Notes: generated by a model from the sequence alone, not told the origin. A stretch of 64,000 nucleotides of DNA from Candidatus Nomurabacteria bacterium (GCA_023898585.1 CP060229.1:381912-445911), one strand, 5' to 3'. Positions 1 to 64,000 are shown, counted from the first letter of the stretch. Numbers and translations: made by a program.

Positions 1-1806
1 TTGAGTTTGTGAAATAAATCATGCGCTTCGAGTTTTTTCTCTATAATATTCCAGACATTGTCTCCGGGCATCACCTTATATCCCGGAGTCTGTTTTATCT
101 CTTTAACCAACGCGTTGATTTTTTCGTCAACTGGAGTGCCTACTGTTTCTGCTGATGTTCCCCCTGAATAGGGACTGCTCTCGGGTTGCTCGCCAGCTTT
201 TTCAAATTCTGACTGGTAAACTTCTTGGTTGTTGAATTTTATATCTGATTTTATAGCTTCGGGAGTATCTGGTAGCGCCACTTCAGTATCTGGTGACATC
301 ACCTCCTCGTCAAGTGGGACGTCGAATTTACCTTTTGTAGTATTCATGTCTTCCATTTCTTCAGCCAGTTGTTCTTGTTGTTGGGAACCAAAATAAACCG
401 GAACGGTGTCATTATTTGCAGTCTCTACATTTGTCATCTGGTTAGTGTACTGTTTGTTTCTCTCTGAGCCAAAAAAGACTTGCTTTTTATCATCGTCAGT
501 GTTTACGGTGTTTTCTGTTTGGATTGTAGGGTCGGGTTTTTCTTCAGCTTCCACCGAAAAAGCCTTTTTAAGCACATCCTCCGGAATAGTAGGAGGTTCA
601 TTTTGTGCTTTAGGAATTTCCTCGTTCACCGGCTGGATTTCTTCAGTGGCGGTTTTCAAATTTTCTCCATTGACCTCGGGGACTGTAGAGCCGTTAGCGT
701 AGACAGGTCCTAAGGAAAAGAATGATCCCACGAAACTGCCGATTGACTTTATCCTATTGCCCAACATTTCTAGATTGCCGGTAAATCCGGAAGGCATATT
801 TTCGATACTGAAATCGGACAACTTTTCCAAATCTTCTCCAATTGCGTCCGGATTGAAACCAAGGCTGGCAGTGAGTGCCCCGATCCTGGTAAACTTGGCG
901 GCGGCTCCCGCCCGGTCAATCCATTTTTTGCCTAAACTTTTGTTTTCAACATCCGTCCCTTTTAATTTTTGCCAGTTGTTTTTTACCGCCTCGCCGAATT
1001 TTAAAGCCAGAAGCCCTTCGTCAAATACCAAGCCTTCCTTATGCGCGGTTATTCCCGTCTTTTTGACAAAATCAACACCGTCAAGCGCCAGACTACTAAA
1101 GGCGGAAATTATGTAAGCTTGGCTACCAAGAACCATAACCGAACGCAAGCCTTCTTTGGCAGCCGTCACGCCATCGACTTTCTGCTCGGAGTAATAATCA
1201 AGTAGATTGGTTATATCTTCTTTGACTGCAGACCGATCAACCACTTCTTTTTTTCTATGTTCACGAAGAATACGAGCCATTTCATTACGGGTCTCCGATT
1301 TCTTAATTTCACCTTCTTTAGTGAAGGAAAGTTTTTTATTTATCTCGTTGATCGCTTCTCGGACCGCCGTCGGGTGTTCACTGTCAAGTTGTTCTTGCAA
1401 CACTCTGTATTCTTCATCTTCCGTCTGTCCGGAATTTTCCAGTTCATCAAGACGAGAAAACATTTCACCGCGGGTCATGATACTATTTTCCTTTTTACCT
1501 TCAGCATTACTGTGTAGTGCTGAAAGTTCAGAAAGCAGATCGCTTGTTGATTTGGAAAGCCCGCCTTCTTTGAAGCTTATTCCTCCAATGTCATACCCTC
1601 TCAATTGGTATCTTTCCGTTAGATACACAGGCAGATCATAAAGACCCTTGACACCAGATATAGAAGCGAGCGCTTTAATCCACGGTTTTGACATCTCAAC
1701 CACGTCACTCCCTGTCAGACGATCGGCCGATTTTTCTCGTGTCTCTGCATAAGCCCGCTCTTGTTCAAAGTTGTTGTCTCTTGGGTCTAGTACTCTTTCA
1801 TTCATA
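1..1806 (-). CDS. large hypothetical protein, N-terminal ~600 aa (continues beyond window start)
   Basis: ATG at 1806 on the minus strand opens a frame with no stop to position 1. The three +strand ORFs at 406-1641 lie antisense inside it. Acidic, low-complexity protein with no recognised domain. Confidence 0.45.
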
Positions 1807-1809
1807 GGG

Positions 1810-2178
1810 TTAGTTTAAAGTGGCTGATAAATTGGATAATTCTTTTTGCAATTCTTCATCACGATCGGCTTGGCGTTGGTAAAAGCTGTCAGTTATTTGC
1901 TTCAATTTGGCCTCCATTTCCTCATCGAGCGTTGTCATTTTTGAATTGGCGTACTTGGCTTCCAGTTTGTTTACTAGATTTATGATTTGGGATAATTTTA
2001 GGTGAGGCAGGGCGCTGATGAGTGCTTCTTGTATTTCTTCGTCAAGGTCACTGATTGCCAGAAGCAGAGCAAATTTCTTAGCTAAAAAATCGAGAATCTG
2101 GCTTAGTTCCTCGGTTGTGTAATCGTCATTGGAAGTTTCCATAAATAATGTGTTAATAAGGTTCTTAAATCGGTGCAA
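1810..2178 (-). CDS. hypothetical protein
   Basis: 122-aa ORF immediately upstream of, and co-directional with, the 1..1806 gene. Coiled-coil-like composition. Confidence 0.4.
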   Translation of the reverse strand: MHRFKNLINTLFMETSNDDYTTEELSQILDFLAKKFALLLAISDLDEEIQEALISALPHLKLSQIINLVNKLEAKYANSKMTTLDEEMEAKLKQITDSFYQRQADRDEELQKELSNLSATLN

Positions 2179-2254
2179 AACGCTCGTTATTGTTTGGGCT
2201 GTTTATATTGTATTGTACAGTACAATTTAACATAATCAGTCGTTTATATATACC

Positions 2255-2671
2255 GTGCATAAACCACATGGTATGCTATTTCTCATGAAACGAATGGGAA
2301 TTGATTATGGTGCAAAAAAGATCGGGCTGGCAATCACTGACGATTCAGGGGTGATGGCGTTTCCGTATAAGGTTGTTCCCAACAACGCTGATTTTTTGCG
2401 ATACATCGAGTCGTTGGTGAAAGAGAGAGGGATCAAGGAGATAGTCATCGGTCATTCAATTGATAACAAAGGGGAATCTAACTCCATTCATAAAGCGGTT
2501 GAGTCACTAATCACTGATCTGACATTGTCGCTCGGAATCCCTATTCATTTGGAGCCAGAGCAGTATTCCACGCAACAGGCGGTAAAAATTCAAGGTAAAA
2601 ATGCTCACACCGACGCTTCGGCGGCATCTATCATTCTCGACAGCTTTATTACTAAAAACAAAAAATCATGA
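2255..2671 (+). CDS. ruvX: Holliday-junction resolvase-like RNase H fold protein YqgF/RuvX
   Basis: MGIDYGAKKIGLAITD N-terminal motif typical of YqgF. The more likely start is the internal Met at 2291. Confidence 0.75.
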   Translation: MHKPHGMLFLMKRMGIDYGAKKIGLAITDDSGVMAFPYKVVPNNADFLRYIESLVKERGIKEIVIGHSIDNKGESNSIHKAVESLITDLTLSLGIPIHLEPEQYSTQQAVKIQGKNAHTDASAASIILDSFITKNKKS

Positions 2672-3003
2672 ATACGAACATAAATTACGACGATTTTGCA
2701 AAATTAGAAATACGTGTTGGTACTATCAAAGAAGTTGAGGTGGTGGAAGACGCCGACAAACTACTCAAACTCACCGTAGACCTGGGCGAAGCGGAGCTAC
2801 GCCAGATTGTGTCTGGCATTAGAGAATATTATGAAGACCCAGAAGTGTTGGTAGGGAAACAGTGTCCGTTTGTTGCTAATCTCGAACCCCGGACTATTCG
2901 CGGTTTAGAGAGTCAGGGGATGATTTTGGCCGGTAGTGCCGATGGTGACTTTGCTCTGTTTCATCCTGACAATAAGTTACCGCCGGGTACTCTAGTTTCA
3001 TGA
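2668..3003 (+). CDS. tRNA-binding domain protein (CsaA/Trbp111-like, Myf domain)
   Basis: LKLTVDLGEAELRQIVSGIREYY matches the EMAP/Myf tRNA-binding fold. 4-bp overlap with ruvX. Confidence 0.65.
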   Translation: MNTNINYDDFAKLEIRVGTIKEVEVVEDADKLLKLTVDLGEAELRQIVSGIREYYEDPEVLVGKQCPFVANLEPRTIRGLESQGMILAGSADGDFALFHPDNKLPPGTLVS

Positions 3004-3006
3004 TCT

Positions 3007-3621
3007 ATGACTACTCTGGAGAAAGACCTTGAGGTGCAAGTTGAACAAGTGCTTCATTCGAAAAGTGTTGGGAGGGTACAAAAACTGCTTCGTTCCAAAT
3101 CCGGAGTATTGATGATTTCGATTATTTCTTTTTTAGAATCGGCTCTGCCGATACCTATTATCACCGACCCTTTTTTGATCGCAGTCATTTTAGCCAACAG
3201 AACAAAAACAGCTTTGCTGGTCGCTACAACAGTTGTTTCGTCTGTTGTTGGCGGTCTCTTTGCTTTCGCGGTGGCTTCATTATTTTTTGACACCATGGTC
3301 GGGTATTTGTCGCCCGAAATAATGGCTGAGTTTCAAACTATGGTCTCTTCCAATCAATCAGATACTTTCATGTTGACTCTGGTTGGAGCGATTACTCCCG
3401 TACCGTACACTATCGTTGCCTGGGTGGTGGCGGTAATCGAGGGTGGAGTTATTACTTTTATTCTCGCTTCAGTTATTGGTCGTGGATTAAGGTATTTCAT
3501 AGTAGGCTATTGTACTTATCGTTTCGGACCGCTCGCTATTTCATACGCAAAACGCTACATCGTCCTGACTTCAGTAATTGTACTAGGTTTAACTGTCTTA
3601 TACATTTGGCTTAAGATGTGA
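3007..3621 (+). CDS. DedA/YqaA-family (SNARE-associated-like) membrane protein
   Basis: Multi-TM protein with LESALPIPIITDPFLIAV motif. Confidence 0.5.
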   Translation: MTTLEKDLEVQVEQVLHSKSVGRVQKLLRSKSGVLMISIISFLESALPIPIITDPFLIAVILANRTKTALLVATTVVSSVVGGLFAFAVASLFFDTMVGYLSPEIMAEFQTMVSSNQSDTFMLTLVGAITPVPYTIVAWVVAVIEGGVITFILASVIGRGLRYFIVGYCTYRFGPLAISYAKRYIVLTSVIVLGLTVLYIWLKM

Positions 3622-3622
3622 G

Positions 3623-4765
3623 TTGCTGGTCTCGAAAGTAAGGCTTGAACAGCGTATACTTAAGGCACGTATTATGTCTTCGGTTCTTTCAAGAATTCTT
3701 CCGCCTCCGGCTTACATAACAATGCCGTCTGTTGGAGTTGATATTTCTGACACTTCTTTAAAATACATCGCTTTCGAACCAACCGTTCGAGAGGGGATTG
3801 ATCGTAAGTTGAAGCTGTGGGGAGACATTTCCATACCAAACGGTATCTTGCAAAGAGGGCAACTCGATAAGCCTGAACAGCTAGTTATCGTGCTCAAGGA
3901 ATTCAAATCAATAACAAAAGCGGAATTTGTCACTGTATCTTTACCGGAAGAGAGAGCTTATTTGTTTGAGACAACAATAAAACGTGATGTCCCTCTTAAA
4001 GAAATAAGAAGTTTATTAGAATTTAAGCTGGAGGAGAATGTTCCGATTCCTTCCAAAGATGTAATTTTTGATTATGTAATTATTCCGGGCGATTCCGAGA
4101 CGAGAACGATGCAGATTGCCGTCGCAGCTTATGGTAAAGAAACAGTTTTGAAATATTACGATGCTTGCAAGGAAGCCGGGCTTCGTCCGATCTCCTTTGA
4201 GGTCGAAGCGCAGGCCATGGCTCGCTCAGTCATATCAAATGACATAAGTGGAGCAGTCATGTTGGTGGATTTCGGAAAAACAAGAACCGGCATCGGGATT
4301 GTCTACAAAGGAATTTTACTCTACACTTCCACCATCGATATCGGCGGTGATCAATTATCACAATCGCTACGTAGCATTTTAGGGTCCGATGTGGCTGAAT
4401 CCAGCTTAACTAAAATAAAAAATACGGAAGGTTTGATGCGTGGTGTGGATTCTTCCGATGTTCACGATGCTTTGCTTAGTGTCGTTTCTATCATCAAAGA
4501 CGAACTGATCACCAGAATGCAGTACTGGCATTTGCGCAACGGCAACAGTGAAGAAAGGAGGATAACATCAATTATGATGTGTGGTGGAAGCGCAAATATG
4601 AAGGGTCTGCCTGCATATCTTACCGAAACCATCGGCGTTCCTTGTGTCAGAGGTAATGTCTGGGAGAACACTTTTTCTCTTGATAACAATGTTCCTCCGA
4701 TCGATAAGTGGCATTCTTTCGGGTATGCGACAGCGATCGGTCTAGCGCTTAAAAAATTCGTATGA
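3623..4765 (+). CDS. pilM: type IV pilus assembly protein PilM (actin-like ATPase)
   Basis: Actin-like fold motifs (LVDFGKTRTGIGIV, DIGGDQLSQ). Followed by pilN/pilO-like genes with overlapping stop/start codons. Confidence 0.7.
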   Translation: MLVSKVRLEQRILKARIMSSVLSRILPPPAYITMPSVGVDISDTSLKYIAFEPTVREGIDRKLKLWGDISIPNGILQRGQLDKPEQLVIVLKEFKSITKAEFVTVSLPEERAYLFETTIKRDVPLKEIRSLLEFKLEENVPIPSKDVIFDYVIIPGDSETRTMQIAVAAYGKETVLKYYDACKEAGLRPISFEVEAQAMARSVISNDISGAVMLVDFGKTRTGIGIVYKGILLYTSTIDIGGDQLSQSLRSILGSDVAESSLTKIKNTEGLMRGVDSSDVHDALLSVVSIIKDELITRMQYWHLRNGNSEERRITSIMMCGGSANMKGLPAYLTETIGVPCVRGNVWENTFSLDNNVPPIDKWHSFGYATAIGLALKKFV

Positions 4766-5313
4766 TCAATTTAATTCCTCAGTACGCAAAGAAGAGTCTG
4801 GTTATCGAGTATTGGGTTCGTGTTTGTTCCGCCTGGTTGAGTTTATTGGCGGTCGCTCTTTTTGCCGGAGCTTGTGTTCTTTTGCCTACTTATGTATTGA
4901 TTGGTTCGCAAATTTCCGCTTATGAGACATCCGTGCAAGAAGCATCACAAAAAGTGTCCGATTATGAAAACGTCTCAATGTCGCTACAAGAAGCAAGTCT
5001 GCAAGCCAAAGAAATTGTTGACGAGCTTCAACTGCCGGTTTTTTCAAGTTATATAGATATGTTTGATGATCTGCAGGGCCCCGACCTCTCTATCAGTTCA
5101 ATAAACCTAAGATTGAATGAAAGCGGGAAGGGCATAGCACCGGTTTTGTTGAGCGGAATCGCGTCCAATCGCCAATCTCTCTCAACTTTTCGTGATCGAC
5201 TTCTCAGTAACGAAAATGTAACGACAGTTGATTTACCGATTTCCAATTTGGAGAAAGATAAGGACATCCAGTTTTCCATTACGATAACTTTCAGTAACGA
5301 AACCAAACTATGA
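4762..5313 (+). CDS. pilN: PilN-like pilus assembly protein
   Basis: N-terminal INLIPQY plus a single TM, the typical PilN start. Position after pilM. Confidence 0.55.
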   Translation: MINLIPQYAKKSLVIEYWVRVCSAWLSLLAVALFAGACVLLPTYVLIGSQISAYETSVQEASQKVSDYENVSMSLQEASLQAKEIVDELQLPVFSSYIDMFDDLQGPDLSISSINLRLNESGKGIAPVLLSGIASNRQSLSTFRDRLLSNENVTTVDLPISNLEKDKDIQFSITITFSNETKL

Positions 5314-5837
5314 GTAAAGCGACAATCAGAAATCTTGTCATATCTTTAATTCTCATCGCTTCGGCCCTGACCGTTTTCGGCTTAATGGTTTTTCAGGTAA
5401 GAGATCAGGGTAATCAACTAATTGCGCAAATGGAGTCTTTGAGAGAAGAGCAGTCTCAGGTGGGTTCTTATATCGCACTGCAACGTATTTCTGAGAAGTC
5501 GGCAGATGATAGAAATCTTCTGAAGAGCTATTTCCTTTCACAAGAAAGCGACAGTATTTATTTTTTGAATCAGGTTGAGTCCCTTGCCCCGCAAGTTGGT
5601 GTTGAAATCAGAACCAGTGGGTTGGGAACAGTTCAGAATGAAAAAGAAGAAGTCGAATGGATAAAGGTGACATTTTCTTTCTCGGGATCGCGTGAACGAG
5701 TGGAAAGATTCATTAAAATTCTTGAGAACTATCCCTTGCTATCGAGAATTAATTCAGTCAATTTCCTCTCCCGGTCGGGGGGGGAGTGGGAAGCGAGTGT
5801 TAATATGCAGGTAAGAGTAACGGCTTATGGTAAATAA
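5310..5837 (+). CDS. pilO: PilO-like pilus assembly protein
   Basis: Single N-terminal TM plus coiled coil. Position and overlap in the pilMNO arrangement. Confidence 0.45.
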   Translation: MSKATIRNLVISLILIASALTVFGLMVFQVRDQGNQLIAQMESLREEQSQVGSYIALQRISEKSADDRNLLKSYFLSQESDSIYFLNQVESLAPQVGVEIRTSGLGTVQNEKEEVEWIKVTFSFSGSRERVERFIKILENYPLLSRINSVNFLSRSGGEWEASVNMQVRVTAYGK

Positions 5838-6327
5838 GAAACAATTTTCTCAAATTGCCAAAAGGATAGTCAAGTCTAATAAAGGCTTGCAAAGCCCGAG
5901 GATAATGCACCCAATTCGCGAATGGTTTATTGGCATAACACTGGCCGTTATTGTCTTTGTCGCTTGTGGCGCGTGGAGTGCTTACATACACATGAAGCAC
6001 AAAGACCTTTCTGTAAAGCAATTGAATGAAATAGACTCTGAGGTCGTTGTCTACAAAGAATCTTTGGTAGGAACCGCCATCAAAGAGTTCTCGGAGCGTC
6101 TAGACAAGCATGACGTGCTTTTGCAGGAGATTTCCGCTAACCCAATCATAGAAGATGTTCCTGAAGAAGTCGAAGATACAACGGTGGCCACTGCATCAAG
6201 CTCGGAAGTGATTACAGACGAGGAATTGCCGGTCGTTGTATCTAATGAGGTAGAGGAAGATGCTGTCACTCCCGAAGAAGCAGAAACCGATGGAGAGGTA
6301 TTAGAGGAGAGTATGTTAATTGAGTAG
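5827..6327 (+). CDS. hypothetical membrane-anchored protein with acidic C-terminus (possible pilus accessory protein)
   Basis: Overlaps the pilO-like stop. One TM then an acidic tail. Confidence 0.35.
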   Translation: MVNKKQFSQIAKRIVKSNKGLQSPRIMHPIREWFIGITLAVIVFVACGAWSAYIHMKHKDLSVKQLNEIDSEVVVYKESLVGTAIKEFSERLDKHDVLLQEISANPIIEDVPEEVEDTTVATASSSEVITDEELPVVVSNEVEEDAVTPEEAETDGEVLEESMLIE

Positions 6328-6376
6328 ACAATTGTTGCTACTATTGTCACGAAGCCACGGGGTTTCTTTCCTTTCC

Positions 6377-6397
6377 CCGCGCGCCTGCGGCGCGCGG
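6377..6397 (+). terminator. GC-rich hairpin (9-bp stem ccgcgcgcc/ggcgcgcgg, 3-nt loop) after the pilus cluster
   Basis: Perfect palindrome seen directly. Weak U-tract, so terminator function is only probable. Confidence 0.4.
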
Positions 6398-6533
6398 TTC
6401 TCCCGTCCTTTCGGAACGAGAAGTTTCTGAATCTGCCCCTCGATTTATTTAGATGGAACCAAATTGAGGAAGAATTGAGAGGGTTGTTGGATGTAAAGGA
6501 GGTTGTAAACACCCAATTTGCTATACTTAACTA

Positions 6534-7529
6534 ATGCAATCAAACGAAAAACTAGGTTCTGATGAACATCATAAACCAAATGTTATTTTTCGTAATGAAC
6601 CAAAGTTATCTGAGCACGAGATTGACAACGATTTGAATAAAATGCGAACGGAGTTCATGACGTATATCCAGGACTTTGTAACAGAGCACGATTTATTCAA
6701 GAATGAAACAGAGGTAGGCATTGAATTTGCTCAAAAAGGAGTATCTTCTGTAATTGCCATCATTGACACGCCTGCAGGCAAGTGGGTATTAAAAATACCC
6801 CGAAACAAAAGACATACCGTTGGAGAGGGTGAATTTTTTCAGGTGTGGGAGAAAGCTGGGGTTACTGTTCCACAAGTAATTGAAACTGGTGAATTAAATG
6901 ATTCGCCGTATACACTTATGGAATATATAGACGCCCAGACACTTGATACTTGCTACAGTCATGAGGAGCTTTTAGCTAAAGGTACATTCGTTGAGATGGG
7001 AGAAGCTCTTCGGTGTATGCATTCTGAATCTGCTGATGGTTACGGATTTGTTGTTGATGGTAAACCAGAATTTGAGACAGTAGAAGAATGGCTTGAGGGA
7101 GATGACATGAAAAGACGTTTTGATTACATAGATGAGCATAATTTACTTGAAGGAATTGAGGATGAGCTAGATAAAGCTCTGGAAGTAATTAAGCAACACT
7201 CAGAAAATTCTGATAGTACGTATTGCCACGATGATTTTGGAACAGCGAACATCTTCGCAACTGACCCAATAACAATTTTTGACCCTCAACCAAAATTCAA
7301 CAGTGGGTACTATGATTTAGGTAAAATCAATTTTATTAAAATTGCTATGAGTGGTTCGGACGAATCGTTCAAACAGTTACTCGATGGCTACTTTGATGAC
7401 AATGACTGCAACGATGCAGTACTCAATGCTTATACTTTTCTTGCTTTTTGCATGAAGTGTCCGTACTGGCATCGAACAGGAAGACAGGAGCAATTGGAGA
7501 CTGCGAAGAAATACTTTAGAAATTGTTGA
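6534..7529 (+). CDS. phosphotransferase-family kinase (APH/choline-kinase-like)
   Basis: CHDDFGTANIF (Brenner H-x-D...N motif) and a D-x-G-K/DLG segment typical of aminoglycoside/choline kinase fold. Confidence 0.55.
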   Translation: MQSNEKLGSDEHHKPNVIFRNEPKLSEHEIDNDLNKMRTEFMTYIQDFVTEHDLFKNETEVGIEFAQKGVSSVIAIIDTPAGKWVLKIPRNKRHTVGEGEFFQVWEKAGVTVPQVIETGELNDSPYTLMEYIDAQTLDTCYSHEELLAKGTFVEMGEALRCMHSESADGYGFVVDGKPEFETVEEWLEGDDMKRRFDYIDEHNLLEGIEDELDKALEVIKQHSENSDSTYCHDDFGTANIFATDPITIFDPQPKFNSGYYDLGKINFIKIAMSGSDESFKQLLDGYFDDNDCNDAVLNAYTFLAFCMKCPYWHRTGRQEQLETAKKYFRNC

Positions 7530-7549
7530 TATTTGGTTCCAACACATCA

Positions 7550-8655
7550 AAATTTGGCATAAGGTACACAAACGTAGGGATAAAATACTAAATGTACGTT
7601 ATGTGGTATAGCTATAGTGGCTAATACTTATTTTCATGATTAAAAAAACACCAGAAATGCGGTGTTTGCGGATCACTAAGAACAGTTAAGAATGGTCACC
7701 TAAGAGGTATTCAAACATACAAATGCAAAGACTGTGGCAAGAAATTTAGTACCAAAAGAAGAAGTCAAACCAAGCTGGTCAAACAGCTATGGAAGGACTA
7801 CGTGTTTCATAAGCAAACTTTTCGGGAGTTAGGTCTGACACACAATTTGGACAGACGAACTATCAGAAATCTCATCGATACGTATCAATCGCCACCAAAG
7901 CTACACATGCCACGAAACGTGCACCTCGTAGTGGATGCGACGTACTTTGGTGAACGAAACGAGGAGACCTGCTGGTGTTTGGTTGTGTTTAGGTGTCCTC
8001 GGTCCAAAGAGAATCTGTGGTGGACGTTCTGTGGTACTGAAACCACTAGTGTATACAAAGAGGGACGTGAGTATCTTGAGTCACTGGGTTATACCATTCA
8101 GAGTGTCACCGGAGATGGTTTTGGTGGTATTAGACAAGCTTTTTCTGGTGTTCCGTTCCAAATGTGTCATGTGCATATGGAGCGGTTAGTTATCAAAGGA
8201 ACAACAAGGAAACCACAAACAGAGGCAGGTCAGGTGCTCCTGGCGATGGTGAGGTCACTTCAGTGCATGGATCAAGCCACGTTTAGAAACCGAATGAGAT
8301 TATTCTTCGACAAGTACCACACCTTCATGAATGAATGCACCACCCACCCCTTAACCGGTGACTGGAGTTATACCCACGAAGGGGTACGATCTGCGTATCG
8401 GAGTCTGGTCAACTTTGAACCTTACCTATTCGTCTACCAACATAACAAGAAGATATCCCGAACCACCAACTCACTTGAAGGCCACTTTTCACATATCAAT
8501 CGAGTCACCTCTATCCATAGAGGATTATCAAAATCACAGAAGCAGAAAGTCCTTCATTCCATTTGCCTTGCTTCTTCTGTTTCTCCTACTGAGGATAAAC
8601 TTGCTCATATTCTATGAAAATATCCCTACGTTTGTGTACCTTATGCCTAAAATTT
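7550..8655 (+). mobile_element. IS element (IS1595/IS1-superfamily-like) with ~33-bp imperfect terminal inverted repeats and candidate 5-bp direct repeats 'catca'
   Basis: 27-bp perfect inverted-repeat core ggcataaggtacacaaacgtagggata at 7556-7582, and its reverse complement at 8621-8647. 'catca' at 7545-7549 and 8656-8660. Single transposase gene inside. Confidence 0.7.
7636..8617 (+). CDS. transposase (N-terminal zinc-ribbon CxxC...CxxC plus DDE domain) with apparent +1 frame break in an A7 run at codons 3-5
   Basis: ATG 7636 gives MIKK, then the A7 run 7642-7648 shifts into the frame encoding HQKCGVCGS...YKCKDCGKKF...NSLEGHFSHINR (ORF-track 7802..8617). Removing one A restores a single ~327-aa ORF. 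Confidence 0.6.
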
Positions 8656-8832
8656 CATCAGTGATTTTTCAAAACTTGGAACCACAAAAACACCCTCAAG
8701 AATAATTTAAATATCTCACTCTCTATTTTTGTGCCTCTGAAAGGTACCCCTTCGGGCCGGAGACAAGCTTATAAACTTGCTGTCCCTTCGATTCCTGACG
8801 AGAGCAAAGCAGTTTGCTCTCTGTAGGGGCAC

Positions 8833-8860
8833 GAACAAAAATAGCACACTGATGTGTGCT
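8833..8860 (-). terminator. hairpin agcacac-tgat-gtgtgct plus U-run downstream of tRNA-Arg (minus strand)
   Basis: 7-bp perfect stem followed on the minus strand by UUUUUGUU. Confidence 0.45.
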
Positions 8861-8873
8861 CATTTTGTACTCG

Positions 8874-8945
8874 CGCCCCTACCAGGAATCGAACCCAGAT
8901 CAACGGCTTAGAAGTCCGCAGTTTTATCCATTAAACTATAGGGGC
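8874..8945 (-). tRNA. tRNA-Arg (anticodon TCT)
   Basis: Manual fold. Acceptor GCCCCTA/TAGGGGC, D arm GTTT/AAAC, anticodon loop cTTCTAa, T arm GGTTCGATTCC. One A:G mismatch at 31:39. Confidence 0.65.
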
Positions 8946-9077
8946 TGTTTACCTTACCGTTTTTACGGCAGTGATAACCATACCAGATATTTACCGAACA
9001 GGAAATACTTACTAGCCTATCTTCCTTCTCATCAGTCTGTCTGTCTACGGGTCAGTCTGAAGCAGATAGATGAACTA

Positions 9078-9920
9078 TCACTCAAGCATTCTTGATTGGT
9101 TAGGTGTTCTGAATTTTGTATAAATCAAAACCATGATAAAAATCAGGCCTTGGACGAAAACTATAGTGGCGCCGGTCGCTATGTCGAAATAGTAACTACT
9201 GTAAGCTCCAACCAAAGAGCTGAATATGCTAACACCAACAGCAATTTTAATCATGGTAATAAAACGTTTGGTGAGAAGGAAAGCGGTCGAACCGGGGGTA
9301 ATCAGCATGGCGATTACTAGTATGATACCGACCGTCTGGATTGATCCGGTAATCGCGATAGCTAAGAGTGAAAGAAAAGAATAATGGACCAGACTCATAG
9401 GTAAACCAATCGCTTTTCCGTGAGTGGGATCAAAGCAAAACATAGTAAACATCTTGCGGAACGTGATCACTACTAACGATACTATTCCTAATATGATGCC
9501 GGTATACCAAGCCGAAGTGTTAGATATTCCCAACACCTCACCAAAAAGAACATGGGTCAAATCAACAGAGCTGACCACTTTTGAGATCATCATAATACCC
9601 AAGGCAAAGAACATTGTAAAAACAATTCCCATCACCGCGTCTTCTTTTATACGAGTGTTGCTTTTTATGTATCCAATTAATATGACTGCTAGCATAGCAA
9701 AGACAAAAGCTCCCAAGCCGAAAGGAATACCGATGACATATGCTAGTACCACCCCGGGCAATACGGCGTGCGAAATGGCGTCACCCAAAAGAGCCCAACC
9801 TTTCAGGATAAGAAAACAAGACATGATGGCGAGAGTAGCACCAACAATCGTGGATACAACAACAGCCTTCAACATAAACGAATACTGTAGTGGTTCAATA
9901 AAAAAGTCTAAAGCAAACAT
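9078..9920 (-). CDS. metal (Zn/Mn) ABC transporter permease (ABC-3 family, ZnuB/MntB/TroC-like)
   Basis: Eight-TM protein with ABC-3 family motifs. Downstream of the ATPase gene in an operon. Confidence 0.7.
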   Translation of the reverse strand: MFALDFFIEPLQYSFMLKAVVVSTIVGATLAIMSCFLILKGWALLGDAISHAVLPGVVLAYVIGIPFGLGAFVFAMLAVILIGYIKSNTRIKEDAVMGIVFTMFFALGIMMISKVVSSVDLTHVLFGEVLGISNTSAWYTGIILGIVSLVVITFRKMFTMFCFDPTHGKAIGLPMSLVHYSFLSLLAIAITGSIQTVGIILVIAMLITPGSTAFLLTKRFITMIKIAVGVSIFSSLVGAYSSYYFDIATGATIVFVQGLIFIMVLIYTKFRTPNQSRMLE

Positions 9921-9923
9921 ATA

Positions 9924-10664
9924 TTATTCAAATGATAGGTGATGCAACAGTCCGTCGAAGGTCTTGGCGACTAAGTCCTTGGTGAATACTTCCTTAGTGG
10001 GACCGTTTGCTATTACAGTATGTTTTATAAGAGCCACACGATCACATGTTTCAGGCAGAGACAGCAAATCGTGGGTGGCTAATATTATGGTCTTGCCCTG
10101 TTCTTTTAGATTCATAAATAATGAAATCAGAGATTTTTCACTGGTTGCATCGAGTCCGGCAAAGGGTTCGTCCAAAAGCATGATGTCGGCACCTTGGGCG
10201 AGAGCGCGAGCAACAAAAACTCTCTTTTTTTGTCCTCCCGACAGCTCACCGATCTGATTGTTTTTATACTCCAGCATACTCACTTGTCGCAAAGCATCAA
10301 TAACGTTTTCGTGGTCTTCCTCAGAAGCGGTTTTAATAAAATTCTGTTTTCCATAACGACCCATCATCACTACTTCGTAGACGGAGATAGGGAAGTCCCA
10401 ATCAACGTCTTCCGATTGTGGTACGTAGGCGACGTGGCCGTGCTTCTGAGCAGTTTTGACAGGATCAGAGCAAACCGTCACTGTGCCGGATTGTGGTGCT
10501 ACTAGTCCCATGATGACCTTGAACATGGTGGATTTACCCGCGCCATTCATCCCAATCACACCGGTAAAAGAACGGTAGGGAATATCGATTGATGCACCGG
10601 TAAGAGCTGGCTTGTCGCCGTAGAATACAGTGACGTCTCTCAAAGATATCGCGATGTTTGTCAT
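9924..10664 (-). CDS. metal ABC transporter ATP-binding protein (ZnuC/MntA-like)
   Basis: Walker A GMNGAGKST, signature LSGGQKKR, Walker B LLDEP. Confidence 0.8.
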   Translation of the reverse strand: MTNIAISLRDVTVFYGDKPALTGASIDIPYRSFTGVIGMNGAGKSTMFKVIMGLVAPQSGTVTVCSDPVKTAQKHGHVAYVPQSEDVDWDFPISVYEVVMMGRYGKQNFIKTASEEDHENVIDALRQVSMLEYKNNQIGELSGGQKKRVFVARALAQGADIMLLDEPFAGLDATSEKSLISLFMNLKEQGKTIILATHDLLSLPETCDRVALIKHTVIANGPTKEVFTKDLVAKTFDGLLHHLSFE

Positions 10665-10676
10665 AGTGTTTAATGA

Positions 10677-11597
10677 TTAATTACTCGTCAGACCGGAGAT
10701 TATTGTGTTTGTTGTATGTTCCAAGAGAGCAAGATAGTTTGGTGCCGGACCGTCTTCGGAAGACAAGGAATCAACAAAGAGTATCCCACCGAGTTTTGCA
10801 TTGGTGGCATTGGCCACCTCGTTTTGCAAGCGTGGCTCGACCGTGCTCTCACAGAATACAGCCGGAATTTCCTTCTCGTTCACCGTATCAATTACCGATG
10901 CTACTTGTTGGGGTGTTCCTTGAGACTCGGAGTTGATCGCCCATAAGTAGATTTCTTCCAAACCGTAATCGTTAGTTAGGTAGGAGAAGGCTCCCTCGCA
11001 AGTTACTAATACACGGTTATTCTCCGGCAAACTGTCCATAGCGACCGACAATCTTTCCCCAACGGCTTTTATTTGTTCGGAATATTTCTCGGCTCTGGTT
11101 GCGAAATATTCAGCCTCCTCTGGCAGTAGCTTGGTTAATTCTGATCTTATATTTTCCACGTATACCAAACCTTGTTCAGGCGACATCCAGGCGTGCGGGT
11201 TTGGTTTGCCGGCATAAGCGTCGTCTCTTATGTTGATGACTTTAACACCGGTACTTACCGTCACTATGGGCACAACAGGAATACTGGCTCGCAGTTTTTC
11301 CGTCCACAACTCCAAGTTCATCCCGTTTTCAAAAATAACGTCAGCCTTTGACGCTTGAGTCAGGTCGCTTGGGGTAGGTTCATAACCGTGAATTTCAGCC
11401 CCGGGTTTCGTTAGTGAAATAGCGGTGACTTTATCTCCTCCAACCTCACTCACCATGTCGGAAATGATTGTAAACGTACTTAAGACCACCAAAGAGTCTT
11501 TTTCTGATTCGATTTCTGAACGTTCCGTTTTTGAATTGTAGAACAAAACAACTACAAGGGTGGTTAACAATACTGCTGTAATAGTGATTTTTCTCAT
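10677..11597 (-). CDS. metal ABC transporter substrate-binding protein (TroA/ZnuA/MntC cluster A-I)
   Basis: N-terminal signal/TM anchor. TroA-like fold sequence features. Operon position. Confidence 0.7.
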   Translation of the reverse strand: MRKITITAVLLTTLVVVLFYNSKTERSEIESEKDSLVVLSTFTIISDMVSEVGGDKVTAISLTKPGAEIHGYEPTPSDLTQASKADVIFENGMNLELWTEKLRASIPVVPIVTVSTGVKVINIRDDAYAGKPNPHAWMSPEQGLVYVENIRSELTKLLPEEAEYFATRAEKYSEQIKAVGERLSVAMDSLPENNRVLVTCEGAFSYLTNDYGLEEIYLWAINSESQGTPQQVASVIDTVNEKEIPAVFCESTVEPRLQNEVANATNAKLGGILFVDSLSSEDGPAPNYLALLEHTTNTIISGLTSN

Positions 11598-11615
11598 GTT
11601 TTAAATAATAGTAGT

Positions 11616-12044
11616 TTAATCAAAAGAGGGGATGTTAGAACCGTGAGGGTCTCTCGTCGGGTGGCCTAAAAATTCATCCAGCTTTCTTGCCACTTTGTCA
11701 CTGAGGGCGTGTTCCAGAATGTCGGCTTCAATATGCACTTCGTCACTCGGGATATTTAATTTTTTACTCAAAAATACTTCGATGACTCTGTGTTTGTGAG
11801 TGACTTTTTTACCAACCACCAAACCTTTAGGTGTCGGTGTTACTCTGCCGTATAGCTCTTGTTTGATCAGCTTATCTCTCGCTAATTCTTTTAGGCGCTC
11901 AGAGACGGTTGATTTACTCAAACCGAGCTTTTCCGCTATGTTTGTCACGGAAATTGGCAGGTTCTTTTTCTGAAGCAAGTAAATTGTCCGCAGATAGTCT
12001 TCTTGGGTAGCGCTAATATTCTTCTTTGAAGATTTTGTTCGCAC
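11616..12044 (-). CDS. DtxR/MntR-family metal-dependent transcriptional repressor
   Basis: N-terminal winged HTH (ATQEDYLRTIYLL...ISVTNIAEKLGLSKSTVSERLK) plus metal-binding/dimerisation domain. Heads the importer operon. Confidence 0.75.
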   Translation of the reverse strand: MRTKSSKKNISATQEDYLRTIYLLQKKNLPISVTNIAEKLGLSKSTVSERLKELARDKLIKQELYGRVTPTPKGLVVGKKVTHKHRVIEVFLSKKLNIPSDEVHIEADILEHALSDKVARKLDEFLGHPTRDPHGSNIPSFD

Positions 12045-12057
12045 ACACGAACTTTAG

Positions 12058-12072
12058 CATATTTAAAATATG
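12058..12072. promoter_or_regulatory. 15-bp perfect AT-rich palindrome CATATTTAAAATATG upstream of the DtxR/MntR gene (candidate operator)
   Basis: Perfect dyad 14-28 bp upstream of the regulator start codon. Confidence 0.4.
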
Positions 12073-12192
12073 GTGCAAATTGGTTTGCGTTATGTTCAGG
12101 AAATAACTTAACGATAAATCATGTGAGCCGGTGTCCAGTCATGTGAGGTGACAAAAACCAAGAAATTTACCGGTTTTGGTTTAAACACGTGC

Positions 12193-12223
12193 TGTGCACC
12201 ATGTGGGACGACGTTAGAACTTT
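12193..12223. repeat. 31-bp direct repeat tgtgcaccatgtgggacgacgttagaacttt (copy 1)
   Basis: Identical 31-mer recurs at 12814-12844. The two copies bracket the NUDIX gene. Confidence 0.8.
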
Positions 12224-12249
12224 TTTACAGGAAAAAGCCGAAGCACAAC

Positions 12250-12753
12250 TTACCCAAAATTAAGTGAACTACCACTCATCAACTCAAAAGCACGTTTCAG
12301 TGCTTGTATTTCAGGGTCGTCACCACGTTTGTTTTCAGTCATGACTTTTTCCAGCTCAGCTTCTGTAAACCAACCAAATTCTGAATGGTCATCAGGGTGA
12401 ATCTTAATGTCTTCAATGGGCGACAGGAAGGTGGCAAAGTAAATCACTTCAACAGAATGTGACCCCTTCACATCATTGGTATAGGTGAAAGAAGCGAACG
12501 GTTCACCAACTGCAATATCAACTTCAAATTCTTCTTTGATTTCACGCTTCAGACCTTCCACAAGGTCTTCACCATAATCAATATGCCCACCAGGTATTTC
12601 GTATACCCCCGGCAAGAATTTCTTGGTGCCGGCACGCTTTGGTAGAAATATCTTTTCTACGCCGTCAAAGTTTTTATGAATAAGAGCACAAGCGGTTATT
12701 ACTTGTTGGCCATGGGCCGCAGTTTCACTGTCGTGAGATGTTTTATGTTCCAT
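12250..12753 (-). CDS. NUDIX hydrolase
   Basis: Nudix box GGHIDYGEDLVEGLKREIKEEFEV. Confidence 0.8.
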   Translation of the reverse strand: MEHKTSHDSETAAHGQQVITACALIHKNFDGVEKIFLPKRAGTKKFLPGVYEIPGGHIDYGEDLVEGLKREIKEEFEVDIAVGEPFASFTYTNDVKGSHSVEVIYFATFLSPIEDIKIHPDDHSEFGWFTEAELEKVMTENKRGDDPEIQALKRAFELMSGSSLNFG

Positions 12754-12813
12754 TCAGCGAGTATACCAAAGACTTGAACGGAATGTATATTGCTAATTAA
12801 AGCTAAAACTTGG

Positions 12814-12844
12814 TGTGCACCATGTGGGACGACGTTAGAACTTT
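12814..12844. repeat. 31-bp direct repeat (copy 2) 62 bp upstream of the NUDIX gene
   Basis: Identical to 12193-12223. Confidence 0.8.
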
Positions 12845-12910
12845 CTTGAGTAAGAATTGCATGTCTGTGTAGATTTGATACAACTATTTTGTCAGCCACT
12901 AGTGGAGGAA

Positions 12911-13204
12911 ATGACAATGTTCTCAAAAATTTTCCCATGGGCATTCTTTTTTAGCTGGATGCCGTACCCCCGACGTTTCTCACTGTTTGGTCGTAATTTT
13001 GTACTTCTTTACGGTTCTTACTATGAGCGGTACAAGAAAGCGGTAATTCGTTACCACAAATCTCAACTCAGCAATCTGGATGTGGGTTTCCGGATGGAGG
13101 AGGCCGGTAAGGAGCTGGTTCGTCGTCGTAATGAAGCGAGAGAGAGAGGTGTTGGACCTTTGGATCCTGGATATCCAGATCTTCATGATGTTATGGATCT
13201 GTAA
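12911..13204 (+). CDS. hypothetical protein (97 aa)
   Basis: ATG 12911 is preceded by GGAGGA at the right spacing. ORF-track frame 12857..13204. Confidence 0.4.
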   Translation: MTMFSKIFPWAFFFSWMPYPRRFSLFGRNFVLLYGSYYERYKKAVIRYHKSQLSNLDVGFRMEEAGKELVRRRNEARERGVGPLDPGYPDLHDVMDL

Positions 13205-13256
13205 TTTTAGGGTATAGACCACCACAGCAAAACCATCGCTGTCTGGTGGTTTTTGC

Positions 13257-13604
13257 TTATATAGCACTCAGTATTTGGTTTTTTGTTGTTTGATTAAGTA
13301 AATCTAGTTTTTCATCGTGATTCCAAGATTGAATTTCTTTTTCTCTAACTCGTGCCTCCTTGCGAGTGGGGTAGCGCTCTAGATGTTGGAGAAACACAGG
13401 TCTGTGCATTTTAGTGTGAAAAGCACCACCCCAACGTAAACCATTATGTTGCTCAATTCGCTTACGAACATTTGATGTTACGCCGGTATAGAGTGACCCG
13501 CTAGAACACTGAACGATATACACATAACAATACATATGCGCTAATAATAACAAAGAGAAAGTCCTAGAAAAACATCCCGACACATTTATCATTATTGTGG
13601 TCAC
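13257..13604 (-). CDS. GIY-YIG nuclease-family protein (UPF0213/YhbQ-like)
   Basis: YVYIVQCSSGSLYTGVTSNVRKRIEQHN is a classic GIY-YIG motif. The likely start is the internal Met near 13533. Confidence 0.7.
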   Translation of the reverse strand: MTTIMINVSGCFSRTFSLLLLAHMYCYVYIVQCSSGSLYTGVTSNVRKRIEQHNGLRWGGAFHTKMHRPVFLQHLERYPTRKEARVREKEIQSWNHDEKLDLLNQTTKNQILSAI

Positions 13605-13747
13605 GAATCACTAAGTATATTTCTGCACTTCGTGAGAAATCTACTAAGTGTTCTCGACCCCGGCTCATCTGTTTTCTTCGCTAGGAAAGGCGAAAAAAAC
13701 ATGACTCCGCCTCGCACCAAGGTGCGCAAGCAAAGCAGTTTGCTTGC

Positions 13748-13790
13748 TATAAGAAAAACCACTGGATTGACTCCAGTGATTTTTCTTATA
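13748..13790 (-). terminator. long hairpin (~19-bp stem, loop ttgac) flanked by A-run/U-run, immediately 3' of tRNA-Val
   Basis: tataagaaaaaccactgga / tccagtgatttttcttata. The single mismatch becomes a G:U pair on the minus-strand RNA. U-rich tail. Confidence 0.6.
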
Positions 13791-13796
13791 CCTTTG

Positions 13797-13869
13797 TGCG
13801 CGATGAGAGACTCGAACTCCCGACCTTCGCAGTGTAAATGCGCTGCTCTACCAACTGAGCTAATCGCGC
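13797..13869 (-). tRNA. tRNA-Val (anticodon TAC)
   Basis: Manual fold. Acceptor GCGCGAT/ATCGCGC, D arm TAGCTCAGTTGGTAGAGC, anticodon loop tTTACAc, T arm GGGAGTTCGAGTCTCTC. Confidence 0.8.
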
Positions 13870-14017
13870 GCAGTGTATTTTTTAAAAAATATTCTATATG
13901 TATTTTAGATATACCCAAACACTTACCAAATATTCTTGTAGGCACTATCGTACCTAATTTTTAGAATAATTCAATAGTCGCCGGATTCCATTGGTTGGAA
14001 TTCGGCGACTGGTTTCG

Positions 14018-14209
14018 TCAGAAGTAGAGTGTCACACAACGTTTCCTGGTGGATCTGCGGTGTTTTTCCTTCCTTCTTATTCGCGGTCTATCTTTGTCGG
14101 GATGGTTTTCTTCTCCCGATTTTTCTCCTGATTCGTTCAGAGGATGATAATCTTTATTATCGTTGGCTTTTGGATTGTTCATCATCTCTACCCATTTTTC
14201 ATAATCCAC
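14018..14209 (-). CDS. small basic hypothetical protein (63 aa)
   Basis: ORF only. A weak AGGGGG lies upstream. Could be spurious. Confidence 0.2.
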   Translation of the reverse strand: MDYEKWVEMMNNPKANDNKDYHPLNESGEKSGEENHPDKDRPRIRRKEKHRRSTRKRCVTLYF

Positions 14210-14286
14210 TGCAATTAACCCCCTAGTGACTGGCCCGCTTTCTTTATAATTCGAAAAATTAAATATGGCAAGGTATACTTTCGATT

Positions 14287-14559
14287 ATGATCGAAATCTA
14301 TTGTGTTGTGACAGGTAAAGTACAAGGTGTGGCTTATAGGGTATACGCTCAAGAATCGGCCACCAATTTAGGGTTGGTTGGATACACAAAGAACCTGAGC
14401 GATGGCTCTGTGGTGGTAGTTGCTCAAGGGAGGCCGGAAGTACTGAAGGAATTTATTGAGTACCTACACGAAGGATCGCTCACTTCCAAAGTCGAAGGGG
14501 TAGCTGTTGAGTGGAAGAGTGTTGGTAAAACTTTCGATGAGTTCTCGGTGTTACATTAA
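14287..14559 (+). CDS. acyP: acylphosphatase
   Basis: VTGKVQGVAYRVY signature. ~90 aa. Confidence 0.8.
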   Translation: MIEIYCVVTGKVQGVAYRVYAQESATNLGLVGYTKNLSDGSVVVVAQGRPEVLKEFIEYLHEGSLTSKVEGVAVEWKSVGKTFDEFSVLH

Positions 14560-14564
14560 ACACT

Positions 14565-15245
14565 ATGGGAAAAACTGATATCCAATGTCTCGGATTCATC
14601 ATGGATGGTAATCGGCGTTGGGCTAAGAGCCGGCGTCTACCCACTTTAGCTGGGCATAAGCGCGGACAGGAAGTCTTTCAAGATTGTGTACGATTTGTGC
14701 GGGATAGGAATATACCACACGCTATTTTCTATGCTTTTTCTACCGAGAATTGGCAACGTGAAAAGTATGAGGTTGACTACCTCATGTCATTGTTTGAGGA
14801 TGTTTTGAAAAAGGTACTGAAAGAGACGGAAGAGAATAAAGTAAAAATAAAAATTATCGGTCGAAGATCTGACTTTTCTTTATCACTACAGAAAATAATG
14901 GACCAAGTGGAAGCAAAGAGTAGAAAATATAAATCGACTACTATCTGGGTAGCCTTGTCGTATGGTGGTAGAGCCGAGTTGATAGACGCGGTAAATAAAG
15001 CTGTGGAGTCCGGCAAGAAAGTGTCTGAAGAAAATTTTAAACAGTTGCTTTGGACGGCGAAAATGCCAGACCCCGATATGATAATAAGAACCGGCGGGGA
15101 ACAAAGGCTATCAAATTTTTTACCTTGGCAGTCTACCTACAGCGAGCTTTATTTTATAGATAAGCTCTGGCCGGCTTTGACCAAAGACGATTTTGAGGAC
15201 ATACTCATTGAATATGAAAAGCGAGAAAGACGTCGTGGGAAATAA
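14565..15245 (+). CDS. uppS: undecaprenyl-diphosphate synthase (isoprenyl transferase)
   Basis: MDGNRRWA motif and UPPS fold motifs. Confidence 0.85.
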   Translation: MGKTDIQCLGFIMDGNRRWAKSRRLPTLAGHKRGQEVFQDCVRFVRDRNIPHAIFYAFSTENWQREKYEVDYLMSLFEDVLKKVLKETEENKVKIKIIGRRSDFSLSLQKIMDQVEAKSRKYKSTTIWVALSYGGRAELIDAVNKAVESGKKVSEENFKQLLWTAKMPDPDMIIRTGGEQRLSNFLPWQSTYSELYFIDKLWPALTKDDFEDILIEYEKRERRRGK

Positions 15246-15987
15246 AACCGAGCCGATGGTTTTGTACGAAGACAAAGATGTTTTAATTATCGACAAACCA
15301 TACGGCTGGTTGACGCATGAAGACGGACACTCTCTTGAGAGTCCGATTGTAGTGAAGTGGTTTTGTCAAAAATATCCTTCTGCGGTCGGTGTTGGTGAGG
15401 CAGGGTATTCTCCTAAAGGCCAGGAGTTAAATCGCTCGGGGGTGGTGCACCGATTAGACAGGGAAACTTCCGGTGTGCTTGTCTTGGCTAAAAATCAAGA
15501 AGCATACGAACATCTAAAACAACAATTTAAAGACAGGCAAGTCTATAAAGAATACAGAGCATTTGTTTACGGCAGAATGAATGATAGATGGGGAACAATA
15601 AACCGACCGATTGGGCGTAGCGCGAAAGATAGCCGACGCCGTTCCGCCGAGCGCGGGTCGAAAGGTGTTCGTCGCGAAGCGATTACGGATTTTGAACGTA
15701 TCGGTATGGGTGAATATGAAGACGAGTCGTTTTCTTACGTAAAACTCATCCCTAAGACCGGCCGAACTCACCAGCTTCGAGTGCACTTGCGAGCGATTGA
15801 CCGGCCGATTGTGAAAGACTCTCTGTATGCTGAGCATAAAATATCCGGATCAAATAATTTAAAGATGGACCGACTGGCTCTACATGCCCACGTTTTGGAA
15901 ATCCAGTTACCGAATGGATCCCGAGAAAGGTACATAGCCCCCGTACCACAAGATTTTGAAGAGGCAGCCGAACGCATTGCAGAATAG
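15193..15987 (+). CDS. RluA-family pseudouridine synthase
   Basis: HRLDRETSGVLVLAKN catalytic motif. The true start is probably the Met at 15256 just after the uppS stop. Confidence 0.8.
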   Translation: MRTYSLNMKSEKDVVGNKTEPMVLYEDKDVLIIDKPYGWLTHEDGHSLESPIVVKWFCQKYPSAVGVGEAGYSPKGQELNRSGVVHRLDRETSGVLVLAKNQEAYEHLKQQFKDRQVYKEYRAFVYGRMNDRWGTINRPIGRSAKDSRRRSAERGSKGVRREAITDFERIGMGEYEDESFSYVKLIPKTGRTHQLRVHLRAIDRPIVKDSLYAEHKISGSNNLKMDRLALHAHVLEIQLPNGSRERYIAPVPQDFEEAAERIAE

Positions 15988-16054
15988 ATCTTATCATGTT
16001 AGAGTGTGGCACGTTTTAAACGGCTCGTTTGTTTAATTATTCAATAAGATTATT

Positions 16055-16672
16055 ATGAAAGCAGTAATGGCGGGGGTGGCAGTGTCACCTGTAAATATGG
16101 AAGAACGAAAGGGACTCGGCATCAGACCCGGAGATACCGTTCGTGTTCACCAGAAGATTCAAGATAAGGAGAAAACCAGAATTCAGATTTTTGAAGGATT
16201 GGTTTTAGCAAGAAAGCACGGAGACGAACCGGGAGCGACCTTCACTGTTCGCAAAGTAGCGAGCGGGGTTGGAGTAGAGAAGATATTCCCGTTATACTCA
16301 CCCCTTATCGACAAATTGGAAATTGTGAAGCGTGCCAAAGTTAGAAGAGCGAAACTTTATCACATACGAGAGAAAGTCAATCGAGAAATTAAGCGTCAGA
16401 TGCGTCGCATGAGTTTGGTTTCAATGTCTACTGAGTCTGGGGCTGAGGCAATGGCTCGGGAAGCTGAAGAAACTGCCAAGGCTGAAGCTGAAGCGGTTAA
16501 GCTTGCTGAAGCGACAGTAGAAGCGGATGTAACCAAAGAAGAAGTGGCTCAAGAAGAGGCTACAGAAAAGACTGAAATTCCGGTTGAGGTTGAGGAAGTA
16601 GAGAAAGAAGTAGCTGAAGATTCATCCGAAGAGGTAAAACCAACTGAAGAAACTAAAGGGGAAGTAAAATAG
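16055..16672 (+). CDS. rplS: ribosomal protein L19 with acidic C-terminal extension
   Basis: [29 protein letters not shown]...[25 protein letters not shown] matches L19. The Glu-rich tail is an extension. Confidence 0.85.
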
Positions 16673-16719
16673 GAAGCTGGTTAGACAGAAGAACATAAGA
16701 GGAAAGATTAAAGGCTACA

Positions 16720-16748
16720 AAAAGCGAATCCCCAGGATTCGCTTTTTT
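16720..16748 (+). terminator. intrinsic terminator after rplS (9-bp stem aagcgaatc/gattcgctt plus T6)
   Basis: Perfect stem, loop cccag, then tttttt. Confidence 0.7.
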
Positions 16749-16799
16749 GAATGATGGACAGCTTGAATTGACGGTTTACATAATGCATAATGACGATCT

Positions 16800-16884
16800 G
16801 TCCACGTGGCGAAATTGGTAGACGCGCTACCTTGAGGTGGTAGTGAGAATTATTCTCTTGCTGGTTCAAATCCAGTCGTGGACA
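16800..16884 (+). tRNA. tRNA-Leu (anticodon GAG), long variable arm
   Basis: Strong similarity to canonical bacterial tRNA-Leu (GGCGAAATTGGTAGACGCGCTACCTTGAGGTGGTAG...GGTTCAAATCC). A TTGAAT-17-CATAAT promoter sits just upstream. Confidence 0.85.
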
Positions 16885-17143
16885 CACCTAGAGCATATCC
16901 AAAAACCCTACACAAAAGAATAAATTATTGTCTAATATTTTGTTCCGGCTCGTCGGTTTGCAAAATTTGGTCAAAAAACCGCTATAATTTCTTACCGTAC
17001 ATCAGTATGGCTCGAAATTCTATCAATTTTTTGTCTCAAATTTTGCAAACCTTTGGAGCTCGGAGGGTTTTTGGACATGCTCTAAGCTGAAGTAAAAAGA
17101 GCAACATCCGAAAAACACTGCTCTTTTTGTTATACTAACATTC

Positions 17144-17593
17144 ATGGAAACCAAAAAAGATTCTTCTTACGGGGTAGTGCCGATTAGAAAGAAGGGTGAT
17201 TCCTGGGAGGTTTTCTTAATACACCAGTACAGTCGGATTGGAAACAATTCATACTGGGCTCTCCCTAAAGGGCATCCGGAATCCGATGAAACTGCCATAG
17301 AGACCGCAGAGCGAGAGCTGAAAGAGGAGACAGGTATGGTGGCTGAAAAAATATTAAATGAACCAATCTTTGACCTGCAATATTCATTTGTTTTTGATGG
17401 TGACTTGATAGAGAAGTCGGTTTTTTATTTCATCGGGATTGTCACAGATATGACACAGAAATTGAACGGTACAGAGGTTAAAGAAGCGGGGTGGTACTCG
17501 TTTGATGACGCTTCAGACAAACTTGAATACCAGGGAATGAAAAATCTATTTGAAGAGGCGAGAGAATACATCGAAAAGAACATGATGGATTAG
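17144..17593 (+). CDS. NUDIX hydrolase (second copy in window)
   Basis: Nudix box LPKGHPESDETAIETAERELKEETG. Confidence 0.8.
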   Translation: METKKDSSYGVVPIRKKGDSWEVFLIHQYSRIGNNSYWALPKGHPESDETAIETAERELKEETGMVAEKILNEPIFDLQYSFVFDGDLIEKSVFYFIGIVTDMTQKLNGTEVKEAGWYSFDDASDKLEYQGMKNLFEEAREYIEKNMMD

Positions 17594-17615
17594 GAAGAAG
17601 ACAGGGATTTTTTTT

Positions 17616-17643
17616 TTGCAAAAAAGATTTTTTGTGGTATAAT
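17616..17643 (+). promoter_or_regulatory. sigma70-like promoter TTGCAA-16-TGgTATAAT (extended -10)
   Basis: Seen in sequence. Followed by AAAGGAGG and ATG at 17701. Confidence 0.5.
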
Positions 17644-17700
17644 CTCAGTCAGATGTTTAGGTAGGTGTTTTATCTTGTCAACTTTTGAAAGGAGGACGCC

Positions 17701-18426
17701 ATGCGTCTAGTAATATTTTTTCTGTCAGTATTCTGCGCGTCGACGGTTTACGCAGAATATCCGACAAACAACATTTTCTGCTTTGATGTTTCGAGTACCA
17801 TAAGCAGTGAAAAGGGGCCGAGTGGTCTTCAGAGCTTGTACCGTATCTTGCAGAACGAGGTAGAGAACGAAATGCAAGTATACAACAACGATGAACTGAC
17901 TTGGCATCTAAAGGGGGGATGCACCATCGATGTCGGTAGTCGCGTTCCTATATACGACCAAGAACAAGCTTGCGTGGCGGGAGTGTTCCAGTGCGAGCGG
18001 GTCGGGTTTCGAGGTTGGGTGCAGACCAGAAAGTGGGTGGGCGAGCTATATCTCGCTGGCTTCAAGGGAGGAATGGCCCACGCTTGGACTTTAGGTCGAT
18101 TGTACCGCCGAGAAGACTTTCATTTACCTAAGGTATGTGAGAGTCGTGTTAGGGAGCTTGGTGGCGTACAGATTTACGGCTATCAAGCAAACAATGCCAA
18201 CTGGCAAGACAGGAAGCTCAACAGTATCTGCGCTGATGAGCTTCGGTATAATTTTGACACTCATCGCCAGTCAAATGACTCACGGGCACATGATCGGCGT
18301 GAACCTTACCCCAGACATCGGGGAAATGTCCGTCACGGAGAAATAAATGAAAAATTCTCTCCGGAGGAAAGGAGGAATTTGGAGATAATACTCCGAAACC
18401 AGCAACTTAGACGACAAGGGCAATGA
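17701..18426 (+). CDS. secreted Cys-rich hypothetical protein
   Basis: N-terminal signal peptide (MRLVIFFLSVFCASTVYA). Strong SD. Confidence 0.6.
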   Translation: MRLVIFFLSVFCASTVYAEYPTNNIFCFDVSSTISSEKGPSGLQSLYRILQNEVENEMQVYNNDELTWHLKGGCTIDVGSRVPIYDQEQACVAGVFQCERVGFRGWVQTRKWVGELYLAGFKGGMAHAWTLGRLYRREDFHLPKVCESRVRELGGVQIYGYQANNANWQDRKLNSICADELRYNFDTHRQSNDSRAHDRREPYPRHRGNVRHGEINEKFSPEERRNLEIILRNQQLRRQGQ

Positions 18427-18506
18427 GGAGAAAAACAATCAGCCGGGAGTGCGAACTTCCGGCTGAATTTAATTTGCTCCACAGATAGTCTGTGGTTTCT
18501 AGGTTT

Positions 18507-18878
18507 CTAGGTAAAAATTACTTCTCTCACTTTTTTCACAATCTCATCGAGACTAGAGTGGGCTTTTATGATGTAATCAGTGATCTTTCCTTCGTGAGCA
18601 GAGCCGATGTTGTTGATATCATCCATTGAAGTGAGCATGACCACTTTGACTGATTTCCCCCAAGGGTCTTGGCGTAGTTTTTTGAGCATTTCGTGTCCGT
18701 CCATGATTGGCATGATGATATCAAGCAGGATCAGATCGGGCTTTTCTTTTATCGCCACTCTGAGACCGACCGAACCATTTTCCGCAATCGAGACACGGAA
18801 ACCACTCTCGGTAATGGCTTCTGATATCGCTTCTCTGATATCCGGTTCATCCTCAACAATAAGTATGTGTTTGTCCAT
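18507..18878 (-). CDS. single-domain response regulator (CheY-like receiver)
   Basis: ILIVEDEP...LILLDIIMP...D/K receiver motifs. 123 aa. Confidence 0.8.
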   Translation of the reverse strand: MDKHILIVEDEPDIREAISEAITESGFRVSIAENGSVGLRVAIKEKPDLILLDIIMPIMDGHEMLKKLRQDPWGKSVKVVMLTSMDDINNIGSAHEGKITDYIIKAHSSLDEIVKKVREVIFT

Positions 18879-18962
18879 ATCAACGAGATAATACCACGAC
18901 TCCGAACTTTTTTGACATATTAAACGCTATCATGTTGTGTCATAGCTTGTTAAGATAAAGGA

Positions 18963-20240
18963 ATGACGTCAACGAAACAACAGGACATTCTAAGACTTGT
19001 CTTCAAATTGATTTTCTATTTCTCGGTCGTTTTTGTTTTCTGTTTTGTCGTTCTGTTGGTAGTAGGCAAGTTGGGAACGGTTGGGTACGTTGTCGGTGGT
19101 TTGGTTATTATTGCGATGCTCTCGATTTCGTTTTTCCTGTATAAAAAAATAGACTCGCAACTAGCGGTGACAATCTCTCAAACCAATTACACGGAGGACA
19201 GTGCTTTCACTTCTTTGTATGACAGGAGCCCAGTTGCTTATTTGACCATTAAAACCAGCGGTGAAGTAATCGGCGGTAATCCGGCGTCGGTTAAGCTTTT
19301 TCGTGGTACGACAGATTCAATAAATGAAGTAAATTTCTACAATCTGATCCCTATTGATTCGGAGGTTGAACCTTCCATTCTGAAGAGTAAGGTGGACGCC
19401 GGAGTCACTATCAATGACATTGAGACACCGCTTCAGACCTTTGACGGCGAAATAATCTGGGTTTTATTGTCTGTATACAAGCACGGCAGTTACGAAGAAA
19501 GACTAGTGTCTTTGGTTGATGTTACCGAACAGAAACACATCGATACCGCCAAGTCGGAATTTGTCGCTCTGGCCACTCACCAACTGCGCACACCGATATC
19601 TGCTATCCGCTGGAATGTTGAATTGCTTAGGAATGATATGAAGGATAGTCAGACAGAAAAGCAAACTCGTTACTTAACCAAAATAGAAAGGAATGTTATA
19701 AGAATGATCAATCTGATCAATGACTTTCTCAGTGTCTCCAAGTTGGAGATGGGCACTTTTGCCACTAAGGATGAAGATATTGTTTTGAGCGATTTCTTTT
19801 CCAGTATTGTTGATGAATTCATAGAGAAAATAAACGAAAAGAATATTACAATCAACAGAAGTGAGTCATCTTCGAGTCTTACGATAAGAGCTGACAGTCG
19901 TCTCTTCCATATTATTGTCAGTAATCTTGTATCCAATGCTGTTAAGTATTTAAACCCAGGAGGCAACTTGAATTTGTCTTTTGAGTTAAAGGGTGATCAA
20001 TTGGAACTAGTGGTTGCCGACAACGGAATCGGCATTCCCGAGCCGGAGGTAGAAAAATTGTTTATTAAATTTTATCGGGCAAGTAATGCACAAGCACACC
20101 AAACAGAAGGCACCGGCCTTGGTTTATATATCGTAAAACAGTCAGTTGAAAGACTGGGGGGTGTTATAAGGGTGGAAACCGCGGAAGACAAAGGGGCGCG
20201 ATTTATAGTCAACATTCCCGCACAGGTGGTGTCCAATTGA
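18963..20240 (+). CDS. membrane sensor histidine kinase (TM, PAS-like, HisKA, HATPase_c)
   Basis: H-box ATHQLRTPISAI. N/G boxes DNGIGIPEPE, GTGLGLYIVKQ. Confidence 0.8.
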   Translation: MTSTKQQDILRLVFKLIFYFSVVFVFCFVVLLVVGKLGTVGYVVGGLVIIAMLSISFFLYKKIDSQLAVTISQTNYTEDSAFTSLYDRSPVAYLTIKTSGEVIGGNPASVKLFRGTTDSINEVNFYNLIPIDSEVEPSILKSKVDAGVTINDIETPLQTFDGEIIWVLLSVYKHGSYEERLVSLVDVTEQKHIDTAKSEFVALATHQLRTPISAIRWNVELLRNDMKDSQTEKQTRYLTKIERNVIRMINLINDFLSVSKLEMGTFATKDEDIVLSDFFSSIVDEFIEKINEKNITINRSESSSSLTIRADSRLFHIIVSNLVSNAVKYLNPGGNLNLSFELKGDQLELVVADNGIGIPEPEVEKLFIKFYRASNAQAHQTEGTGLGLYIVKQSVERLGGVIRVETAEDKGARFIVNIPAQVVSN

Positions 20241-20262
20241 TAAATCGGTTAAGATCAAGGTT

Positions 20263-21177
20263 ATGAAAATCCCTGGTAAATTTCAGCTGATAGGCCTTTT
20301 GCTTGTCTTGCTATTTCTTTCCTTTCCCGTGCAAATGTATGCGCAAGTAAAATCGGAAGTAGCAGGTGAAGAAGCGTATCGGGCGGTTTTGTTCCAATTG
20401 ATTGAGACACTGCAAAAACAAATCTTATCTTTACAAAATCAAATTGATCGACAATCTGAAAAAAATGAAGAAGAAGTTAAGGGATTGAAGGGGGTCGTGG
20501 ATATTGAAGCTGTCTACCGGGTTGATGATGTTGAGGACTTGGAAAAAATCAGAACCAAAGAGCATAAGGAATATTTCAAGAGAGTATTCGATATCTTTCC
20601 TGATAATTACGACAACAAGCTTAGAGAGTTGATTGTTTTTGCCGGCGATGGAAACGAGTTTGATGCTTTTGTGGAAACCTTACCGCCCACTCACACTAGC
20701 TGGCTTTATGCTGTAAGTAGTGAGGTGTTTGATATTGAAGATTCTCTTCCTAATACAGAATTGATAGTACACGAATTGGGACACATTGTTTCTTACGAAG
20801 AGGACATCAACATACCTCAATCTCGCTCTTATGAATGTGATCCATATTTTGACATTCGCGGTTGTCCGGCGGAAAATTCATACCTTAACCAATTTGCCGA
20901 AAAGTTCTGGTCTCCATCTGACTTAACCAGAGCCAGCCGATATGCGACCAAAGAAAATACCTCCGAAGAAGTTTTGGTTTACTATAAAAAACACAAAAAC
21001 GAATATGTCAGCGATTATGCCACTTACAATCCGGAAGAAGACTTTGCTGAATCTTTCACCTTTTTTGTTTTAGGAAAAGTGTTGCTAAAAGGATCGGTGG
21101 CCAGAGAAAAGGTGGATTTCTTCTCAGACTACGAGGAGTTAGAAAATATACAAAAAGAAATCGGAACAAGGTTGTAG
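20263..21177 (+). CDS. secreted HExxH-motif protein (putative zinc metallopeptidase)
   Basis: Signal peptide. HELGH motif. Confidence 0.5.
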   Translation: MKIPGKFQLIGLLLVLLFLSFPVQMYAQVKSEVAGEEAYRAVLFQLIETLQKQILSLQNQIDRQSEKNEEEVKGLKGVVDIEAVYRVDDVEDLEKIRTKEHKEYFKRVFDIFPDNYDNKLRELIVFAGDGNEFDAFVETLPPTHTSWLYAVSSEVFDIEDSLPNTELIVHELGHIVSYEEDINIPQSRSYECDPYFDIRGCPAENSYLNQFAEKFWSPSDLTRASRYATKENTSEEVLVYYKKHKNEYVSDYATYNPEEDFAESFTFFVLGKVLLKGSVAREKVDFFSDYEELENIQKEIGTRL

Positions 21178-21390
21178 AAGGTACAGTATTCGTCGACCAT
21201 AAAAGGGGACATCGCTTGCGCATTGCTCCAAACCATTGACAATAATTAAAAACCATGTAGTATATGTTTGCTGGCAAGACCGGCGATTCATTAAAAAATG
21301 AGTCGAAGTACCTAAAAAACATGGACTCCAGGCGGAGTCAAAGGGACATAGTCTCAAAAAGAAAAGGGTCGGAGGACTTCTAAAAAACTC

Positions 21391-21423
21391 AAAGGCCGGA
21401 ATACAATGCAGTACCGGCCTTTT
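21391..21423 (+). terminator. hairpin aaaggccgg/ccggccttt followed by T-run
   Basis: 9-bp perfect stem plus tttt. Confidence 0.55.
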
Positions 21424-21532
21424 ATAATTGTTTTTTCGGTGCTGTATTGAGCAAATAGTTTCAAGAAGCGAAGTTACTGTCAAATTAACAATTCGACTGA
21501 ATCCTTGCAACGACAATGTGGCGGGACGTTTT

Positions 21533-22411
21533 CTAATCAATAGCTTGTGAACACCTCTCTAGTAATTGGACTGGTTTCACCAAGTTAATACCGAAGTGAT
21601 GTCGATCGTTCACATAGTGAGCAAGGTACTTCGGGAGATGCTGATTGATCACTCGATGGTCAACCGGTAGTGCGTCCAGACACTCTTCCCGCAGAGTCCG
21701 GTTAAAGCGTTCAACGTGAGCATTGTCATTGGACTTCCTAACCCGGGTATGTCGATGACGTATTTGTATACGCTCCGTAAAGTGGGTACTGAACTCACTC
21801 CCATTGTCCGTTTGTACACACTGAAACAGAAACGGTGCTGCCACTTGAGCTTGTTTAATGAAGTCTGTGGCGGTACGACAGTTGGCTCTTGTATAGCAAC
21901 GAGCATAGGCCCACCTCGAGTACACATCAATACAGGTGAAGACATACAGTACCGTCTTGCCTTGCACCGCCAGATGTACCGTATCGGCTTGTATTAAGGC
22001 TCCTGGAGCGTTAACTAATGGTCGTGGACTTGGTGGGTGATATCGCTTCCACGGACTCCGTTTCTTGGTATAGCCACCTCGGTCTAGAGTACGCTTCACG
22101 GTACTTAGTGATACATGAATGCCATTCTCTGCCAGTACCCGGTGTACCACTTCCGATGATCGTTTGGTACGCAAACGAACGTCAACAATCTTTTCGACCA
22201 ACCCATTGTCTAACGTCCGATGACTATGTTTAGGTCGACTGCTCTTTGTGGGAATAGGGTGAAGACCAATGACTTTAGCTTTCTTGCGCCACTCCACAAT
22301 CGCTCCTGGTGAGAAACCGAAGTGCCTGGCAGCACACCGTACTCCGTGTTTATTGGCAAACAATACAGCGTCTCTACGAATCTTGGGCATCTTAGGATTG
22401 GTTGTGTACAT
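21533..22411 (-). CDS. IS481-family transposase (HTH plus rve integrase core, DDE)
   Basis: IQADTVHL (D), VQTDNGSEF (D), NDNAHVERFNRTLREE (E) rve motifs. 292 aa. Confidence 0.8.
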   Translation of the reverse strand: MYTTNPKMPKIRRDAVLFANKHGVRCAARHFGFSPGAIVEWRKKAKVIGLHPIPTKSSRPKHSHRTLDNGLVEKIVDVRLRTKRSSEVVHRVLAENGIHVSLSTVKRTLDRGGYTKKRSPWKRYHPPSPRPLVNAPGALIQADTVHLAVQGKTVLYVFTCIDVYSRWAYARCYTRANCRTATDFIKQAQVAAPFLFQCVQTDNGSEFSTHFTERIQIRHRHTRVRKSNDNAHVERFNRTLREECLDALPVDHRVINQHLPKYLAHYVNDRHHFGINLVKPVQLLERCSQAID

Positions 22412-22449
22412 GACACTAGTTTAAGTGACTAGTGTTCACAAGCTATTGA
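21537..22449 (-). mobile_element. IS481-family insertion sequence with 18-bp terminal inverted repeats (tcaatagcttgtgaacac)
   Basis: Inverted repeat at 21537-21554, and its reverse complement at 22432-22449, enclose the transposase. Confidence 0.7.
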
Positions 22450-22526
22450 ACCATTACGCGGGGGTTGACAAATAGAATTTTATGTGCTACCTTGTTGTTT
22501 GAGTCAAACCATTTTGGAGGTAACAA

Positions 22527-22802
22527 ATGTATTTTGGAATCATGCATGGAGCGAAAGCACACCTATTCACTCCAGGAGCCTCAGCAGAAGTTGTGTACAA
22601 AGCACAAAAGCTTCAGGCCACAATCATAGAGCATGACGGTCGTCATAGCGTTATTGTGAAGCTTAATGAACCTATTCTTCGGGTGATCATTACAGTGACC
22701 AAGCGCTTGTTTCGTAGTGACCTCGAGGAGGAAAGTGTCGAATGGATCGAAGAACTCTCCCTTTGGGAGGATGACGTGACGCCACTTAATGATGTTCAAT
22801 AA
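22527..22802 (+). CDS. hypothetical protein (91 aa)
   Basis: GGAGGT SD at good spacing. TTGACA promoter upstream. Confidence 0.45.
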   Translation: MYFGIMHGAKAHLFTPGASAEVVYKAQKLQATIIEHDGRHSVIVKLNEPILRVIITVTKRLFRSDLEEESVEWIEELSLWEDDVTPLNDVQ

Positions 22803-22931
22803 TTAACGTCTTTCATGAAAAACGTGGGAGGCGTTTTTCTGTTTAAAATTTAGTTAAAAAAATCAAATCTTGTTCTCGAACCTTCGAAACTATTAACTTT
22901 CAACCTTGACATTCTTCAAAAATAAAGTATT

Positions 22932-23270
22932 ATGCTGAGACATTTTATGCGCCTTTTTCTTGTTACATTCGGTTTTTTTATCGTTTCACCCACCTTGGCT
23001 TTCGCTAAGGTGCCGGATATTTACACCAACGAAAACTATATAAACAGCACGCATGATGAACCGGCAACGTTTTACCTAGATGGCTGGGGTGGCTTCTACG
23101 GCACCACTATCTCCGGTCGTCTTTTCACTCAGAAACCTGTTACAAATACCGAAGGAGTTCGTTTGCACAAATTCCAAATTGATCAAGCTTACTACTACGT
23201 GAGTGACAAAGGCACTATTTGGGCTGGCTCGGATTTGGAAGCGCTTTCCATATACTGGACCCTTGTTTAG
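22932..23270 (+). CDS. secreted hypothetical protein
   Basis: Signal peptide MLRHFMRLFLVTFGFFIVSPTLAFA. Confidence 0.45.
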   Translation: MLRHFMRLFLVTFGFFIVSPTLAFAKVPDIYTNENYINSTHDEPATFYLDGWGGFYGTTISGRLFTQKPVTNTEGVRLHKFQIDQAYYYVSDKGTIWAGSDLEALSIYWTLV

Positions 23271-23333
23271 AGTGATTTTTTGTCACTGACAACTCGTCAG
23301 TTTAATCGAAGCATGAAAAGACAGGTAAACTGC

Positions 23334-24068
23334 CTACTCACTTCGATATCGATCAACAAATCTTTTTAGTATTTGATTGGCGTATGGAGTGGATTCTTTT
23401 TTTATAACTTCAATCAAATTATTGGCAGTCTCCGCGGGGAAGTAACCGTGGTGTTTATAGGCGTTGATACGAACAATAAACCCTGACGAATCGCCTTCGG
23501 GATGAAACTGGGTGGCGTAAACATTTTGACCGACTCGAAACATCTGTACCGGACAAGTATCACTTGAGGCCAAAAGTACGCTTCCCGGAGGAACGTCATC
23601 GCATGCCTCTTTATGTCCCAACAAGACCCTGATTGTGTTGGGGAAATGAGTAAGTAGAGGATCATCTCTACCTTCTTTAGTTAGTGTAATATCTTTTCCC
23701 CCTACCGCTTCATTGTACTTTCCAGAGATTGATACACCTAGATAACTGCCAAGCAGACCGGCTCCGGAACAGGCACCTAAGAAGGGAAAGTCTTCGCCCA
23801 CCACTTTCTTCAATAGGAGTTTGAAATCGGACTCAACCTTTTTTTGAATAGCGCTTTTTTCTTCGCTTGGTTTGCTGATATCAAACGGACTACCTCCGAC
23901 AATAATTGCAAAATAGTCAGCTAAGTTTAGTTTCGGAATCCCGCTTTTTTCCGCTCTTAATCTCGTCACCTCATTTTCTTTTAGTCCGCTAAACTTGAGT
24001 ATCGACTCGAATTCATTATCAGAAGTATCGTCTTCCGGGCGCAGTTGGATGATAAGACAAGTTTTCAT
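23334..24068 (-). CDS. class I glutamine amidotransferase-like protein
   Basis: GACSGAGLL (nucleophile Cys) and FHPE (His-Pro-Glu) motifs. Confidence 0.65.
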   Translation of the reverse strand: MKTCLIIQLRPEDDTSDNEFESILKFSGLKENEVTRLRAEKSGIPKLNLADYFAIIVGGSPFDISKPSEEKSAIQKKVESDFKLLLKKVVGEDFPFLGACSGAGLLGSYLGVSISGKYNEAVGGKDITLTKEGRDDPLLTHFPNTIRVLLGHKEACDDVPPGSVLLASSDTCPVQMFRVGQNVYATQFHPEGDSSGFIVRINAYKHHGYFPAETANNLIEVIKKESTPYANQILKRFVDRYRSE

Positions 24069-24180
24069 AGAAAATCAGTATAACAAGTAAATCTACAATA
24101 TAAAGATTAAGGAAGAGCGTCCTATAGAGTCCATAACAAGGAATTTTACAATACCCCCTAGGGGGTATATAATATTTTTC

Positions 24181-24450
24181 ATGTCTCACGAAATAAATAA
24201 GAGTAAATTAATAAGAAGACTGAAACTTATCGAAGGCCAGGTGCGAGGTTTACAACGGATGATAGAAAAAGACACGTACTGCATTGATGTTATTACTCAG
24301 ACTTCGTCTGTAAAGCAGGCTCTGTCCAACGTGGAAGATATCTTGCTCAAAGATCACCTTTCTCATTGTTTGGTTAATCAGATTAAGGAAGGGAAGGTGG
24401 AAAAGGCGAGGGACGAAATACTGAAGGTTTACCAATTAAAACGGAAATGA
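24181..24450 (+). CDS. csoR: CsoR/RcnR-family metal-sensing transcriptional repressor
   Basis: ~89 aa with RLKLIEGQVRGLQRMIEKDTYCIDVITQ...HLSHC. Directly upstream of copA with 4-bp overlap. Confidence 0.75.
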   Translation: MSHEINKSKLIRRLKLIEGQVRGLQRMIEKDTYCIDVITQTSSVKQALSNVEDILLKDHLSHCLVNQIKEGKVEKARDEILKVYQLKRK

Positions 24451-26684
24451 GTATGGCCACTTACCGGATTAAAGGCATGCACTGCGCCAGCTGTGCCACA
24501 ATTATCGAAAAGACTCTAAAGAAACAAGATGGAGTCAAGTCGGTTGTTGTCAGTTTTGGTACGGAAACCGCTCAAATAGAACATGATTTAGACTTGGCTC
24601 CTCTAAGTAAATTATCAGATTCATTGTCTAAGTATGGCTATTCTCTAAGTGATGAAGCGCTGAAAAGCAAAGGTGGTGAGGGAGAGTATTCGGAACTAAA
24701 TTCATTAAGAAGAAAAGCGCTAGCAAGTATTCCACTGGTTATATTGTCCGTCCTCATGATGGTCTGGGAGATATTTGGTTCCGACACCGGTCTTATCCCA
24801 TCCGTGCCGGAAGATTACATGCCGACCATCAGGTACTTGATGTTGGTAGTCGCCACCTACATGTTATTTTTTGTCGGTCGACCATATCTGGCGGGAGTGG
24901 TGCGTTTTGTTAAGTATCGAGTAGCCAACATGGATACTTTGGTCGGTCTTGGCACGAGCGTTGCATATTTTTTCAGCCTCGTCGTTGTGCTTTTTAACGA
25001 CCGGCTTTCGCCTTATCTTGATACCGGTGTTGTCTACTTTGACGCGACGATAATTGTGATTGGTCTTATTACGCTCGGAAAATTCCTTGAGGTCCGTGCC
25101 AAGTCACATACCAGTGACGCCTTAAAAAAATTGATTGGCTTGCAAGAAAAAATAGCCGTCGTGATACGTGACGGAAAGGAAGAGGTTGTTCCGGTTGGTG
25201 AAGTTGCGTTAGGAGACGTTGTCCTTATAAAGCCCGGAATGAGATTGCCGGTGGATGGCACTATCATTAAAGGTAGCTCTGACGTGGATGAATCAATGTT
25301 AACCGGCGAACCTCTACCTGTTTTTCGTGAGAGTGGATCAAAAGTTAGTGCCGGGACAGTCAATACGACCGGCTCGTTTACCATGAGAGCCGATAGTATC
25401 GGTTCCGACACTTTGTTGGCGCATATCGTTAAGCTTGTCAGTGACGCCCAAGGATCAAAAGCACCAATTGAGAAATTGGCGGATAAAATTTCCAGCGTTT
25501 TTGTGCCGATAGTTTTGGTCGTTGCTATTGTTTCTTTTCTAGCTTGGTTAACGCTCGGATCTTCCTCTTTAGTACAAGCGTTACCTTTGGCAGTAGTCGC
25601 TTTTGTTTCAGTTTTGGTGATTGCTTGTCCTTGTGCACTTGGTTTGGCTACGCCAACCGCTATCATGGTGGGGGTAGGTAAGGGAGCGGAGAAAGGTGTC
25701 TTGATAAAGAACGCCACTTCACTGGAAACTCTTTCCAAGATTGATACCATCATTCTCGACAAAACAGGAACTCTAACTGAAGGTAAGCCGAAAGTGCTTT
25801 CTTGGAGTGTAAATTCCGACCATGAGGAGAGGGTAGCCAAGGCGGTGTATGTGCTTGAGAAAAGATCGGAACATCCACTGGCGGAAGCCATTGTTACTTA
25901 TTTGAAGGACTATCACTCGGAAGTCGATGTCAAAGATTTCAATACTTCTCCCGGCAAGGGTCTAAGCGGGGTTGTCGATGGAGTTGAATATTATATAGGC
26001 CGAATTGAATACGCAAGAGAACTTAGAATCCGGTTGTCAGAAGACGAAATTGAAAAAGTCACTTCTTTGGGACAAACACCGGTCGTTGTACTAAGTAACA
26101 ACAAACACTTAGCAACTATCGGTCTCGGCGATTCGGTTAAGAAGGGAGCTAAGGATTCCATCTCGCGGTTAAAAGAAATGAACATCAAAGTCGTCCTAGC
26201 GACCGGTGATCATGAAGGTTCGGCAAAGGTTATAGCAAAAGAAGTAGGTATTGAAAACGTGCAGGCCGGACTTTTGCCGGAGGCCAAACTCGATGTAGTA
26301 AATAAAGAGAAATCTAACGGGAAGAAAGTGGCTATGGTTGGGGACGGGGTTAACGATGCTCCCGCCTTAGCCACTTCTGATGTTTCAGTGGCAATGGCGA
26401 CCGGAACAGACGTGTCAATCGAAGCGAGTGATATTACTTTGCTTCATGGCGACATTACTAAGCTTATATCTGCTGTTGTCTTGTCTAGAGTTACCATGAG
26501 AACGGTCAAACAAAATCTTTTTTGGGCTTTTGCGTATAATACTCTAGGTATCCCGCTTGCTACCGGTTTGTTTTATCCGTTTTTCGGTTGGCTTCTTTCT
26601 CCGGCCTTTGCTGGCACTGCCATGGCTTTGTCCAGCGTTTCGGTGGTCGGTAATTCTTTGCGTTTAAAAACTAAAAAAATATGA
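24447..26684 (+). CDS. copA: copper-translocating P1B-type ATPase
   Basis: N-terminal HMA (GMHCASCA), CPC motif, DKTGTLT, GDGVNDAP. Confidence 0.9.
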   Translation: MSMATYRIKGMHCASCATIIEKTLKKQDGVKSVVVSFGTETAQIEHDLDLAPLSKLSDSLSKYGYSLSDEALKSKGGEGEYSELNSLRRKALASIPLVILSVLMMVWEIFGSDTGLIPSVPEDYMPTIRYLMLVVATYMLFFVGRPYLAGVVRFVKYRVANMDTLVGLGTSVAYFFSLVVVLFNDRLSPYLDTGVVYFDATIIVIGLITLGKFLEVRAKSHTSDALKKLIGLQEKIAVVIRDGKEEVVPVGEVALGDVVLIKPGMRLPVDGTIIKGSSDVDESMLTGEPLPVFRESGSKVSAGTVNTTGSFTMRADSIGSDTLLAHIVKLVSDAQGSKAPIEKLADKISSVFVPIVLVVAIVSFLAWLTLGSSSLVQALPLAVVAFVSVLVIACPCALGLATPTAIMVGVGKGAEKGVLIKNATSLETLSKIDTIILDKTGTLTEGKPKVLSWSVNSDHEERVAKAVYVLEKRSEHPLAEAIVTYLKDYHSEVDVKDFNTSPGKGLSGVVDGVEYYIGRIEYARELRIRLSEDEIEKVTSLGQTPVVVLSNNKHLATIGLGDSVKKGAKDSISRLKEMNIKVVLATGDHEGSAKVIAKEVGIENVQAGLLPEAKLDVVNKEKSNGKKVAMVGDGVNDAPALATSDVSVAMATGTDVSIEASDITLLHGDITKLISAVVLSRVTMRTVKQNLFWAFAYNTLGIPLATGLFYPFFGWLLSPAFAGTAMALSSVSVVGNSLRLKTKKI

Positions 26685-27700
26685 GCAATTCAAAAATAAT
26701 CACCCTACACATTGCCGGGACTCACTGCAATGCCTGCAAACATTTAATTGAAGATGTCATGTCAGAAGAAAAGAATCTCAGTGAAGTAAAAGTGTCGCTA
26801 AAAGATGAAACCATTTCGTTTACTACAACATTGGGAAATACTAGGGAAGAACTGGCCGGTATGCTAACTTCTATTCTCAGTAAACATAACTACAGCGTAC
26901 ATGTCGAAAGACAGGAAACAAAAAAACTGAAAGATGAATGGACCTGCGCGATAGTACTTGTGTTTGTCGCGATACTTGGTTTTGTTTTGCTCGAAAAAAC
27001 CGGCCTGGCTTCATCTGTTAGTTTGAACGAAACCACCTTCACAACCGCTTTTGTGGTTGGTTTGGTAGCCTCTGTCTCCACTTGTTTGGCGGTTGTTGGT
27101 GGACTGGTTCTTTCCGTTTCGGCGACTTATGCTCATGAAGGAAAAGGATGGCGACCGCAAGCTTTATTCCACATTGGTCGGTTGGCCGGTTTCTTTTTGC
27201 TTGGTGGGTTGTTGGGAGCGCTTGGTGAAATAATGCATATCGGGATCTATGGCAGTGCAGTACTTGGAGGACTGGTCAGCGTGGTGATGGTTGTGCTCGG
27301 AATCCATTTGCTTGATGTGACAAAAAAAGTAAGGATGTTCACTTTGCCTAAAAGCGTCTCAACATTTTTCACTGAAATTGCACATAAAACAGGCGTCTTC
27401 GCTCCGGTGTTGCTTGGAGTTGCTACTTTTTTTCTCCCTTGCGGTTTTACGCAGTCAATGCAGATAGTTGCGCTTTCGTCCGGAAGTTTCTTCACCGGTT
27501 CTCTCGCAATGCTCATGTTCGCTTTAGGTACTTTGCCGGTGTTAGCGCTATTATCCTTCGGTTCGCTCGATTTGGCTAAAAGTCGATTCAAAGGGGTGTT
27601 TTTCAAAACAGCCGGTCTCTTGGTTATACTTTTCGCTTTGTTCAATCTCCATAACACATTAGTCATTTTTAGTATCATTACACCAATAATTAGTTTTTAG
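26681..27700 (+). CDS. HMA-domain protein fused to polytopic membrane domain (CcdA/DsbD_2- or TauE-like), probable metal handling
   Basis: N-terminal HMA-like GTHCNACK. Six or more TMs with Cys in TM segments (VSTCLAV, FLPCGF). Confidence 0.5.
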   Translation: MSNSKIITLHIAGTHCNACKHLIEDVMSEEKNLSEVKVSLKDETISFTTTLGNTREELAGMLTSILSKHNYSVHVERQETKKLKDEWTCAIVLVFVAILGFVLLEKTGLASSVSLNETTFTTAFVVGLVASVSTCLAVVGGLVLSVSATYAHEGKGWRPQALFHIGRLAGFFLLGGLLGALGEIMHIGIYGSAVLGGLVSVVMVVLGIHLLDVTKKVRMFTLPKSVSTFFTEIAHKTGVFAPVLLGVATFFLPCGFTQSMQIVALSSGSFFTGSLAMLMFALGTLPVLALLSFGSLDLAKSRFKGVFFKTAGLLVILFALFNLHNTLVIFSIITPIISF

Positions 27701-27701
27701 T

Positions 27702-28115
27702 ATGCAAACAAAACATATAGCCGTAATAATCTTGGGAGTTGGTCTGCTGATTGGAATCAGCGCCATGTCAAGGAATAATTCTTTTCCGGCCGATATAGAT
27801 GCTAGTAATACCGGCGGAATAGCCGGTGCTGAGGCGGTTGTGGAAGATGGCGTTCAGTACATCGACATAACCGCAAGAGGTGGATATTTTCCAAGGGTCA
27901 CCAAGGCCAAAGCCGGCGTGGAGACGGTCATTCGCGTGAGAACCGAAGGTACCTATGATTGTTCTAGTGCCTTGGTGATACCTGATATTGGTTATCAGTC
28001 ATATCTTAAACAAACGGGAGTGGAAGAAATCAAGATTCCGCTTGAAAAGACCAAAGGCAAACTTCGAGGTATGTGTTCGATGGCGATGTACCAATTTGAA
28101 GTCGATTTTGAATAA
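27702..28115 (+). CDS. membrane-anchored cupredoxin-like domain protein
   Basis: TM anchor plus a Cupredoxin_1-like sequence (YIDITARGGYFP...). The last gene of the copper operon. Confidence 0.55.
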   Translation: MQTKHIAVIILGVGLLIGISAMSRNNSFPADIDASNTGGIAGAEAVVEDGVQYIDITARGGYFPRVTKAKAGVETVIRVRTEGTYDCSSALVIPDIGYQSYLKQTGVEEIKIPLEKTKGKLRGMCSMAMYQFEVDFE

Positions 28116-28249
28116 ACTGCTCGTTTAAATAAGGCTTAAAACAAAGCCAAAAATATACAACTACGAGAAAATCGTGCCACGTGTACACACTAATATTTTG
28201 TGGTATAATGGTCGTGTCGAGAGAGGTTTTATAAGTTTTGTAATCTTAA

Positions 28250-28678
28250 TTGTTTATGTCACTTATTAAATGGGAACCTTTTGAAGAGTTTGATCGTGTC
28301 TTTAGGGATATGTCAACTTTACCTTCACTCAAGATGTCGAATATGAATTTTGATCTTGCGTGCGATGTTTATGAAGACGGAGATAATCTGGTTGCTGAAA
28401 TGAATTTGCCGGGGTTGGATGCGGATTCGATAGATGTTGAGATAGAAGAAAATCATCTTCGCGTGTCCGGTAAAAGGGAGGAAATTCAAGAAAAGAAAGA
28501 GAAGAACCATTACACCAAAGAAATAAAACGCGGTTCTTTTGAGAGACTTGTCCCGCTTCCAAACCCTGTTAAAAAAGATGCTGTCGAGGCAGAGTATTCC
28601 GAAGGTGTACTTAAAGTCACTATGCCGAAACGAGAAGCCAGTGAAGACAAAAGGATCAAAGTGAAAGTGAAGAAGTGA
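28250..28678 (+). CDS. Hsp20/alpha-crystallin small heat-shock protein
   Basis: Alpha-crystallin-domain signature (DVYEDGDNLVAEMNLPGLDADSIDVEIEENHLRVSGKRE). Confidence 0.8.
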   Translation: MFMSLIKWEPFEEFDRVFRDMSTLPSLKMSNMNFDLACDVYEDGDNLVAEMNLPGLDADSIDVEIEENHLRVSGKREEIQEKKEKNHYTKEIKRGSFERLVPLPNPVKKDAVEAEYSEGVLKVTMPKREASEDKRIKVKVKK

Positions 28679-30033
28679 TAAAGGAAAAAGACCGCTCTAC
28701 GAGCGGTCTTTTGTTGTATACTTTTTCTGTGTATAAAAAGTATCTTTTGATATTGGCGTTGGCGGTAGGGTTTATCCCTTACCAAGTTCATGCACTATTG
28801 CCACCTGATTTGGTCGTCAGTGTTGGATCTCAAATAGTCCAGTTTTTCTCGATAGGCGCGGTTGTGGTGGGAGGAGTTTTTTCCAGTTTGGCGTATTGGA
28901 GTCGCCGGTGGTTTTGCTGGTCCAATAAAAAAGTTTGGAAAGTAATTAGCCTTATAGTTTTTATTGTCGTTTGCGCTATTGTTCTGGTTTACGTGGTTGA
29001 GTTAGAGAAACAAAACAATAATTCGCTTAATCAAATGGAAAAACTACAATCGATAAATGCTGGCTTGGAGGAACGACTAGGAAACAGCGTATCACTTGCT
29101 GATTATCAACGACTGGTAGCCGAGCTAAACAAGCAGTCACCCGACTTCAGGCCTGATATATTTTTGTTTGCTACCGGTACACAAAGTTTGGATAAACAGT
29201 TTCATAGTGACAATATCATATTGTATAGAGGAGGTGGTTCTTCTTTTGCGCTGGAGATTGACTTCAATCGGATCGAAGTCAGCCCCGGAGTGTACACTCA
29301 CTACACCTATCTGAACGGAAATATAAATGGAGAAATTATATCTGACTACGATAGTGTCTTTGCCACCACAACAACACTGCAAAAAAATCGATATGTAACA
29401 GAAATCAGTAGGGTTATGGCCGACGATTTGTCTCCCCGAGATAGCTACAAAGTCACTGTACTGGTGAACGGTGACCCGGTTTCATTTGAGATAAAAAATC
29501 TGCAGGGTGATTTTGTGACCAGAAATCATCCTGATTATACTCAACTGCAAAGCGAAGGAACGGCGGAAGTGATTTATAAAGGAGAGAAGTTCGAAGCTCA
29601 GGCATTGGTTGAAAATACTTATGCTAACAACTATACAACCAAGATATTCTTTCCCGGTTACCAGGAGATAGATTCAACCACTCACCAGTTTGTGTTGTGG
29701 GACGAGAATGAAAATTTTTACCTCATAGACATTTCAGAGGTTAGATCCGATACGCCTGAATACCCATCTCATGTTTGGTTACTATACAAATCAGCTTCCG
29801 GCGAGACTATTAAAAAAAGTTTTTCGGCCAGCGTAAGTTCGGTCTCCGATAAGATTGGCAGAGTTTCGTGGTCAGTTTCAGCTCCTGATTTTGAAGGCGC
29901 GATGATAACAGTATCTCCGGTGGTTCCGTTTAAACAAAGTGGCGAGGACAGGATAAGAACTGAAGTAAGTGGTACGATTTACGATAATAACGGCTCCCGT
30001 TCGATCGGGGGAATTCTGCATTTGGTTAAATGA
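28675..30033 (+). CDS. hypothetical membrane-anchored protein (452 aa)
   Basis: N-terminal TM helices. 4-bp overlaps with both neighbours. Confidence 0.5.
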   Translation: MIKEKDRSTSGLLLYTFSVYKKYLLILALAVGFIPYQVHALLPPDLVVSVGSQIVQFFSIGAVVVGGVFSSLAYWSRRWFCWSNKKVWKVISLIVFIVVCAIVLVYVVELEKQNNNSLNQMEKLQSINAGLEERLGNSVSLADYQRLVAELNKQSPDFRPDIFLFATGTQSLDKQFHSDNIILYRGGGSSFALEIDFNRIEVSPGVYTHYTYLNGNINGEIISDYDSVFATTTTLQKNRYVTEISRVMADDLSPRDSYKVTVLVNGDPVSFEIKNLQGDFVTRNHPDYTQLQSEGTAEVIYKGEKFEAQALVENTYANNYTTKIFFPGYQEIDSTTHQFVLWDENENFYLIDISEVRSDTPEYPSHVWLLYKSASGETIKKSFSASVSSVSDKIGRVSWSVSAPDFEGAMITVSPVVPFKQSGEDRIRTEVSGTIYDNNGSRSIGGILHLVK

Positions 30034-32075
30034 CAGCTAGTATGTTTTTGTTACCGGATAAATTCGTTGGCGAAGAAATTGGAATTGGCGCCAAGGCTTT
30101 GCGATTAAATGAACTTAGACAGGCCGGATTTAAAGTCCCCTCATTTGGAGTGATACCAGCCAGAACGGTGGGTGGCTTAGTGTCCAGTTTAAATGATCGA
30201 AAAGTCACCTTATCAAAGTGGTGTGATGAAATAAAAACTTCCGTGCCGGCGGAAGAATACGCCATCCGCTCAGCGTCTTTAATCGAAGACGGAAAAAAAC
30301 ATTCCCAGGCCGGACAATTCAAAACAGTGCTCAAGGTGACAGAGAATCAACTGGGCGAGGCTATAGACAGCGTGATTAACGATTATGTTAAGAAAACCGG
30401 TGGCAAGCACGGCTTCTCAGTTATTGTTCAGGAGTACGTTACTTCAGATTATGCGGGAGTGATTTTTTCCAGAAACCCCATGGGGGGTAGGGAAATGGTT
30501 ATCGAATATTCACAAGAAGGAGGAGAGGTGGTGGTCCGTGGAGAAAAAACTCAAAGGATTGTATTTTCACCATCACAATCAGCCAAACATCAAAGCGAAC
30601 TACCTTTTCTTGCCTTACTGGCAAAACGAACCCTTGATATTGAGTCAATATATGACTGGCCACAAGATATTGAGTGGCTTGTCTCCAATGGTGAGATTCT
30701 TTTCTTACAAACTAGACCGATCACCAATATAAGTGAAAAAGAATGGCAAGGGATAAAATATCTGGAGAAAAAATTCAACAATAGGAAAAGTTTTTACTAC
30801 GAGCGAACAGCGATTTCGGAAACTTTCTACAAACCGTCTCCGCTGGCTTTTTCCATACTACGGTCTATGTATAAGAAGGATGGTCCGATTGAAAAAGCTT
30901 ACCAAAATATCGGAGTAAAATATCTGGCAACGGAACAGTTCGAATTGATTAACGGGGAGTTGTATGTAGACAAGGAAGCTGAGTTGAAATCCTTGTTTCC
31001 GGCCATGAGTTATTTACAGTTTGACTCATCGTTACCGAGGATCGGTTCTTTTTCAGGTTTGTTAACCTCTGTCAAAAACTTTTTAGCATTGTCATTTGTT
31101 TCTGATAAAAACTATTTGATTCTGAAAGAAAAAATTAATAATTTACTAACCGTTTCTCTGGACGAAGAACTTAATTTAAAAGAAAGGTGGAAGTTTTTAA
31201 ATGATAATTACCCGGTTTTGTTTGAGATTAACTTAAAAGCGCAAAGAGCAATCTCGAAGCTAGAGCAGTTGTTAAAGGGTGACAAAGTGCACCTGCCGGC
31301 ATTATTGGCGAGTGATTGGGATGAAGCGTTGGGGAAAGATTTTCCTGATTCTATCTCAGTTGATGATTGGATTGGCAATTCGTTTTCCATAGATGATATT
31401 TCCGATTTTAAACAGGCGAATGCTAATTTTAGCACTGAAAATTCGGGTTTTAGCCGATGGTATCGGTCGTTACCGAAATGGAAAGTGCAAGGATTACAGC
31501 CCTATATCACAAAGGCGAAGAAATACCAATTTTTACGCGAGAGAGTTCGCCGGACTGAAGTCAGACTTATCAGTTACTTAAGAAGGGAAGTTTCGAGAAT
31601 TGCTGACGAGCATTTTCCCGGTGAAACCGATTTGATCAATTTTTTCACTATCGACGAACTGACTACCGAAAATTTTTCCAAGGAGGTTGGTATGAAGCGT
31701 CGGAATAATAACCCTCTCTCAGAAGATGTATCATTACCGTCTTTAGTAGCAAGTTTTTCAATGGCTGAAAGCAATATTGGGAATGTAGGTTTGTCCGAAG
31801 GGGAGGCGGTGGGCAGGCTTGTTTATGTTGATGATATTGAAAATGGTTCCGAGTCGAAAATTCTTTACACCGACATTTTATCACCGGATCTGACGCAATA
31901 TTTTGACCGGATCGAAGGGATCGTTACTAAGCAGGGAGGAATGTTGTCGCACTTGGCGGTGGTGGCAAGAGAAGCGGGGTTGCCGGTGGTAATGACGACA
32001 GAGCCCTTGTCGGCCGGAATGCAGGTAAGGATTGACGGTTCATCAGGCGCTGTTTTTGTTGAAGGAGGGAAGTGA
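30030..32075 (+). CDS. PEP-utilising enzyme family protein (PPDK-N ATP-grasp plus mobile His domain, no PEP/pyruvate TIM-barrel domain)
   Basis: C-terminal GIVTKQGGMLSHLAVVAREAGLPVV swivel-His motif. N-terminal PPDK_N-like region. Confidence 0.65.
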   Translation: MTASMFLLPDKFVGEEIGIGAKALRLNELRQAGFKVPSFGVIPARTVGGLVSSLNDRKVTLSKWCDEIKTSVPAEEYAIRSASLIEDGKKHSQAGQFKTVLKVTENQLGEAIDSVINDYVKKTGGKHGFSVIVQEYVTSDYAGVIFSRNPMGGREMVIEYSQEGGEVVVRGEKTQRIVFSPSQSAKHQSELPFLALLAKRTLDIESIYDWPQDIEWLVSNGEILFLQTRPITNISEKEWQGIKYLEKKFNNRKSFYYERTAISETFYKPSPLAFSILRSMYKKDGPIEKAYQNIGVKYLATEQFELINGELYVDKEAELKSLFPAMSYLQFDSSLPRIGSFSGLLTSVKNFLALSFVSDKNYLILKEKINNLLTVSLDEELNLKERWKFLNDNYPVLFEINLKAQRAISKLEQLLKGDKVHLPALLASDWDEALGKDFPDSISVDDWIGNSFSIDDISDFKQANANFSTENSGFSRWYRSLPKWKVQGLQPYITKAKKYQFLRERVRRTEVRLISYLRREVSRIADEHFPGETDLINFFTIDELTTENFSKEVGMKRRNNNPLSEDVSLPSLVASFSMAESNIGNVGLSEGEAVGRLVYVDDIENGSESKILYTDILSPDLTQYFDRIEGIVTKQGGMLSHLAVVAREAGLPVVMTTEPLSAGMQVRIDGSSGAVFVEGGK

Positions 32076-32113
32076 TTGAATATCATTACTCTCTAATACT
32101 TAGTTGGCGATAC

Positions 32114-32668
32114 TTATTGTTGATATTCTTCCATAACAACTTCACCAATATTGCTCCAAATAGTAACCACACCTGTTTCATCAAGAAGTCCGTATCTGTA
32201 CCAAAGTCTTTGTGTTCCTAGGGCTACCTGATTGTCGACAAAACTGTTTTCGCACGATTTCAATGACGGCTCGGTGTTTTTAAAAGTATCGAAGGTAACA
32301 GTTGCAACTTCTTCCCATTCTGTTGTGTCATACGAACGTTCAATTGTGTACGTTTTCTCACATTCTCGCGAGGGCAATAATAATGAAACTTCGTTTTCGT
32401 ATGCAATGATTGTGTTCGGTGCCTCTAAGTAATTAGCCTTTTCTGCTAGAAGTTTTTCTGGGTTATAATCTCGAATTTCATCATACCAGAAAGGAACACT
32501 GCATGGGTTGCTAAAGACGACTTCTTTACCTGTTATGCGGTTGGTTGCGCTAACTACAACTTGGATGCAAGAAACACCCGGTAAATAAATATACCTATAA
32601 ACCACGAGACTACTTATTAAAATTAAAAACAGGATAAGTGATATCAAATAAGACTTTTTCATGCCCAA
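32114..32668 (-). CDS. hypothetical membrane-anchored protein
   Basis: N-terminal TM. No recognised domain. Confidence 0.4.
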   Translation of the reverse strand: MGMKKSYLISLILFLILISSLVVYRYIYLPGVSCIQVVVSATNRITGKEVVFSNPCSVPFWYDEIRDYNPEKLLAEKANYLEAPNTIIAYENEVSLLLPSRECEKTYTIERSYDTTEWEEVATVTFDTFKNTEPSLKSCENSFVDNQVALGTQRLWYRYGLLDETGVVTIWSNIGEVVMEEYQQ

Positions 32669-32849
32669 AGTATATCAGTTTACATTTTGTCAGGACAATG
32701 TAAGAAAAAATTATACGAAAGATGATGAAAAGAGGATTGCTGTTTGGTGAACTGACGATGTAATTTTGTGCGTCGTGATCACAGCTTCTCACTAGGGTTA
32801 GGGACTGTGGCCAAGCTGGCTTTATTCTCCACAGTTTGAAACTTGTTGT

Positions 32850-33701
32850 TTAGTGCAGAAAGAGGAGTGATAGTAAGGTTAGGACTATAACAATAAACTT
32901 TTTCAAATTAAAGTGCTCTTTATATATGAAGACAGCCAAGATAATTGGAACCAATATTGAGAAAGAGTTCACTGTGTAGACAATAGCAAGATTGCCCGTA
33001 GTAGATTTTGTAAAGCAGTAGACTGATAAAAATAACAAGACTCCATTAAGAATCCCAATTCTTTTTAATTTTTCTCCAGACTCTGCTACCTGACTTGATG
33101 TGAGCTTATAGTAAGTTAACGAGATAAATCCGCTGATAAGAAAAGAGAGAAAAATATATCCAAATACGTTTAGGTTGTTAACGGTAACAACTTTAGCGGT
33201 CGCGGAAGAAATTACGGCGAAAACGGTCCCTACAACCAAATACAACAACCCTTTTCTTAGGTTGGTTTGTATACTGTTCTCGCTTCTGCTAATAAGCAAA
33301 AGTGGCACCGAGATACCAAGAACGAAACCCACCCATTCGTAGGCGTTTAATGGTTCGGAGAATACAAAAACGCTAACCAACAGCATCAGGATAGGACCAA
33401 GTGTCTTGTAAATAGGGAAGTAGATAGTAGTGTGTATATTTTTTAGACTGGCTATACGCGTAATTATTGCTACTAAATAGAATGTCCCATTTACAACTGC
33501 TGTGAGTATAAATATACAAATGGGAGTGATTTTATCTAGAGAGAGAATAAAAAACACCAAGGCTAGCCCTGATGCTACAAACATCGAATAGGTACTAACC
33601 AGAAAGCCATTGTGCTTTTTTTCTGCAGATACTTTGAGAAAAAAAGAATAAAGACCGGCTGCTAGTCCAGAAAGTAGAGCGTAAATAAACCAAGTTTCCA
33701 T
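32850..33701 (-). CDS. DMT/EamA-like 10-TM transporter
   Basis: ~283 aa with 10 predicted TM helices in two repeats. Confidence 0.5.
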   Translation of the reverse strand: METWFIYALLSGLAAGLYSFFLKVSAEKKHNGFLVSTYSMFVASGLALVFFILSLDKITPICIFILTAVVNGTFYLVAIITRIASLKNIHTTIYFPIYKTLGPILMLLVSVFVFSEPLNAYEWVGFVLGISVPLLLISRSENSIQTNLRKGLLYLVVGTVFAVISSATAKVVTVNNLNVFGYIFLSFLISGFISLTYYKLTSSQVAESGEKLKRIGILNGVLLFLSVYCFTKSTTGNLAIVYTVNSFSILVPIILAVFIYKEHFNLKKFIVIVLTLLSLLFLH

Positions 33702-33794
33702 CGAGAGAGTGTATCACAAGTGTCGTATTCAGAGATACACCATTTAATATTAGATTCCATCTTTACCCGCATGCTTGCATTGGGGCAGTTCATT

Positions 33795-34391
33795 TTAATC
33801 AACGGTAATGGCGCAGACGTTTCCGGCGCAAGCGGGTTTATGCTCCTGTTGTTTTAATATTCCCTTGGCCAATAGAGCACTGTATATTTTACATCCCACG
33901 CAAATACCAAACGCAGTTTCCATAAACATGAAAGCAAGACATATTCCGCAAATAATCATGTTTGGTAATCCCTGGACGCCAAAGACAAACAATAATAACA
34001 ACATCACTCCGGACAGCATGAGCCCAATGCCCCACGCGAAACGCTTTTGAATAGCGCCTACATACTCAGGTTGTTGTTTTCGTACGACCAGGTCAGATAA
34101 GCGGGTTATTGGTGAGAATTTGGTTCCGACTACTACTTTCATCAAGAAATCAAAAAAGAAAATCACCACAACTATTTTAATATATAAAAAGTCCCGTAGG
34201 TAAAAAGCTTGAAAGAACGCAAATATTCCGAGCGCGAACATAATCCCCGCGCCGGCGCGGATTGCTCGTTCATTTAATACCGGATAAGGTGCTGGTTGAC
34301 CGTATATGGTCAGTCCGGGAATGATTTGGCCGTACCGGAAAAAGCCGTATTTTTTTAATTTTTCAATCATAAACGATCTGAATGATACCAC
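33795..34391 (-). CDS. hypothetical membrane protein with Cys-rich C-terminus
   Basis: Four TMs. C-terminal CAGNVCAITVD. Confidence 0.4.
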   Translation of the reverse strand: MVSFRSFMIEKLKKYGFFRYGQIIPGLTIYGQPAPYPVLNERAIRAGAGIMFALGIFAFFQAFYLRDFLYIKIVVVIFFFDFLMKVVVGTKFSPITRLSDLVVRKQQPEYVGAIQKRFAWGIGLMLSGVMLLLLFVFGVQGLPNMIICGICLAFMFMETAFGICVGCKIYSALLAKGILKQQEHKPACAGNVCAITVD

Positions 34392-34677
34392 GTTTCTATA
34401 ATATTTAAGGAAAAACTGAAAAAGGTGGATACACTTCTAAAGAAAGGTTTACTCATGCGGGATGAACGGTACAAAATAAATGAAAGGTTCAACCTATCTT
34501 TGCAGTAACCCGACAAATAGGGACAGGGACAATAGAATCTTAAATCACTTGGCATAATATTTTATACCCCGGCCACTAACACTGTATCCTTGATTGGAGG
34601 AGGAGACAGTTAGGCTGATGATCTCGAGTATACACTGCATGTAATAGGGAGTCCAAAGAACAATCAGAACACACTTT

Positions 34678-34754
34678 TACCTAGAGTATTGTCCCTGTCC
34701 CCATTTCCTTTACCTAGAGTATTGTCCCTGTCCCCATTTCCTGTCCCCATTTCC
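34678..34754. repeat. tandem repeat (2.4 copies of a 32/33-bp unit tacctagagtattgtccctgtccccatttcct)
   Basis: Units at 34678-34709 and 34711-34742 plus the partial gtccccatttcc. An inverted copy of the core (gggacagggacaa) lies at ~34518-34531. Confidence 0.8.
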
Positions 34755-34851
34755 GATTTAAGCCACCGCCTAAGTTGCAGCCGAAGTTGGGGTTTTAGGA
34801 GTTAGTTGGACAGCAGTGGAGTCTGATGTATCGAAAAAAGTAGGACTAATT

Positions 34852-36387
34852 TTAGTTATCCGGCGTGACTTTTTTCTGTAAGTGAATATAGAGCACTGCA
34901 TTTCCAGAATGTACATTATTCAGACCAAGTTCTTCATAAGTAAAGGTTCTATCTTCGATGACATCAAACTTTTCTTTTATTAAATCAGAAAAATATTCTG
35001 CTAGGGTGTGAACTGGATACTCAACGACAAATGTTCCGTACAAGTTAATACGTATGTATTCTTTACCATTACGCTCAAAAACTACCTGATTTTGTTTGTC
35101 GTCAGGATGGGGAACTATTACGAACAAATTGCCCCCAGGCTTAAGTTTTTCGTGAACCTTGCTGAGGGAAGAGTCGATGTCGTTGTTGTAATGTAAAGAA
35201 AATCTACTGACAGCCAAATCGATACCTCCTTCGTTTAAACTATTGTTTTCATAATCACCAATTTGTAAATCAACATTTTCTAGTTCTGGATGGTCCTTTA
35301 ATCTTTCACGGAGTACCTTAAGGATATTTTTTGCGGGGTCAATAAGAGAAATGTGCTTTGCCCCATTAGAAATGTAAAAGTCTAGATTTGGCGCGTCTCC
35401 GCAACCAATATCTGCAACGTCTGCACTTTGTATAAGGGGACGGATTTTTTCTAGCATGTATGTCGTTGGTTTTTCGGCGTCTGGATTCTCTGTAAAAAAT
35501 TTCTTTGCCCCCTCGGTGTAATCTGTAGGTGCCGAGTCATAAGCAGTCTCTTTTTTACATAAAAGAAGAAGGTTGTGGAATCCGCCTATAATAGGACGAG
35601 TAAAAATGTCTACTTCAGGGTTGGGAATTGCTAAATTTGTATCTACTATCTCTAGTCCATTTTCTTCAACCCAGTCTTTAGCCTCGTCGTCAGTTTTCCA
35701 CTCCTTGAAGTGAAAATTTTTAAATGAGTCAATTTTCCCTATAGGGATAGAGAGTATAAAGTACGATCCATATTTTGCATTTGTTACTTGAGTCCTGAGG
35801 TATTTATCTGGGTCAGACGCGTGTTCAATCGAATCAAGAAACACGTAGGCGTCACTGTCGCCAAGATACTCAAAATCGTTCATGTTCTTTACTTCGAAAG
35901 ATATGTCTTGTGTTGGAATATGGTTTATGTCCAAAATTACTCTAGTAACCTTTTCTCCGACACTTGAACCCTCAACTAGATTTATCTTTCTCTCGGTAAC
36001 AAATTGTTCGTCAAGCATGTAATCTGTTGGTGCTGAATAACCACAATCAGTTATAGATTTGGGGTTAATTCGTTTTAGCCACTCGAAAGTGGTCATGTGT
36101 CTCACTCTGTGATAAGAACCATTCACATGCATACAGTGATAATTCGCTAAACTCGTTGCAGTTTCGTTGTATATAGAATTATCAGCGCTATTAGTAAAGA
36201 TCATTGCGTAATTATGTGCAGCCATTCGGAATTCTTCAAAATCAACATCCAGTGCACTACAAGCGTCTGTTATCTGTTTAGTCAGATTGGGTTCTTCAGA
36301 TAATGCCCGAATCAAAAAAGCATCTACATCATCAGACATTTTTTGTTCATCGATTTTGTTTTCATTGTGTAACAAACCCTCGTTCAT
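34852..36387 (-). CDS. tandem double SAM-dependent methyltransferase-fold protein (511 aa)
   Basis: C-terminal half has motif I VADIGCGDAP and LKPGGNLFV. N-terminal half has degenerate ITDCGYSAP...YVFLDSIEH...GSYFILSIP. Confidence 0.6.
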   Translation of the reverse strand: MNEGLLHNENKIDEQKMSDDVDAFLIRALSEEPNLTKQITDACSALDVDFEEFRMAAHNYAMIFTNSADNSIYNETATSLANYHCMHVNGSYHRVRHMTTFEWLKRINPKSITDCGYSAPTDYMLDEQFVTERKINLVEGSSVGEKVTRVILDINHIPTQDISFEVKNMNDFEYLGDSDAYVFLDSIEHASDPDKYLRTQVTNAKYGSYFILSIPIGKIDSFKNFHFKEWKTDDEAKDWVEENGLEIVDTNLAIPNPEVDIFTRPIIGGFHNLLLLCKKETAYDSAPTDYTEGAKKFFTENPDAEKPTTYMLEKIRPLIQSADVADIGCGDAPNLDFYISNGAKHISLIDPAKNILKVLRERLKDHPELENVDLQIGDYENNSLNEGGIDLAVSRFSLHYNNDIDSSLSKVHEKLKPGGNLFVIVPHPDDKQNQVVFERNGKEYIRINLYGTFVVEYPVHTLAEYFSDLIKEKFDVIEDRTFTYEELGLNNVHSGNAVLYIHLQKKVTPDN

Positions 36388-36992
36388 ACGATATCTAAAA
36401 CTAGTAACTCTTTGTAGTAAGAATGATGTCTAAATGTCTCCCTGTGTATCATTTCTAAACCAACGTCACTGAAGAAGTCTTTAACTTCACTTCTTTTTAA
36501 ATAACTCCTCCAAAATACCCTACAAGGAGTTCCAGCCTTTCGGTTTAAGTACCAATCTCTCCAGACGAGATGTGCTTTTTGGAAGAGGTTGTCATATGTT
36601 TCTTCAACAAAGATAATTCTATTCTTGGTTAATGATACGACGTTTTTTAAATATTCCTTATTTTTCGGTATATGATGGAAGGAAAGGTTAAACACAGTGA
36701 CATCGACGCTTTTTTCTGGTAACCGTAAGTATTTACCGTCATACAAGATTACTTCGCTTTTGTTTACTGTATTTTCATACACGGCAATCTCGTAGATTTT
36801 GAGTGACTTAGAGAAACCACGAATCATCTCAGATAAATGACCAAACCCATTGCCAATCTTTAGTATATCCGCGTTCCCATCGAACAGGAATGGCTTTATC
36901 CTTTCGAACCATTGTTGTTCCCTTTTCTTAAAGAGTATTGAGTAATCTGTCATGTGATAATAATAGCAAAAGTACCACCCCACCGTATACAC
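36384..36992 (-). CDS. class I SAM-dependent methyltransferase-like protein
   Basis: ADILKIGNGFGHL (motif I-like) and VDVTVFNLSFHHIP. Confidence 0.5.
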   Translation of the reverse strand: MYTVGWYFCYYYHMTDYSILFKKREQQWFERIKPFLFDGNADILKIGNGFGHLSEMIRGFSKSLKIYEIAVYENTVNKSEVILYDGKYLRLPEKSVDVTVFNLSFHHIPKNKEYLKNVVSLTKNRIIFVEETYDNLFQKAHLVWRDWYLNRKAGTPCRVFWRSYLKRSEVKDFFSDVGLEMIHRETFRHHSYYKELLVLDIV

Positions 36993-37108
36993 TATTTTGT
37001 ACGAGAGGATAGTTCTAAATTCCCATTAGTGTCCATTTGGCTAGAAATGAAATGATTAGGAATTACAAAGCTATTTGGTTTCAATTACCGTTTGGGCACT
37101 TACTGTCC

Positions 37109-37177
37109 ATGGGGTGGAACCAGTTTGAGGAAATTTGTTTGGAGTGGTTGGAGGAGGCGAGGGAGGTGCTTGTATAA
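37109..37177 (+). CDS. candidate conserved small ORF (22 aa, MGWNQFEEICLEWLEEAREVLV); a paralogous copy ends at 38769
   Basis: Two copies differ mostly by synonymous or conservative codon changes, but both lack a clear SD. A cis-element explanation is equally possible. Confidence 0.25.
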   Translation: MGWNQFEEICLEWLEEAREVLV

Positions 37178-37181
37178 AAAA

Positions 37182-37212
37182 CCGCGTCCTTTGCCATAAG
37201 CTAGGGACGCGG
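37182..37212 (-). terminator. hairpin ccgcgtcc/ggacgcgg plus U6 on minus strand, directly after the 449-aa gene
   Basis: 8-bp GC stem, 15-nt loop. The minus-strand RNA is followed by UUUUUU. Confidence 0.55.
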
Positions 37213-37223
37213 CATTTACCTCA

Positions 37224-38573
37224 TTATTCGACGTTAAGGAGTTGCATCATTCGATCATAGTCGTTTTCCAGCACTTTTTCCTTGATGGGTCGGTGCGTTG
37301 GGTCAACTTCCACGCGATAACCTTGTACGAGACATGTCTCTCGACTTCCGACACCGTTGGTAAAGTCGGGTTCGCCCACCAGTGCATACGCATTTGCACT
37401 CTTGGGGAGTACAGCCTCCACTTCCTTGCGATCGTAGCGAAAGATCGGAACAGGGTAGTTCGAATCGGTATAGAATCGTACCGCTTCTCCCACCTGTTGC
37501 ATGGATTTCACCAGGAACTCTGGTTCGTACGTATCAGCCCGAGCACCTTTCTTTGGCACTTGTGTGAACCAGGTCTCATCCGGCAGTTGCATGAGCACCA
37601 TGAGGCCTCCTGGCGCTTGGTCGAGTCCGGTTGGCTCCATGAGTTCACGCCAGTGCTTTAGTAGCAACTTGCGTGCATCAGGACCTTTGCGGATTTCACC
37701 AGCATCACCCTCACGGACGCCAAACATGCGTGTTCCATCACCCCATCCATGGGGTCCAATGTCACACGACCAGGTTGGGAGACGACCATAGTCATTGCCC
37801 TGGACTTGGGAAATCGCGCCGATACTCAACAGGTGGGCAAAGGCAAAACCTTCTTCCACCTCCTGGTATACGTAGCTACAGCTTGCATCACCAGGTTGGA
37901 TGATGTATGGGTTCATCGGACCACTGCTCGGATCATACGCGTGATGCTTCTTGTAGAACTCGATTGCCAGCCTTGCGTGCTCGGTCAAATATTCAGAAGC
38001 CCGAGGACCGAGTCGTGCACGCAGCACCGGATCGACAAATGCTTCCACAGCCGAAAGGATTGAGAGGAAAGGGTACTGGTACCGACGAAGGTATGTCTCC
38101 AGTTCCACCACCTCGACCGGACCATAGTGTCCACTTTCGAGTTTGTGGAACTCGTCGATCGTGATGCGACCACCTTCTCGTCCGCGAGTCTTGTCGCTTG
38201 TTTGCCACTTGTAGGCGTCGACAACACCACGTTCGGTTGCCATCGGGCCAACGCCGTGGGCAACGAGTAGGATCTTGATGCCACCTTTGCTCATCCCTAC
38301 GTACTCGGCAGACATCGTGGTGAAGTACTGATCCCACGGGGTCGGGTTGGAAGGGTCGTAGCCATTCAGGTGTTTCGGCGGAGTTGCAAGCCGTGCATCG
38401 ACCACGTCAAGCATGGTGCCGACATGACCTTTGTCTCCAGCGAATCTGGAAGCTTGCCGGAAGGATGGCACGAAGCCATCCATGTGGAAGAAGCTCATAG
38501 CTTCACCAGTTGCGGTTTTTTCAGACATTAGTAGTCTCCTTGTTTCCGTTTTTGGATTTGAAGGAACGGACAA
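37224..38573 (-). CDS. hypothetical protein (449 aa) in GC-rich island
   Basis: Long ORF in a locally GC-rich stretch, with many spurious antisense ORFs on the + strand. No family recognised by eye. Confidence 0.6.
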   Translation of the reverse strand: MSVPSNPKTETRRLLMSEKTATGEAMSFFHMDGFVPSFRQASRFAGDKGHVGTMLDVVDARLATPPKHLNGYDPSNPTPWDQYFTTMSAEYVGMSKGGIKILLVAHGVGPMATERGVVDAYKWQTSDKTRGREGGRITIDEFHKLESGHYGPVEVVELETYLRRYQYPFLSILSAVEAFVDPVLRARLGPRASEYLTEHARLAIEFYKKHHAYDPSSGPMNPYIIQPGDASCSYVYQEVEEGFAFAHLLSIGAISQVQGNDYGRLPTWSCDIGPHGWGDGTRMFGVREGDAGEIRKGPDARKLLLKHWRELMEPTGLDQAPGGLMVLMQLPDETWFTQVPKKGARADTYEPEFLVKSMQQVGEAVRFYTDSNYPVPIFRYDRKEVEAVLPKSANAYALVGEPDFTNGVGSRETCLVQGYRVEVDPTHRPIKEKVLENDYDRMMQLLNVE

Positions 38574-38773
38574 TGTGTCCGGCGAAACAATACAATATAA
38601 AGATTTATTTGTCTACATTAAAAAAGTCCATAGTGGAACTAAAAAGTCATTATTTTATTCTGTTTCCCAGATATCTAGGACAGTAGGGCACGTACTGTCT
38701 CTCGGGTGGAACCAGTTTGAGGAATTGTGTATTGAATGGCTTGAAGAAGCGAGAGTAATTTTTGTATGAAAAA

Positions 38774-38826
38774 GCCACCCTTCCGCCGAAACGAAAGGGT
38801 CGCTTTCAGTTTCGTGGTTGGGTGGC
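38774..38826 (-). terminator. hairpin gccaccc...gggtggc plus U5 on minus strand, directly after the 116-aa gene
   Basis: 7-bp outer stem with structured loop. The minus-strand RNA is followed by UUUUU. Confidence 0.4.
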
Positions 38827-38827
38827 G

Positions 38828-39178
38828 TCAGTCAGGGCGGCGGCCTTCTTTCCAGCCACCGCATATGGACTTGTAACCAGGCGGGAACGCCTCGTTGAAC
38901 GTGTGACCACCGTGTTCTTCCAGGGCGCGTTGGACTTCCCAGCACACTTCGTCCCGCTGTTCTTCGGTCATGTTGATGAACTGCATGGTGTAGACTCGCG
39001 CCATTGCGTGAATGTCGGGCGACGTTTCGATACTGGGGTCAGTCAGGAAGTTGACGGTAGTGGTGTCGAGTCGCTCGAAGCTCCACCGTTTCTGAAATGC
39101 TGTCTGTACAGCGTGGCGAATGGCTTTCATCTGCGGTACTTCGTCCGCAGTGAAACCGGTCACATCGACAATAGGCAT
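38828..39178 (-). CDS. hypothetical protein (116 aa), possibly tautomerase-superfamily-like (Met-Pro start)
   Basis: MPIVDVTGF... with Pro at position 2, ~116 aa. GC-rich codon usage. Family assignment is weak. Confidence 0.3.
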   Translation of the reverse strand: MPIVDVTGFTADEVPQMKAIRHAVQTAFQKRWSFERLDTTTVNFLTDPSIETSPDIHAMARVYTMQFINMTEEQRDEVCWEVQRALEEHGGHTFNEAFPPGYKSICGGWKEGRRPD

Positions 39179-39189
39179 CGTGTCCTCCT

Positions 39190-39723
39190 TCAGGCCAGGA
39201 AGTTCCGGCCGTCGAGCTTGTCATTGCTGTTTTCGAATGCGTAACGACCGAGCGCCTTGAGTGAGTCAGCGGTCATCCCGGAGATGAGCTGGTCAATACA
39301 CGGTTTTTCGCCCGAGAAGCCGACCACCAGTCCGTGTCGTTTGACGCCGCCCCAGTAGGGCGTGTCGCCCGAGAACAGCAGGTGAGCGTTCGAATCGGTC
39401 TGCCCGTCATCGTTGCGTCCCTGCCAGAGCTGGAGCGCCTTGCAACGGGCGATGTCGTCGAACGGGTACTCCCAGTTATCCTTTTCACCCACGCTCTCTT
39501 CATAGAGCAAGTGCGGGTAAATCGGGTAGTTGGGCCAGTCGGGGTAGTCTTCCGATCGCACGTCGTCCATCGACGGAACGAGGATGACGAGATGACCTTG
39601 GCGACGCTTCATGGCGTCGGCGTAAGGGCCTTCTTCGGCGAATAGTGTGACCGAAAACACCTGCTTGGCCACCTGGGCGGCCAGTTGCGGGGTGAGGTAC
39701 TTGGGGGTGAGCAATTGGCTCAT
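39190..39723 (-). CDS. GlcG/DUF336-family protein
   Basis: GGVKRHGLVVGFSGEKPCIDQLISG resembles the DUF336 core motif. The likely start is the Met at 39723 (the ORF-track frame extends to 39816). Confidence 0.5.
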   Translation of the reverse strand: MSQLLTPKYLTPQLAAQVAKQVFSVTLFAEEGPYADAMKRRQGHLVILVPSMDDVRSEDYPDWPNYPIYPHLLYEESVGEKDNWEYPFDDIARCKALQLWQGRNDDGQTDSNAHLLFSGDTPYWGGVKRHGLVVGFSGEKPCIDQLISGMTADSLKALGRYAFENSNDKLDGRNFLA

Positions 39724-39879
39724 GTCGTTTCTCCACTTGGTTGCGAATTGTGATTGCCGAAATGGCGGGAACTTGTAGATCGTAGTGATCCATAAGCTGG
39801 CAAAAAAGTATAGCAAAAGTCAATTTTTGTAAATACTAACTCGACATTAGTGAAACTAGAATCTTCTGTCTGACCTGGG

Positions 39880-41634
39880 CTATGCAGAGATTTTTTCCTC
39901 TATGATGCTCTTCAAATCAGCAACGTCGTCGCTAACGTATGATTCTGGTAGGTGAGAAGCAGATTCAATTTCGACTTTTGCTTCCTCGTACTTTTTATTG
40001 TCTAAGTAGTGTCGAGCTTTTTCGTAATGCCATATTTGAGAGGCAATATTTTTATTTTTAGTTGATGCAAAGCGTTCTATGGCTTTTGTGTAGTACGCAT
40101 CTCCTTTGTTATTTTTGCCAGTTCGGAAACAAAGCAGTCCTTTTGTTGCTGAAAGTGATGGTGGCAGCTCATCGTCTTTATACTTTTTGAGGATATCCTC
40201 AGCTTTTTTAAAATGTCCGCCTAAAATGTAAGCGTGAGCTAGGTTGTTTTCAATGTAAGGCATGTCAAAACCAAGCTCTAGTGCACCTTCAAGTAGTTTT
40301 ATTGACGCTTCGTAATCCTTGTCTAGTGAAGAAAGTATAAAACTATAGTCAGGGTAAACTTCACGGATGCGAGGTTCTATTTCTAGAGATTTCTCGAAAT
40401 AAGTTTTTGCATTGTCGTATTGCTTCATCCTCCCTAGGTATGCTCCTCTTAGGTAAAAACCAAAAGCATCCTCTGGGTGAATGCGTAATATGAAGTCGGC
40501 TGTTTCTTTTAGTTTATCTAAGTCGTCTCTGTCAACGGCTGATCTCCCTATGTTGTAAGATGATTTTAGGTGATCAATTTTGATATTAAGATTGCGCTTG
40601 CCGGAGATGTGTTTTTTGAATAAAGAGGCAGCTTTTTCGAAACAAGCGTCACCTTGAGTGTTCAGACCAACTGATTTATAGCAAACTCCAAGATTGTTGT
40701 ATAAAAGATCGTTGTTTTTCTCTTCTTGTATCTTCTTTTGGTACCAGGGTATCGCTTCTTCGAAGTTTCTTAGCTCCATTAGTAGCCAACCAATCTTATG
40801 CTCCCAAACGTGGTCGAGTATCAACTGACTATGTTTTGCCTTTACGAGTGTTTCTAAGGCTTCAGCGTATTTTTTTCCGTTCACGTACAGATAGGCCAGG
40901 TTTTGATAACTGTGTATATATCTAGGATCTATTTCAATAACACTCTTGAAAAGACCTTCCGCATCTCCAGGGTTGCCAGACCGTAGATGGGCCACCCCAA
41001 GGTTATTTATCGCGTGTATATAACGGTTATTTATAGATCTTGATCTTTCAAAATACGTTACTGAACCTTCTATGTCTTTCTTAAGGTTTAGGAGTATAAA
41101 CCCATGAGTGTTGATAACTTCGTAGTCTGCTGGATCTTTTTGTTCAGCTTCATTTAAAACGCTGATGGCTTCCTCTACATCACGATTTTTTTCATCTATT
41201 AAAGCTTTAAAAATGGCATACTTATGCAAAATATCTGGGCGACGATTGGTAACTTCTAGTACCTTCCTGAAAAATAGGTTTGCTTGGTCGATGTCCTTGT
41301 GTGATATGCATGCAAAGAGTATTTTTTCGTATGCCGGTAAATGGTCAGGTTTTAAATCTATCGCCATTAGGAAGTAGGTGATAGCACGTTTGTAATTACC
41401 TTTCATTAGGTACAGATCGCCAACCTGCATTAGAGTCTGTGGTGCCTCGCGTTCACTAAGTCTTTTCTTGGCGAACCTCATTTGCTCATTTATGAACTTA
41501 TGTTTAAACTTGTGTCCGAAAGAGTTGACGGGAGAAGCGTCTGTAGAGGAAATAGGAGTATGAGTTGGTCGTGATTTTGCAGCACCAATAACCGGTTCGA
41601 TGTAATCGTTGGTATTTTGGGTCTGAGTAATCAT
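39880..41634 (-). CDS. TPR-repeat protein (584 aa)
   Basis: Multiple 34-residue TPR-like repeats (W/LG/Y...A...F...A...P patterns). 4-bp overlap with the upstream kinase gene. Confidence 0.7.
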   Translation of the reverse strand: MITQTQNTNDYIEPVIGAAKSRPTHTPISSTDASPVNSFGHKFKHKFINEQMRFAKKRLSEREAPQTLMQVGDLYLMKGNYKRAITYFLMAIDLKPDHLPAYEKILFACISHKDIDQANLFFRKVLEVTNRRPDILHKYAIFKALIDEKNRDVEEAISVLNEAEQKDPADYEVINTHGFILLNLKKDIEGSVTYFERSRSINNRYIHAINNLGVAHLRSGNPGDAEGLFKSVIEIDPRYIHSYQNLAYLYVNGKKYAEALETLVKAKHSQLILDHVWEHKIGWLLMELRNFEEAIPWYQKKIQEEKNNDLLYNNLGVCYKSVGLNTQGDACFEKAASLFKKHISGKRNLNIKIDHLKSSYNIGRSAVDRDDLDKLKETADFILRIHPEDAFGFYLRGAYLGRMKQYDNAKTYFEKSLEIEPRIREVYPDYSFILSSLDKDYEASIKLLEGALELGFDMPYIENNLAHAYILGGHFKKAEDILKKYKDDELPPSLSATKGLLCFRTGKNNKGDAYYTKAIERFASTKNKNIASQIWHYEKARHYLDNKKYEEAKVEIESASHLPESYVSDDVADLKSIIEEKISA

Positions 41635-42608
41635 ATGTTGAGTTTGTCTAAATCTGCTTCCAGTTCCTCGATGCTATTGTATCTTCTGGAATGGTCGATA
41701 TCACAGAGCTTTTCAATGATTTTGTTAATCTCCTGGGTTAGTTGGTAATCTACCAGAGATACGTGTAAGTTTGAGTAGTCGAGATTTCTTCTTGTTTCAA
41801 GCCACTTGCTATAAAACTGTTCTCTTTCGGTATAGGTTTTTCCGTTCGTGCTAAACGAGTTTTGTTGCATGTAGGTACCAATATCTCCCACAAGTTGTGA
41901 GTAATGTATTATTGGTGTTCCGTTAAATAGGAAAGATAATAAAATACCGAGAGCATAGTGATCGGTCTTTTTAGAAAGACCGATATTAGTACCGTCTGTT
42001 ATCTCAAAGAAGAGTTCGGGAGGACGTACGTATCTATGACCTACGCAAGGACGATCAAGATAATCAAGAGGCTCAAGGTTGTGATCTTTTGCTCTTCCAA
42101 AATCACACAACTTAACCTGTTGTTCGTCACCGTCAAATACTAAAACATTGTTCCACCAGAGATCTCTGTGTACTACGTCCAGTTGGTGGGCATGCTTTAC
42201 ACCAGTACATATCTTTCTGAATGTAGAGATAAGTTCAGAAGGTGTCTGATTATAGTTTTCTTTTATATGGGCATCAAGATTGCCTTGAGCAAGCTCCATC
42301 AGATAGTAGAAAAATGGACTCTCTTCCTCGTTAACACTCAAAGGAAGTATTATTTGTTCGCAATGCAAAGGTGTGTGTAGTCTGTGGAGGATGGTATTTT
42401 CTTGTTTGAAGCGGTCAATCTCTTCTTTGGGAGCGCCGTCTCTGCAGACTTTTAGAGCAATCGGCGAACCGTATTCTTCATTTTTTACCTCGTAGACAAT
42501 ACCAAAATTGCCGCCACCCAGCTCTCTAATTACAGTATTTTCTCGAATCTTTTGCCCTGTCGTTAGCATGGTAGTCGTTACTATAGGCAACACCTTTTCC
42601 GTTGTCAA
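41631..42608 (-). CDS. Ser/Thr protein kinase (Hanks-type)
   Basis: G-loop LGGGNFGIVY, VAIK-like IALKV, catalytic loop HRDLWWNNVLV, DFG (DFGRAKD). Confidence 0.8.
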   Translation of the reverse strand: MTTEKVLPIVTTTMLTTGQKIRENTVIRELGGGNFGIVYEVKNEEYGSPIALKVCRDGAPKEEIDRFKQENTILHRLHTPLHCEQIILPLSVNEEESPFFYYLMELAQGNLDAHIKENYNQTPSELISTFRKICTGVKHAHQLDVVHRDLWWNNVLVFDGDEQQVKLCDFGRAKDHNLEPLDYLDRPCVGHRYVRPPELFFEITDGTNIGLSKKTDHYALGILLSFLFNGTPIIHYSQLVGDIGTYMQQNSFSTNGKTYTEREQFYSKWLETRRNLDYSNLHVSLVDYQLTQEINKIIEKLCDIDHSRRYNSIEELEADLDKLNI

Positions 42609-42662
42609 AGATGAGTATCGAGACTAGGTTACTATCGTTCGCTCATTTTACTGTCACACCTG

Positions 42663-43034
42663 TCACTTTTCAAAGATGGATGCTACTAGTCGATCAATTC
42701 TTTCTTGATCGATCTGTTTTGCGGGCAGTTCGATTGTTTGCCTAGGAATGTCCCAGCCGTAGTTACACCGTAAATTAAACATTGCCCCAGTAACAGCCCC
42801 GCCTCTAAATAGGTGTTCTTCAGCGAATGTCTCACAGCGCTGTTTTGCTGCCTCTATCGTGTCAAAAAATTCCTCTTTTCGTGAGTAATTCAACAATGTT
42901 TGTCGTGTGACTCCGAGAAAAAGAGATAGTCCGGATATTGTATACGGTCGATCTTGTTGATCGCATAGTTGAAAATAGCCGTCCACAGCGGTCTGTAGAG
43001 CTATTTGGTTGTTGAATTTAAGTGGCCTTGACAC
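42663..43034 (-). CDS. phage terminase small subunit-like protein (HTH DNA-packaging protein)
   Basis: Pattern YTISGLSLFLGVTRQTLLNY...EFFDTIEAAKQRCE...FNLRCNYGW resembles TerS-family N-terminal domains. Confidence 0.5.
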   Translation of the reverse strand: MSRPLKFNNQIALQTAVDGYFQLCDQQDRPYTISGLSLFLGVTRQTLLNYSRKEEFFDTIEAAKQRCETFAEEHLFRGGAVTGAMFNLRCNYGWDIPRQTIELPAKQIDQERIDRLVASIFEK

Positions 43035-43049
43035 CTATGTATTTTACCA

Positions 43050-43529
43050 TCAAATACAGGCTGGGCTGGAGTAATTTATTGTTTTGCAGACATACTCTAT
43101 GCCTGCCCTAAAAGCGTATTCGGTTGTTGAGTCCATAAAATCTTCGTTCAAGTCTAGAGCTTTTTCTAGCGCCTCGCTCTGAGCCGCCTGTTTGCCATGT
43201 ATGAATCCTGCGTTATAGCGTGCTTCTCCAAACTCAGATACTGACATGCTGCCTATGTTTATATCAGTACTAGGTTGATTTTCTTCTTCCGTTTCGTACA
43301 AGGACCAAGCGTCTTCATAACCATCTTCGTAACCCACCTCTATACCTGCATCGTAACCAGACGCATATCGTTCCTTCATCTGCGCTGAAATAAATAGCCA
43401 GACTACAATTAGTGCGATTATCGTCAATATGGATATGATTATCTTTTTCATGGTTACGTCTGTATACAAAAAGCCCACTGCTAAAAGGTAGGATGTGAGT
43501 CCACATGCCCAGTTTCCCAGACATGACAC
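43050..43529 (-). CDS. hypothetical membrane-anchored protein
   Basis: The likely start is the internal Met (MKKIIISILTIIALIVVWLF). Acidic ectodomain. Confidence 0.4.
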   Translation of the reverse strand: MSCLGNWACGLTSYLLAVGFLYTDVTMKKIIISILTIIALIVVWLFISAQMKERYASGYDAGIEVGYEDGYEDAWSLYETEEENQPSTDINIGSMSVSEFGEARYNAGFIHGKQAAQSEALEKALDLNEDFMDSTTEYAFRAGIEYVCKTINYSSPACI

Positions 43530-43673
43530 AGAACGTGACCCCGTTAACAGCGGGTTCTTTATCGTTCTGTGATTAACTTATTCGCACCATGCCGCGCCTC
43601 ACGGCAGCGGGTTAGGTGACTATATTGTCTTTTAATAGTATCAGAAATAAGGGTATGATACGAGGAAATGTAA

Positions 43674-44417
43674 ATGTATATGGATGCAAAAAGGGTAAAA
43701 ACAGTATGGAGATCAGTTGTTAAAAGGATTCCTGCCGAATATGTGACTGAAACTCGGGAAAGATTGAATATTCCACCAAAGGGGTTTTTGACCTTTAAGG
43801 ACCAAGAAAAGTGGTATCAAAACGCATTAAAAGAAGTTACTGCAATGAGTCGTGGTGCCTACAAAGGGAAAAGATTAACTGAGCGGCAACGAATCGTCTT
43901 AAACAAAGCATTGGAAAAGACAGATTATGGGATTTTGCAGCAAGCGATTTCTACCATCGTAGAAAAATTTCCAGTACTAAAAGGATATGAAGATGCCGTA
44001 CGGGAAGGTTTGTTGGGCTTAATGAACGAAAAAAGTATCAATTCGGGCGATTACACTGGTTGTGAATTTGCGTATGTGACCAAAGATTCTGGAGATACAG
44101 ATTTATCTGAAGGTTTGTACATCAGGGTTTCCAGTCACACAACCAAGCAAGACATTGATGATTTTTTAACAAAGAAAAAAACTGCTTTTCAAAAGCTGAA
44201 AAAGCTTCTATATCCAGATGAGCCAATCCGTTATCAGGTTTCACCAGCAGCAGAGAGGAAAGAGATGACGAGAATTTTGCGCGACCATTCATTAGTGGAA
44301 CTTAATAAGTTGTGTAAAAAAGAGTGCGAGGAAAGGGGTGATTATGATCCCATATTGCCGACTCGAAAGGATATGGCTATTGAAAGACTTCTTAAATTTT
44401 GGGGATACAAGAAGTGA
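43674..44417 (+). CDS. hypothetical protein (247 aa), divergently transcribed
   Basis: ORF with plausible start. No domain recognised. Confidence 0.45.
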   Translation: MYMDAKRVKTVWRSVVKRIPAEYVTETRERLNIPPKGFLTFKDQEKWYQNALKEVTAMSRGAYKGKRLTERQRIVLNKALEKTDYGILQQAISTIVEKFPVLKGYEDAVREGLLGLMNEKSINSGDYTGCEFAYVTKDSGDTDLSEGLYIRVSSHTTKQDIDDFLTKKKTAFQKLKKLLYPDEPIRYQVSPAAERKEMTRILRDHSLVELNKLCKKECEERGDYDPILPTRKDMAIERLLKFWGYKK

Positions 44418-44504
44418 TCTAGTGCAGTTAAATGACCGTTTGTTAGTAAAAACTCAACTAGGGTTGGGTTTTTACTAACTCCTAATTCTTTTACGGGGAA
44501 TACT

Positions 44505-44744
44505 TTGGTCACTATGACTAATGTATATAAAACATCAGATTTAAATGAGGCGGTCGTACTTTTATGTTATGACCACAAACTAGAGTACATTGATAAAACA
44601 GAGCGGCGGGCACAATTTTGCTTTACGGAGCAATCTGATACCGCTGAAGTAATTAAGAATTATAGGCTACGTGAAATTCAGATAGAGCCACATTCCTTTT
44701 ACCAACACCAACGCGATCTAAAGGATCGTTTGTATAACGGCTAG
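44505..44744 (+). CDS. hypothetical small protein (79 aa)
   Basis: ORF immediately upstream of the primase gene. Confidence 0.4.
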   Translation: MVTMTNVYKTSDLNEAVVLLCYDHKLEYIDKTERRAQFCFTEQSDTAEVIKNYRLREIQIEPHSFYQHQRDLKDRLYNG

Positions 44745-44748
44745 GCTT

Positions 44749-47007
44749 ATGTCAGGTGTAAGTAAATTGAACAACGACAGTAGTCATTTGAATAAGTTAA
44801 AGGAAGCTGCGCTACAGTACGTAAAAGACGGCCACCCCATTGTACCTATGGGCCTCAATGGTGATACAGGGGACTATAAAAGGCCACTAGTAAGGTGGCG
44901 AGATGTAGACGGTCCGGCTCGGACAGAAAAAGCTGTAGAGAGTTTATTTTCCAAGTTTGGCAAACGAATTTTCGGAATCGCAACAATTGTTGAGCGGCAT
45001 ATCCTGGTCGATTTTGATACAGAGGATTCACACAAGTTATTTAGGCTACAACCAGCCCCAACCATTAAAACTGGCAAAGGTAGACACATGTGGTATGCCA
45101 CAACTTCTGTAGTCAAACAGAATGGGCCACTTGACTTGTCTGAACATGAAAAGAGGGACGGTAAAAAATATCAGGTAGAGATTTACACAGAAAAGCGGCT
45201 TGAAATTCTGCCACCCTCTCTACATCACTCTGGTGTGTTGTACGAATGGGAGCTGGACTATACAGATTTCTTAGATTTGTCACCTTTACCTGAAGATTTG
45301 GTCCAATTGTGTGGAATTAAAAAGGAGAAAGTTGGCCAGAAAAAAAGCGACATATTTCAAATCATCTATGAGGGTGAGCGACACAGCAAATTAAAAGAAG
45401 CTTGTTTTTACTTCTTTAATAAGCATAAAGGGAATGGAAAAAAGATAACCAAATCAGTTCTGGCCTGGAACATCGAATATTGTAATCCTCCAATAGATGA
45501 AGGTGAGGTTGGGAACATGGTCGATTGGACTATCAAAAACTTTGATGCACCTGACGGGAAGAAAGACAAAGAACCGAAACAAAGTCAGGCAGTAATTGAG
45601 TATATTGAAGAAAATAAAGCAATTACGCTATTCCACGACCAAGACAAGATTGGTTTTGCTCGCCTCAATTCACAAAAGGGAGTGAATATTCCAATTCACA
45701 GTCAAGAGTTTACTGAGTTTTTATCCCTACTCGCGTATCAATCTGACAAAAGTGTTTTAACGGATTATGTTTGTAAAGAGATTCAGTCAGTTTTACATGC
45801 CAAAGCATTGTATGAGTCTTCCCAGCACGCTCTACAACACCGAGTGTATCAGTCTGGTGAGTGTGAATTTTACTATGACCTCTGCAACGATGCTGGAGAA
45901 GCAGTAAAGATAACAAAAGACGGGTGGACTATTGAATCGGGAGAGAAAATACAGTTTCTTTTTAAGCGCGGTGCTGCAACAGAACAGCCGAGACCAGTTA
46001 AGGGTGGAAACCTAAGACAGTTTCTCGATTTTGTGAATCTCAAAGACGAAGATGAACAGATGTTGTTTTTGTGCACGCTTCCCGTGCGAATGATTCGAGA
46101 TATCGACCAGCCGATCGTTTACATCTACGGCCCAGCTGGAAGTGCAAAAACCACACTGCTTAAACTGACTAAAGACCTGCTTGACCCGTCTCAAGGTGGA
46201 ATTTCAATGCCGGTAAAAAAGCTTGAACACATCACGCCGCTTTTAAATCAGACGTGGGTGTTTGCTAATGACAACATATCTCATATTGGTGACGAGTTGT
46301 CTGACTTCTTTTGTGTAATGGCCACTGGAGCTGAAAGTGCTCGTCGCACCTTGTATAAAGACTCAGAAGTGACAGTGCATCGTGTTAAGAACCCTGCATA
46401 CATGACGGGCATCAACATTGAAGCTAGTAATAGTGACTCACTTAGCAGGTTGTTGATCTTTAAGACTGAAGCGTTGGGTAAGGGGAATCTCAAGAATAAA
46501 AATGATCTTTTTAGAAAATATCAGCAGATGAAACCACAGCTGCTGGGCTCTATTTTTGACACATTAGTAGCAGCTTCGAATGTAAAGCAGGACTTACCAC
46601 AACAGACCGAGTTCCGTATGACTGAATATGCGCTATGGGGCGCTGCATGTGCCGAGGTGCTCGGGTATGGGGCTGAAAATTTTGAAAAGGCTTTACAGAG
46701 AGCAATGAGAGCTCGGGCTTATGACGCCATCCAGTCTTCTAGCGCAGGTCGAGCGCTTTTGAAACACCTCGAAAGCAACCTTTCTTTTGAAGGGACAATG
46801 ACTCAGCTTCTAAAGACACTAAAGGATCTGTATTTTGAGGATGATTTTCATGAAAGATGGGGTGAGACTGTAGCAAACAATCCTGAATCACTAAGCAAGA
46901 AACTGCGTGAACTTGAAAATAGTCTATCAGAGATAGGCATAACCATAGATTTTAAACGAACAGCCACAGAACGATTGATTGTCATAAGTCGAGTAGAGGG
47001 GTTTTAG
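44749..47007 (+). CDS. primase-helicase replication protein (Prim-Pol N-terminal domain plus D5/P4-type P-loop NTPase)
   Basis: Prim-Pol DxD (HILVDFDTED). Walker A GPAGSAKTT in the C-terminal half. 752 aa. Confidence 0.7.
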   Translation: MSGVSKLNNDSSHLNKLKEAALQYVKDGHPIVPMGLNGDTGDYKRPLVRWRDVDGPARTEKAVESLFSKFGKRIFGIATIVERHILVDFDTEDSHKLFRLQPAPTIKTGKGRHMWYATTSVVKQNGPLDLSEHEKRDGKKYQVEIYTEKRLEILPPSLHHSGVLYEWELDYTDFLDLSPLPEDLVQLCGIKKEKVGQKKSDIFQIIYEGERHSKLKEACFYFFNKHKGNGKKITKSVLAWNIEYCNPPIDEGEVGNMVDWTIKNFDAPDGKKDKEPKQSQAVIEYIEENKAITLFHDQDKIGFARLNSQKGVNIPIHSQEFTEFLSLLAYQSDKSVLTDYVCKEIQSVLHAKALYESSQHALQHRVYQSGECEFYYDLCNDAGEAVKITKDGWTIESGEKIQFLFKRGAATEQPRPVKGGNLRQFLDFVNLKDEDEQMLFLCTLPVRMIRDIDQPIVYIYGPAGSAKTTLLKLTKDLLDPSQGGISMPVKKLEHITPLLNQTWVFANDNISHIGDELSDFFCVMATGAESARRTLYKDSEVTVHRVKNPAYMTGINIEASNSDSLSRLLIFKTEALGKGNLKNKNDLFRKYQQMKPQLLGSIFDTLVAASNVKQDLPQQTEFRMTEYALWGAACAEVLGYGAENFEKALQRAMRARAYDAIQSSSAGRALLKHLESNLSFEGTMTQLLKTLKDLYFEDDFHERWGETVANNPESLSKKLRELENSLSEIGITIDFKRTATERLIVISRVEGF

Positions 47008-47019
47008 CATTTTGGCTTA

Positions 47020-47181
47020 TGACCAGCCTCGAAACATTTAAAGAGATTCTTATAGAATGCGGTGTTTCCGTGCCAGAAGAGCAGATCGAAGTGTTTCGTG
47101 ATTTGATTGATGCGCAAGCCGATTTGATTTTAGACTCATGGCTCAAAAGTAAACATGACGGTTGTGACAGTGTAAAATAAA
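47020..47181 (+). CDS. small hypothetical ORF (53 aa) between primase and recombinase
   Basis: Unlisted ORF MTSLETFKEILIECGVSVPEEQIEVFRDLIDAQADLILDSWLKSKHDGCDSVK. Fills the intergenic gap. Confidence 0.3.
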
Positions 47182-47184
47182 CGT

Positions 47185-48933
47185 ATGCAGAAAGAACGGC
47201 CCAGGACATGTCTAGCTAGTGCACGAATCAGTAGCCAACAACAAATGGCTGGTGAGAGTCTTGATGATCAGGTGCGAGTTCTCAAAACTACCGCTGAACA
47301 TAAAGGACTTAAGATACTACCTGACGGTGAGGTAGCCGTTGAGATATTCACTGGTACAAAACGTCGTCCTGTGTACGAACAGCACATTCAGTACATCAAA
47401 GACAATCCGGGCAAGGTTGGTTACTATCTAATTCGATACATTGATCGCTTTACTCGTGGTGGTGCCTCTGTCTATCACGACATGAAAAAAGAACTTTCCG
47501 ATTTGGGAGTGATGCTCATTGATACAAACGGAATCATCCAAGAATCACGGAACATGCCGGAATTGGCTGAGATGGGTTTTGAATATGAGTGGAGTGTCGA
47601 ATCACCAAGTGACATGACTGAGGTGATGATGGCAACAACAGCCAAACAGGAACGCGACACAATTCTAAAAAGAACAATTCCTAAGCAGATTGCTTATACT
47701 CAAAAAGGATTTCAGATAGGTCGCCCTGACGATGGAATGATGAACTATCGTACTCAAGTGGGGACACAGATACGATTTGTGCAGGTCCCCGATCCAGAGC
47801 GCGCTCACTTCATAAGAAAAATATTTGAGCTACGGGCAGAGAATAAACACTCTGATCAAGAGATACTTCATATTGTGAATGAAGACATGGGGTTTCGTAC
47901 TAAAAAATTCCATCGCTGGAATAAAACCCACACAGAGATTATCGGTGAAGGAGGTGGCCACAAGCTTCATATCAAGCAGCTACAGCGCATTTATCAGCGT
48001 TTAGCGTATGCAGGTGTACTTTGCGAGAAATGGACGCACCACAAGCCAATTAAGGCGCAATGGGACGGCTTAGTATCAATTGAGCTATGGAACAAAGCAA
48101 ACCGTGGCAAGATTTTCATTAAGGAGTACGACAATGACCTGTTGGAGATTCTGTACGACTATAAAACCGAGAAGCCCGTCTATCAACGACTTCGATACAA
48201 CCCAGAGTATCCTTTCAAGTGTGTAAGTTGTCCGCAGTGCAACAAGCCACTTAAAGGCAGTGCACCACGCGGGCGCGGCGGAACATACCCACGCTATCAC
48301 TGTGAACGTGGCCACACTTCATTTACGGTCAGTCGGCAACAAATGAATCAGACTGTCGAAGCATTTTTGGACAGTGTCGATTATGACGATGATTATCTGA
48401 AAGTTTTAGAAGAAGTGCTGGTCCGTAAACTACGACAGCGACAGAAAGATATTGTGCAGGAATCAGAGAAGCTAAACGAACGAGTCACTTTATTAAAGAG
48501 CCAACAGAAGCAGGTTCTAGGTACTTTAATCTCAACTGAGAGTCCGACGGTCAAAGTCATGCTTGAGAAAGAATTGGAGACCATTGTTGCTGACATCAAA
48601 AAGGCTGAATCAATTCGTTTCTCTGTCGATCTCACTGAAGGCAATATTACTGAGTTGGTGAGCTACGCACGAAAGATAGTGGAATCACCGAAAAAAGCCT
48701 TGATAGATAAAGACAATCCACTCCGACAGAAGCAGTTATTCAAGCTTTTCTTCGAGGACCTACCAACCTATACAGAATTGGATAGTGGAACCGCTAAAAA
48801 ACGCTTTCTTTTCAATAGGAAATGTATTGTCGAGACCCCTGAAAACAGGGTGTCTAGACAGAAGGGGCGACTACTGGGAATCGAACCCAGATTTCCGGTA
48901 CCACAAACCGGCGTAATAGCCGTTATACAATAG
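47185..48933 (+). CDS. large serine recombinase (resolvase catalytic domain, recombinase domain, zinc ribbon, coiled coil)
   Basis: Catalytic ARISSQQQ (cf. YARVS..Q) and IDRFTRG. Zn-ribbon CVSCPQC...HCERGH. The last ~23 codons overlap tRNA-His on the opposite strand. Confidence 0.75.
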   Translation: MQKERPRTCLASARISSQQQMAGESLDDQVRVLKTTAEHKGLKILPDGEVAVEIFTGTKRRPVYEQHIQYIKDNPGKVGYYLIRYIDRFTRGGASVYHDMKKELSDLGVMLIDTNGIIQESRNMPELAEMGFEYEWSVESPSDMTEVMMATTAKQERDTILKRTIPKQIAYTQKGFQIGRPDDGMMNYRTQVGTQIRFVQVPDPERAHFIRKIFELRAENKHSDQEILHIVNEDMGFRTKKFHRWNKTHTEIIGEGGGHKLHIKQLQRIYQRLAYAGVLCEKWTHHKPIKAQWDGLVSIELWNKANRGKIFIKEYDNDLLEILYDYKTEKPVYQRLRYNPEYPFKCVSCPQCNKPLKGSAPRGRGGTYPRYHCERGHTSFTVSRQQMNQTVEAFLDSVDYDDDYLKVLEEVLVRKLRQRQKDIVQESEKLNERVTLLKSQQKQVLGTLISTESPTVKVMLEKELETIVADIKKAESIRFSVDLTEGNITELVSYARKIVESPKKALIDKDNPLRQKQLFKLFFEDLPTYTELDSGTAKKRFLFNRKCIVETPENRVSRQKGRLLGIEPRFPVPQTGVIAVIQ

Positions 48934-48938
48934 TCGCC
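48866..48938 (-). tRNA. tRNA-His (anticodon GTG) with encoded G-1
   Basis: Manual fold. Extra 5' G pairs with discriminator C. Anticodon loop tTGTGgt. T arm GGGTTCGATTCCC. Confidence 0.75.
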
Positions 48939-49417
48939 ATAAATCGTTCTTTTTCTTTCGAGTAATGATGAACGAGATGGTGGCAATTGTGGCACAACCA
49001 AGCCAAATTTTCAATGCTATTGTTGGAGTGGTTCTCATCAATGTGGTGAACTGCTAATACTCTAGTATCTCCAGAGTTGCATAGTTTACATTTTTTAGGA
49101 GTTTTACCTCGTGAAAGTAAGCTCCGATACGAATGATTACCCGACTTCCAATTAGGGTGCTTTTCTTGAGAGAATTCCCGATTCCTCCACTTTGTTTGGC
49201 AAGACTTGCCACAAAAGAATTTTCCACTTTTTGATCCTTTGAGAGCTTTGGGTGATTTGTATATTTCTTTGTTGCAATAAGAACAGTTTACATATTTACC
49301 AGTTCGAGATGCTTCATGTTGACAGGAGGAAGAACAGTACTTGCCCCAACCTCTCTTTAACCAAGAGGGCTTAGCGTAAAAATCAACCTTACACTTTTCG
49401 CATTGTTTTATAGGCAT
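48923..49417 (-). CDS. HNH endonuclease with N-terminal zinc-finger repeats
   Basis: C-terminal LAVHHIDENHSNNSIENLAWLCHNCH HNH motif. Multiple CxxC pairs. The 3' end overlaps the tRNA-His 5' end by 16 nt. Confidence 0.65.
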   Translation of the reverse strand: MPIKQCEKCKVDFYAKPSWLKRGWGKYCSSSCQHEASRTGKYVNCSYCNKEIYKSPKALKGSKSGKFFCGKSCQTKWRNREFSQEKHPNWKSGNHSYRSLLSRGKTPKKCKLCNSGDTRVLAVHHIDENHSNNSIENLAWLCHNCHHLVHHYSKEKERFMATIV

Positions 49418-49567
49418 AATTCAAGTATAGCAGGTAAGCAAGGCGATTTGCGGTTTAGTTTACAAACCAATGCTCTAACCATTGTTGTAAAACTTGGTTT
49501 TCATTTATTTTCGATAGATGTCGAGTAAGCATTTTTTATACTGGTTTTATAGAGTATAATTATCTCA

Positions 49568-49657
49568 ATGGATCAGACATCATTGTTAGTGGTTTTGTTC
49601 TTTACGCTTATTCTAGGGGCCGGTATCGGTTTTTACGTGGCGAAACTCATTATCTAA
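49568..49657 (+). CDS. candidate small hydrophobic peptide (29 aa)
   Basis: Unlisted ORF MDQTSLLVVLFFTLILGAGIGFYVAKLII, single TM, upstream of mscL. Confidence 0.2.
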   Translation: MDQTSLLVVLFFTLILGAGIGFYVAKLII

Positions 49658-49687
49658 ATAATTTAATTTCATTTAAAATCATTACTT

Positions 49688-50080
49688 ATGAAAGGTTTTA
49701 TTGAGGAATTCAAAGCTTTTGCCGTTAAAGGCAATGTTATAGATTTGGCGGTGGCGGTTGTAATAGGGGCGGCTTTTGGAAAGATCGTCTCTTCCTTAGT
49801 GACTAACATTATTACGCCGTTTATCGGTTTGTTAATGGGGGGGATAGATTTTACCGGATTGGAATACACCATTGGAGATGAAGCGATCACTTATGGTGTC
49901 TTCATTCAGTCAATAGTCGATTTTATAATTGTTGCCATGGTCATTTTCTTGGTTGTTAAAGCGATCAATAAGGCGCAAAATCTTGGTAAGGAAGAGGAAG
50001 AGGAGAAGGAAAAGAAGCCGACTGAACCGGCGGAAGATATTAAATTACTGCGCGAGATTCGCGATATTCTGAAAAAGTAA
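49688..50080 (+). CDS. mscL: large-conductance mechanosensitive channel
   Basis: [27 protein letters not shown]...[12 protein letters not shown] is the canonical MscL. Confidence 0.9.
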
Positions 50081-50102
50081 CTACGGTAGATGAATTAGAA
50101 AA

Positions 50103-50137
50103 ACAGTCGCCGGCCTTTGGCCGGCGACTGTTTTTCC
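50103..50137 (+). terminator. intrinsic terminator after mscL (13-bp stem acagtcgccggcc/ggccggcgactgt plus T5)
   Basis: Perfect stem, loop tttg, ttttt tail. Confidence 0.8.
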
Positions 50138-50324
50138 TTGTCATCCAGAATCTAGATTGGAATAGAAAAATAACCATTTGTATATATTGGCAGGAGTGGA
50201 TTAATGATACGTATTTTGTCATCGTATAAGTTTATCCACAGACTCCGGTTCATAAATTTCAAAAAATCCTTATTCCGGTACCAAAGTGCGATTTGGAAGA
50301 AGTCTTCTTAATGGTAAGATGGAG

Positions 50325-50385
50325 CTATCACACGAGGTTGTCGTGTGTCGGAGGTTAAGACACACGTATTCTTAATTTAAGAATC
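50325..50385 (+). promoter_or_regulatory. nrdBA leader with mutually exclusive hairpins and AT-rich dyad (candidate attenuator / operator)
   Basis: cacacgag(50329-36)/gtcgtgtg(50340-47) versus cgtgtgtc(50342-49)/gacacacg(50359-66). 17-bp perfect palindrome attcttaaTttaagaat at 50368-50384. Confidence 0.35.
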
Positions 50386-50544
50386 AAGTCATAAAGGAGT
50401 TTTCAACGACCGTGTGTTGTCGCTCTTTGATTGCCTTTGGACATAAACGACCATCTCCACCAGAGATGGCAAGTTTTTCCACCGATTATGTTTGAAGGCA
50501 ATAAGCCCTTATAGTTTATTCGTTGACCAAATGTATAGATTGAT

Positions 50545-51858
50545 ATGAAAATCGAGAGTATTCGCAAACGTGATGGATCGATCCAGCCCTTTGACATTAA
50601 AAAGATTGTTAATGCCATCACCAAGGCCCTCAATGAGACAAGGGAAGGTGGTCAGAAAGAGGCGGAAGATGTCGCGGAATTGGCCTATGAAAAAGTTGTC
50701 TCCATGTGTGTTGAGGCAACGGAAGCCGACCCGGAAGATCCGATGGCGCAGAAGTGTATAGATGGCAGTCCTTCAGTGGAAGAAATTCAAGACTTGGTAG
50801 AGCAAGCCTTGATGGAAAAGGACTACTACAATACAGCCAAGGCCTACATCATTTATCGTAATGCGCGTAAGAAAATGCGTGAGCGAGATATCTTTGCAAA
50901 GCGTCAAAATCTCAAACCATACGAATATCCAGAACTGTACGAATATACCGATTCAATTCGCCATTCATATTGGGTACATACTGAGTTTAATTACACTTCC
51001 GACGTACAAGATTTTCACGTTAATGTCACGGAAGCGGAAAGAACCGCTATCAAGCACTCGATGTTGGCGATTGCTCAAATTGAAGTGGCGGTAAAGACAT
51101 TCTGGGGAGACATCTATAAAAAAATGCCCAAGCCTGAGATCGGAGCGGTAGGGGCCACTTTTGCCGAAAGTGAAGTGCGCCACACTGACGCTTATTCACA
51201 TTTGTTGGAGATACTGGGGCTCAATGATGAGTTTACCGATATTAAAGATATCCCGGTCATTCAAAAACGAATGGATTATCTCGAAAAGGTCATTGATTTG
51301 TCACGCACGGAGGAAGATAAGCAGTATGCTCACTCAATGCTACTTTTTTCGCTTTTCATCGAACATGTTTCTTTGTTTTCACAATTCCTGATTATGATGT
51401 CGTTTAATAAGCATAAAAACTTGTTCAAAGGCATCAGCAACGCGGTTGAAGCCACTTCGAAGGAGGAACAAATTCACGGCATGTTTGGCATTGATGTCAT
51501 CAACATCATAAAAGAAGAGCACCCTGAGTGGTTTGACGATGAATGCAAAGAACTGATTGTGAAGTCCTGCGAAGAAGCCTACGAAGCCGAGTGTAAGATC
51601 GTGGACTGGATTTTTGAAGATGGGGAATTGGACTTCTTACCGGCTACTAACGTGAAAGAGTTTATAAAAAATCGCTTGAATAACTCACTCGCTTCGATCG
51701 GTCTGCCTCGAATATTTGAAGTTAGTGAAGCCTTGCTTGAAGAAACCGACTGGTTTGACAACGAAGTGATAGCGACAAAGCACGTAGACTTCTTCAACAA
51801 GCGATCAATAAACTACAACAAACGGTCGTCAAGTGTCACCAGTGACGATTTGTTTTAA
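50545..51858 (+). CDS. nrdB: class I ribonucleotide reductase beta subunit with N-terminal ATP-cone
   Basis: N-terminal ATP-cone (IRKRDGSIQPFDIKKIVNAITKA). Ferritin-like di-iron motifs EVRHTDAYS and EEQIHGMF. Confidence 0.8.
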   Translation: MKIESIRKRDGSIQPFDIKKIVNAITKALNETREGGQKEAEDVAELAYEKVVSMCVEATEADPEDPMAQKCIDGSPSVEEIQDLVEQALMEKDYYNTAKAYIIYRNARKKMRERDIFAKRQNLKPYEYPELYEYTDSIRHSYWVHTEFNYTSDVQDFHVNVTEAERTAIKHSMLAIAQIEVAVKTFWGDIYKKMPKPEIGAVGATFAESEVRHTDAYSHLLEILGLNDEFTDIKDIPVIQKRMDYLEKVIDLSRTEEDKQYAHSMLLFSLFIEHVSLFSQFLIMMSFNKHKNLFKGISNAVEATSKEEQIHGMFGIDVINIIKEEHPEWFDDECKELIVKSCEEAYEAECKIVDWIFEDGELDFLPATNVKEFIKNRLNNSLASIGLPRIFEVSEALLEETDWFDNEVIATKHVDFFNKRSINYNKRSSSVTSDDLF

Positions 51859-51910
51859 ACTATGGGCAAGAGGCAATCATTTTTATAAATTAATCACGAA
51901 TAAAATACTT

Positions 51911-53605
51911 ATGGAACCCTGGTACTGGTTGAACGAAAATAGTCGCGCTTTTCTAGCAAGAGGCTATCTGTCCGAGGGGCAGACCGCCGAAGAACGCATT
52001 CGAGTGATAGCCGACAGAGCCGAACAAATCTTAAACAAAAAAGGTTTTTCGGATAAATTCTACGAGTACATGTCGAAGGGTTGGATCTCGCTCGCTTCAC
52101 CGGTGTGGTCTAATTTCGGTTTGAAAAGAGGTCTGCCTATAAGTTGCTTCGGTTCCTATCTCGACGACAATATGGGAAGCATACTCTTCACCAATGCGGA
52201 AGTGGGGATGATGAGCAAGTACGGAGGCGGTTGCTCCGGCTACTTTGGGGCATTGCGACCGCGCGGAGCGGAAATAGCGGGCGACAATGGTCATTCTTCC
52301 GGTTCCGTGCATTTTATGCAATTGTTCGAAACTTTGATAAATGTTGTTAGCCAGGGTTCGGTGCGACGCGGACATCTGTCCCCCTACTTACCGGCTGAGC
52401 ATCCTGACATCATGGAATTCCTTGATATCGGCACCGAAGGAAATCCGATTCAAATGTTGACACACGGGGTGACAGTAGGGGACGACTGGATGGAAAGCAT
52501 GATAGATGGCGATGAGGCAAAGCGAAAAATTTGGGCGCGAATAATCCAAAGACGGGGCGAAATGGGCTATCCGTATATTATGTTCAGTGATACGGCCAAC
52601 AAGAATACGGTTGATGTCTACAAAGAGAAAAAATTGAAGATCTACGCCAGCAACATGTGTAGCGAGATCATGTTGCCAAGTAAGGAGGATTGGTCGTTTG
52701 TTTGTTGTCTTTCCTCGATCAACTTGCTTCATTACGGTGCTTGGAAAGATACCGATTTGGTTGAGACGATGATTGCTTTTCTCGACTCGGTGATGGAAGA
52801 TTTTATTTTGAAATTGGAAGATTTGCGTGACTCGGGCGACGATGAAAAGAAGAGGGCTTTTGAATTCATGCAAAGAGCGTATAGTTTTGCTAAAGCGAAC
52901 CGCGCTCTCGGGCTCGGTGTTCTTGGCTACCACTCTCTTCTACAATCCAAAAAATTACCGTTTGAAAGTGAGGAGGCGGCCAAGCTAAACGAAGAAGTGT
53001 TCAAACATATTAGGCTCAAAGCTGACATCTCAACTCAGCAGTTGGCGAAAGATTTTGGCGAACCGGAAGTTTTGAAAGGTTACGGCCGTCGTAACACTAC
53101 TCTAATGGCTATTGCCCCGACTACCTCTTCAGCTTTTATTCTCGGTCAGGTCTCGCAGGGAATCGAGCCGATTTGGTCAAATTGCTACATTAAAGACGTG
53201 GCTAAAATGAAGGTGACGATAAAGAATCCGACTTTGAAAATTTTGCTCAAGGAGAAGAAAAAAGACACCAAAGCGACGTGGGACAGCATCCGTGACAATG
53301 ACGGTTCGGTTCAACATCTTGATTTTCTCAGTGATGAAGAAAAAGCGATCTTCCGCACTTTCGGTGAAATCGACCAAGCTAAAATCATCGAACAAGCGGG
53401 AATCAGACAGAAATATATCGATCAAGGCCAGTCACTTAATGTGATGGTACCACCAAACACTCCCGCCAAAGAGATCAATCAACTTTATATCAAAGCCTGG
53501 AAGGAGGGAATCAAGTCGCTTTATTACCAACATAGCCAAAACGCAGCTCAACAAATGGCTCGTAAAAAATTGGCTGAAAAGGACGCCAAGGAAAACGGAA
53601 AGTAG
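51911..53605 (+). CDS. nrdA: class I ribonucleotide reductase alpha subunit lacking ATP-cone
   Basis: Catalytic NMCSEIMLP (cf. NLCxEI) and the C-terminal tail. The start is taken at Met 51911 after the nrdB stop. Confidence 0.8.
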   Translation: MEPWYWLNENSRAFLARGYLSEGQTAEERIRVIADRAEQILNKKGFSDKFYEYMSKGWISLASPVWSNFGLKRGLPISCFGSYLDDNMGSILFTNAEVGMMSKYGGGCSGYFGALRPRGAEIAGDNGHSSGSVHFMQLFETLINVVSQGSVRRGHLSPYLPAEHPDIMEFLDIGTEGNPIQMLTHGVTVGDDWMESMIDGDEAKRKIWARIIQRRGEMGYPYIMFSDTANKNTVDVYKEKKLKIYASNMCSEIMLPSKEDWSFVCCLSSINLLHYGAWKDTDLVETMIAFLDSVMEDFILKLEDLRDSGDDEKKRAFEFMQRAYSFAKANRALGLGVLGYHSLLQSKKLPFESEEAAKLNEEVFKHIRLKADISTQQLAKDFGEPEVLKGYGRRNTTLMAIAPTTSSAFILGQVSQGIEPIWSNCYIKDVAKMKVTIKNPTLKILLKEKKKDTKATWDSIRDNDGSVQHLDFLSDEEKAIFRTFGEIDQAKIIEQAGIRQKYIDQGQSLNVMVPPNTPAKEINQLYIKAWKEGIKSLYYQHSQNAAQQMARKKLAEKDAKENGK

Positions 53606-53619
53606 GCGAGGAGGATGTT

Positions 53620-53685
53620 ATGACAATTTTGAATGTTTGTCATTGTAGAGCACATCTGAAAACACCATACAACCGAGAAGTATGA
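53620..53685 (+). CDS. candidate small ORF (21 aa, MTILNVCHCRAHLKTPYNREV) with strong SD
   Basis: AGGCGAGGAGG lies 5-8 nt upstream of the ATG. CHC..H residues. Confidence 0.3.
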   Translation: MTILNVCHCRAHLKTPYNREV

Positions 53686-53843
53686 TTGTGTGACACTGCA
53701 ACAAAACAAGAGCATGTCTTCAAAAACCACAATTTCAAGGCGTCAAATCGAGGTACGTGAGACGTGTATGGATATACTGTGAACATATCTAGATGCAGAC
53801 AACGCAGAAATTGAGGGTTTTGGAACATGCTCTAGAGTTAGGG

Positions 53844-53870
53844 ACGGGCACGACCGTAGGTCGTGCCCGT
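53844..53870 (+). terminator. hairpin acgggcacgacc/ggtcgtgcccgt (12-bp stem) plus T-rich tail after the nrd operon
   Basis: Perfect 12-bp stem, loop gta, then tgcttttcc. Confidence 0.65.
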
Positions 53871-53905
53871 TGCTTTTCCAGGCAAGAAGACTAAAATAAA
53901 ATTCT

Positions 53906-54292
53906 ATGAAACAAGACATACAAAAGATCATAAAAGACTTTAAATCAGCCACATTAGCAACCACCGGTCCCAATGGATTGAATGTGGTGCCGATCTCGGT
54001 GGTCGAAGTGTGTGGGGAAGAAATACATCTTTACGATTTCTTTATGAGAAAAACGGCTGAGAATGTAAAGGCGGAGCCGAGGGTCGCTTTTGCTTGTTGG
54101 CATGATTTTGTCGGTTTGCAGATAAAGGCTGACGCTGTTTATGAGACTGAAGGAGAGGATTTTGAGAGAGCTGTCGCGGAGATGAAAAAACGTTTTCCGG
54201 ACAGGACTCTTAGTGGCCTTATTAAACTTACTCCGGTTGAGATCTATGACGTAGCGCCTGAGGCTAGCGCTGATAATATTTTGAGCGCTTGA
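53906..54292 (+). CDS. pyridoxamine 5'-phosphate oxidase-like FMN-binding split-barrel protein
   Basis: ~128 aa with SATLATTGPNGLNVVPISVV, typical of the PNPOx-like family. Confidence 0.6.
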   Translation: MKQDIQKIIKDFKSATLATTGPNGLNVVPISVVEVCGEEIHLYDFFMRKTAENVKAEPRVAFACWHDFVGLQIKADAVYETEGEDFERAVAEMKKRFPDRTLSGLIKLTPVEIYDVAPEASADNILSA

Positions 54293-54307
54293 GTAATCGA
54301 GCTAATC

Positions 54308-54346
54308 GTCCTATCGGGTAGGTGCGAAGCACCTACCCGATAGGAC
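54308..54346 (+). terminator. 18-bp perfect-stem hairpin (gtcctatcgggtaggtgc / gcacctacccgataggac, loop gaa) plus ttt
   Basis: Seen directly. Follows the PNPOx-like gene. Confidence 0.75.
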
Positions 54347-54544
54347 TTTACCTAGCGGTTTTTTGTACAATCAAAGTGCTAATTTTTTATAACCTTAACT
54401 TGTCGCATCAAAAGTGCCCTTTCTAACCCAAATTTTAGAAACTGTTGAAATCTTTTCTTGCGTAAGTGTCAGATAGGGTATAGTAAAAGCACGTAGGGGC
54501 ACCATGCCCTTGCGGACATGTTTCTATTATGAGCTTCGGCTCTG

Positions 54545-54599
54545 ACGGCGCCCGGCAGGGACTACGTATCGCGACTACGCAGTCCCCGCCGGGCGCCGT
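54545..54599. repeat. ~55-bp GC-rich near-perfect palindrome (acggcgcccggc...gccgggcgccgt) in AT-rich intergenic DNA
   Basis: 24-25-bp arms with two G:U-compatible mismatches. Preceded by small UUCG-loop hairpins (54487-54500, 54531-54542). Confidence 0.6.
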
Positions 54600-54641
54600 T
54601 TGTAATGATAATGTTCACTCTGCTATGATTACTATAGTCTT

Positions 54642-55577
54642 ATGGGAAAGACTTACCTCATTTCGCTGTTGTTAACACTCGCCATCGCCGGGGCGTATTG
54701 GTACCAGTCAAACTCTGCAGTTTGTCCTGTTCCCTTAACCTACCGTATAGGCAATATTGATGGTTCGTTTAATATCGAAAAGGAGGAAGCTAAACAGTAT
54801 GCTAAAGTCGCTGAAGATCTTTGGGAGTCTAGGGTAGACCGTGATCTCTTCGTATATGACGAAACGGCTGAGTTTGTAATTGATTTTGTTTTCGACGAAA
54901 GACAACAGACGGCAGATTCACAAGTGGCTCTAAATAATACTCTTGACCAACAAAGGGCGGAAAACGAAAAAGTCATGGAAACGGTTAAAAAACTACAGGC
55001 CGAATACGAATCACTCTTAGCAAATCACCAAGCCAAAGTTAAAGCCTATGAGGCTGATCTTTACGAGTATAATACTACTGTAAATAAATATAATGATCAG
55101 GGCGGGGCCCCTCCGGCTGTTTTTGAAAAGCTTCAATCTGATCTAAAGTCTTTGGATAGAGAAGCGAAAAAGATTGCCGATACTGCGAAGGAACTAAATG
55201 ATCTGGTTTCAGAAATCAATCGCTTAGCCGATCGTGGTAATGAGTTGGTGGAACAGTACAATCAAGAAGTGAGAGAATATAATAAAGAATTTGGATTTAT
55301 CGGAGAATTTACCCAAGGTGATTATCAAGGGGACAGTATCCATGTTTACAAATTTTCGTCTGGCAACGAACTTTCTACCGTCGTAGCTCACGAACTTGGT
55401 CATGCTCTTGGTATTGATCATGTTGAAGGTAGCTCGTCACTCATGTACTATTTATTACAGGATACCGGTGCCACACCGACACTGACAACCAATGACCTTA
55501 AAGCCTATTACGAAGTGTGTGGAGCAAGAGAAACATTCGGTCAAAAAGTAAGAAGAGTGATTCGAGAGTTTTATTAA
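54642..55577 (+). CDS. matrixin/metzincin-like zinc metalloprotease with coiled-coil region
   Basis: HELGHALGIDH (HExxHxxGxxH) plus Met-turn SLMYY. N-terminal TM anchor. Confidence 0.7.
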   Translation: MGKTYLISLLLTLAIAGAYWYQSNSAVCPVPLTYRIGNIDGSFNIEKEEAKQYAKVAEDLWESRVDRDLFVYDETAEFVIDFVFDERQQTADSQVALNNTLDQQRAENEKVMETVKKLQAEYESLLANHQAKVKAYEADLYEYNTTVNKYNDQGGAPPAVFEKLQSDLKSLDREAKKIADTAKELNDLVSEINRLADRGNELVEQYNQEVREYNKEFGFIGEFTQGDYQGDSIHVYKFSSGNELSTVVAHELGHALGIDHVEGSSSLMYYLLQDTGATPTLTTNDLKAYYEVCGARETFGQKVRRVIREFY

Positions 55578-55598
55578 AATAAAATTAATTCAATTAAC

Positions 55599-56393
55599 AT
55601 GAACAACGGATTTTTTAATACTATACAGATGCGTATTTTTGGTGGTTTGGCGATATTAATGTGTATGATCGCCTTAGCTTCGTATGCCTCTTTAAATTTC
55701 GAGAAGATAGGATTTCTAAACCCCTCTCCCGCTACCATTTCGGTGTCAGGCGAAGGGGAAGTTTTGGCCATTCCGGACATTGGAGAATTTTCATTTTCAG
55801 TAAACGCTAAAGGGGAAACTGCGGTCGTGGCCCAAGAAGAATCGGGGACTAAAATAAACGCTATTTTGACATATCTTAAAGAACAAGGAATTGAAGACAA
55901 AGACATCAAAAATCAAAACTACAACCTGTATCCAAAGTGGCGTTATGAAGAGAGGATTTGCCCCATCGGTTCTTACTGTCCGGGTGGGGAAAGGGTACAA
56001 GACGGTTTTGAAGTGACCCAGACCGTGTCGGTAAAACTGCGAGACACAGACAAAGCAGGGTCAATAGTTTCTGGAGTGGGGGAACTGGGGGCTACTAATA
56101 TCGGCAGTCTTTATTTCACAGTTGATGATACTGAAGGACTGCGTGCTGAAGCCAGAGAGAAAGCTATCAAAGACGCTCAAGAAAAAGCGAAGGTGTTAGC
56201 CGAGCAACTTAGTGTCCGGGTAGTTCGTCTTGTTGCCTACAACGAAGGTGAAGGTTATTACGAACCACAGTATATGAAGACCAGAGTTGCCTCTTATGAC
56301 ATGGCTGAAGAAGAGGGTTTTGGCGGAGCGGAAATGCCGGTTGGGGAAGAGAGCACAAAAGTGGTGGTTAATTTGGTTTACGAAGTACGGTAG
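55599..56393 (+). CDS. SIMPL/DUF541-family protein
   Basis: N-terminal TM. Sequence features of the DUF541 (26-kDa periplasmic immunogenic protein) family. Confidence 0.55.
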   Translation: MNNGFFNTIQMRIFGGLAILMCMIALASYASLNFEKIGFLNPSPATISVSGEGEVLAIPDIGEFSFSVNAKGETAVVAQEESGTKINAILTYLKEQGIEDKDIKNQNYNLYPKWRYEERICPIGSYCPGGERVQDGFEVTQTVSVKLRDTDKAGSIVSGVGELGATNIGSLYFTVDDTEGLRAEAREKAIKDAQEKAKVLAEQLSVRVVRLVAYNEGEGYYEPQYMKTRVASYDMAEEEGFGGAEMPVGEESTKVVVNLVYEVR

Positions 56394-56407
56394 GTGGTTG
56401 GGGTAGA

Positions 56408-56470
56408 GTGGGAATTGTAAAGGGGACGACGCCGTAGGCGTCGACACCTTTACAATTCTCCCAACAAGCG
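56408..56470 (+). terminator. long nested hairpin (gggaattgtaaagg...cctttacaattctccc with inner gacgcc-gtag-ggcgtc)
   Basis: Seen directly. Immediately after the 55599-56393 gene. Confidence 0.55.
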
Positions 56471-56568
56471 TATAATCACTGTAAACAAGCCCCCCGAAGG
56501 GGTTTTAAAAATGAGTAAATAAAAGAAGCTTAAGTAACAAATTTTATCACCCTTTCACCCTTATAAAT

Positions 56569-56760
56569 ATGGATAAACTTACAAAATATTTCCGTGATAC
56601 AGCCATTGAATTAAAGCAAGTATCGTGGCCGACTCAGCACCAGGCGATGCTCTACACCGCTCTCGTCATTGGTATTTCCGCGGTTGTGGCACTGTTTGTA
56701 GCGGCTTTTGACTTCGGTTTTTCTCGAATTATCAGCCTATTCGTTAGTTCAATAGAATAA
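56569..56760 (+). CDS. secE: preprotein translocase subunit SecE
   Basis: 63 aa with single C-terminal TM. ELKQVSWPT motif. Followed by nusG. Confidence 0.8.
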   Translation: MDKLTKYFRDTAIELKQVSWPTQHQAMLYTALVIGISAVVALFVAAFDFGFSRIISLFVSSIE

Positions 56761-56761
56761 T

Positions 56762-57307
56762 ATGGCCAAGCAACACAGCACAGGTGAAAGACATTGGTAC
56801 GCTATTCATACCTACTCTGGTTATGAAAACGCTGTTACTCGAAATCTAAAGCAACGCATCGACTCGCTAAACATGCATGACAAAATCTTCAATGTGGTTG
56901 TACCGACTGAGAAGAAGATTCGCGTCAAGGGTGGCAAAAGGGTAACTGAAGAAGAAAGAATATATCCCGGATACGTCTTGGTGGAAATGATCGTTGATGA
57001 TGAGTCTTGGTTTGTGGTTCGAAATACGCCACGAGTGACCGGATTTGTCGGTAGCGGAACCCAGCCAGTTCCTTTGACCGAGTCTGAATACAACGCTTTG
57101 ATGAAGCAAATGACCAGCGAAACGGTAAAGCACAAAGTCGATTTGAGTGTCGGAGACATGGTCATTATTGCCGATGGTCCGTTCAAGGACTTGGAAGGAA
57201 AGGTAGGTGGGGTAGATGAAGAGAGCGGAAAGGTGAAGGTGCTGGTGTCCATGTTTGGTCGCGACACGCCGGTTGAGCTTGATTTTCTTCAGATCAAGAA
57301 GGTGTAA
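56762..57307 (+). CDS. nusG: transcription termination/antitermination factor NusG
   Basis: NGN domain (WYAIHTYSGYENAV) plus KOW (VGDMVIIADGPFKDLEGKV). Confidence 0.9.
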   Translation: MAKQHSTGERHWYAIHTYSGYENAVTRNLKQRIDSLNMHDKIFNVVVPTEKKIRVKGGKRVTEEERIYPGYVLVEMIVDDESWFVVRNTPRVTGFVGSGTQPVPLTESEYNALMKQMTSETVKHKVDLSVGDMVIIADGPFKDLEGKVGGVDEESGKVKVLVSMFGRDTPVELDFLQIKKV

Positions 57308-57420
57308 TTCCGGGGGCTAAAAACTTGCAAAACGAACATTTCTTTTGTACTCTAACCGGGCTTCTAAAAGTGGCCGTAGTTATGGAATATGGTCGCTATC
57401 ACAACATTAAAATTTAAAAA

Positions 57421-57846
57421 ATGGCAAAAAAACTATTAAAACAAGTAAAAGTGCAAGCGGTTGGTGGAAAGGCTACACCCGCTCCACCGCTTGGTCCGGT
57501 TCTGGGTCAAGCCGGTATCAACATCGGCGAGTTTGTTAATCAGTTTAACGAACAAACGCGTGAACGAATGGGCGAAGTCGTGCCTACCGTCATTAATGTT
57601 TACGACGATCGCAGTTTTGATTTTGTGGTCAAGGTTTCACCGATGTCACGTTTGATTCTGAAGAAGATCGGTAAAGACAAAGGTTCTAGTAAAAATCTAG
57701 TCTCCAGCATCGGTACTATCACTAAAGCTCAGGTAAGAGAAGTGGCCGAACAAAAAATGCCTGATCTCAACGCCGCTTCAATCGAAGCAGCCATGAAGAT
57801 CGTCGAAGGTTCTTGCTACACCATGGGTGTAAAAGTGGTCGACTAG
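57421..57846 (+). CDS. rplK: ribosomal protein L11
   Basis: KVQAVGGKATPAPPLGPVLGQAGINI is canonical L11. Confidence 0.9.
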   Translation: MAKKLLKQVKVQAVGGKATPAPPLGPVLGQAGINIGEFVNQFNEQTRERMGEVVPTVINVYDDRSFDFVVKVSPMSRLILKKIGKDKGSSKNLVSSIGTITKAQVREVAEQKMPDLNAASIEAAMKIVEGSCYTMGVKVVD

Positions 57847-57881
57847 TAACGAGATCACCGCAATCAGCTTTGTCAGGCTGT

Positions 57882-57926
57882 AGAAAAAGACTCGACCGGA
57901 TAACTTTCCCCTTCGGGTCTTTTTCT
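57882..57926 (+). terminator. hairpin agaaaaagac...gtctttttct (10-bp outer stem) after rplK, bidirectional A/U-rich arms
   Basis: Arms are exact reverse complements. Inner GC hairpin with ttcg loop. Confidence 0.55.
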
Positions 57927-57957
57927 TTCTCAAAAACTCGCTATACTTTCTCAAATT

Positions 57958-58665
57958 ATGCAATATATTCCGGTAAAAACTCGTATCCTCAAACCTCCCA
58001 AAGACGATCTTTTTTCGGTTTTAGATGAGTATCTGCCTGTGATAAAAGAAAGAGATGTGGTAGTGATCTCATCCAAAGTAGTGGCAATTGGTGAGGGTAG
58101 ATGTGTCAAAGAATCCGATTTTAATAAAAAAGAACACATCGAAAAAGAAGCGGAAGTCATCATTCCTCGTCCGTATTGGAAAGCGCCACTTACTATAACC
58201 AACCATGTTATGGTTTCGAGTTCCGGAGTTGACCGCAGTAACAGTAATGGCTACTACACTTTACTCCCAGCCGATCCTTTTGCCAGTGCTGAAAAAATAT
58301 GCGCTTATCTAAAAAATCGCTTTAAAATCAGGGATTTGGGAATCATCATTACCGACAGTGTATCTAGCCCTTGTCGTTTTGGAGCGACCGGCCGGGCTAT
58401 CGGTTTCTGGGGCTTTGTTCCACTCAAGAATCACATCGGAGAAAAAGATTTATTTGGAAGGAAAATCAAATATGAGAGAGCCAATCTTGTCGATGGAATC
58501 GCTTCTGGGGCCAACGTACTAATGGGGGAGGTGGCCGAGTGCACTCCAATAGTAATAGCGCGCGGACTTGATAACCTGGAATTCAAAGATGGTAATTTCA
58601 AGAACATACTCTTTTGTTCTTTTGCCGAAGATACTTTTCGGATTTTGTACGAGCGATTTTTGTAG
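57958..58665 (+). CDS. CofE-like (F420-0:gamma-glutamyl ligase family) protein
   Basis: VVVISSKVVAIGEGRCV and TPIVIARG resemble the CofE/FbiB-N family. Assignment is tentative. Confidence 0.4.
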   Translation: MQYIPVKTRILKPPKDDLFSVLDEYLPVIKERDVVVISSKVVAIGEGRCVKESDFNKKEHIEKEAEVIIPRPYWKAPLTITNHVMVSSSGVDRSNSNGYYTLLPADPFASAEKICAYLKNRFKIRDLGIIITDSVSSPCRFGATGRAIGFWGFVPLKNHIGEKDLFGRKIKYERANLVDGIASGANVLMGEVAECTPIVIARGLDNLEFKDGNFKNILFCSFAEDTFRILYERFL

Positions 58666-58839
58666 CAATCCACCCTGTTTATAACCTGTTTATAACTCGC
58701 TTGACAACATCTTAATAAGCGGATCTTTTCTTTATTTTAAGCCATATTTATCCCCACGGAAACGAGTTTTTCGATTGCACAAACTATATAATATAACTAA
58801 CCTCGTCATAATAGACAGGGAGAGGTTAAGAAAATTATT

Positions 58840-61800
58840 TTGTTTACTAAAACGACCGAGTCGTATTTCTTTTCGGTAGCCGTTTCGACAGCGGTTGTTT
58901 GCTGTGTTGCTTTTCTGCTACTTACAATCGGAATAGGCTCCCAATTTGTTCCAACCGCCCACGCCGAACCCACCCCCACCATCAACTACCAAGGTAAGCT
59001 AACCGACACCAATGGCCTCGCAGTCCCTGACGGCACATACAACATGCGCTTTTGGCTACTACAAAGCGAAGCGCAAGCGACCACGAGTGCTCTTTGGACA
59101 GAATCTCTCACCGGTAGCAATAAGGTGCAAGTTACCGATGGTCTATTCTCCATCATGCTTGGTTCCACGAGCGCTCTCACTTCCGTTGACTTCAATCAAA
59201 CCCTCTACCTGGGAGTGGAGATAGGTGGTTCCACCACACCCGCTTGGGACGGTGAAATGTCACCTCGTAAACCACTCGGTACCGTCCCGGCTTCTTTCGA
59301 ATCATACAAACTAGGAGGAGTAGCTTCTTCTTCTTTCGTACGATCAGATGTAGCCGATCTAGTATCCGGTCTACTCACATTCGCTGGAGGTTTTGTCAGC
59401 TCCGCTTCGAGCACAATTACAGATTTATTGTTTAGTAGAGCTACCGGCACAACTTTGGTTGTGACAACGTTGGATGTCGGAGGTGAATCGTTCACTAGTT
59501 TAACCGGTACCGGATTACAAAATGACTCAGGTGTATTAACTATAGCCACTAGTTCTCTAAATATCGCTATTGATGAAACCACCGGAACTTTGGCGGTGGC
59601 GCGAGGGGGTACCGGTAGTACCACCCCAACAGGTTTTCTTTTTGGTAATGGAGCAGGTCTTTTAGATTCAGTCAACTTGATAACAAACAGTTACATTGAA
59701 GACGTCTATCTTAGAAATGACGGTGATGATACTACCAGTGGAAAGCTCACGATTGGTGGAGACACCAACGTATCAGATCCTAACTCCAACCTCGGTGGCT
59801 ACTTCATCAACTCCATGCCGGCCGTTACCGGTTCGACCACTCTCAATAACTTTTTCTTTGCGGGGGCGTCAAGCACCAGCTTTTCCTCTGGCGCAAATAA
59901 CTACGCTTTCGGTGAAGGTGCCCTTACCAATCTGTTGTGGGGAAGTAACAACGTTGCAATTGGTAAAAATGCTCTTTATGCCTCCAGTACGGCAGCCACC
60001 TTCTTTTCAGATAACAATGCCTTCGGTGAAGGTGCGCTTTATGCCATAACAGCTGGTGTCAACAATAACGCTTTAGGAAAAGAAACTCTGACCGCAAACA
60101 CCACTGGTTCAGGTAATAATGCCTTAGGTTATCAAGCGTTAAACTACAACATTACTGGTGGTGGTAACAACGCTTTTGGTACTTGGTCTATGGCTTTTAA
60201 CACTTCCGGTTCTGACAATAATGCTATGGGTGTTCAGTCTCTGTATAACAACACAACAGGCACATACAACAACGCCTTTGGTTACGAAGCGATGAACAAT
60301 AACACCACCGGTTCAAATAACAACGCCTTTGGACAACGAGCCCTTCGTAACGGAAACTACAGCACATACAACAACGCTTTTGGTTATCAAACCATGTTGT
60401 TTAACAGTGTCGGTGCTCACAACAACGCTCTTGGCTACGAAGCTTTGTATAGCAATACTACCGGATCACGTAACAACGCCCTCGGTTACCATACTCTATA
60501 CAACAACAACGGCACCGGCACTATCGCCATCGGCTACCAGACAGCCGACAACGCCACCGGCGTCGACCGCGGTATCTTCATCGGTTACGACATCGACGCC
60601 TTCAGTACCACCGCCGACGATCAGCTCAACATCGGTAACCTTATCTTCGGTAACAACGTCAACGGTACTGGTCAAACCATCAGCTCCGGTAACATCGGTA
60701 TCGCCACTACTTCATCTACTGCTCGCCTCACCGTCCAGTCTACCGGCACCTCCGATATCTTTAATCTCTTTGAAACGGGAGGCAGTGAAGTGTTCACGGT
60801 GTTGGAGAGTGGTAACGTTGGCATCGGCACCTCTTCACCCTTACGCCAAACTCGGCGTAGCCGGTAACCTGGTAGCAACCGGTGTCATCAACACGCAGAC
60901 TAACTCAGCCAACACTTTCGCCGGTCACCTTGACATCAACGGCACCGCCACCTCCACCTTCGCAAACGGCATCGAACTCGAAGGTGGTTGCTTCCGCGAC
61001 CAAAGTGGTACCTGCATCAGCGCTCAAGGTGACACGCAGATAGTAGTCTGCAGCAAACGACACCGACGTCAATCTCAAAGCCTACGCCGACTATGTTGCG
61101 GATGGTACGAACGACCAAGATGAAATCCAGTCTGCTATCGACTACGTCTACGCTAACGGTGGGGGAACCGTTCATCTTCTAGCCGGTACTTTCACCGTTG
61201 GTACCACTACCTACACCGACTCCGCTATCAGACTCGCTACTTTACTCAACTCATTGGACAAGGAGATGCGACCGTCATCAAACTCCGTAACAGCTTCAAC
61301 GCCAACATCTCCATCGTGCACGCGAAAAACGTCCAAGATGTTTACGTTGGACATTTGGCGGTGGATGGAAACAAGGGGAATCAGAGTGGGGGGACGAACT
61401 ATGGTGTACACCTGTACGTCACGGGTTCTAGCACGATCGAAGGAGTCTACTCCTACAACATGCACTCAGTCGGTATTAGGGCTGAAAGTTCATACTATAA
61501 CACAATTACAAATAATATCGTCCGTAACAACATTGACTCCGGTATCACCTCAGATGGAAGTAATACTATTATCAATAACTTCTCTTCAGATAACGGTACC
61601 GGTATTAGGGTTGTTGTTGGTGGACGCGAATTAGTCACCAACAATAGAATTTATGATAACACCACTGGTATTTCTGTGACTGGTTCCGCAAATACTATTT
61701 CTAACAACTACGTATACAGTAACACTGATGGCTTGAAGATAGGAACGCTAGCTGACTGGAACACTGTATCAGGCAATAAATTTGAACTGAACAGCAATTA

Positions 61801-64000
61801 TGGTATTTACATAGACCCCAGTTATTACAACAAACTAACAGATAATCTTTTACTTGGTAACGGATATGGTATTTATACGTCAACCGCTCTTGAACTCGTT
61901 GTTGCCTCAAATGAAATCAGGGGCAACACGACTGCTATTTATTTGAGTAATGGAGGTATAACTGGTGCCGGTAGTAAAGTTACAAACAATTATATCTCTG
62001 ACAACGGTGGCACTGGCGCTACCAGTAGCATTAAATTGGTAAACGAAGACAACGCTCTCATTTCCGGCAACCGCATCTACGACACCGCCGGTTCCGGCTA
62101 CGCTATCGATATAGACGCTGCTTCAAGCAATGTCACCTTGGCCGACAACGTCTACTCCGGCACGGGAGCGACCGCCATCCGCGACCTAAGCTCCAATACC
62201 GAGTACACGGAGCACAACCGCATCACGGTAAACGCCACCGACTCTGACTTTGCTTCTGGCGCATACACCGCGCTTAAAATAACCCAATCCGGTACTGGAG
62301 ACATTGCCAACTTCTTTGATGGCTCCAATGAGGTGCTTACCATCCTTGATGGGGGTAATGTAGGTATTGGCACAACTTCTCCTTCCAGTAAGTTAGAAGT
62401 AAACGGCAACATAACACTTTCTTCCGCTGGCGGAAAAAAAATCACTACTCCGGGAGACGAACTGATACTAGAAAATACTGGAGACACGTTTGGTACGGTC
62501 CAGCTCCTACTTCGTAATCGTAACGGTGCAAATGGAGCTCTGTTTAATAACTTATCACTTGATCTTGTTGATTTTGGGTTCAAAGGTAATTCTGGGTATC
62601 AAAGCAATATTCGTTACGAACACAGATCCGGATATATTCTAGGTGGTTCAGATAATTCAGTGGGCGAATTTCAGCTTATTGATGACGTGGCAGGTACGCC
62701 AAATTACATGTTTACCGTTAACAAAAACGCCTCAGTGTTCCATTCCGGCAACATCGGCATCGGCACCTCCTCACCAAACAGCAAACTAACCATCGCCGGC
62801 AACACCAACGTCTCCAGCTACACCAACCTCCCCGGCTACTTCATCAACAGCATGCCGGCAGTTACCGGTTCTACCACTCTCAACAACTTCTTCTTTGCGG
62901 GGGCGACTTCCAGTAGTTTCTACCTCGGAAGTCATAACTACGCGATGGGAAATGGCGCTCTTACCAACCTCGGTCAAGGAAGCTACAACTTCGCAGTTGG
63001 TGGAAACGCTCTTGCTGGTTCGAGTACGGCTGGTATGCACGGTTCCAGTAACATCGCCCTTGGCTATAGCACTCTTTTTAGTAACGTCTGGGGCGAACAC
63101 AACAACGCTCTTGGTAACGAAGCATTGTATAGCAACACAAACGGTGGAGGTAATAATGCTCTCGGTTACCAAGCTCTTCGCTACAGTACAACCGGTGGAG
63201 CTAACAATGCTCTCGGTTATCAAGCACTCTTCAGTAACGTAACTGGTCACCGTAACAACGCTCTTGGTTACCAAACTCTCTTCTATAACACCACCGGAGC
63301 AGACAATAACGCCATTGGTGACAGCGCACTGTTTGTTAACAGTATCGGTTCACGTAACAATGCTCTTGGTTATAACACCATCTTTAACAACACTGTTGGT
63401 TCCGACAATAACGCAATCGGACATAATGCTTTGTATAGCAATACTACCGGATCACGTAACAACGCCCTCGGTTACCACACTCTATACAGCAACAACGGCA
63501 CCGGCACTATCGCCATCGGCTACCAAACCGCCGACAACGCCCTCTCCGTCGATCGCAGTATCTTCATCGGCTACAACATCGACGCCTTCAGTACCACCGC
63601 CGACGATCAGCTCAACATCGGTAACCTTATCTTCGGTAACAACGTCAACGGTACTGGTCAAACCATCAGCTCCGGTAACATCGGTATCGCCACTACTTCA
63701 TCTACTGCTCGCCTCACCGTCCAGTCTACCGGCACCTCCGATATCCTCAATCTCTTTGAAACGGGAGGCAGTGAAGTGTTCACGGTGTTGGAGAGTGGTA
63801 ATGTTGGGATTGGTGCAAATAATCCTGATGCACGGTTTGTTATAAAAGGGGAAGATGGGGGTGGCCAACCATCCTTCTTAAAGATTCTCGATGAAACCGA
63901 CAGTATAAAATTTCAGATAAACCAATACGGTAATTTCATTGCTAATGCAGGTGGATATTTTTCAGGTTCTGCTGGAACAGCACCACATTCTGCAGCGGTA
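58840..64000 (+). pseudogene. giant surface/tail-fibre-like protein gene, interrupted by three frame breaks. Signal/TM anchor, YadA-head-like 'NNALGYxAL' beta-roll repeats, pectate-lyase-like right-handed beta-helix. Continues past window end.
   Basis: Frame 1 (58840-~60845), frame 2 (~60845-61045), frame 0 (~61047-61250), frame 2 (61220 to window end, open for >900 codons). ~1-kb module duplicated, with a 350-bp ~95% identical core (60481-60830 vs 63461-63810). The frame breaks may be assembly errors. Confidence 0.6.

Follow-up and report, generated by a model that had tools for sequence, protein, structure and literature searches.

A giant modular secreted-protein gene of Paceibacteria with three clustered frame breaks, probably of assembly origin

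At one end of a 64,000-nucleotide stretch of DNA from Candidatus Nomurabacteria bacterium (the window), a very long, repeat-rich coding region changes reading frame three times within 400 bp. The question raised by this locus is whether the breaks belong to the gene or to its assembled sequence. The original prediction described one giant gene for a signal-anchored, repeat-rich fibre-type protein of more than 1700 aa, and offered assembly or polishing damage in a repeat, decay and phase variation as explanations of its breaks. The coding region starts at 58840 on the plus strand, as do all features below, and is open at the window end (64000). It comprises at least 1720 codons of one ancestral ORF. 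The first ORF begins with a TTG codon at 58840 in frame 1 and, when read unrepaired, terminates at 60867. It corresponds to NCBI entry USN92662.1 (H6782_02520), with an identical start, and in that annotation the truncated product of 675 aa was entered as an ordinary CDS. Along the gene the frames are used in the order 1, 2, 0 and 2. The setting is chromosomal, in the secE-nusG-rplK neighbourhood, and is not a prophage. Exact-protein look-ups in public contigs retrieved no second copy of the frameshifted first-ORF allele.

The frame switches, originally placed at about 60845, 61045 and 61240, were refined to 60841, 61049 and 61241/61242. Break 1 is one extra base at 60841 (cccTtac), which moves the frame from 1 to 2. 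Once repaired, the sequence ...GIGTSSPYAKLGVAGN aligns gaplessly to GIGTSTPYTKFAVAGS of homologue P0157 and GIGTSSPFAKLSVVG of P0002. Break 2 is one extra t at 61049 (gtcTgca), which moves the frame from 2 to 0, and P0002 carries the repaired GDTQIVVAANDT unchanged. Two stop codons (tag tag) lie in frame 0 shortly upstream of this break, and the frame-0 piece has no separate start codon before the next one. Break 3 is one base missing after acttt, between 61241 and 61242, which moves the frame from 0 to 2. Here the repaired RLAT[F/L]TQLIGQGD matches LMATSTQLVGQGD of P0002 and NMATSTRLVGQG of P0001.

Removal of bases 60841 and 61049 and addition of one base at 61241/2 merged the frames into a single stop-free product of 1720 aa, with coding continuous from the third break to 64000 as had been proposed. 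The repaired sites read GIGTSSPYAKLGVAG, GDTQIVVAANDT and RLAT?TQLIGQG, and the product is gapless over all three against the intact P0157 of 4147 aa (three times) and against P0002. P0001 and P0003 span sites 2 and 3. The breaks interrupt a single ancestral ORF, because intact homologues read straight across all three sites in one frame. The region is one giant, modular, secreted fibre-like surface-protein gene of a tiny-genome Paceibacteria (Patescibacteria/CPR) bacterium, as judged from its sequence, and the original description of it stands with small corrections.

The gene opens with a hydrophobic signal sequence (58840-58965, aa 1-42) that ends AHA|EP, as recognized from the ORF listing and the leaders of homologues. 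This leader would fit a cleaved signal peptide as well as the signal anchor of the original prediction. A conserved N-terminal β-sandwich domain with the motif INYQGKLT...WDGEMSPRK follows (58966-59364, aa 43-175). In homologues the conserved domain likewise starts right behind an equivalent hydrophobic leader, and it contains columns that are invariant among them. The domain matched 11,505 representatives at E≤1e-3 (best identity 84%), and in nearly all of the 150 listed matches it lies at residues ∼30–175. A fold search with this domain returned generic Ig/FN3-like matches only. The next segment is a variable linker (59365-59829, aa 176-330), partly conserved in homologues to about aa 250 and divergent thereafter, for which AF2 confidence is low.

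Repeat module 1 (59830-60840) consists of 12 NNA[LF]GxxAL.xNTTGxx units (59899-60522) and a C-terminal cap that ends GNVGIGTSSP. Its paralogue, repeat module 2 (62867-63826), has about 10 units (∼62936-63508), and the two are 68% identical in protein sequence. The two ∼1-kb paralogous modules of the original prediction, ∼95% identical over their last 350 bp, were recovered (95.1%). The near-identical repeat comprises copy A (60443-60825) and copy B (63429-63811), which are 95.6% identical over 383 bp and share an exact run of 170 nt (60590-60759 in copy A). The NNA[LF]G...NTTG pattern was also present as described. Its period is 51 nt or 17 aa, however, and not 15–16 residues.

Between the modules lie a junction segment, a β-helix and a spacer. 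The junction segment (60842-61048) is read in frame 2 as YAKLGVAGN...TATSTFANGIELEGGCFRDQSGTCISAQGDTQIVV; P0157 and P0002 contain it without interruption, P0001 and P0003 in part. The N-terminal cap and first rung of the β-helix (61050-61241) are read in frame 0 as AANDTDVNLKAYADYVADGTNDQDEIQSAIDYVYANGGGTVHLLAGTFTVGTTTYTDSAIRLAT and are very similar to P0002 and P0001. The body of the right-handed parallel β-helix (61242-62260) matched two Pfam families over aa 813-1039, NosD (2.9e-20, 73.1 bits, cut-off 23.6) and Beta_helix (6.6e-20, 71.8 bits, cut-off 25.9), and NCBIfam para_beta_helix TIGR03804 (30.7 bits, cut-off 19.45). The pectate-lyase-like segment of the original prediction is thus present, with both Pfam families above threshold. 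The body is 35–36% identical to P0001 and P0003 over >90% of its length, and related proteins carry Pectate_lyase_3 (PF12708). PDB sequences gave no match to it. Searches for close relatives among 5.8 billion proteins, GTDB genomes and JGI metagenomes found none above 51% identity, and so no independent assembly crosses the breaks. The spacer module (62261-62866) has the junction motifs GNVGIGTTSP and GNIGIGTSSP inside it, near either end, and has no family match. The motifs GNVGIGTxxP and TATSTFANGI..GCF recur at the junctions between modules. The start of a further module (63827-64000) carries the gene out of the window, and the C-terminus lies beyond.

The repeats had been likened to the YadA head, and the sequence does not support this. 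The repaired 1720 aa gave no Pfam match to YadA_head (PF05658) at E≤0.1, and phmmer with the repeat module found nothing at E≤1 among all PDB sequences. YadA_head is defined as a left-handed β-roll repeat of 14 residues, against 17 here. Nor was there a Pfam match to a stalk or anchor in the 1720 aa present, the C-terminus being outside the window. What the repeats do match are families of phage virion and tail-fibre proteins. Module 1 matched the PHROGs phrog_6002 (3.9e-49), phrog_23837 (4e-49) and phrog_4636, a tail spike (8.3e-25), and shares about 40% identity with proteins that bear the name ‘tail fiber domain-containing protein’. Its AF2 model has a β-solenoid core (pLDDT 75–89).

How the breaks arose was approached through their distribution and their sequence context. 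The clustering is not due to chance: with uniform placement, three indels fall within 400 bp with P=0.017 for the 5161-bp gene and P=1e-4 for the window. Taking break 1 as real and the other two as neutral decay gives P=0.016 for their both falling in the next 400 of 3160 bp. The segments between the breaks are still highly similar to homologues, and the used frames contain no stop across 5.1 kb, which gives no sign of decay. The gene therefore does not look like a decaying one: spread-out disabling mutations are absent, and there are only the three indels, all in 400 bp. The homologues, which the original prediction had allowed might be fragmented too, are intact. No other split gene was found among candidate pairs in the 64 kb, and the ORFs of a high-GC region at 37–40 kb are intact. 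No homopolymer run of four or more bases and no tandem repeat was found at any break (contexts ccc/tt, none and ttt). Runs of A8 and G6 elsewhere in the gene are in frame, as is a G5 run inside the broken stretch. Anomalous base composition was considered and discarded: GC3 of the 400-bp segment is 0.55–0.65 against 0.48, within the gene's own variation (sd 0.10).

The window very probably comes from the MAG HK-STAS-PATE-25 (Paceibacteria, OLB19), a Unicycler assembly of Illumina and Nanopore reads (Liu et al. 2021). The link to this MAG rests partly on neighbouring locus tags, which counts against the assembly reading given below. In that study each bin was assembled with Unicycler from Illumina reads and Nanopore reads of mean quality ∼8–9 (Liu et al. 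2021). An independent short-read contig, L001, is identical to the window over 11,504/11,504 bases with 0 gaps, and contig L014 of a sister MAG likewise has 0 gaps against L015–L018; the assemblies are therefore free of indels where short-read contigs exist. L001 follows the window only as far as 60812, at the end of the internal repeat and 29 bp short of break 1. Assembled with MEGAHIT at k=141, it crosses the 170-nt exact repeat, which is longer than k, and continues in frame into a different module of 187 aa that is absent from the window. Apart from one weak match, a search with this tail of L001 found it in no other database protein. Five other short-read contigs end inside the gene. Such ends and divergence suggest paralogy or strain-level variation within it.

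We consider it probable that the breaks are an artefact of a long-read-derived, poorly polished stretch beside a repeat that short reads do not resolve. This reading is favoured by the hybrid assembly, the clustering within 400 bp, the departure of L001 29 bp upstream and the lack of decay elsewhere, so that, of the explanations first offered, damage in a repeat fits best. The assembler would fill the stretch after the internal repeat, inferred to extend from 60813 to ∼61250, from error-prone long reads. Short-read polishing would fail there and leave three single-base indels, and the real gene would be an intact ORF. Several observations count against this. Unicycler normally polishes with short reads, and their estimated depth is not low, provided that the abundance column gives percentages. 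Nanopore errors concentrate in long homopolymers, and the breaks have none. The truncated product passed as a normal CDS in the NCBI annotation. Judging by L001, structural variation at the break-1 junction itself may be real, so that a biological cause at a recombination joint is possible.

A possible but distinctly less probable course is that the indels are real, and that a giant gene was very recently truncated to a 675-aa secreted protein (the N-terminal domain plus one repeat module), with at least 1050 downstream codons now a young pseudogene. Error-prone repair synthesis could have introduced the indels, at the joint of a recombination or gene conversion that ends at ∼60825. Break 1 does lie 16–29 bp past the 95.6%-identical conversion tract, where L001 carries a different module, and its context and those of the other breaks are atypical of homopolymer errors. 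Many homologues that share the N-terminal domain are only 400–900 aa long, so a short product would be viable, and loss or variation often affects surface fibres. Under neutral decay, however, three indels in 400 bp and none in the other 4.7 kb are unlikely (P∼0.016–0.017). No stop or further indel has accumulated downstream, and the second and third indels are of no benefit, as the three together do not restore the frame. Such clusters are, moreover, a known failure mode of hybrid assemblies, of which the source is one. It is rather doubtful that the breaks and the L001 continuation are both real, which would make this a hypervariable fibre gene that exchanges or loses whole modules through recombination at conserved junction repeats. 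Were this so, GNVGIGTxxP and the 383-bp near-identical tract would be the recombination sites, strains 100% identical over >11 kb would carry different distal modules, and error-prone joint repair would have left the indel cluster. The locus would then be a tail-fibre-like cassette system by which a CPR episymbiont varies its host range.

It is unlikely that beyond 60812 the window follows a wrong or minority join, by which the assembler went from the first repeat copy into a segment of another copy or haplotype; the errors would then mark a poorly supported junction, and the artefact would be structural as well as at base level. The passage of L001 through the 170-nt repeat into an in-frame module that the window lacks would agree with this, as would the breaking of five other short-read contigs within the gene. 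However, the order in the window (GNVGIGTSSP, YAKLGVAGN, TATSTFANGI..GCF, β-helix) is that of P0157 and P0002, which makes the join a natural one, and L001 could itself be a chimera or come from a different strain. Functional breaks, whether by slipped-strand phase variation or by programmed ribosomal frameshifting to full length, are very improbable. Surface adhesins are classic phase-variable genes, and CCC UUA at site 1 could in principle permit +1 slippage of tRNA-Pro. The phase variation of the original prediction was nonetheless rejected, together with programmed frameshifting: the sites have no repeat tract while longer homopolymers up to A8 stay in frame, sites 2 and 3 have no X XXY YYZ slippery motif, three events of mixed sign would have to follow one another, and the homologues are single-frame throughout. 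That the pieces are separate genes produced by gene fission is barely credible. NCBI does list the 675-aa first part as a CDS of its own, but the frame-0 piece lacks a start codon, no signal peptide is present in the pieces downstream, and the breaks split one folded unit, the β-helix cap from its body, which is continuous in homologues.

As it stands, the locus matters chiefly for data quality: three uncorrected single-base errors very probably persist in the deposited genome, where they reduce a gene of >1720 codons to a ‘hypothetical protein’ of 675 aa and a remainder without annotation. Surveys that rely on the annotation to find CPR surface proteins will overlook the gene or give it the wrong size. 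Paralogy and strain variation at this gene are resolvable from each other only by long, accurate reads. The repaired protein would be exported by the Sec system and would consist of the N-terminal β-sandwich followed by interchangeable modules, namely the 17-residue solenoid, a tailspike or pectate-lyase-type β-helix, and spacers.

Among known systems the closest is a large family of secreted proteins of Paceibacteria/Parcubacteria that includes P0157, P0156 (2913 aa) and P0158 (1382 aa). Their N-terminal domains are 80–84% identical to that of the window copy and lie at the same position. They share the junction motifs, at least one NosD/Beta_helix module and the mosaic architecture, although their ORFs are intact whereas the window copy is frame-broken. 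P0157 and P0156 differ in carrying LVIVD repeats and in module content; Pfam lists no 17-residue block in them, but no Pfam model matches that repeat. The gene is an ordinary member of this very large, unnamed and uncharacterised family of exported giant proteins of Paceibacteria, which are made up of phage-fibre-like modules and number >11,000 cluster representatives by N-terminal domain. We know of no Pfam model for the INYQGKLT...WDGEMSPRK family and of no studied member. It is plausible that proteins with this N-terminal domain are host-attachment organelles of episymbionts.

The Bacteroidota ‘tail fiber domain-containing proteins’ and PHROGs 6002, 23837 and 4636 have in common with the gene the 17-residue NTA[IL]GxxAL.xNTTGxx β-solenoid repeat. 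Identity is ∼35–45% over 200–300 aa, with GNVGIGTxxP-type junctions shared, and the TATSTFANGI..GCF motif of the junction segment recurs in a phage tail-fibre-connector-like ORF. Many of these relatives end in the Peptidase_S74 chaperone (PF13884), which is absent from the 1720 aa upstream of the window end. Unlike these fibre and spike families, the gene has a different N-terminal domain and a chromosomal locus. The NosD and Beta_helix matches place its β-helix with the pectate-lyase superfamily, NosD and tailspike depolymerases, and the ‘DGTNDQDEIQSAIDYV..GGGTVHLLAGTF’ cap is similar to the beginning of Pectate_lyase_3-type domains; unlike those β-helix proteins, it matches no solved structure in sequence. 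Among trimeric autotransporter heads (YadA, UspA1, BpaC), the YadA_head repeat differs in length. The original prediction had called giant fibres typical of small-genome episymbionts, and giant surface proteins have indeed been reported in CPR epibionts: those of Vampirococcus lugosii (1392–4163 aa) have a proposed role in host recognition and attachment (PMC8080830). The V. lugosii proteins have other domains (PKD, WD40, integrin, fibronectin), and no homology is claimed, yet they too are very large, exported and repeat-rich and come from genomes of ∼1 Mb. The analogy with these giant proteins of CPR epibionts, and with phage tail fibres and tailspikes, suggests that the protein would most likely project from the cell and bind, perhaps cleave, polysaccharide on a partner cell.

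The giant fibre-like gene starts with a TTG codon at 58840. The ORF list and the three-frame translation place its first piece, ORF1, in frame 1, ending at a stop at 60867. Recognisable coding then goes on in frame 2 to ~61048, in frame 0 at 61047-61241, and once more in frame 2, which has no stop between 61157 and the window end. The first break is one base too many at 60841 (tca ccc Tta cgc), the second a surplus t at 61049 (gta gtc T gca gca), and the third a single base lost after gct act tt- at 61241/61242. Removing two bases and adding one gave a repaired product of 1720 residues with zero stops, which bears out the frame switches in a gene of more than 1700 aa that the original prediction had described. 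The indels are ~200 bp apart, all three inside 400 bp, and no comparable split genes were found in the remaining 63.6 kb of the window. If the indels were placed uniformly, three so close together would have P=0.017 for the gene and 1e-4 for the window.

Each break is one nucleotide gained or lost in an ORF that was ancestrally continuous. When homologous proteins were aligned with the repaired product, all three sites read through uninterrupted. P0157, an intact homologue of 4147 aa whose N-terminal domain is 82% identical to that of the window protein, carries three copies of the junction-plus-beta-helix module. The best of them matches the repaired window with 55% identity over 229 positions, and the 3 gap positions are all distant from the break sites. 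P0002 reads GIGTSSPFAKLSVVG, GDTQIVVAANDT and LMATSTQLVGQGD at sites 1, 2 and 3, respectively, and GDTQIVVAANDT agrees exactly with the window once repaired. P0001 and P0003 are unbroken across sites 2 and 3. Fragmentation of the homologues as well, a prospect raised earlier, was thus not what we found at the sites covered. Gene fission was excluded because the homologues are continuous, the breaks separate the cap from the body of one beta-helix, and three-frame translation of the region revealed no start codon for the frame-0 segment, which has two stop codons immediately upstream.

The earlier description of the sequence features was correct except for repeat length. The repeats recur every 51 nt (17 aa) instead of every 15-16 residues, and autocorrelation is highest at lags 17 and 34. 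Module 1 contains 12 in-register units (aa 354-561) and module 2 ~10 units (aa 1366-1556). The two paralogous ~1-kb modules with near-identical ends are indeed present, as 59830-60840 and 62867-63826 share 68% protein identity, and their distal 383 bp (60443-60825 vs 63429-63811) are 95.6% identical, including a 170-nt exact run.

ORF1 is 100% identical to USN92662.1, annotated 'MAG: hypothetical protein H6782_02520 [Candidatus Nomurabacteria bacterium]'. Very probably the window genome is the HK-STAS-PATE-25 MAG, which has a GC content of 0.433 and is classified as Patescibacteria; Paceibacteria; UBA9983_A; UBA2163; OLB19 (Liu et al. 2021, Microbiome 9:205). In that study Nanopore reads of mean quality ~8-9 were assembled by Flye and binned, then every bin was re-assembled twice in Unicycler using Illumina and Nanopore reads.

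Several short-read contigs derive from the window organism, sampled in the same plant's time series or in similar samples. L001, a MEGAHIT k141 contig, matches window 49309-60812 at 11,504/11,504 bases with zero gaps, while L002 and L004-L010 are 99.95-100% identical to the window. A sister MAG from the same pipeline has zero indels relative to four short-read contigs. A hybrid assembler that starts from short reads would be expected to behave in this way. L001 leaves the window path at 60812, where the internal repeat ends, 29 bp upstream of break 1. Beyond the repeat (L001 11505-11999) it continues in frame into a different 187-aa module (GIGATNPGARLTV...TSTFAGTLDING) that is absent from the window and has no match among database proteins. 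Either strains differ here by a swapped module or the repeat has produced a chimera, and the tail suggests that there may be genuine structural variation at the repeat-end junction. Five independent contigs, L002, L004, L005, L006 and L007, all terminate at 58978-59074, the start of the conserved N-terminal domain, which suggests that paralogues or co-occurring relatives (strain or species micro-heterogeneity) have this domain in common and tangle the assembly graphs.

The three frame breaks are most likely an assembly artefact and not a biological feature. At 170 nt the exact run exceeds the k=141 used for L001, and a de Bruijn graph built with this k is unable to resolve the repeat, so that the window path beyond it would have been set by long reads. 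Assembly or polishing damage, one option of the original prediction, is the best reading because the short-read-covered window is perfect, L001 departs just before break 1, the repeat is unresolvable, the indels cluster beside it, and there are no signs of decay besides the breaks: no stop occurs in the frames used, and between the breaks the sequence stays very close to that of homologues. However, the break contexts are not homopolymers, short-read polishing is normally part of a Unicycler run, L001 hints at real structural variation at the same junction, and the five contig ends at 58978-59074 indicate paralogy or micro-heterogeneity in the community. Because of these points a real, very recent truncation of the gene, possibly made at a recombination joint, keeps a minor but appreciable probability, and a mis-join of the window path is very improbable though still to be counted. 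Truncation is disfavoured by the lack of further decay and by the clustering of the later indels; assuming a real break 1 and neutral change after it, the chance that two more indels fall within the next 400 bp and none in the 2.76 kb beyond is low (P=0.016).

Phase variation, also proposed earlier, was rejected because no break lies in a tract, while A8 and G6 runs elsewhere stay in frame. Programmed frameshifting was likewise rejected: slippery motifs are absent, it would take three shifts of mixed sign, and homologues keep to one frame. The original observation is confirmed and its interpretation supported in part, with assembly damage the most likely of its options and phase variation rejected. 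The YadA-like label was not demonstrable, as the defining head repeat was sought and not found in the 1720 residues seen; the C-terminal end of the gene, where an anchor would lie, is beyond the window. The main value lies in correcting the annotation of the deposited genome and in drawing attention to a candidate strain-variable fibre locus that deserves a closer look.

Several features of the neighbourhood were recorded. An 11-nt unit (CCTGTTTATAA x2) is perfectly duplicated in tandem at 58674-58696, within the 174 bp that separate the giant gene from its upstream neighbour. A CofE or F420-0:gamma-glutamyl ligase-like gene (57958-58665) lies between rplK and the giant gene. In the conserved cluster rplA usually follows rplK; here the CofE-like gene occupies this position, and rplA was not seen beside rplK in the sister genome either. 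In that sister MAG (HK-STAS-PATE-27, JACKGF010000001.1; L014 10001-17449) a DDE transposase and four ORFs are inserted between nusG and rplK, no giant gene is present 3' of the F420-ligase-like gene, and imperfect direct repeats of ~93 nt, ~94% identical, occur at L014 10645-11009. Elsewhere in the window, 2.6 kb on the minus strand (37227-39819) with three intact-looking ORFs of 462, 130 and 209 aa has a GC content of 0.525 vs ~0.42 around it, and this island may have been acquired horizontally. Neither the 462- nor the 209-aa product matched Pfam.

Residues 1-42 of the giant protein form a hydrophobic leader terminating in AHA|EP. Residues 43-175 are a predicted beta-sandwich (pLDDT 84-95) matched by no Pfam model, and a fold search returned only generic Ig/FN3-like neighbours. 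This domain matches 11,505 50%-identity cluster representatives at E<=1e-3, the named ones from MAGs of Nomurabacteria, Kaiserbacteria, Paceibacterota and Parcubacteria. It sits N-terminally in nearly all of the 150 matches listed, whose lengths range from 172 to 4801 aa. Past this domain the homologues are unlike each other, and the family is therefore mosaic. The giant gene is a further member of this large, unnamed and unstudied Paceibacteria family of giant exported proteins. Its central segment has NosD and Beta_helix matches above threshold and a Pectate_lyase_3 type cap motif (PF12708 is present in relatives), in line with the pectate-lyase-like segment proposed earlier; these profile matches mark it as a genuine right-handed parallel beta-helix.

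Neither Pfam nor PDB sequences matched the 17-residue repeats, but PHROGs virion-structural and tail-spike families did, and an AlphaFold model of the repeat module from a 15-sequence alignment has a beta-solenoid core (pLDDT 75-89). Together the results show a phage-fibre-like modular exported protein. By analogy it may bind partner-cell surface polysaccharide, and the role proposed for giant surface proteins of CPR epibionts agrees with partner-surface binding (PMC8080830). A predicted viral contig from IMG/VR, L019 (IMGVR_UViG_3300038307_000159), encodes a 1120-aa tail-fibre-connector-like ORF at 2433-5795 with a hit to the PHROG 'baseplate wedge tail fiber protein connector'; this ORF shares with the window gene the short junction 'NGTATSTFANGI.L..GCF' (53% identity over 49 aa). 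In Bacteroidota, 'tail fiber domain-containing proteins' resemble the window repeats at ~40% identity, and many of them terminate in Peptidase_S74. The modules of the giant gene are common to phage and Bacteroidota tail-fibre-like proteins and to the pectin-lyase-fold superfamily.
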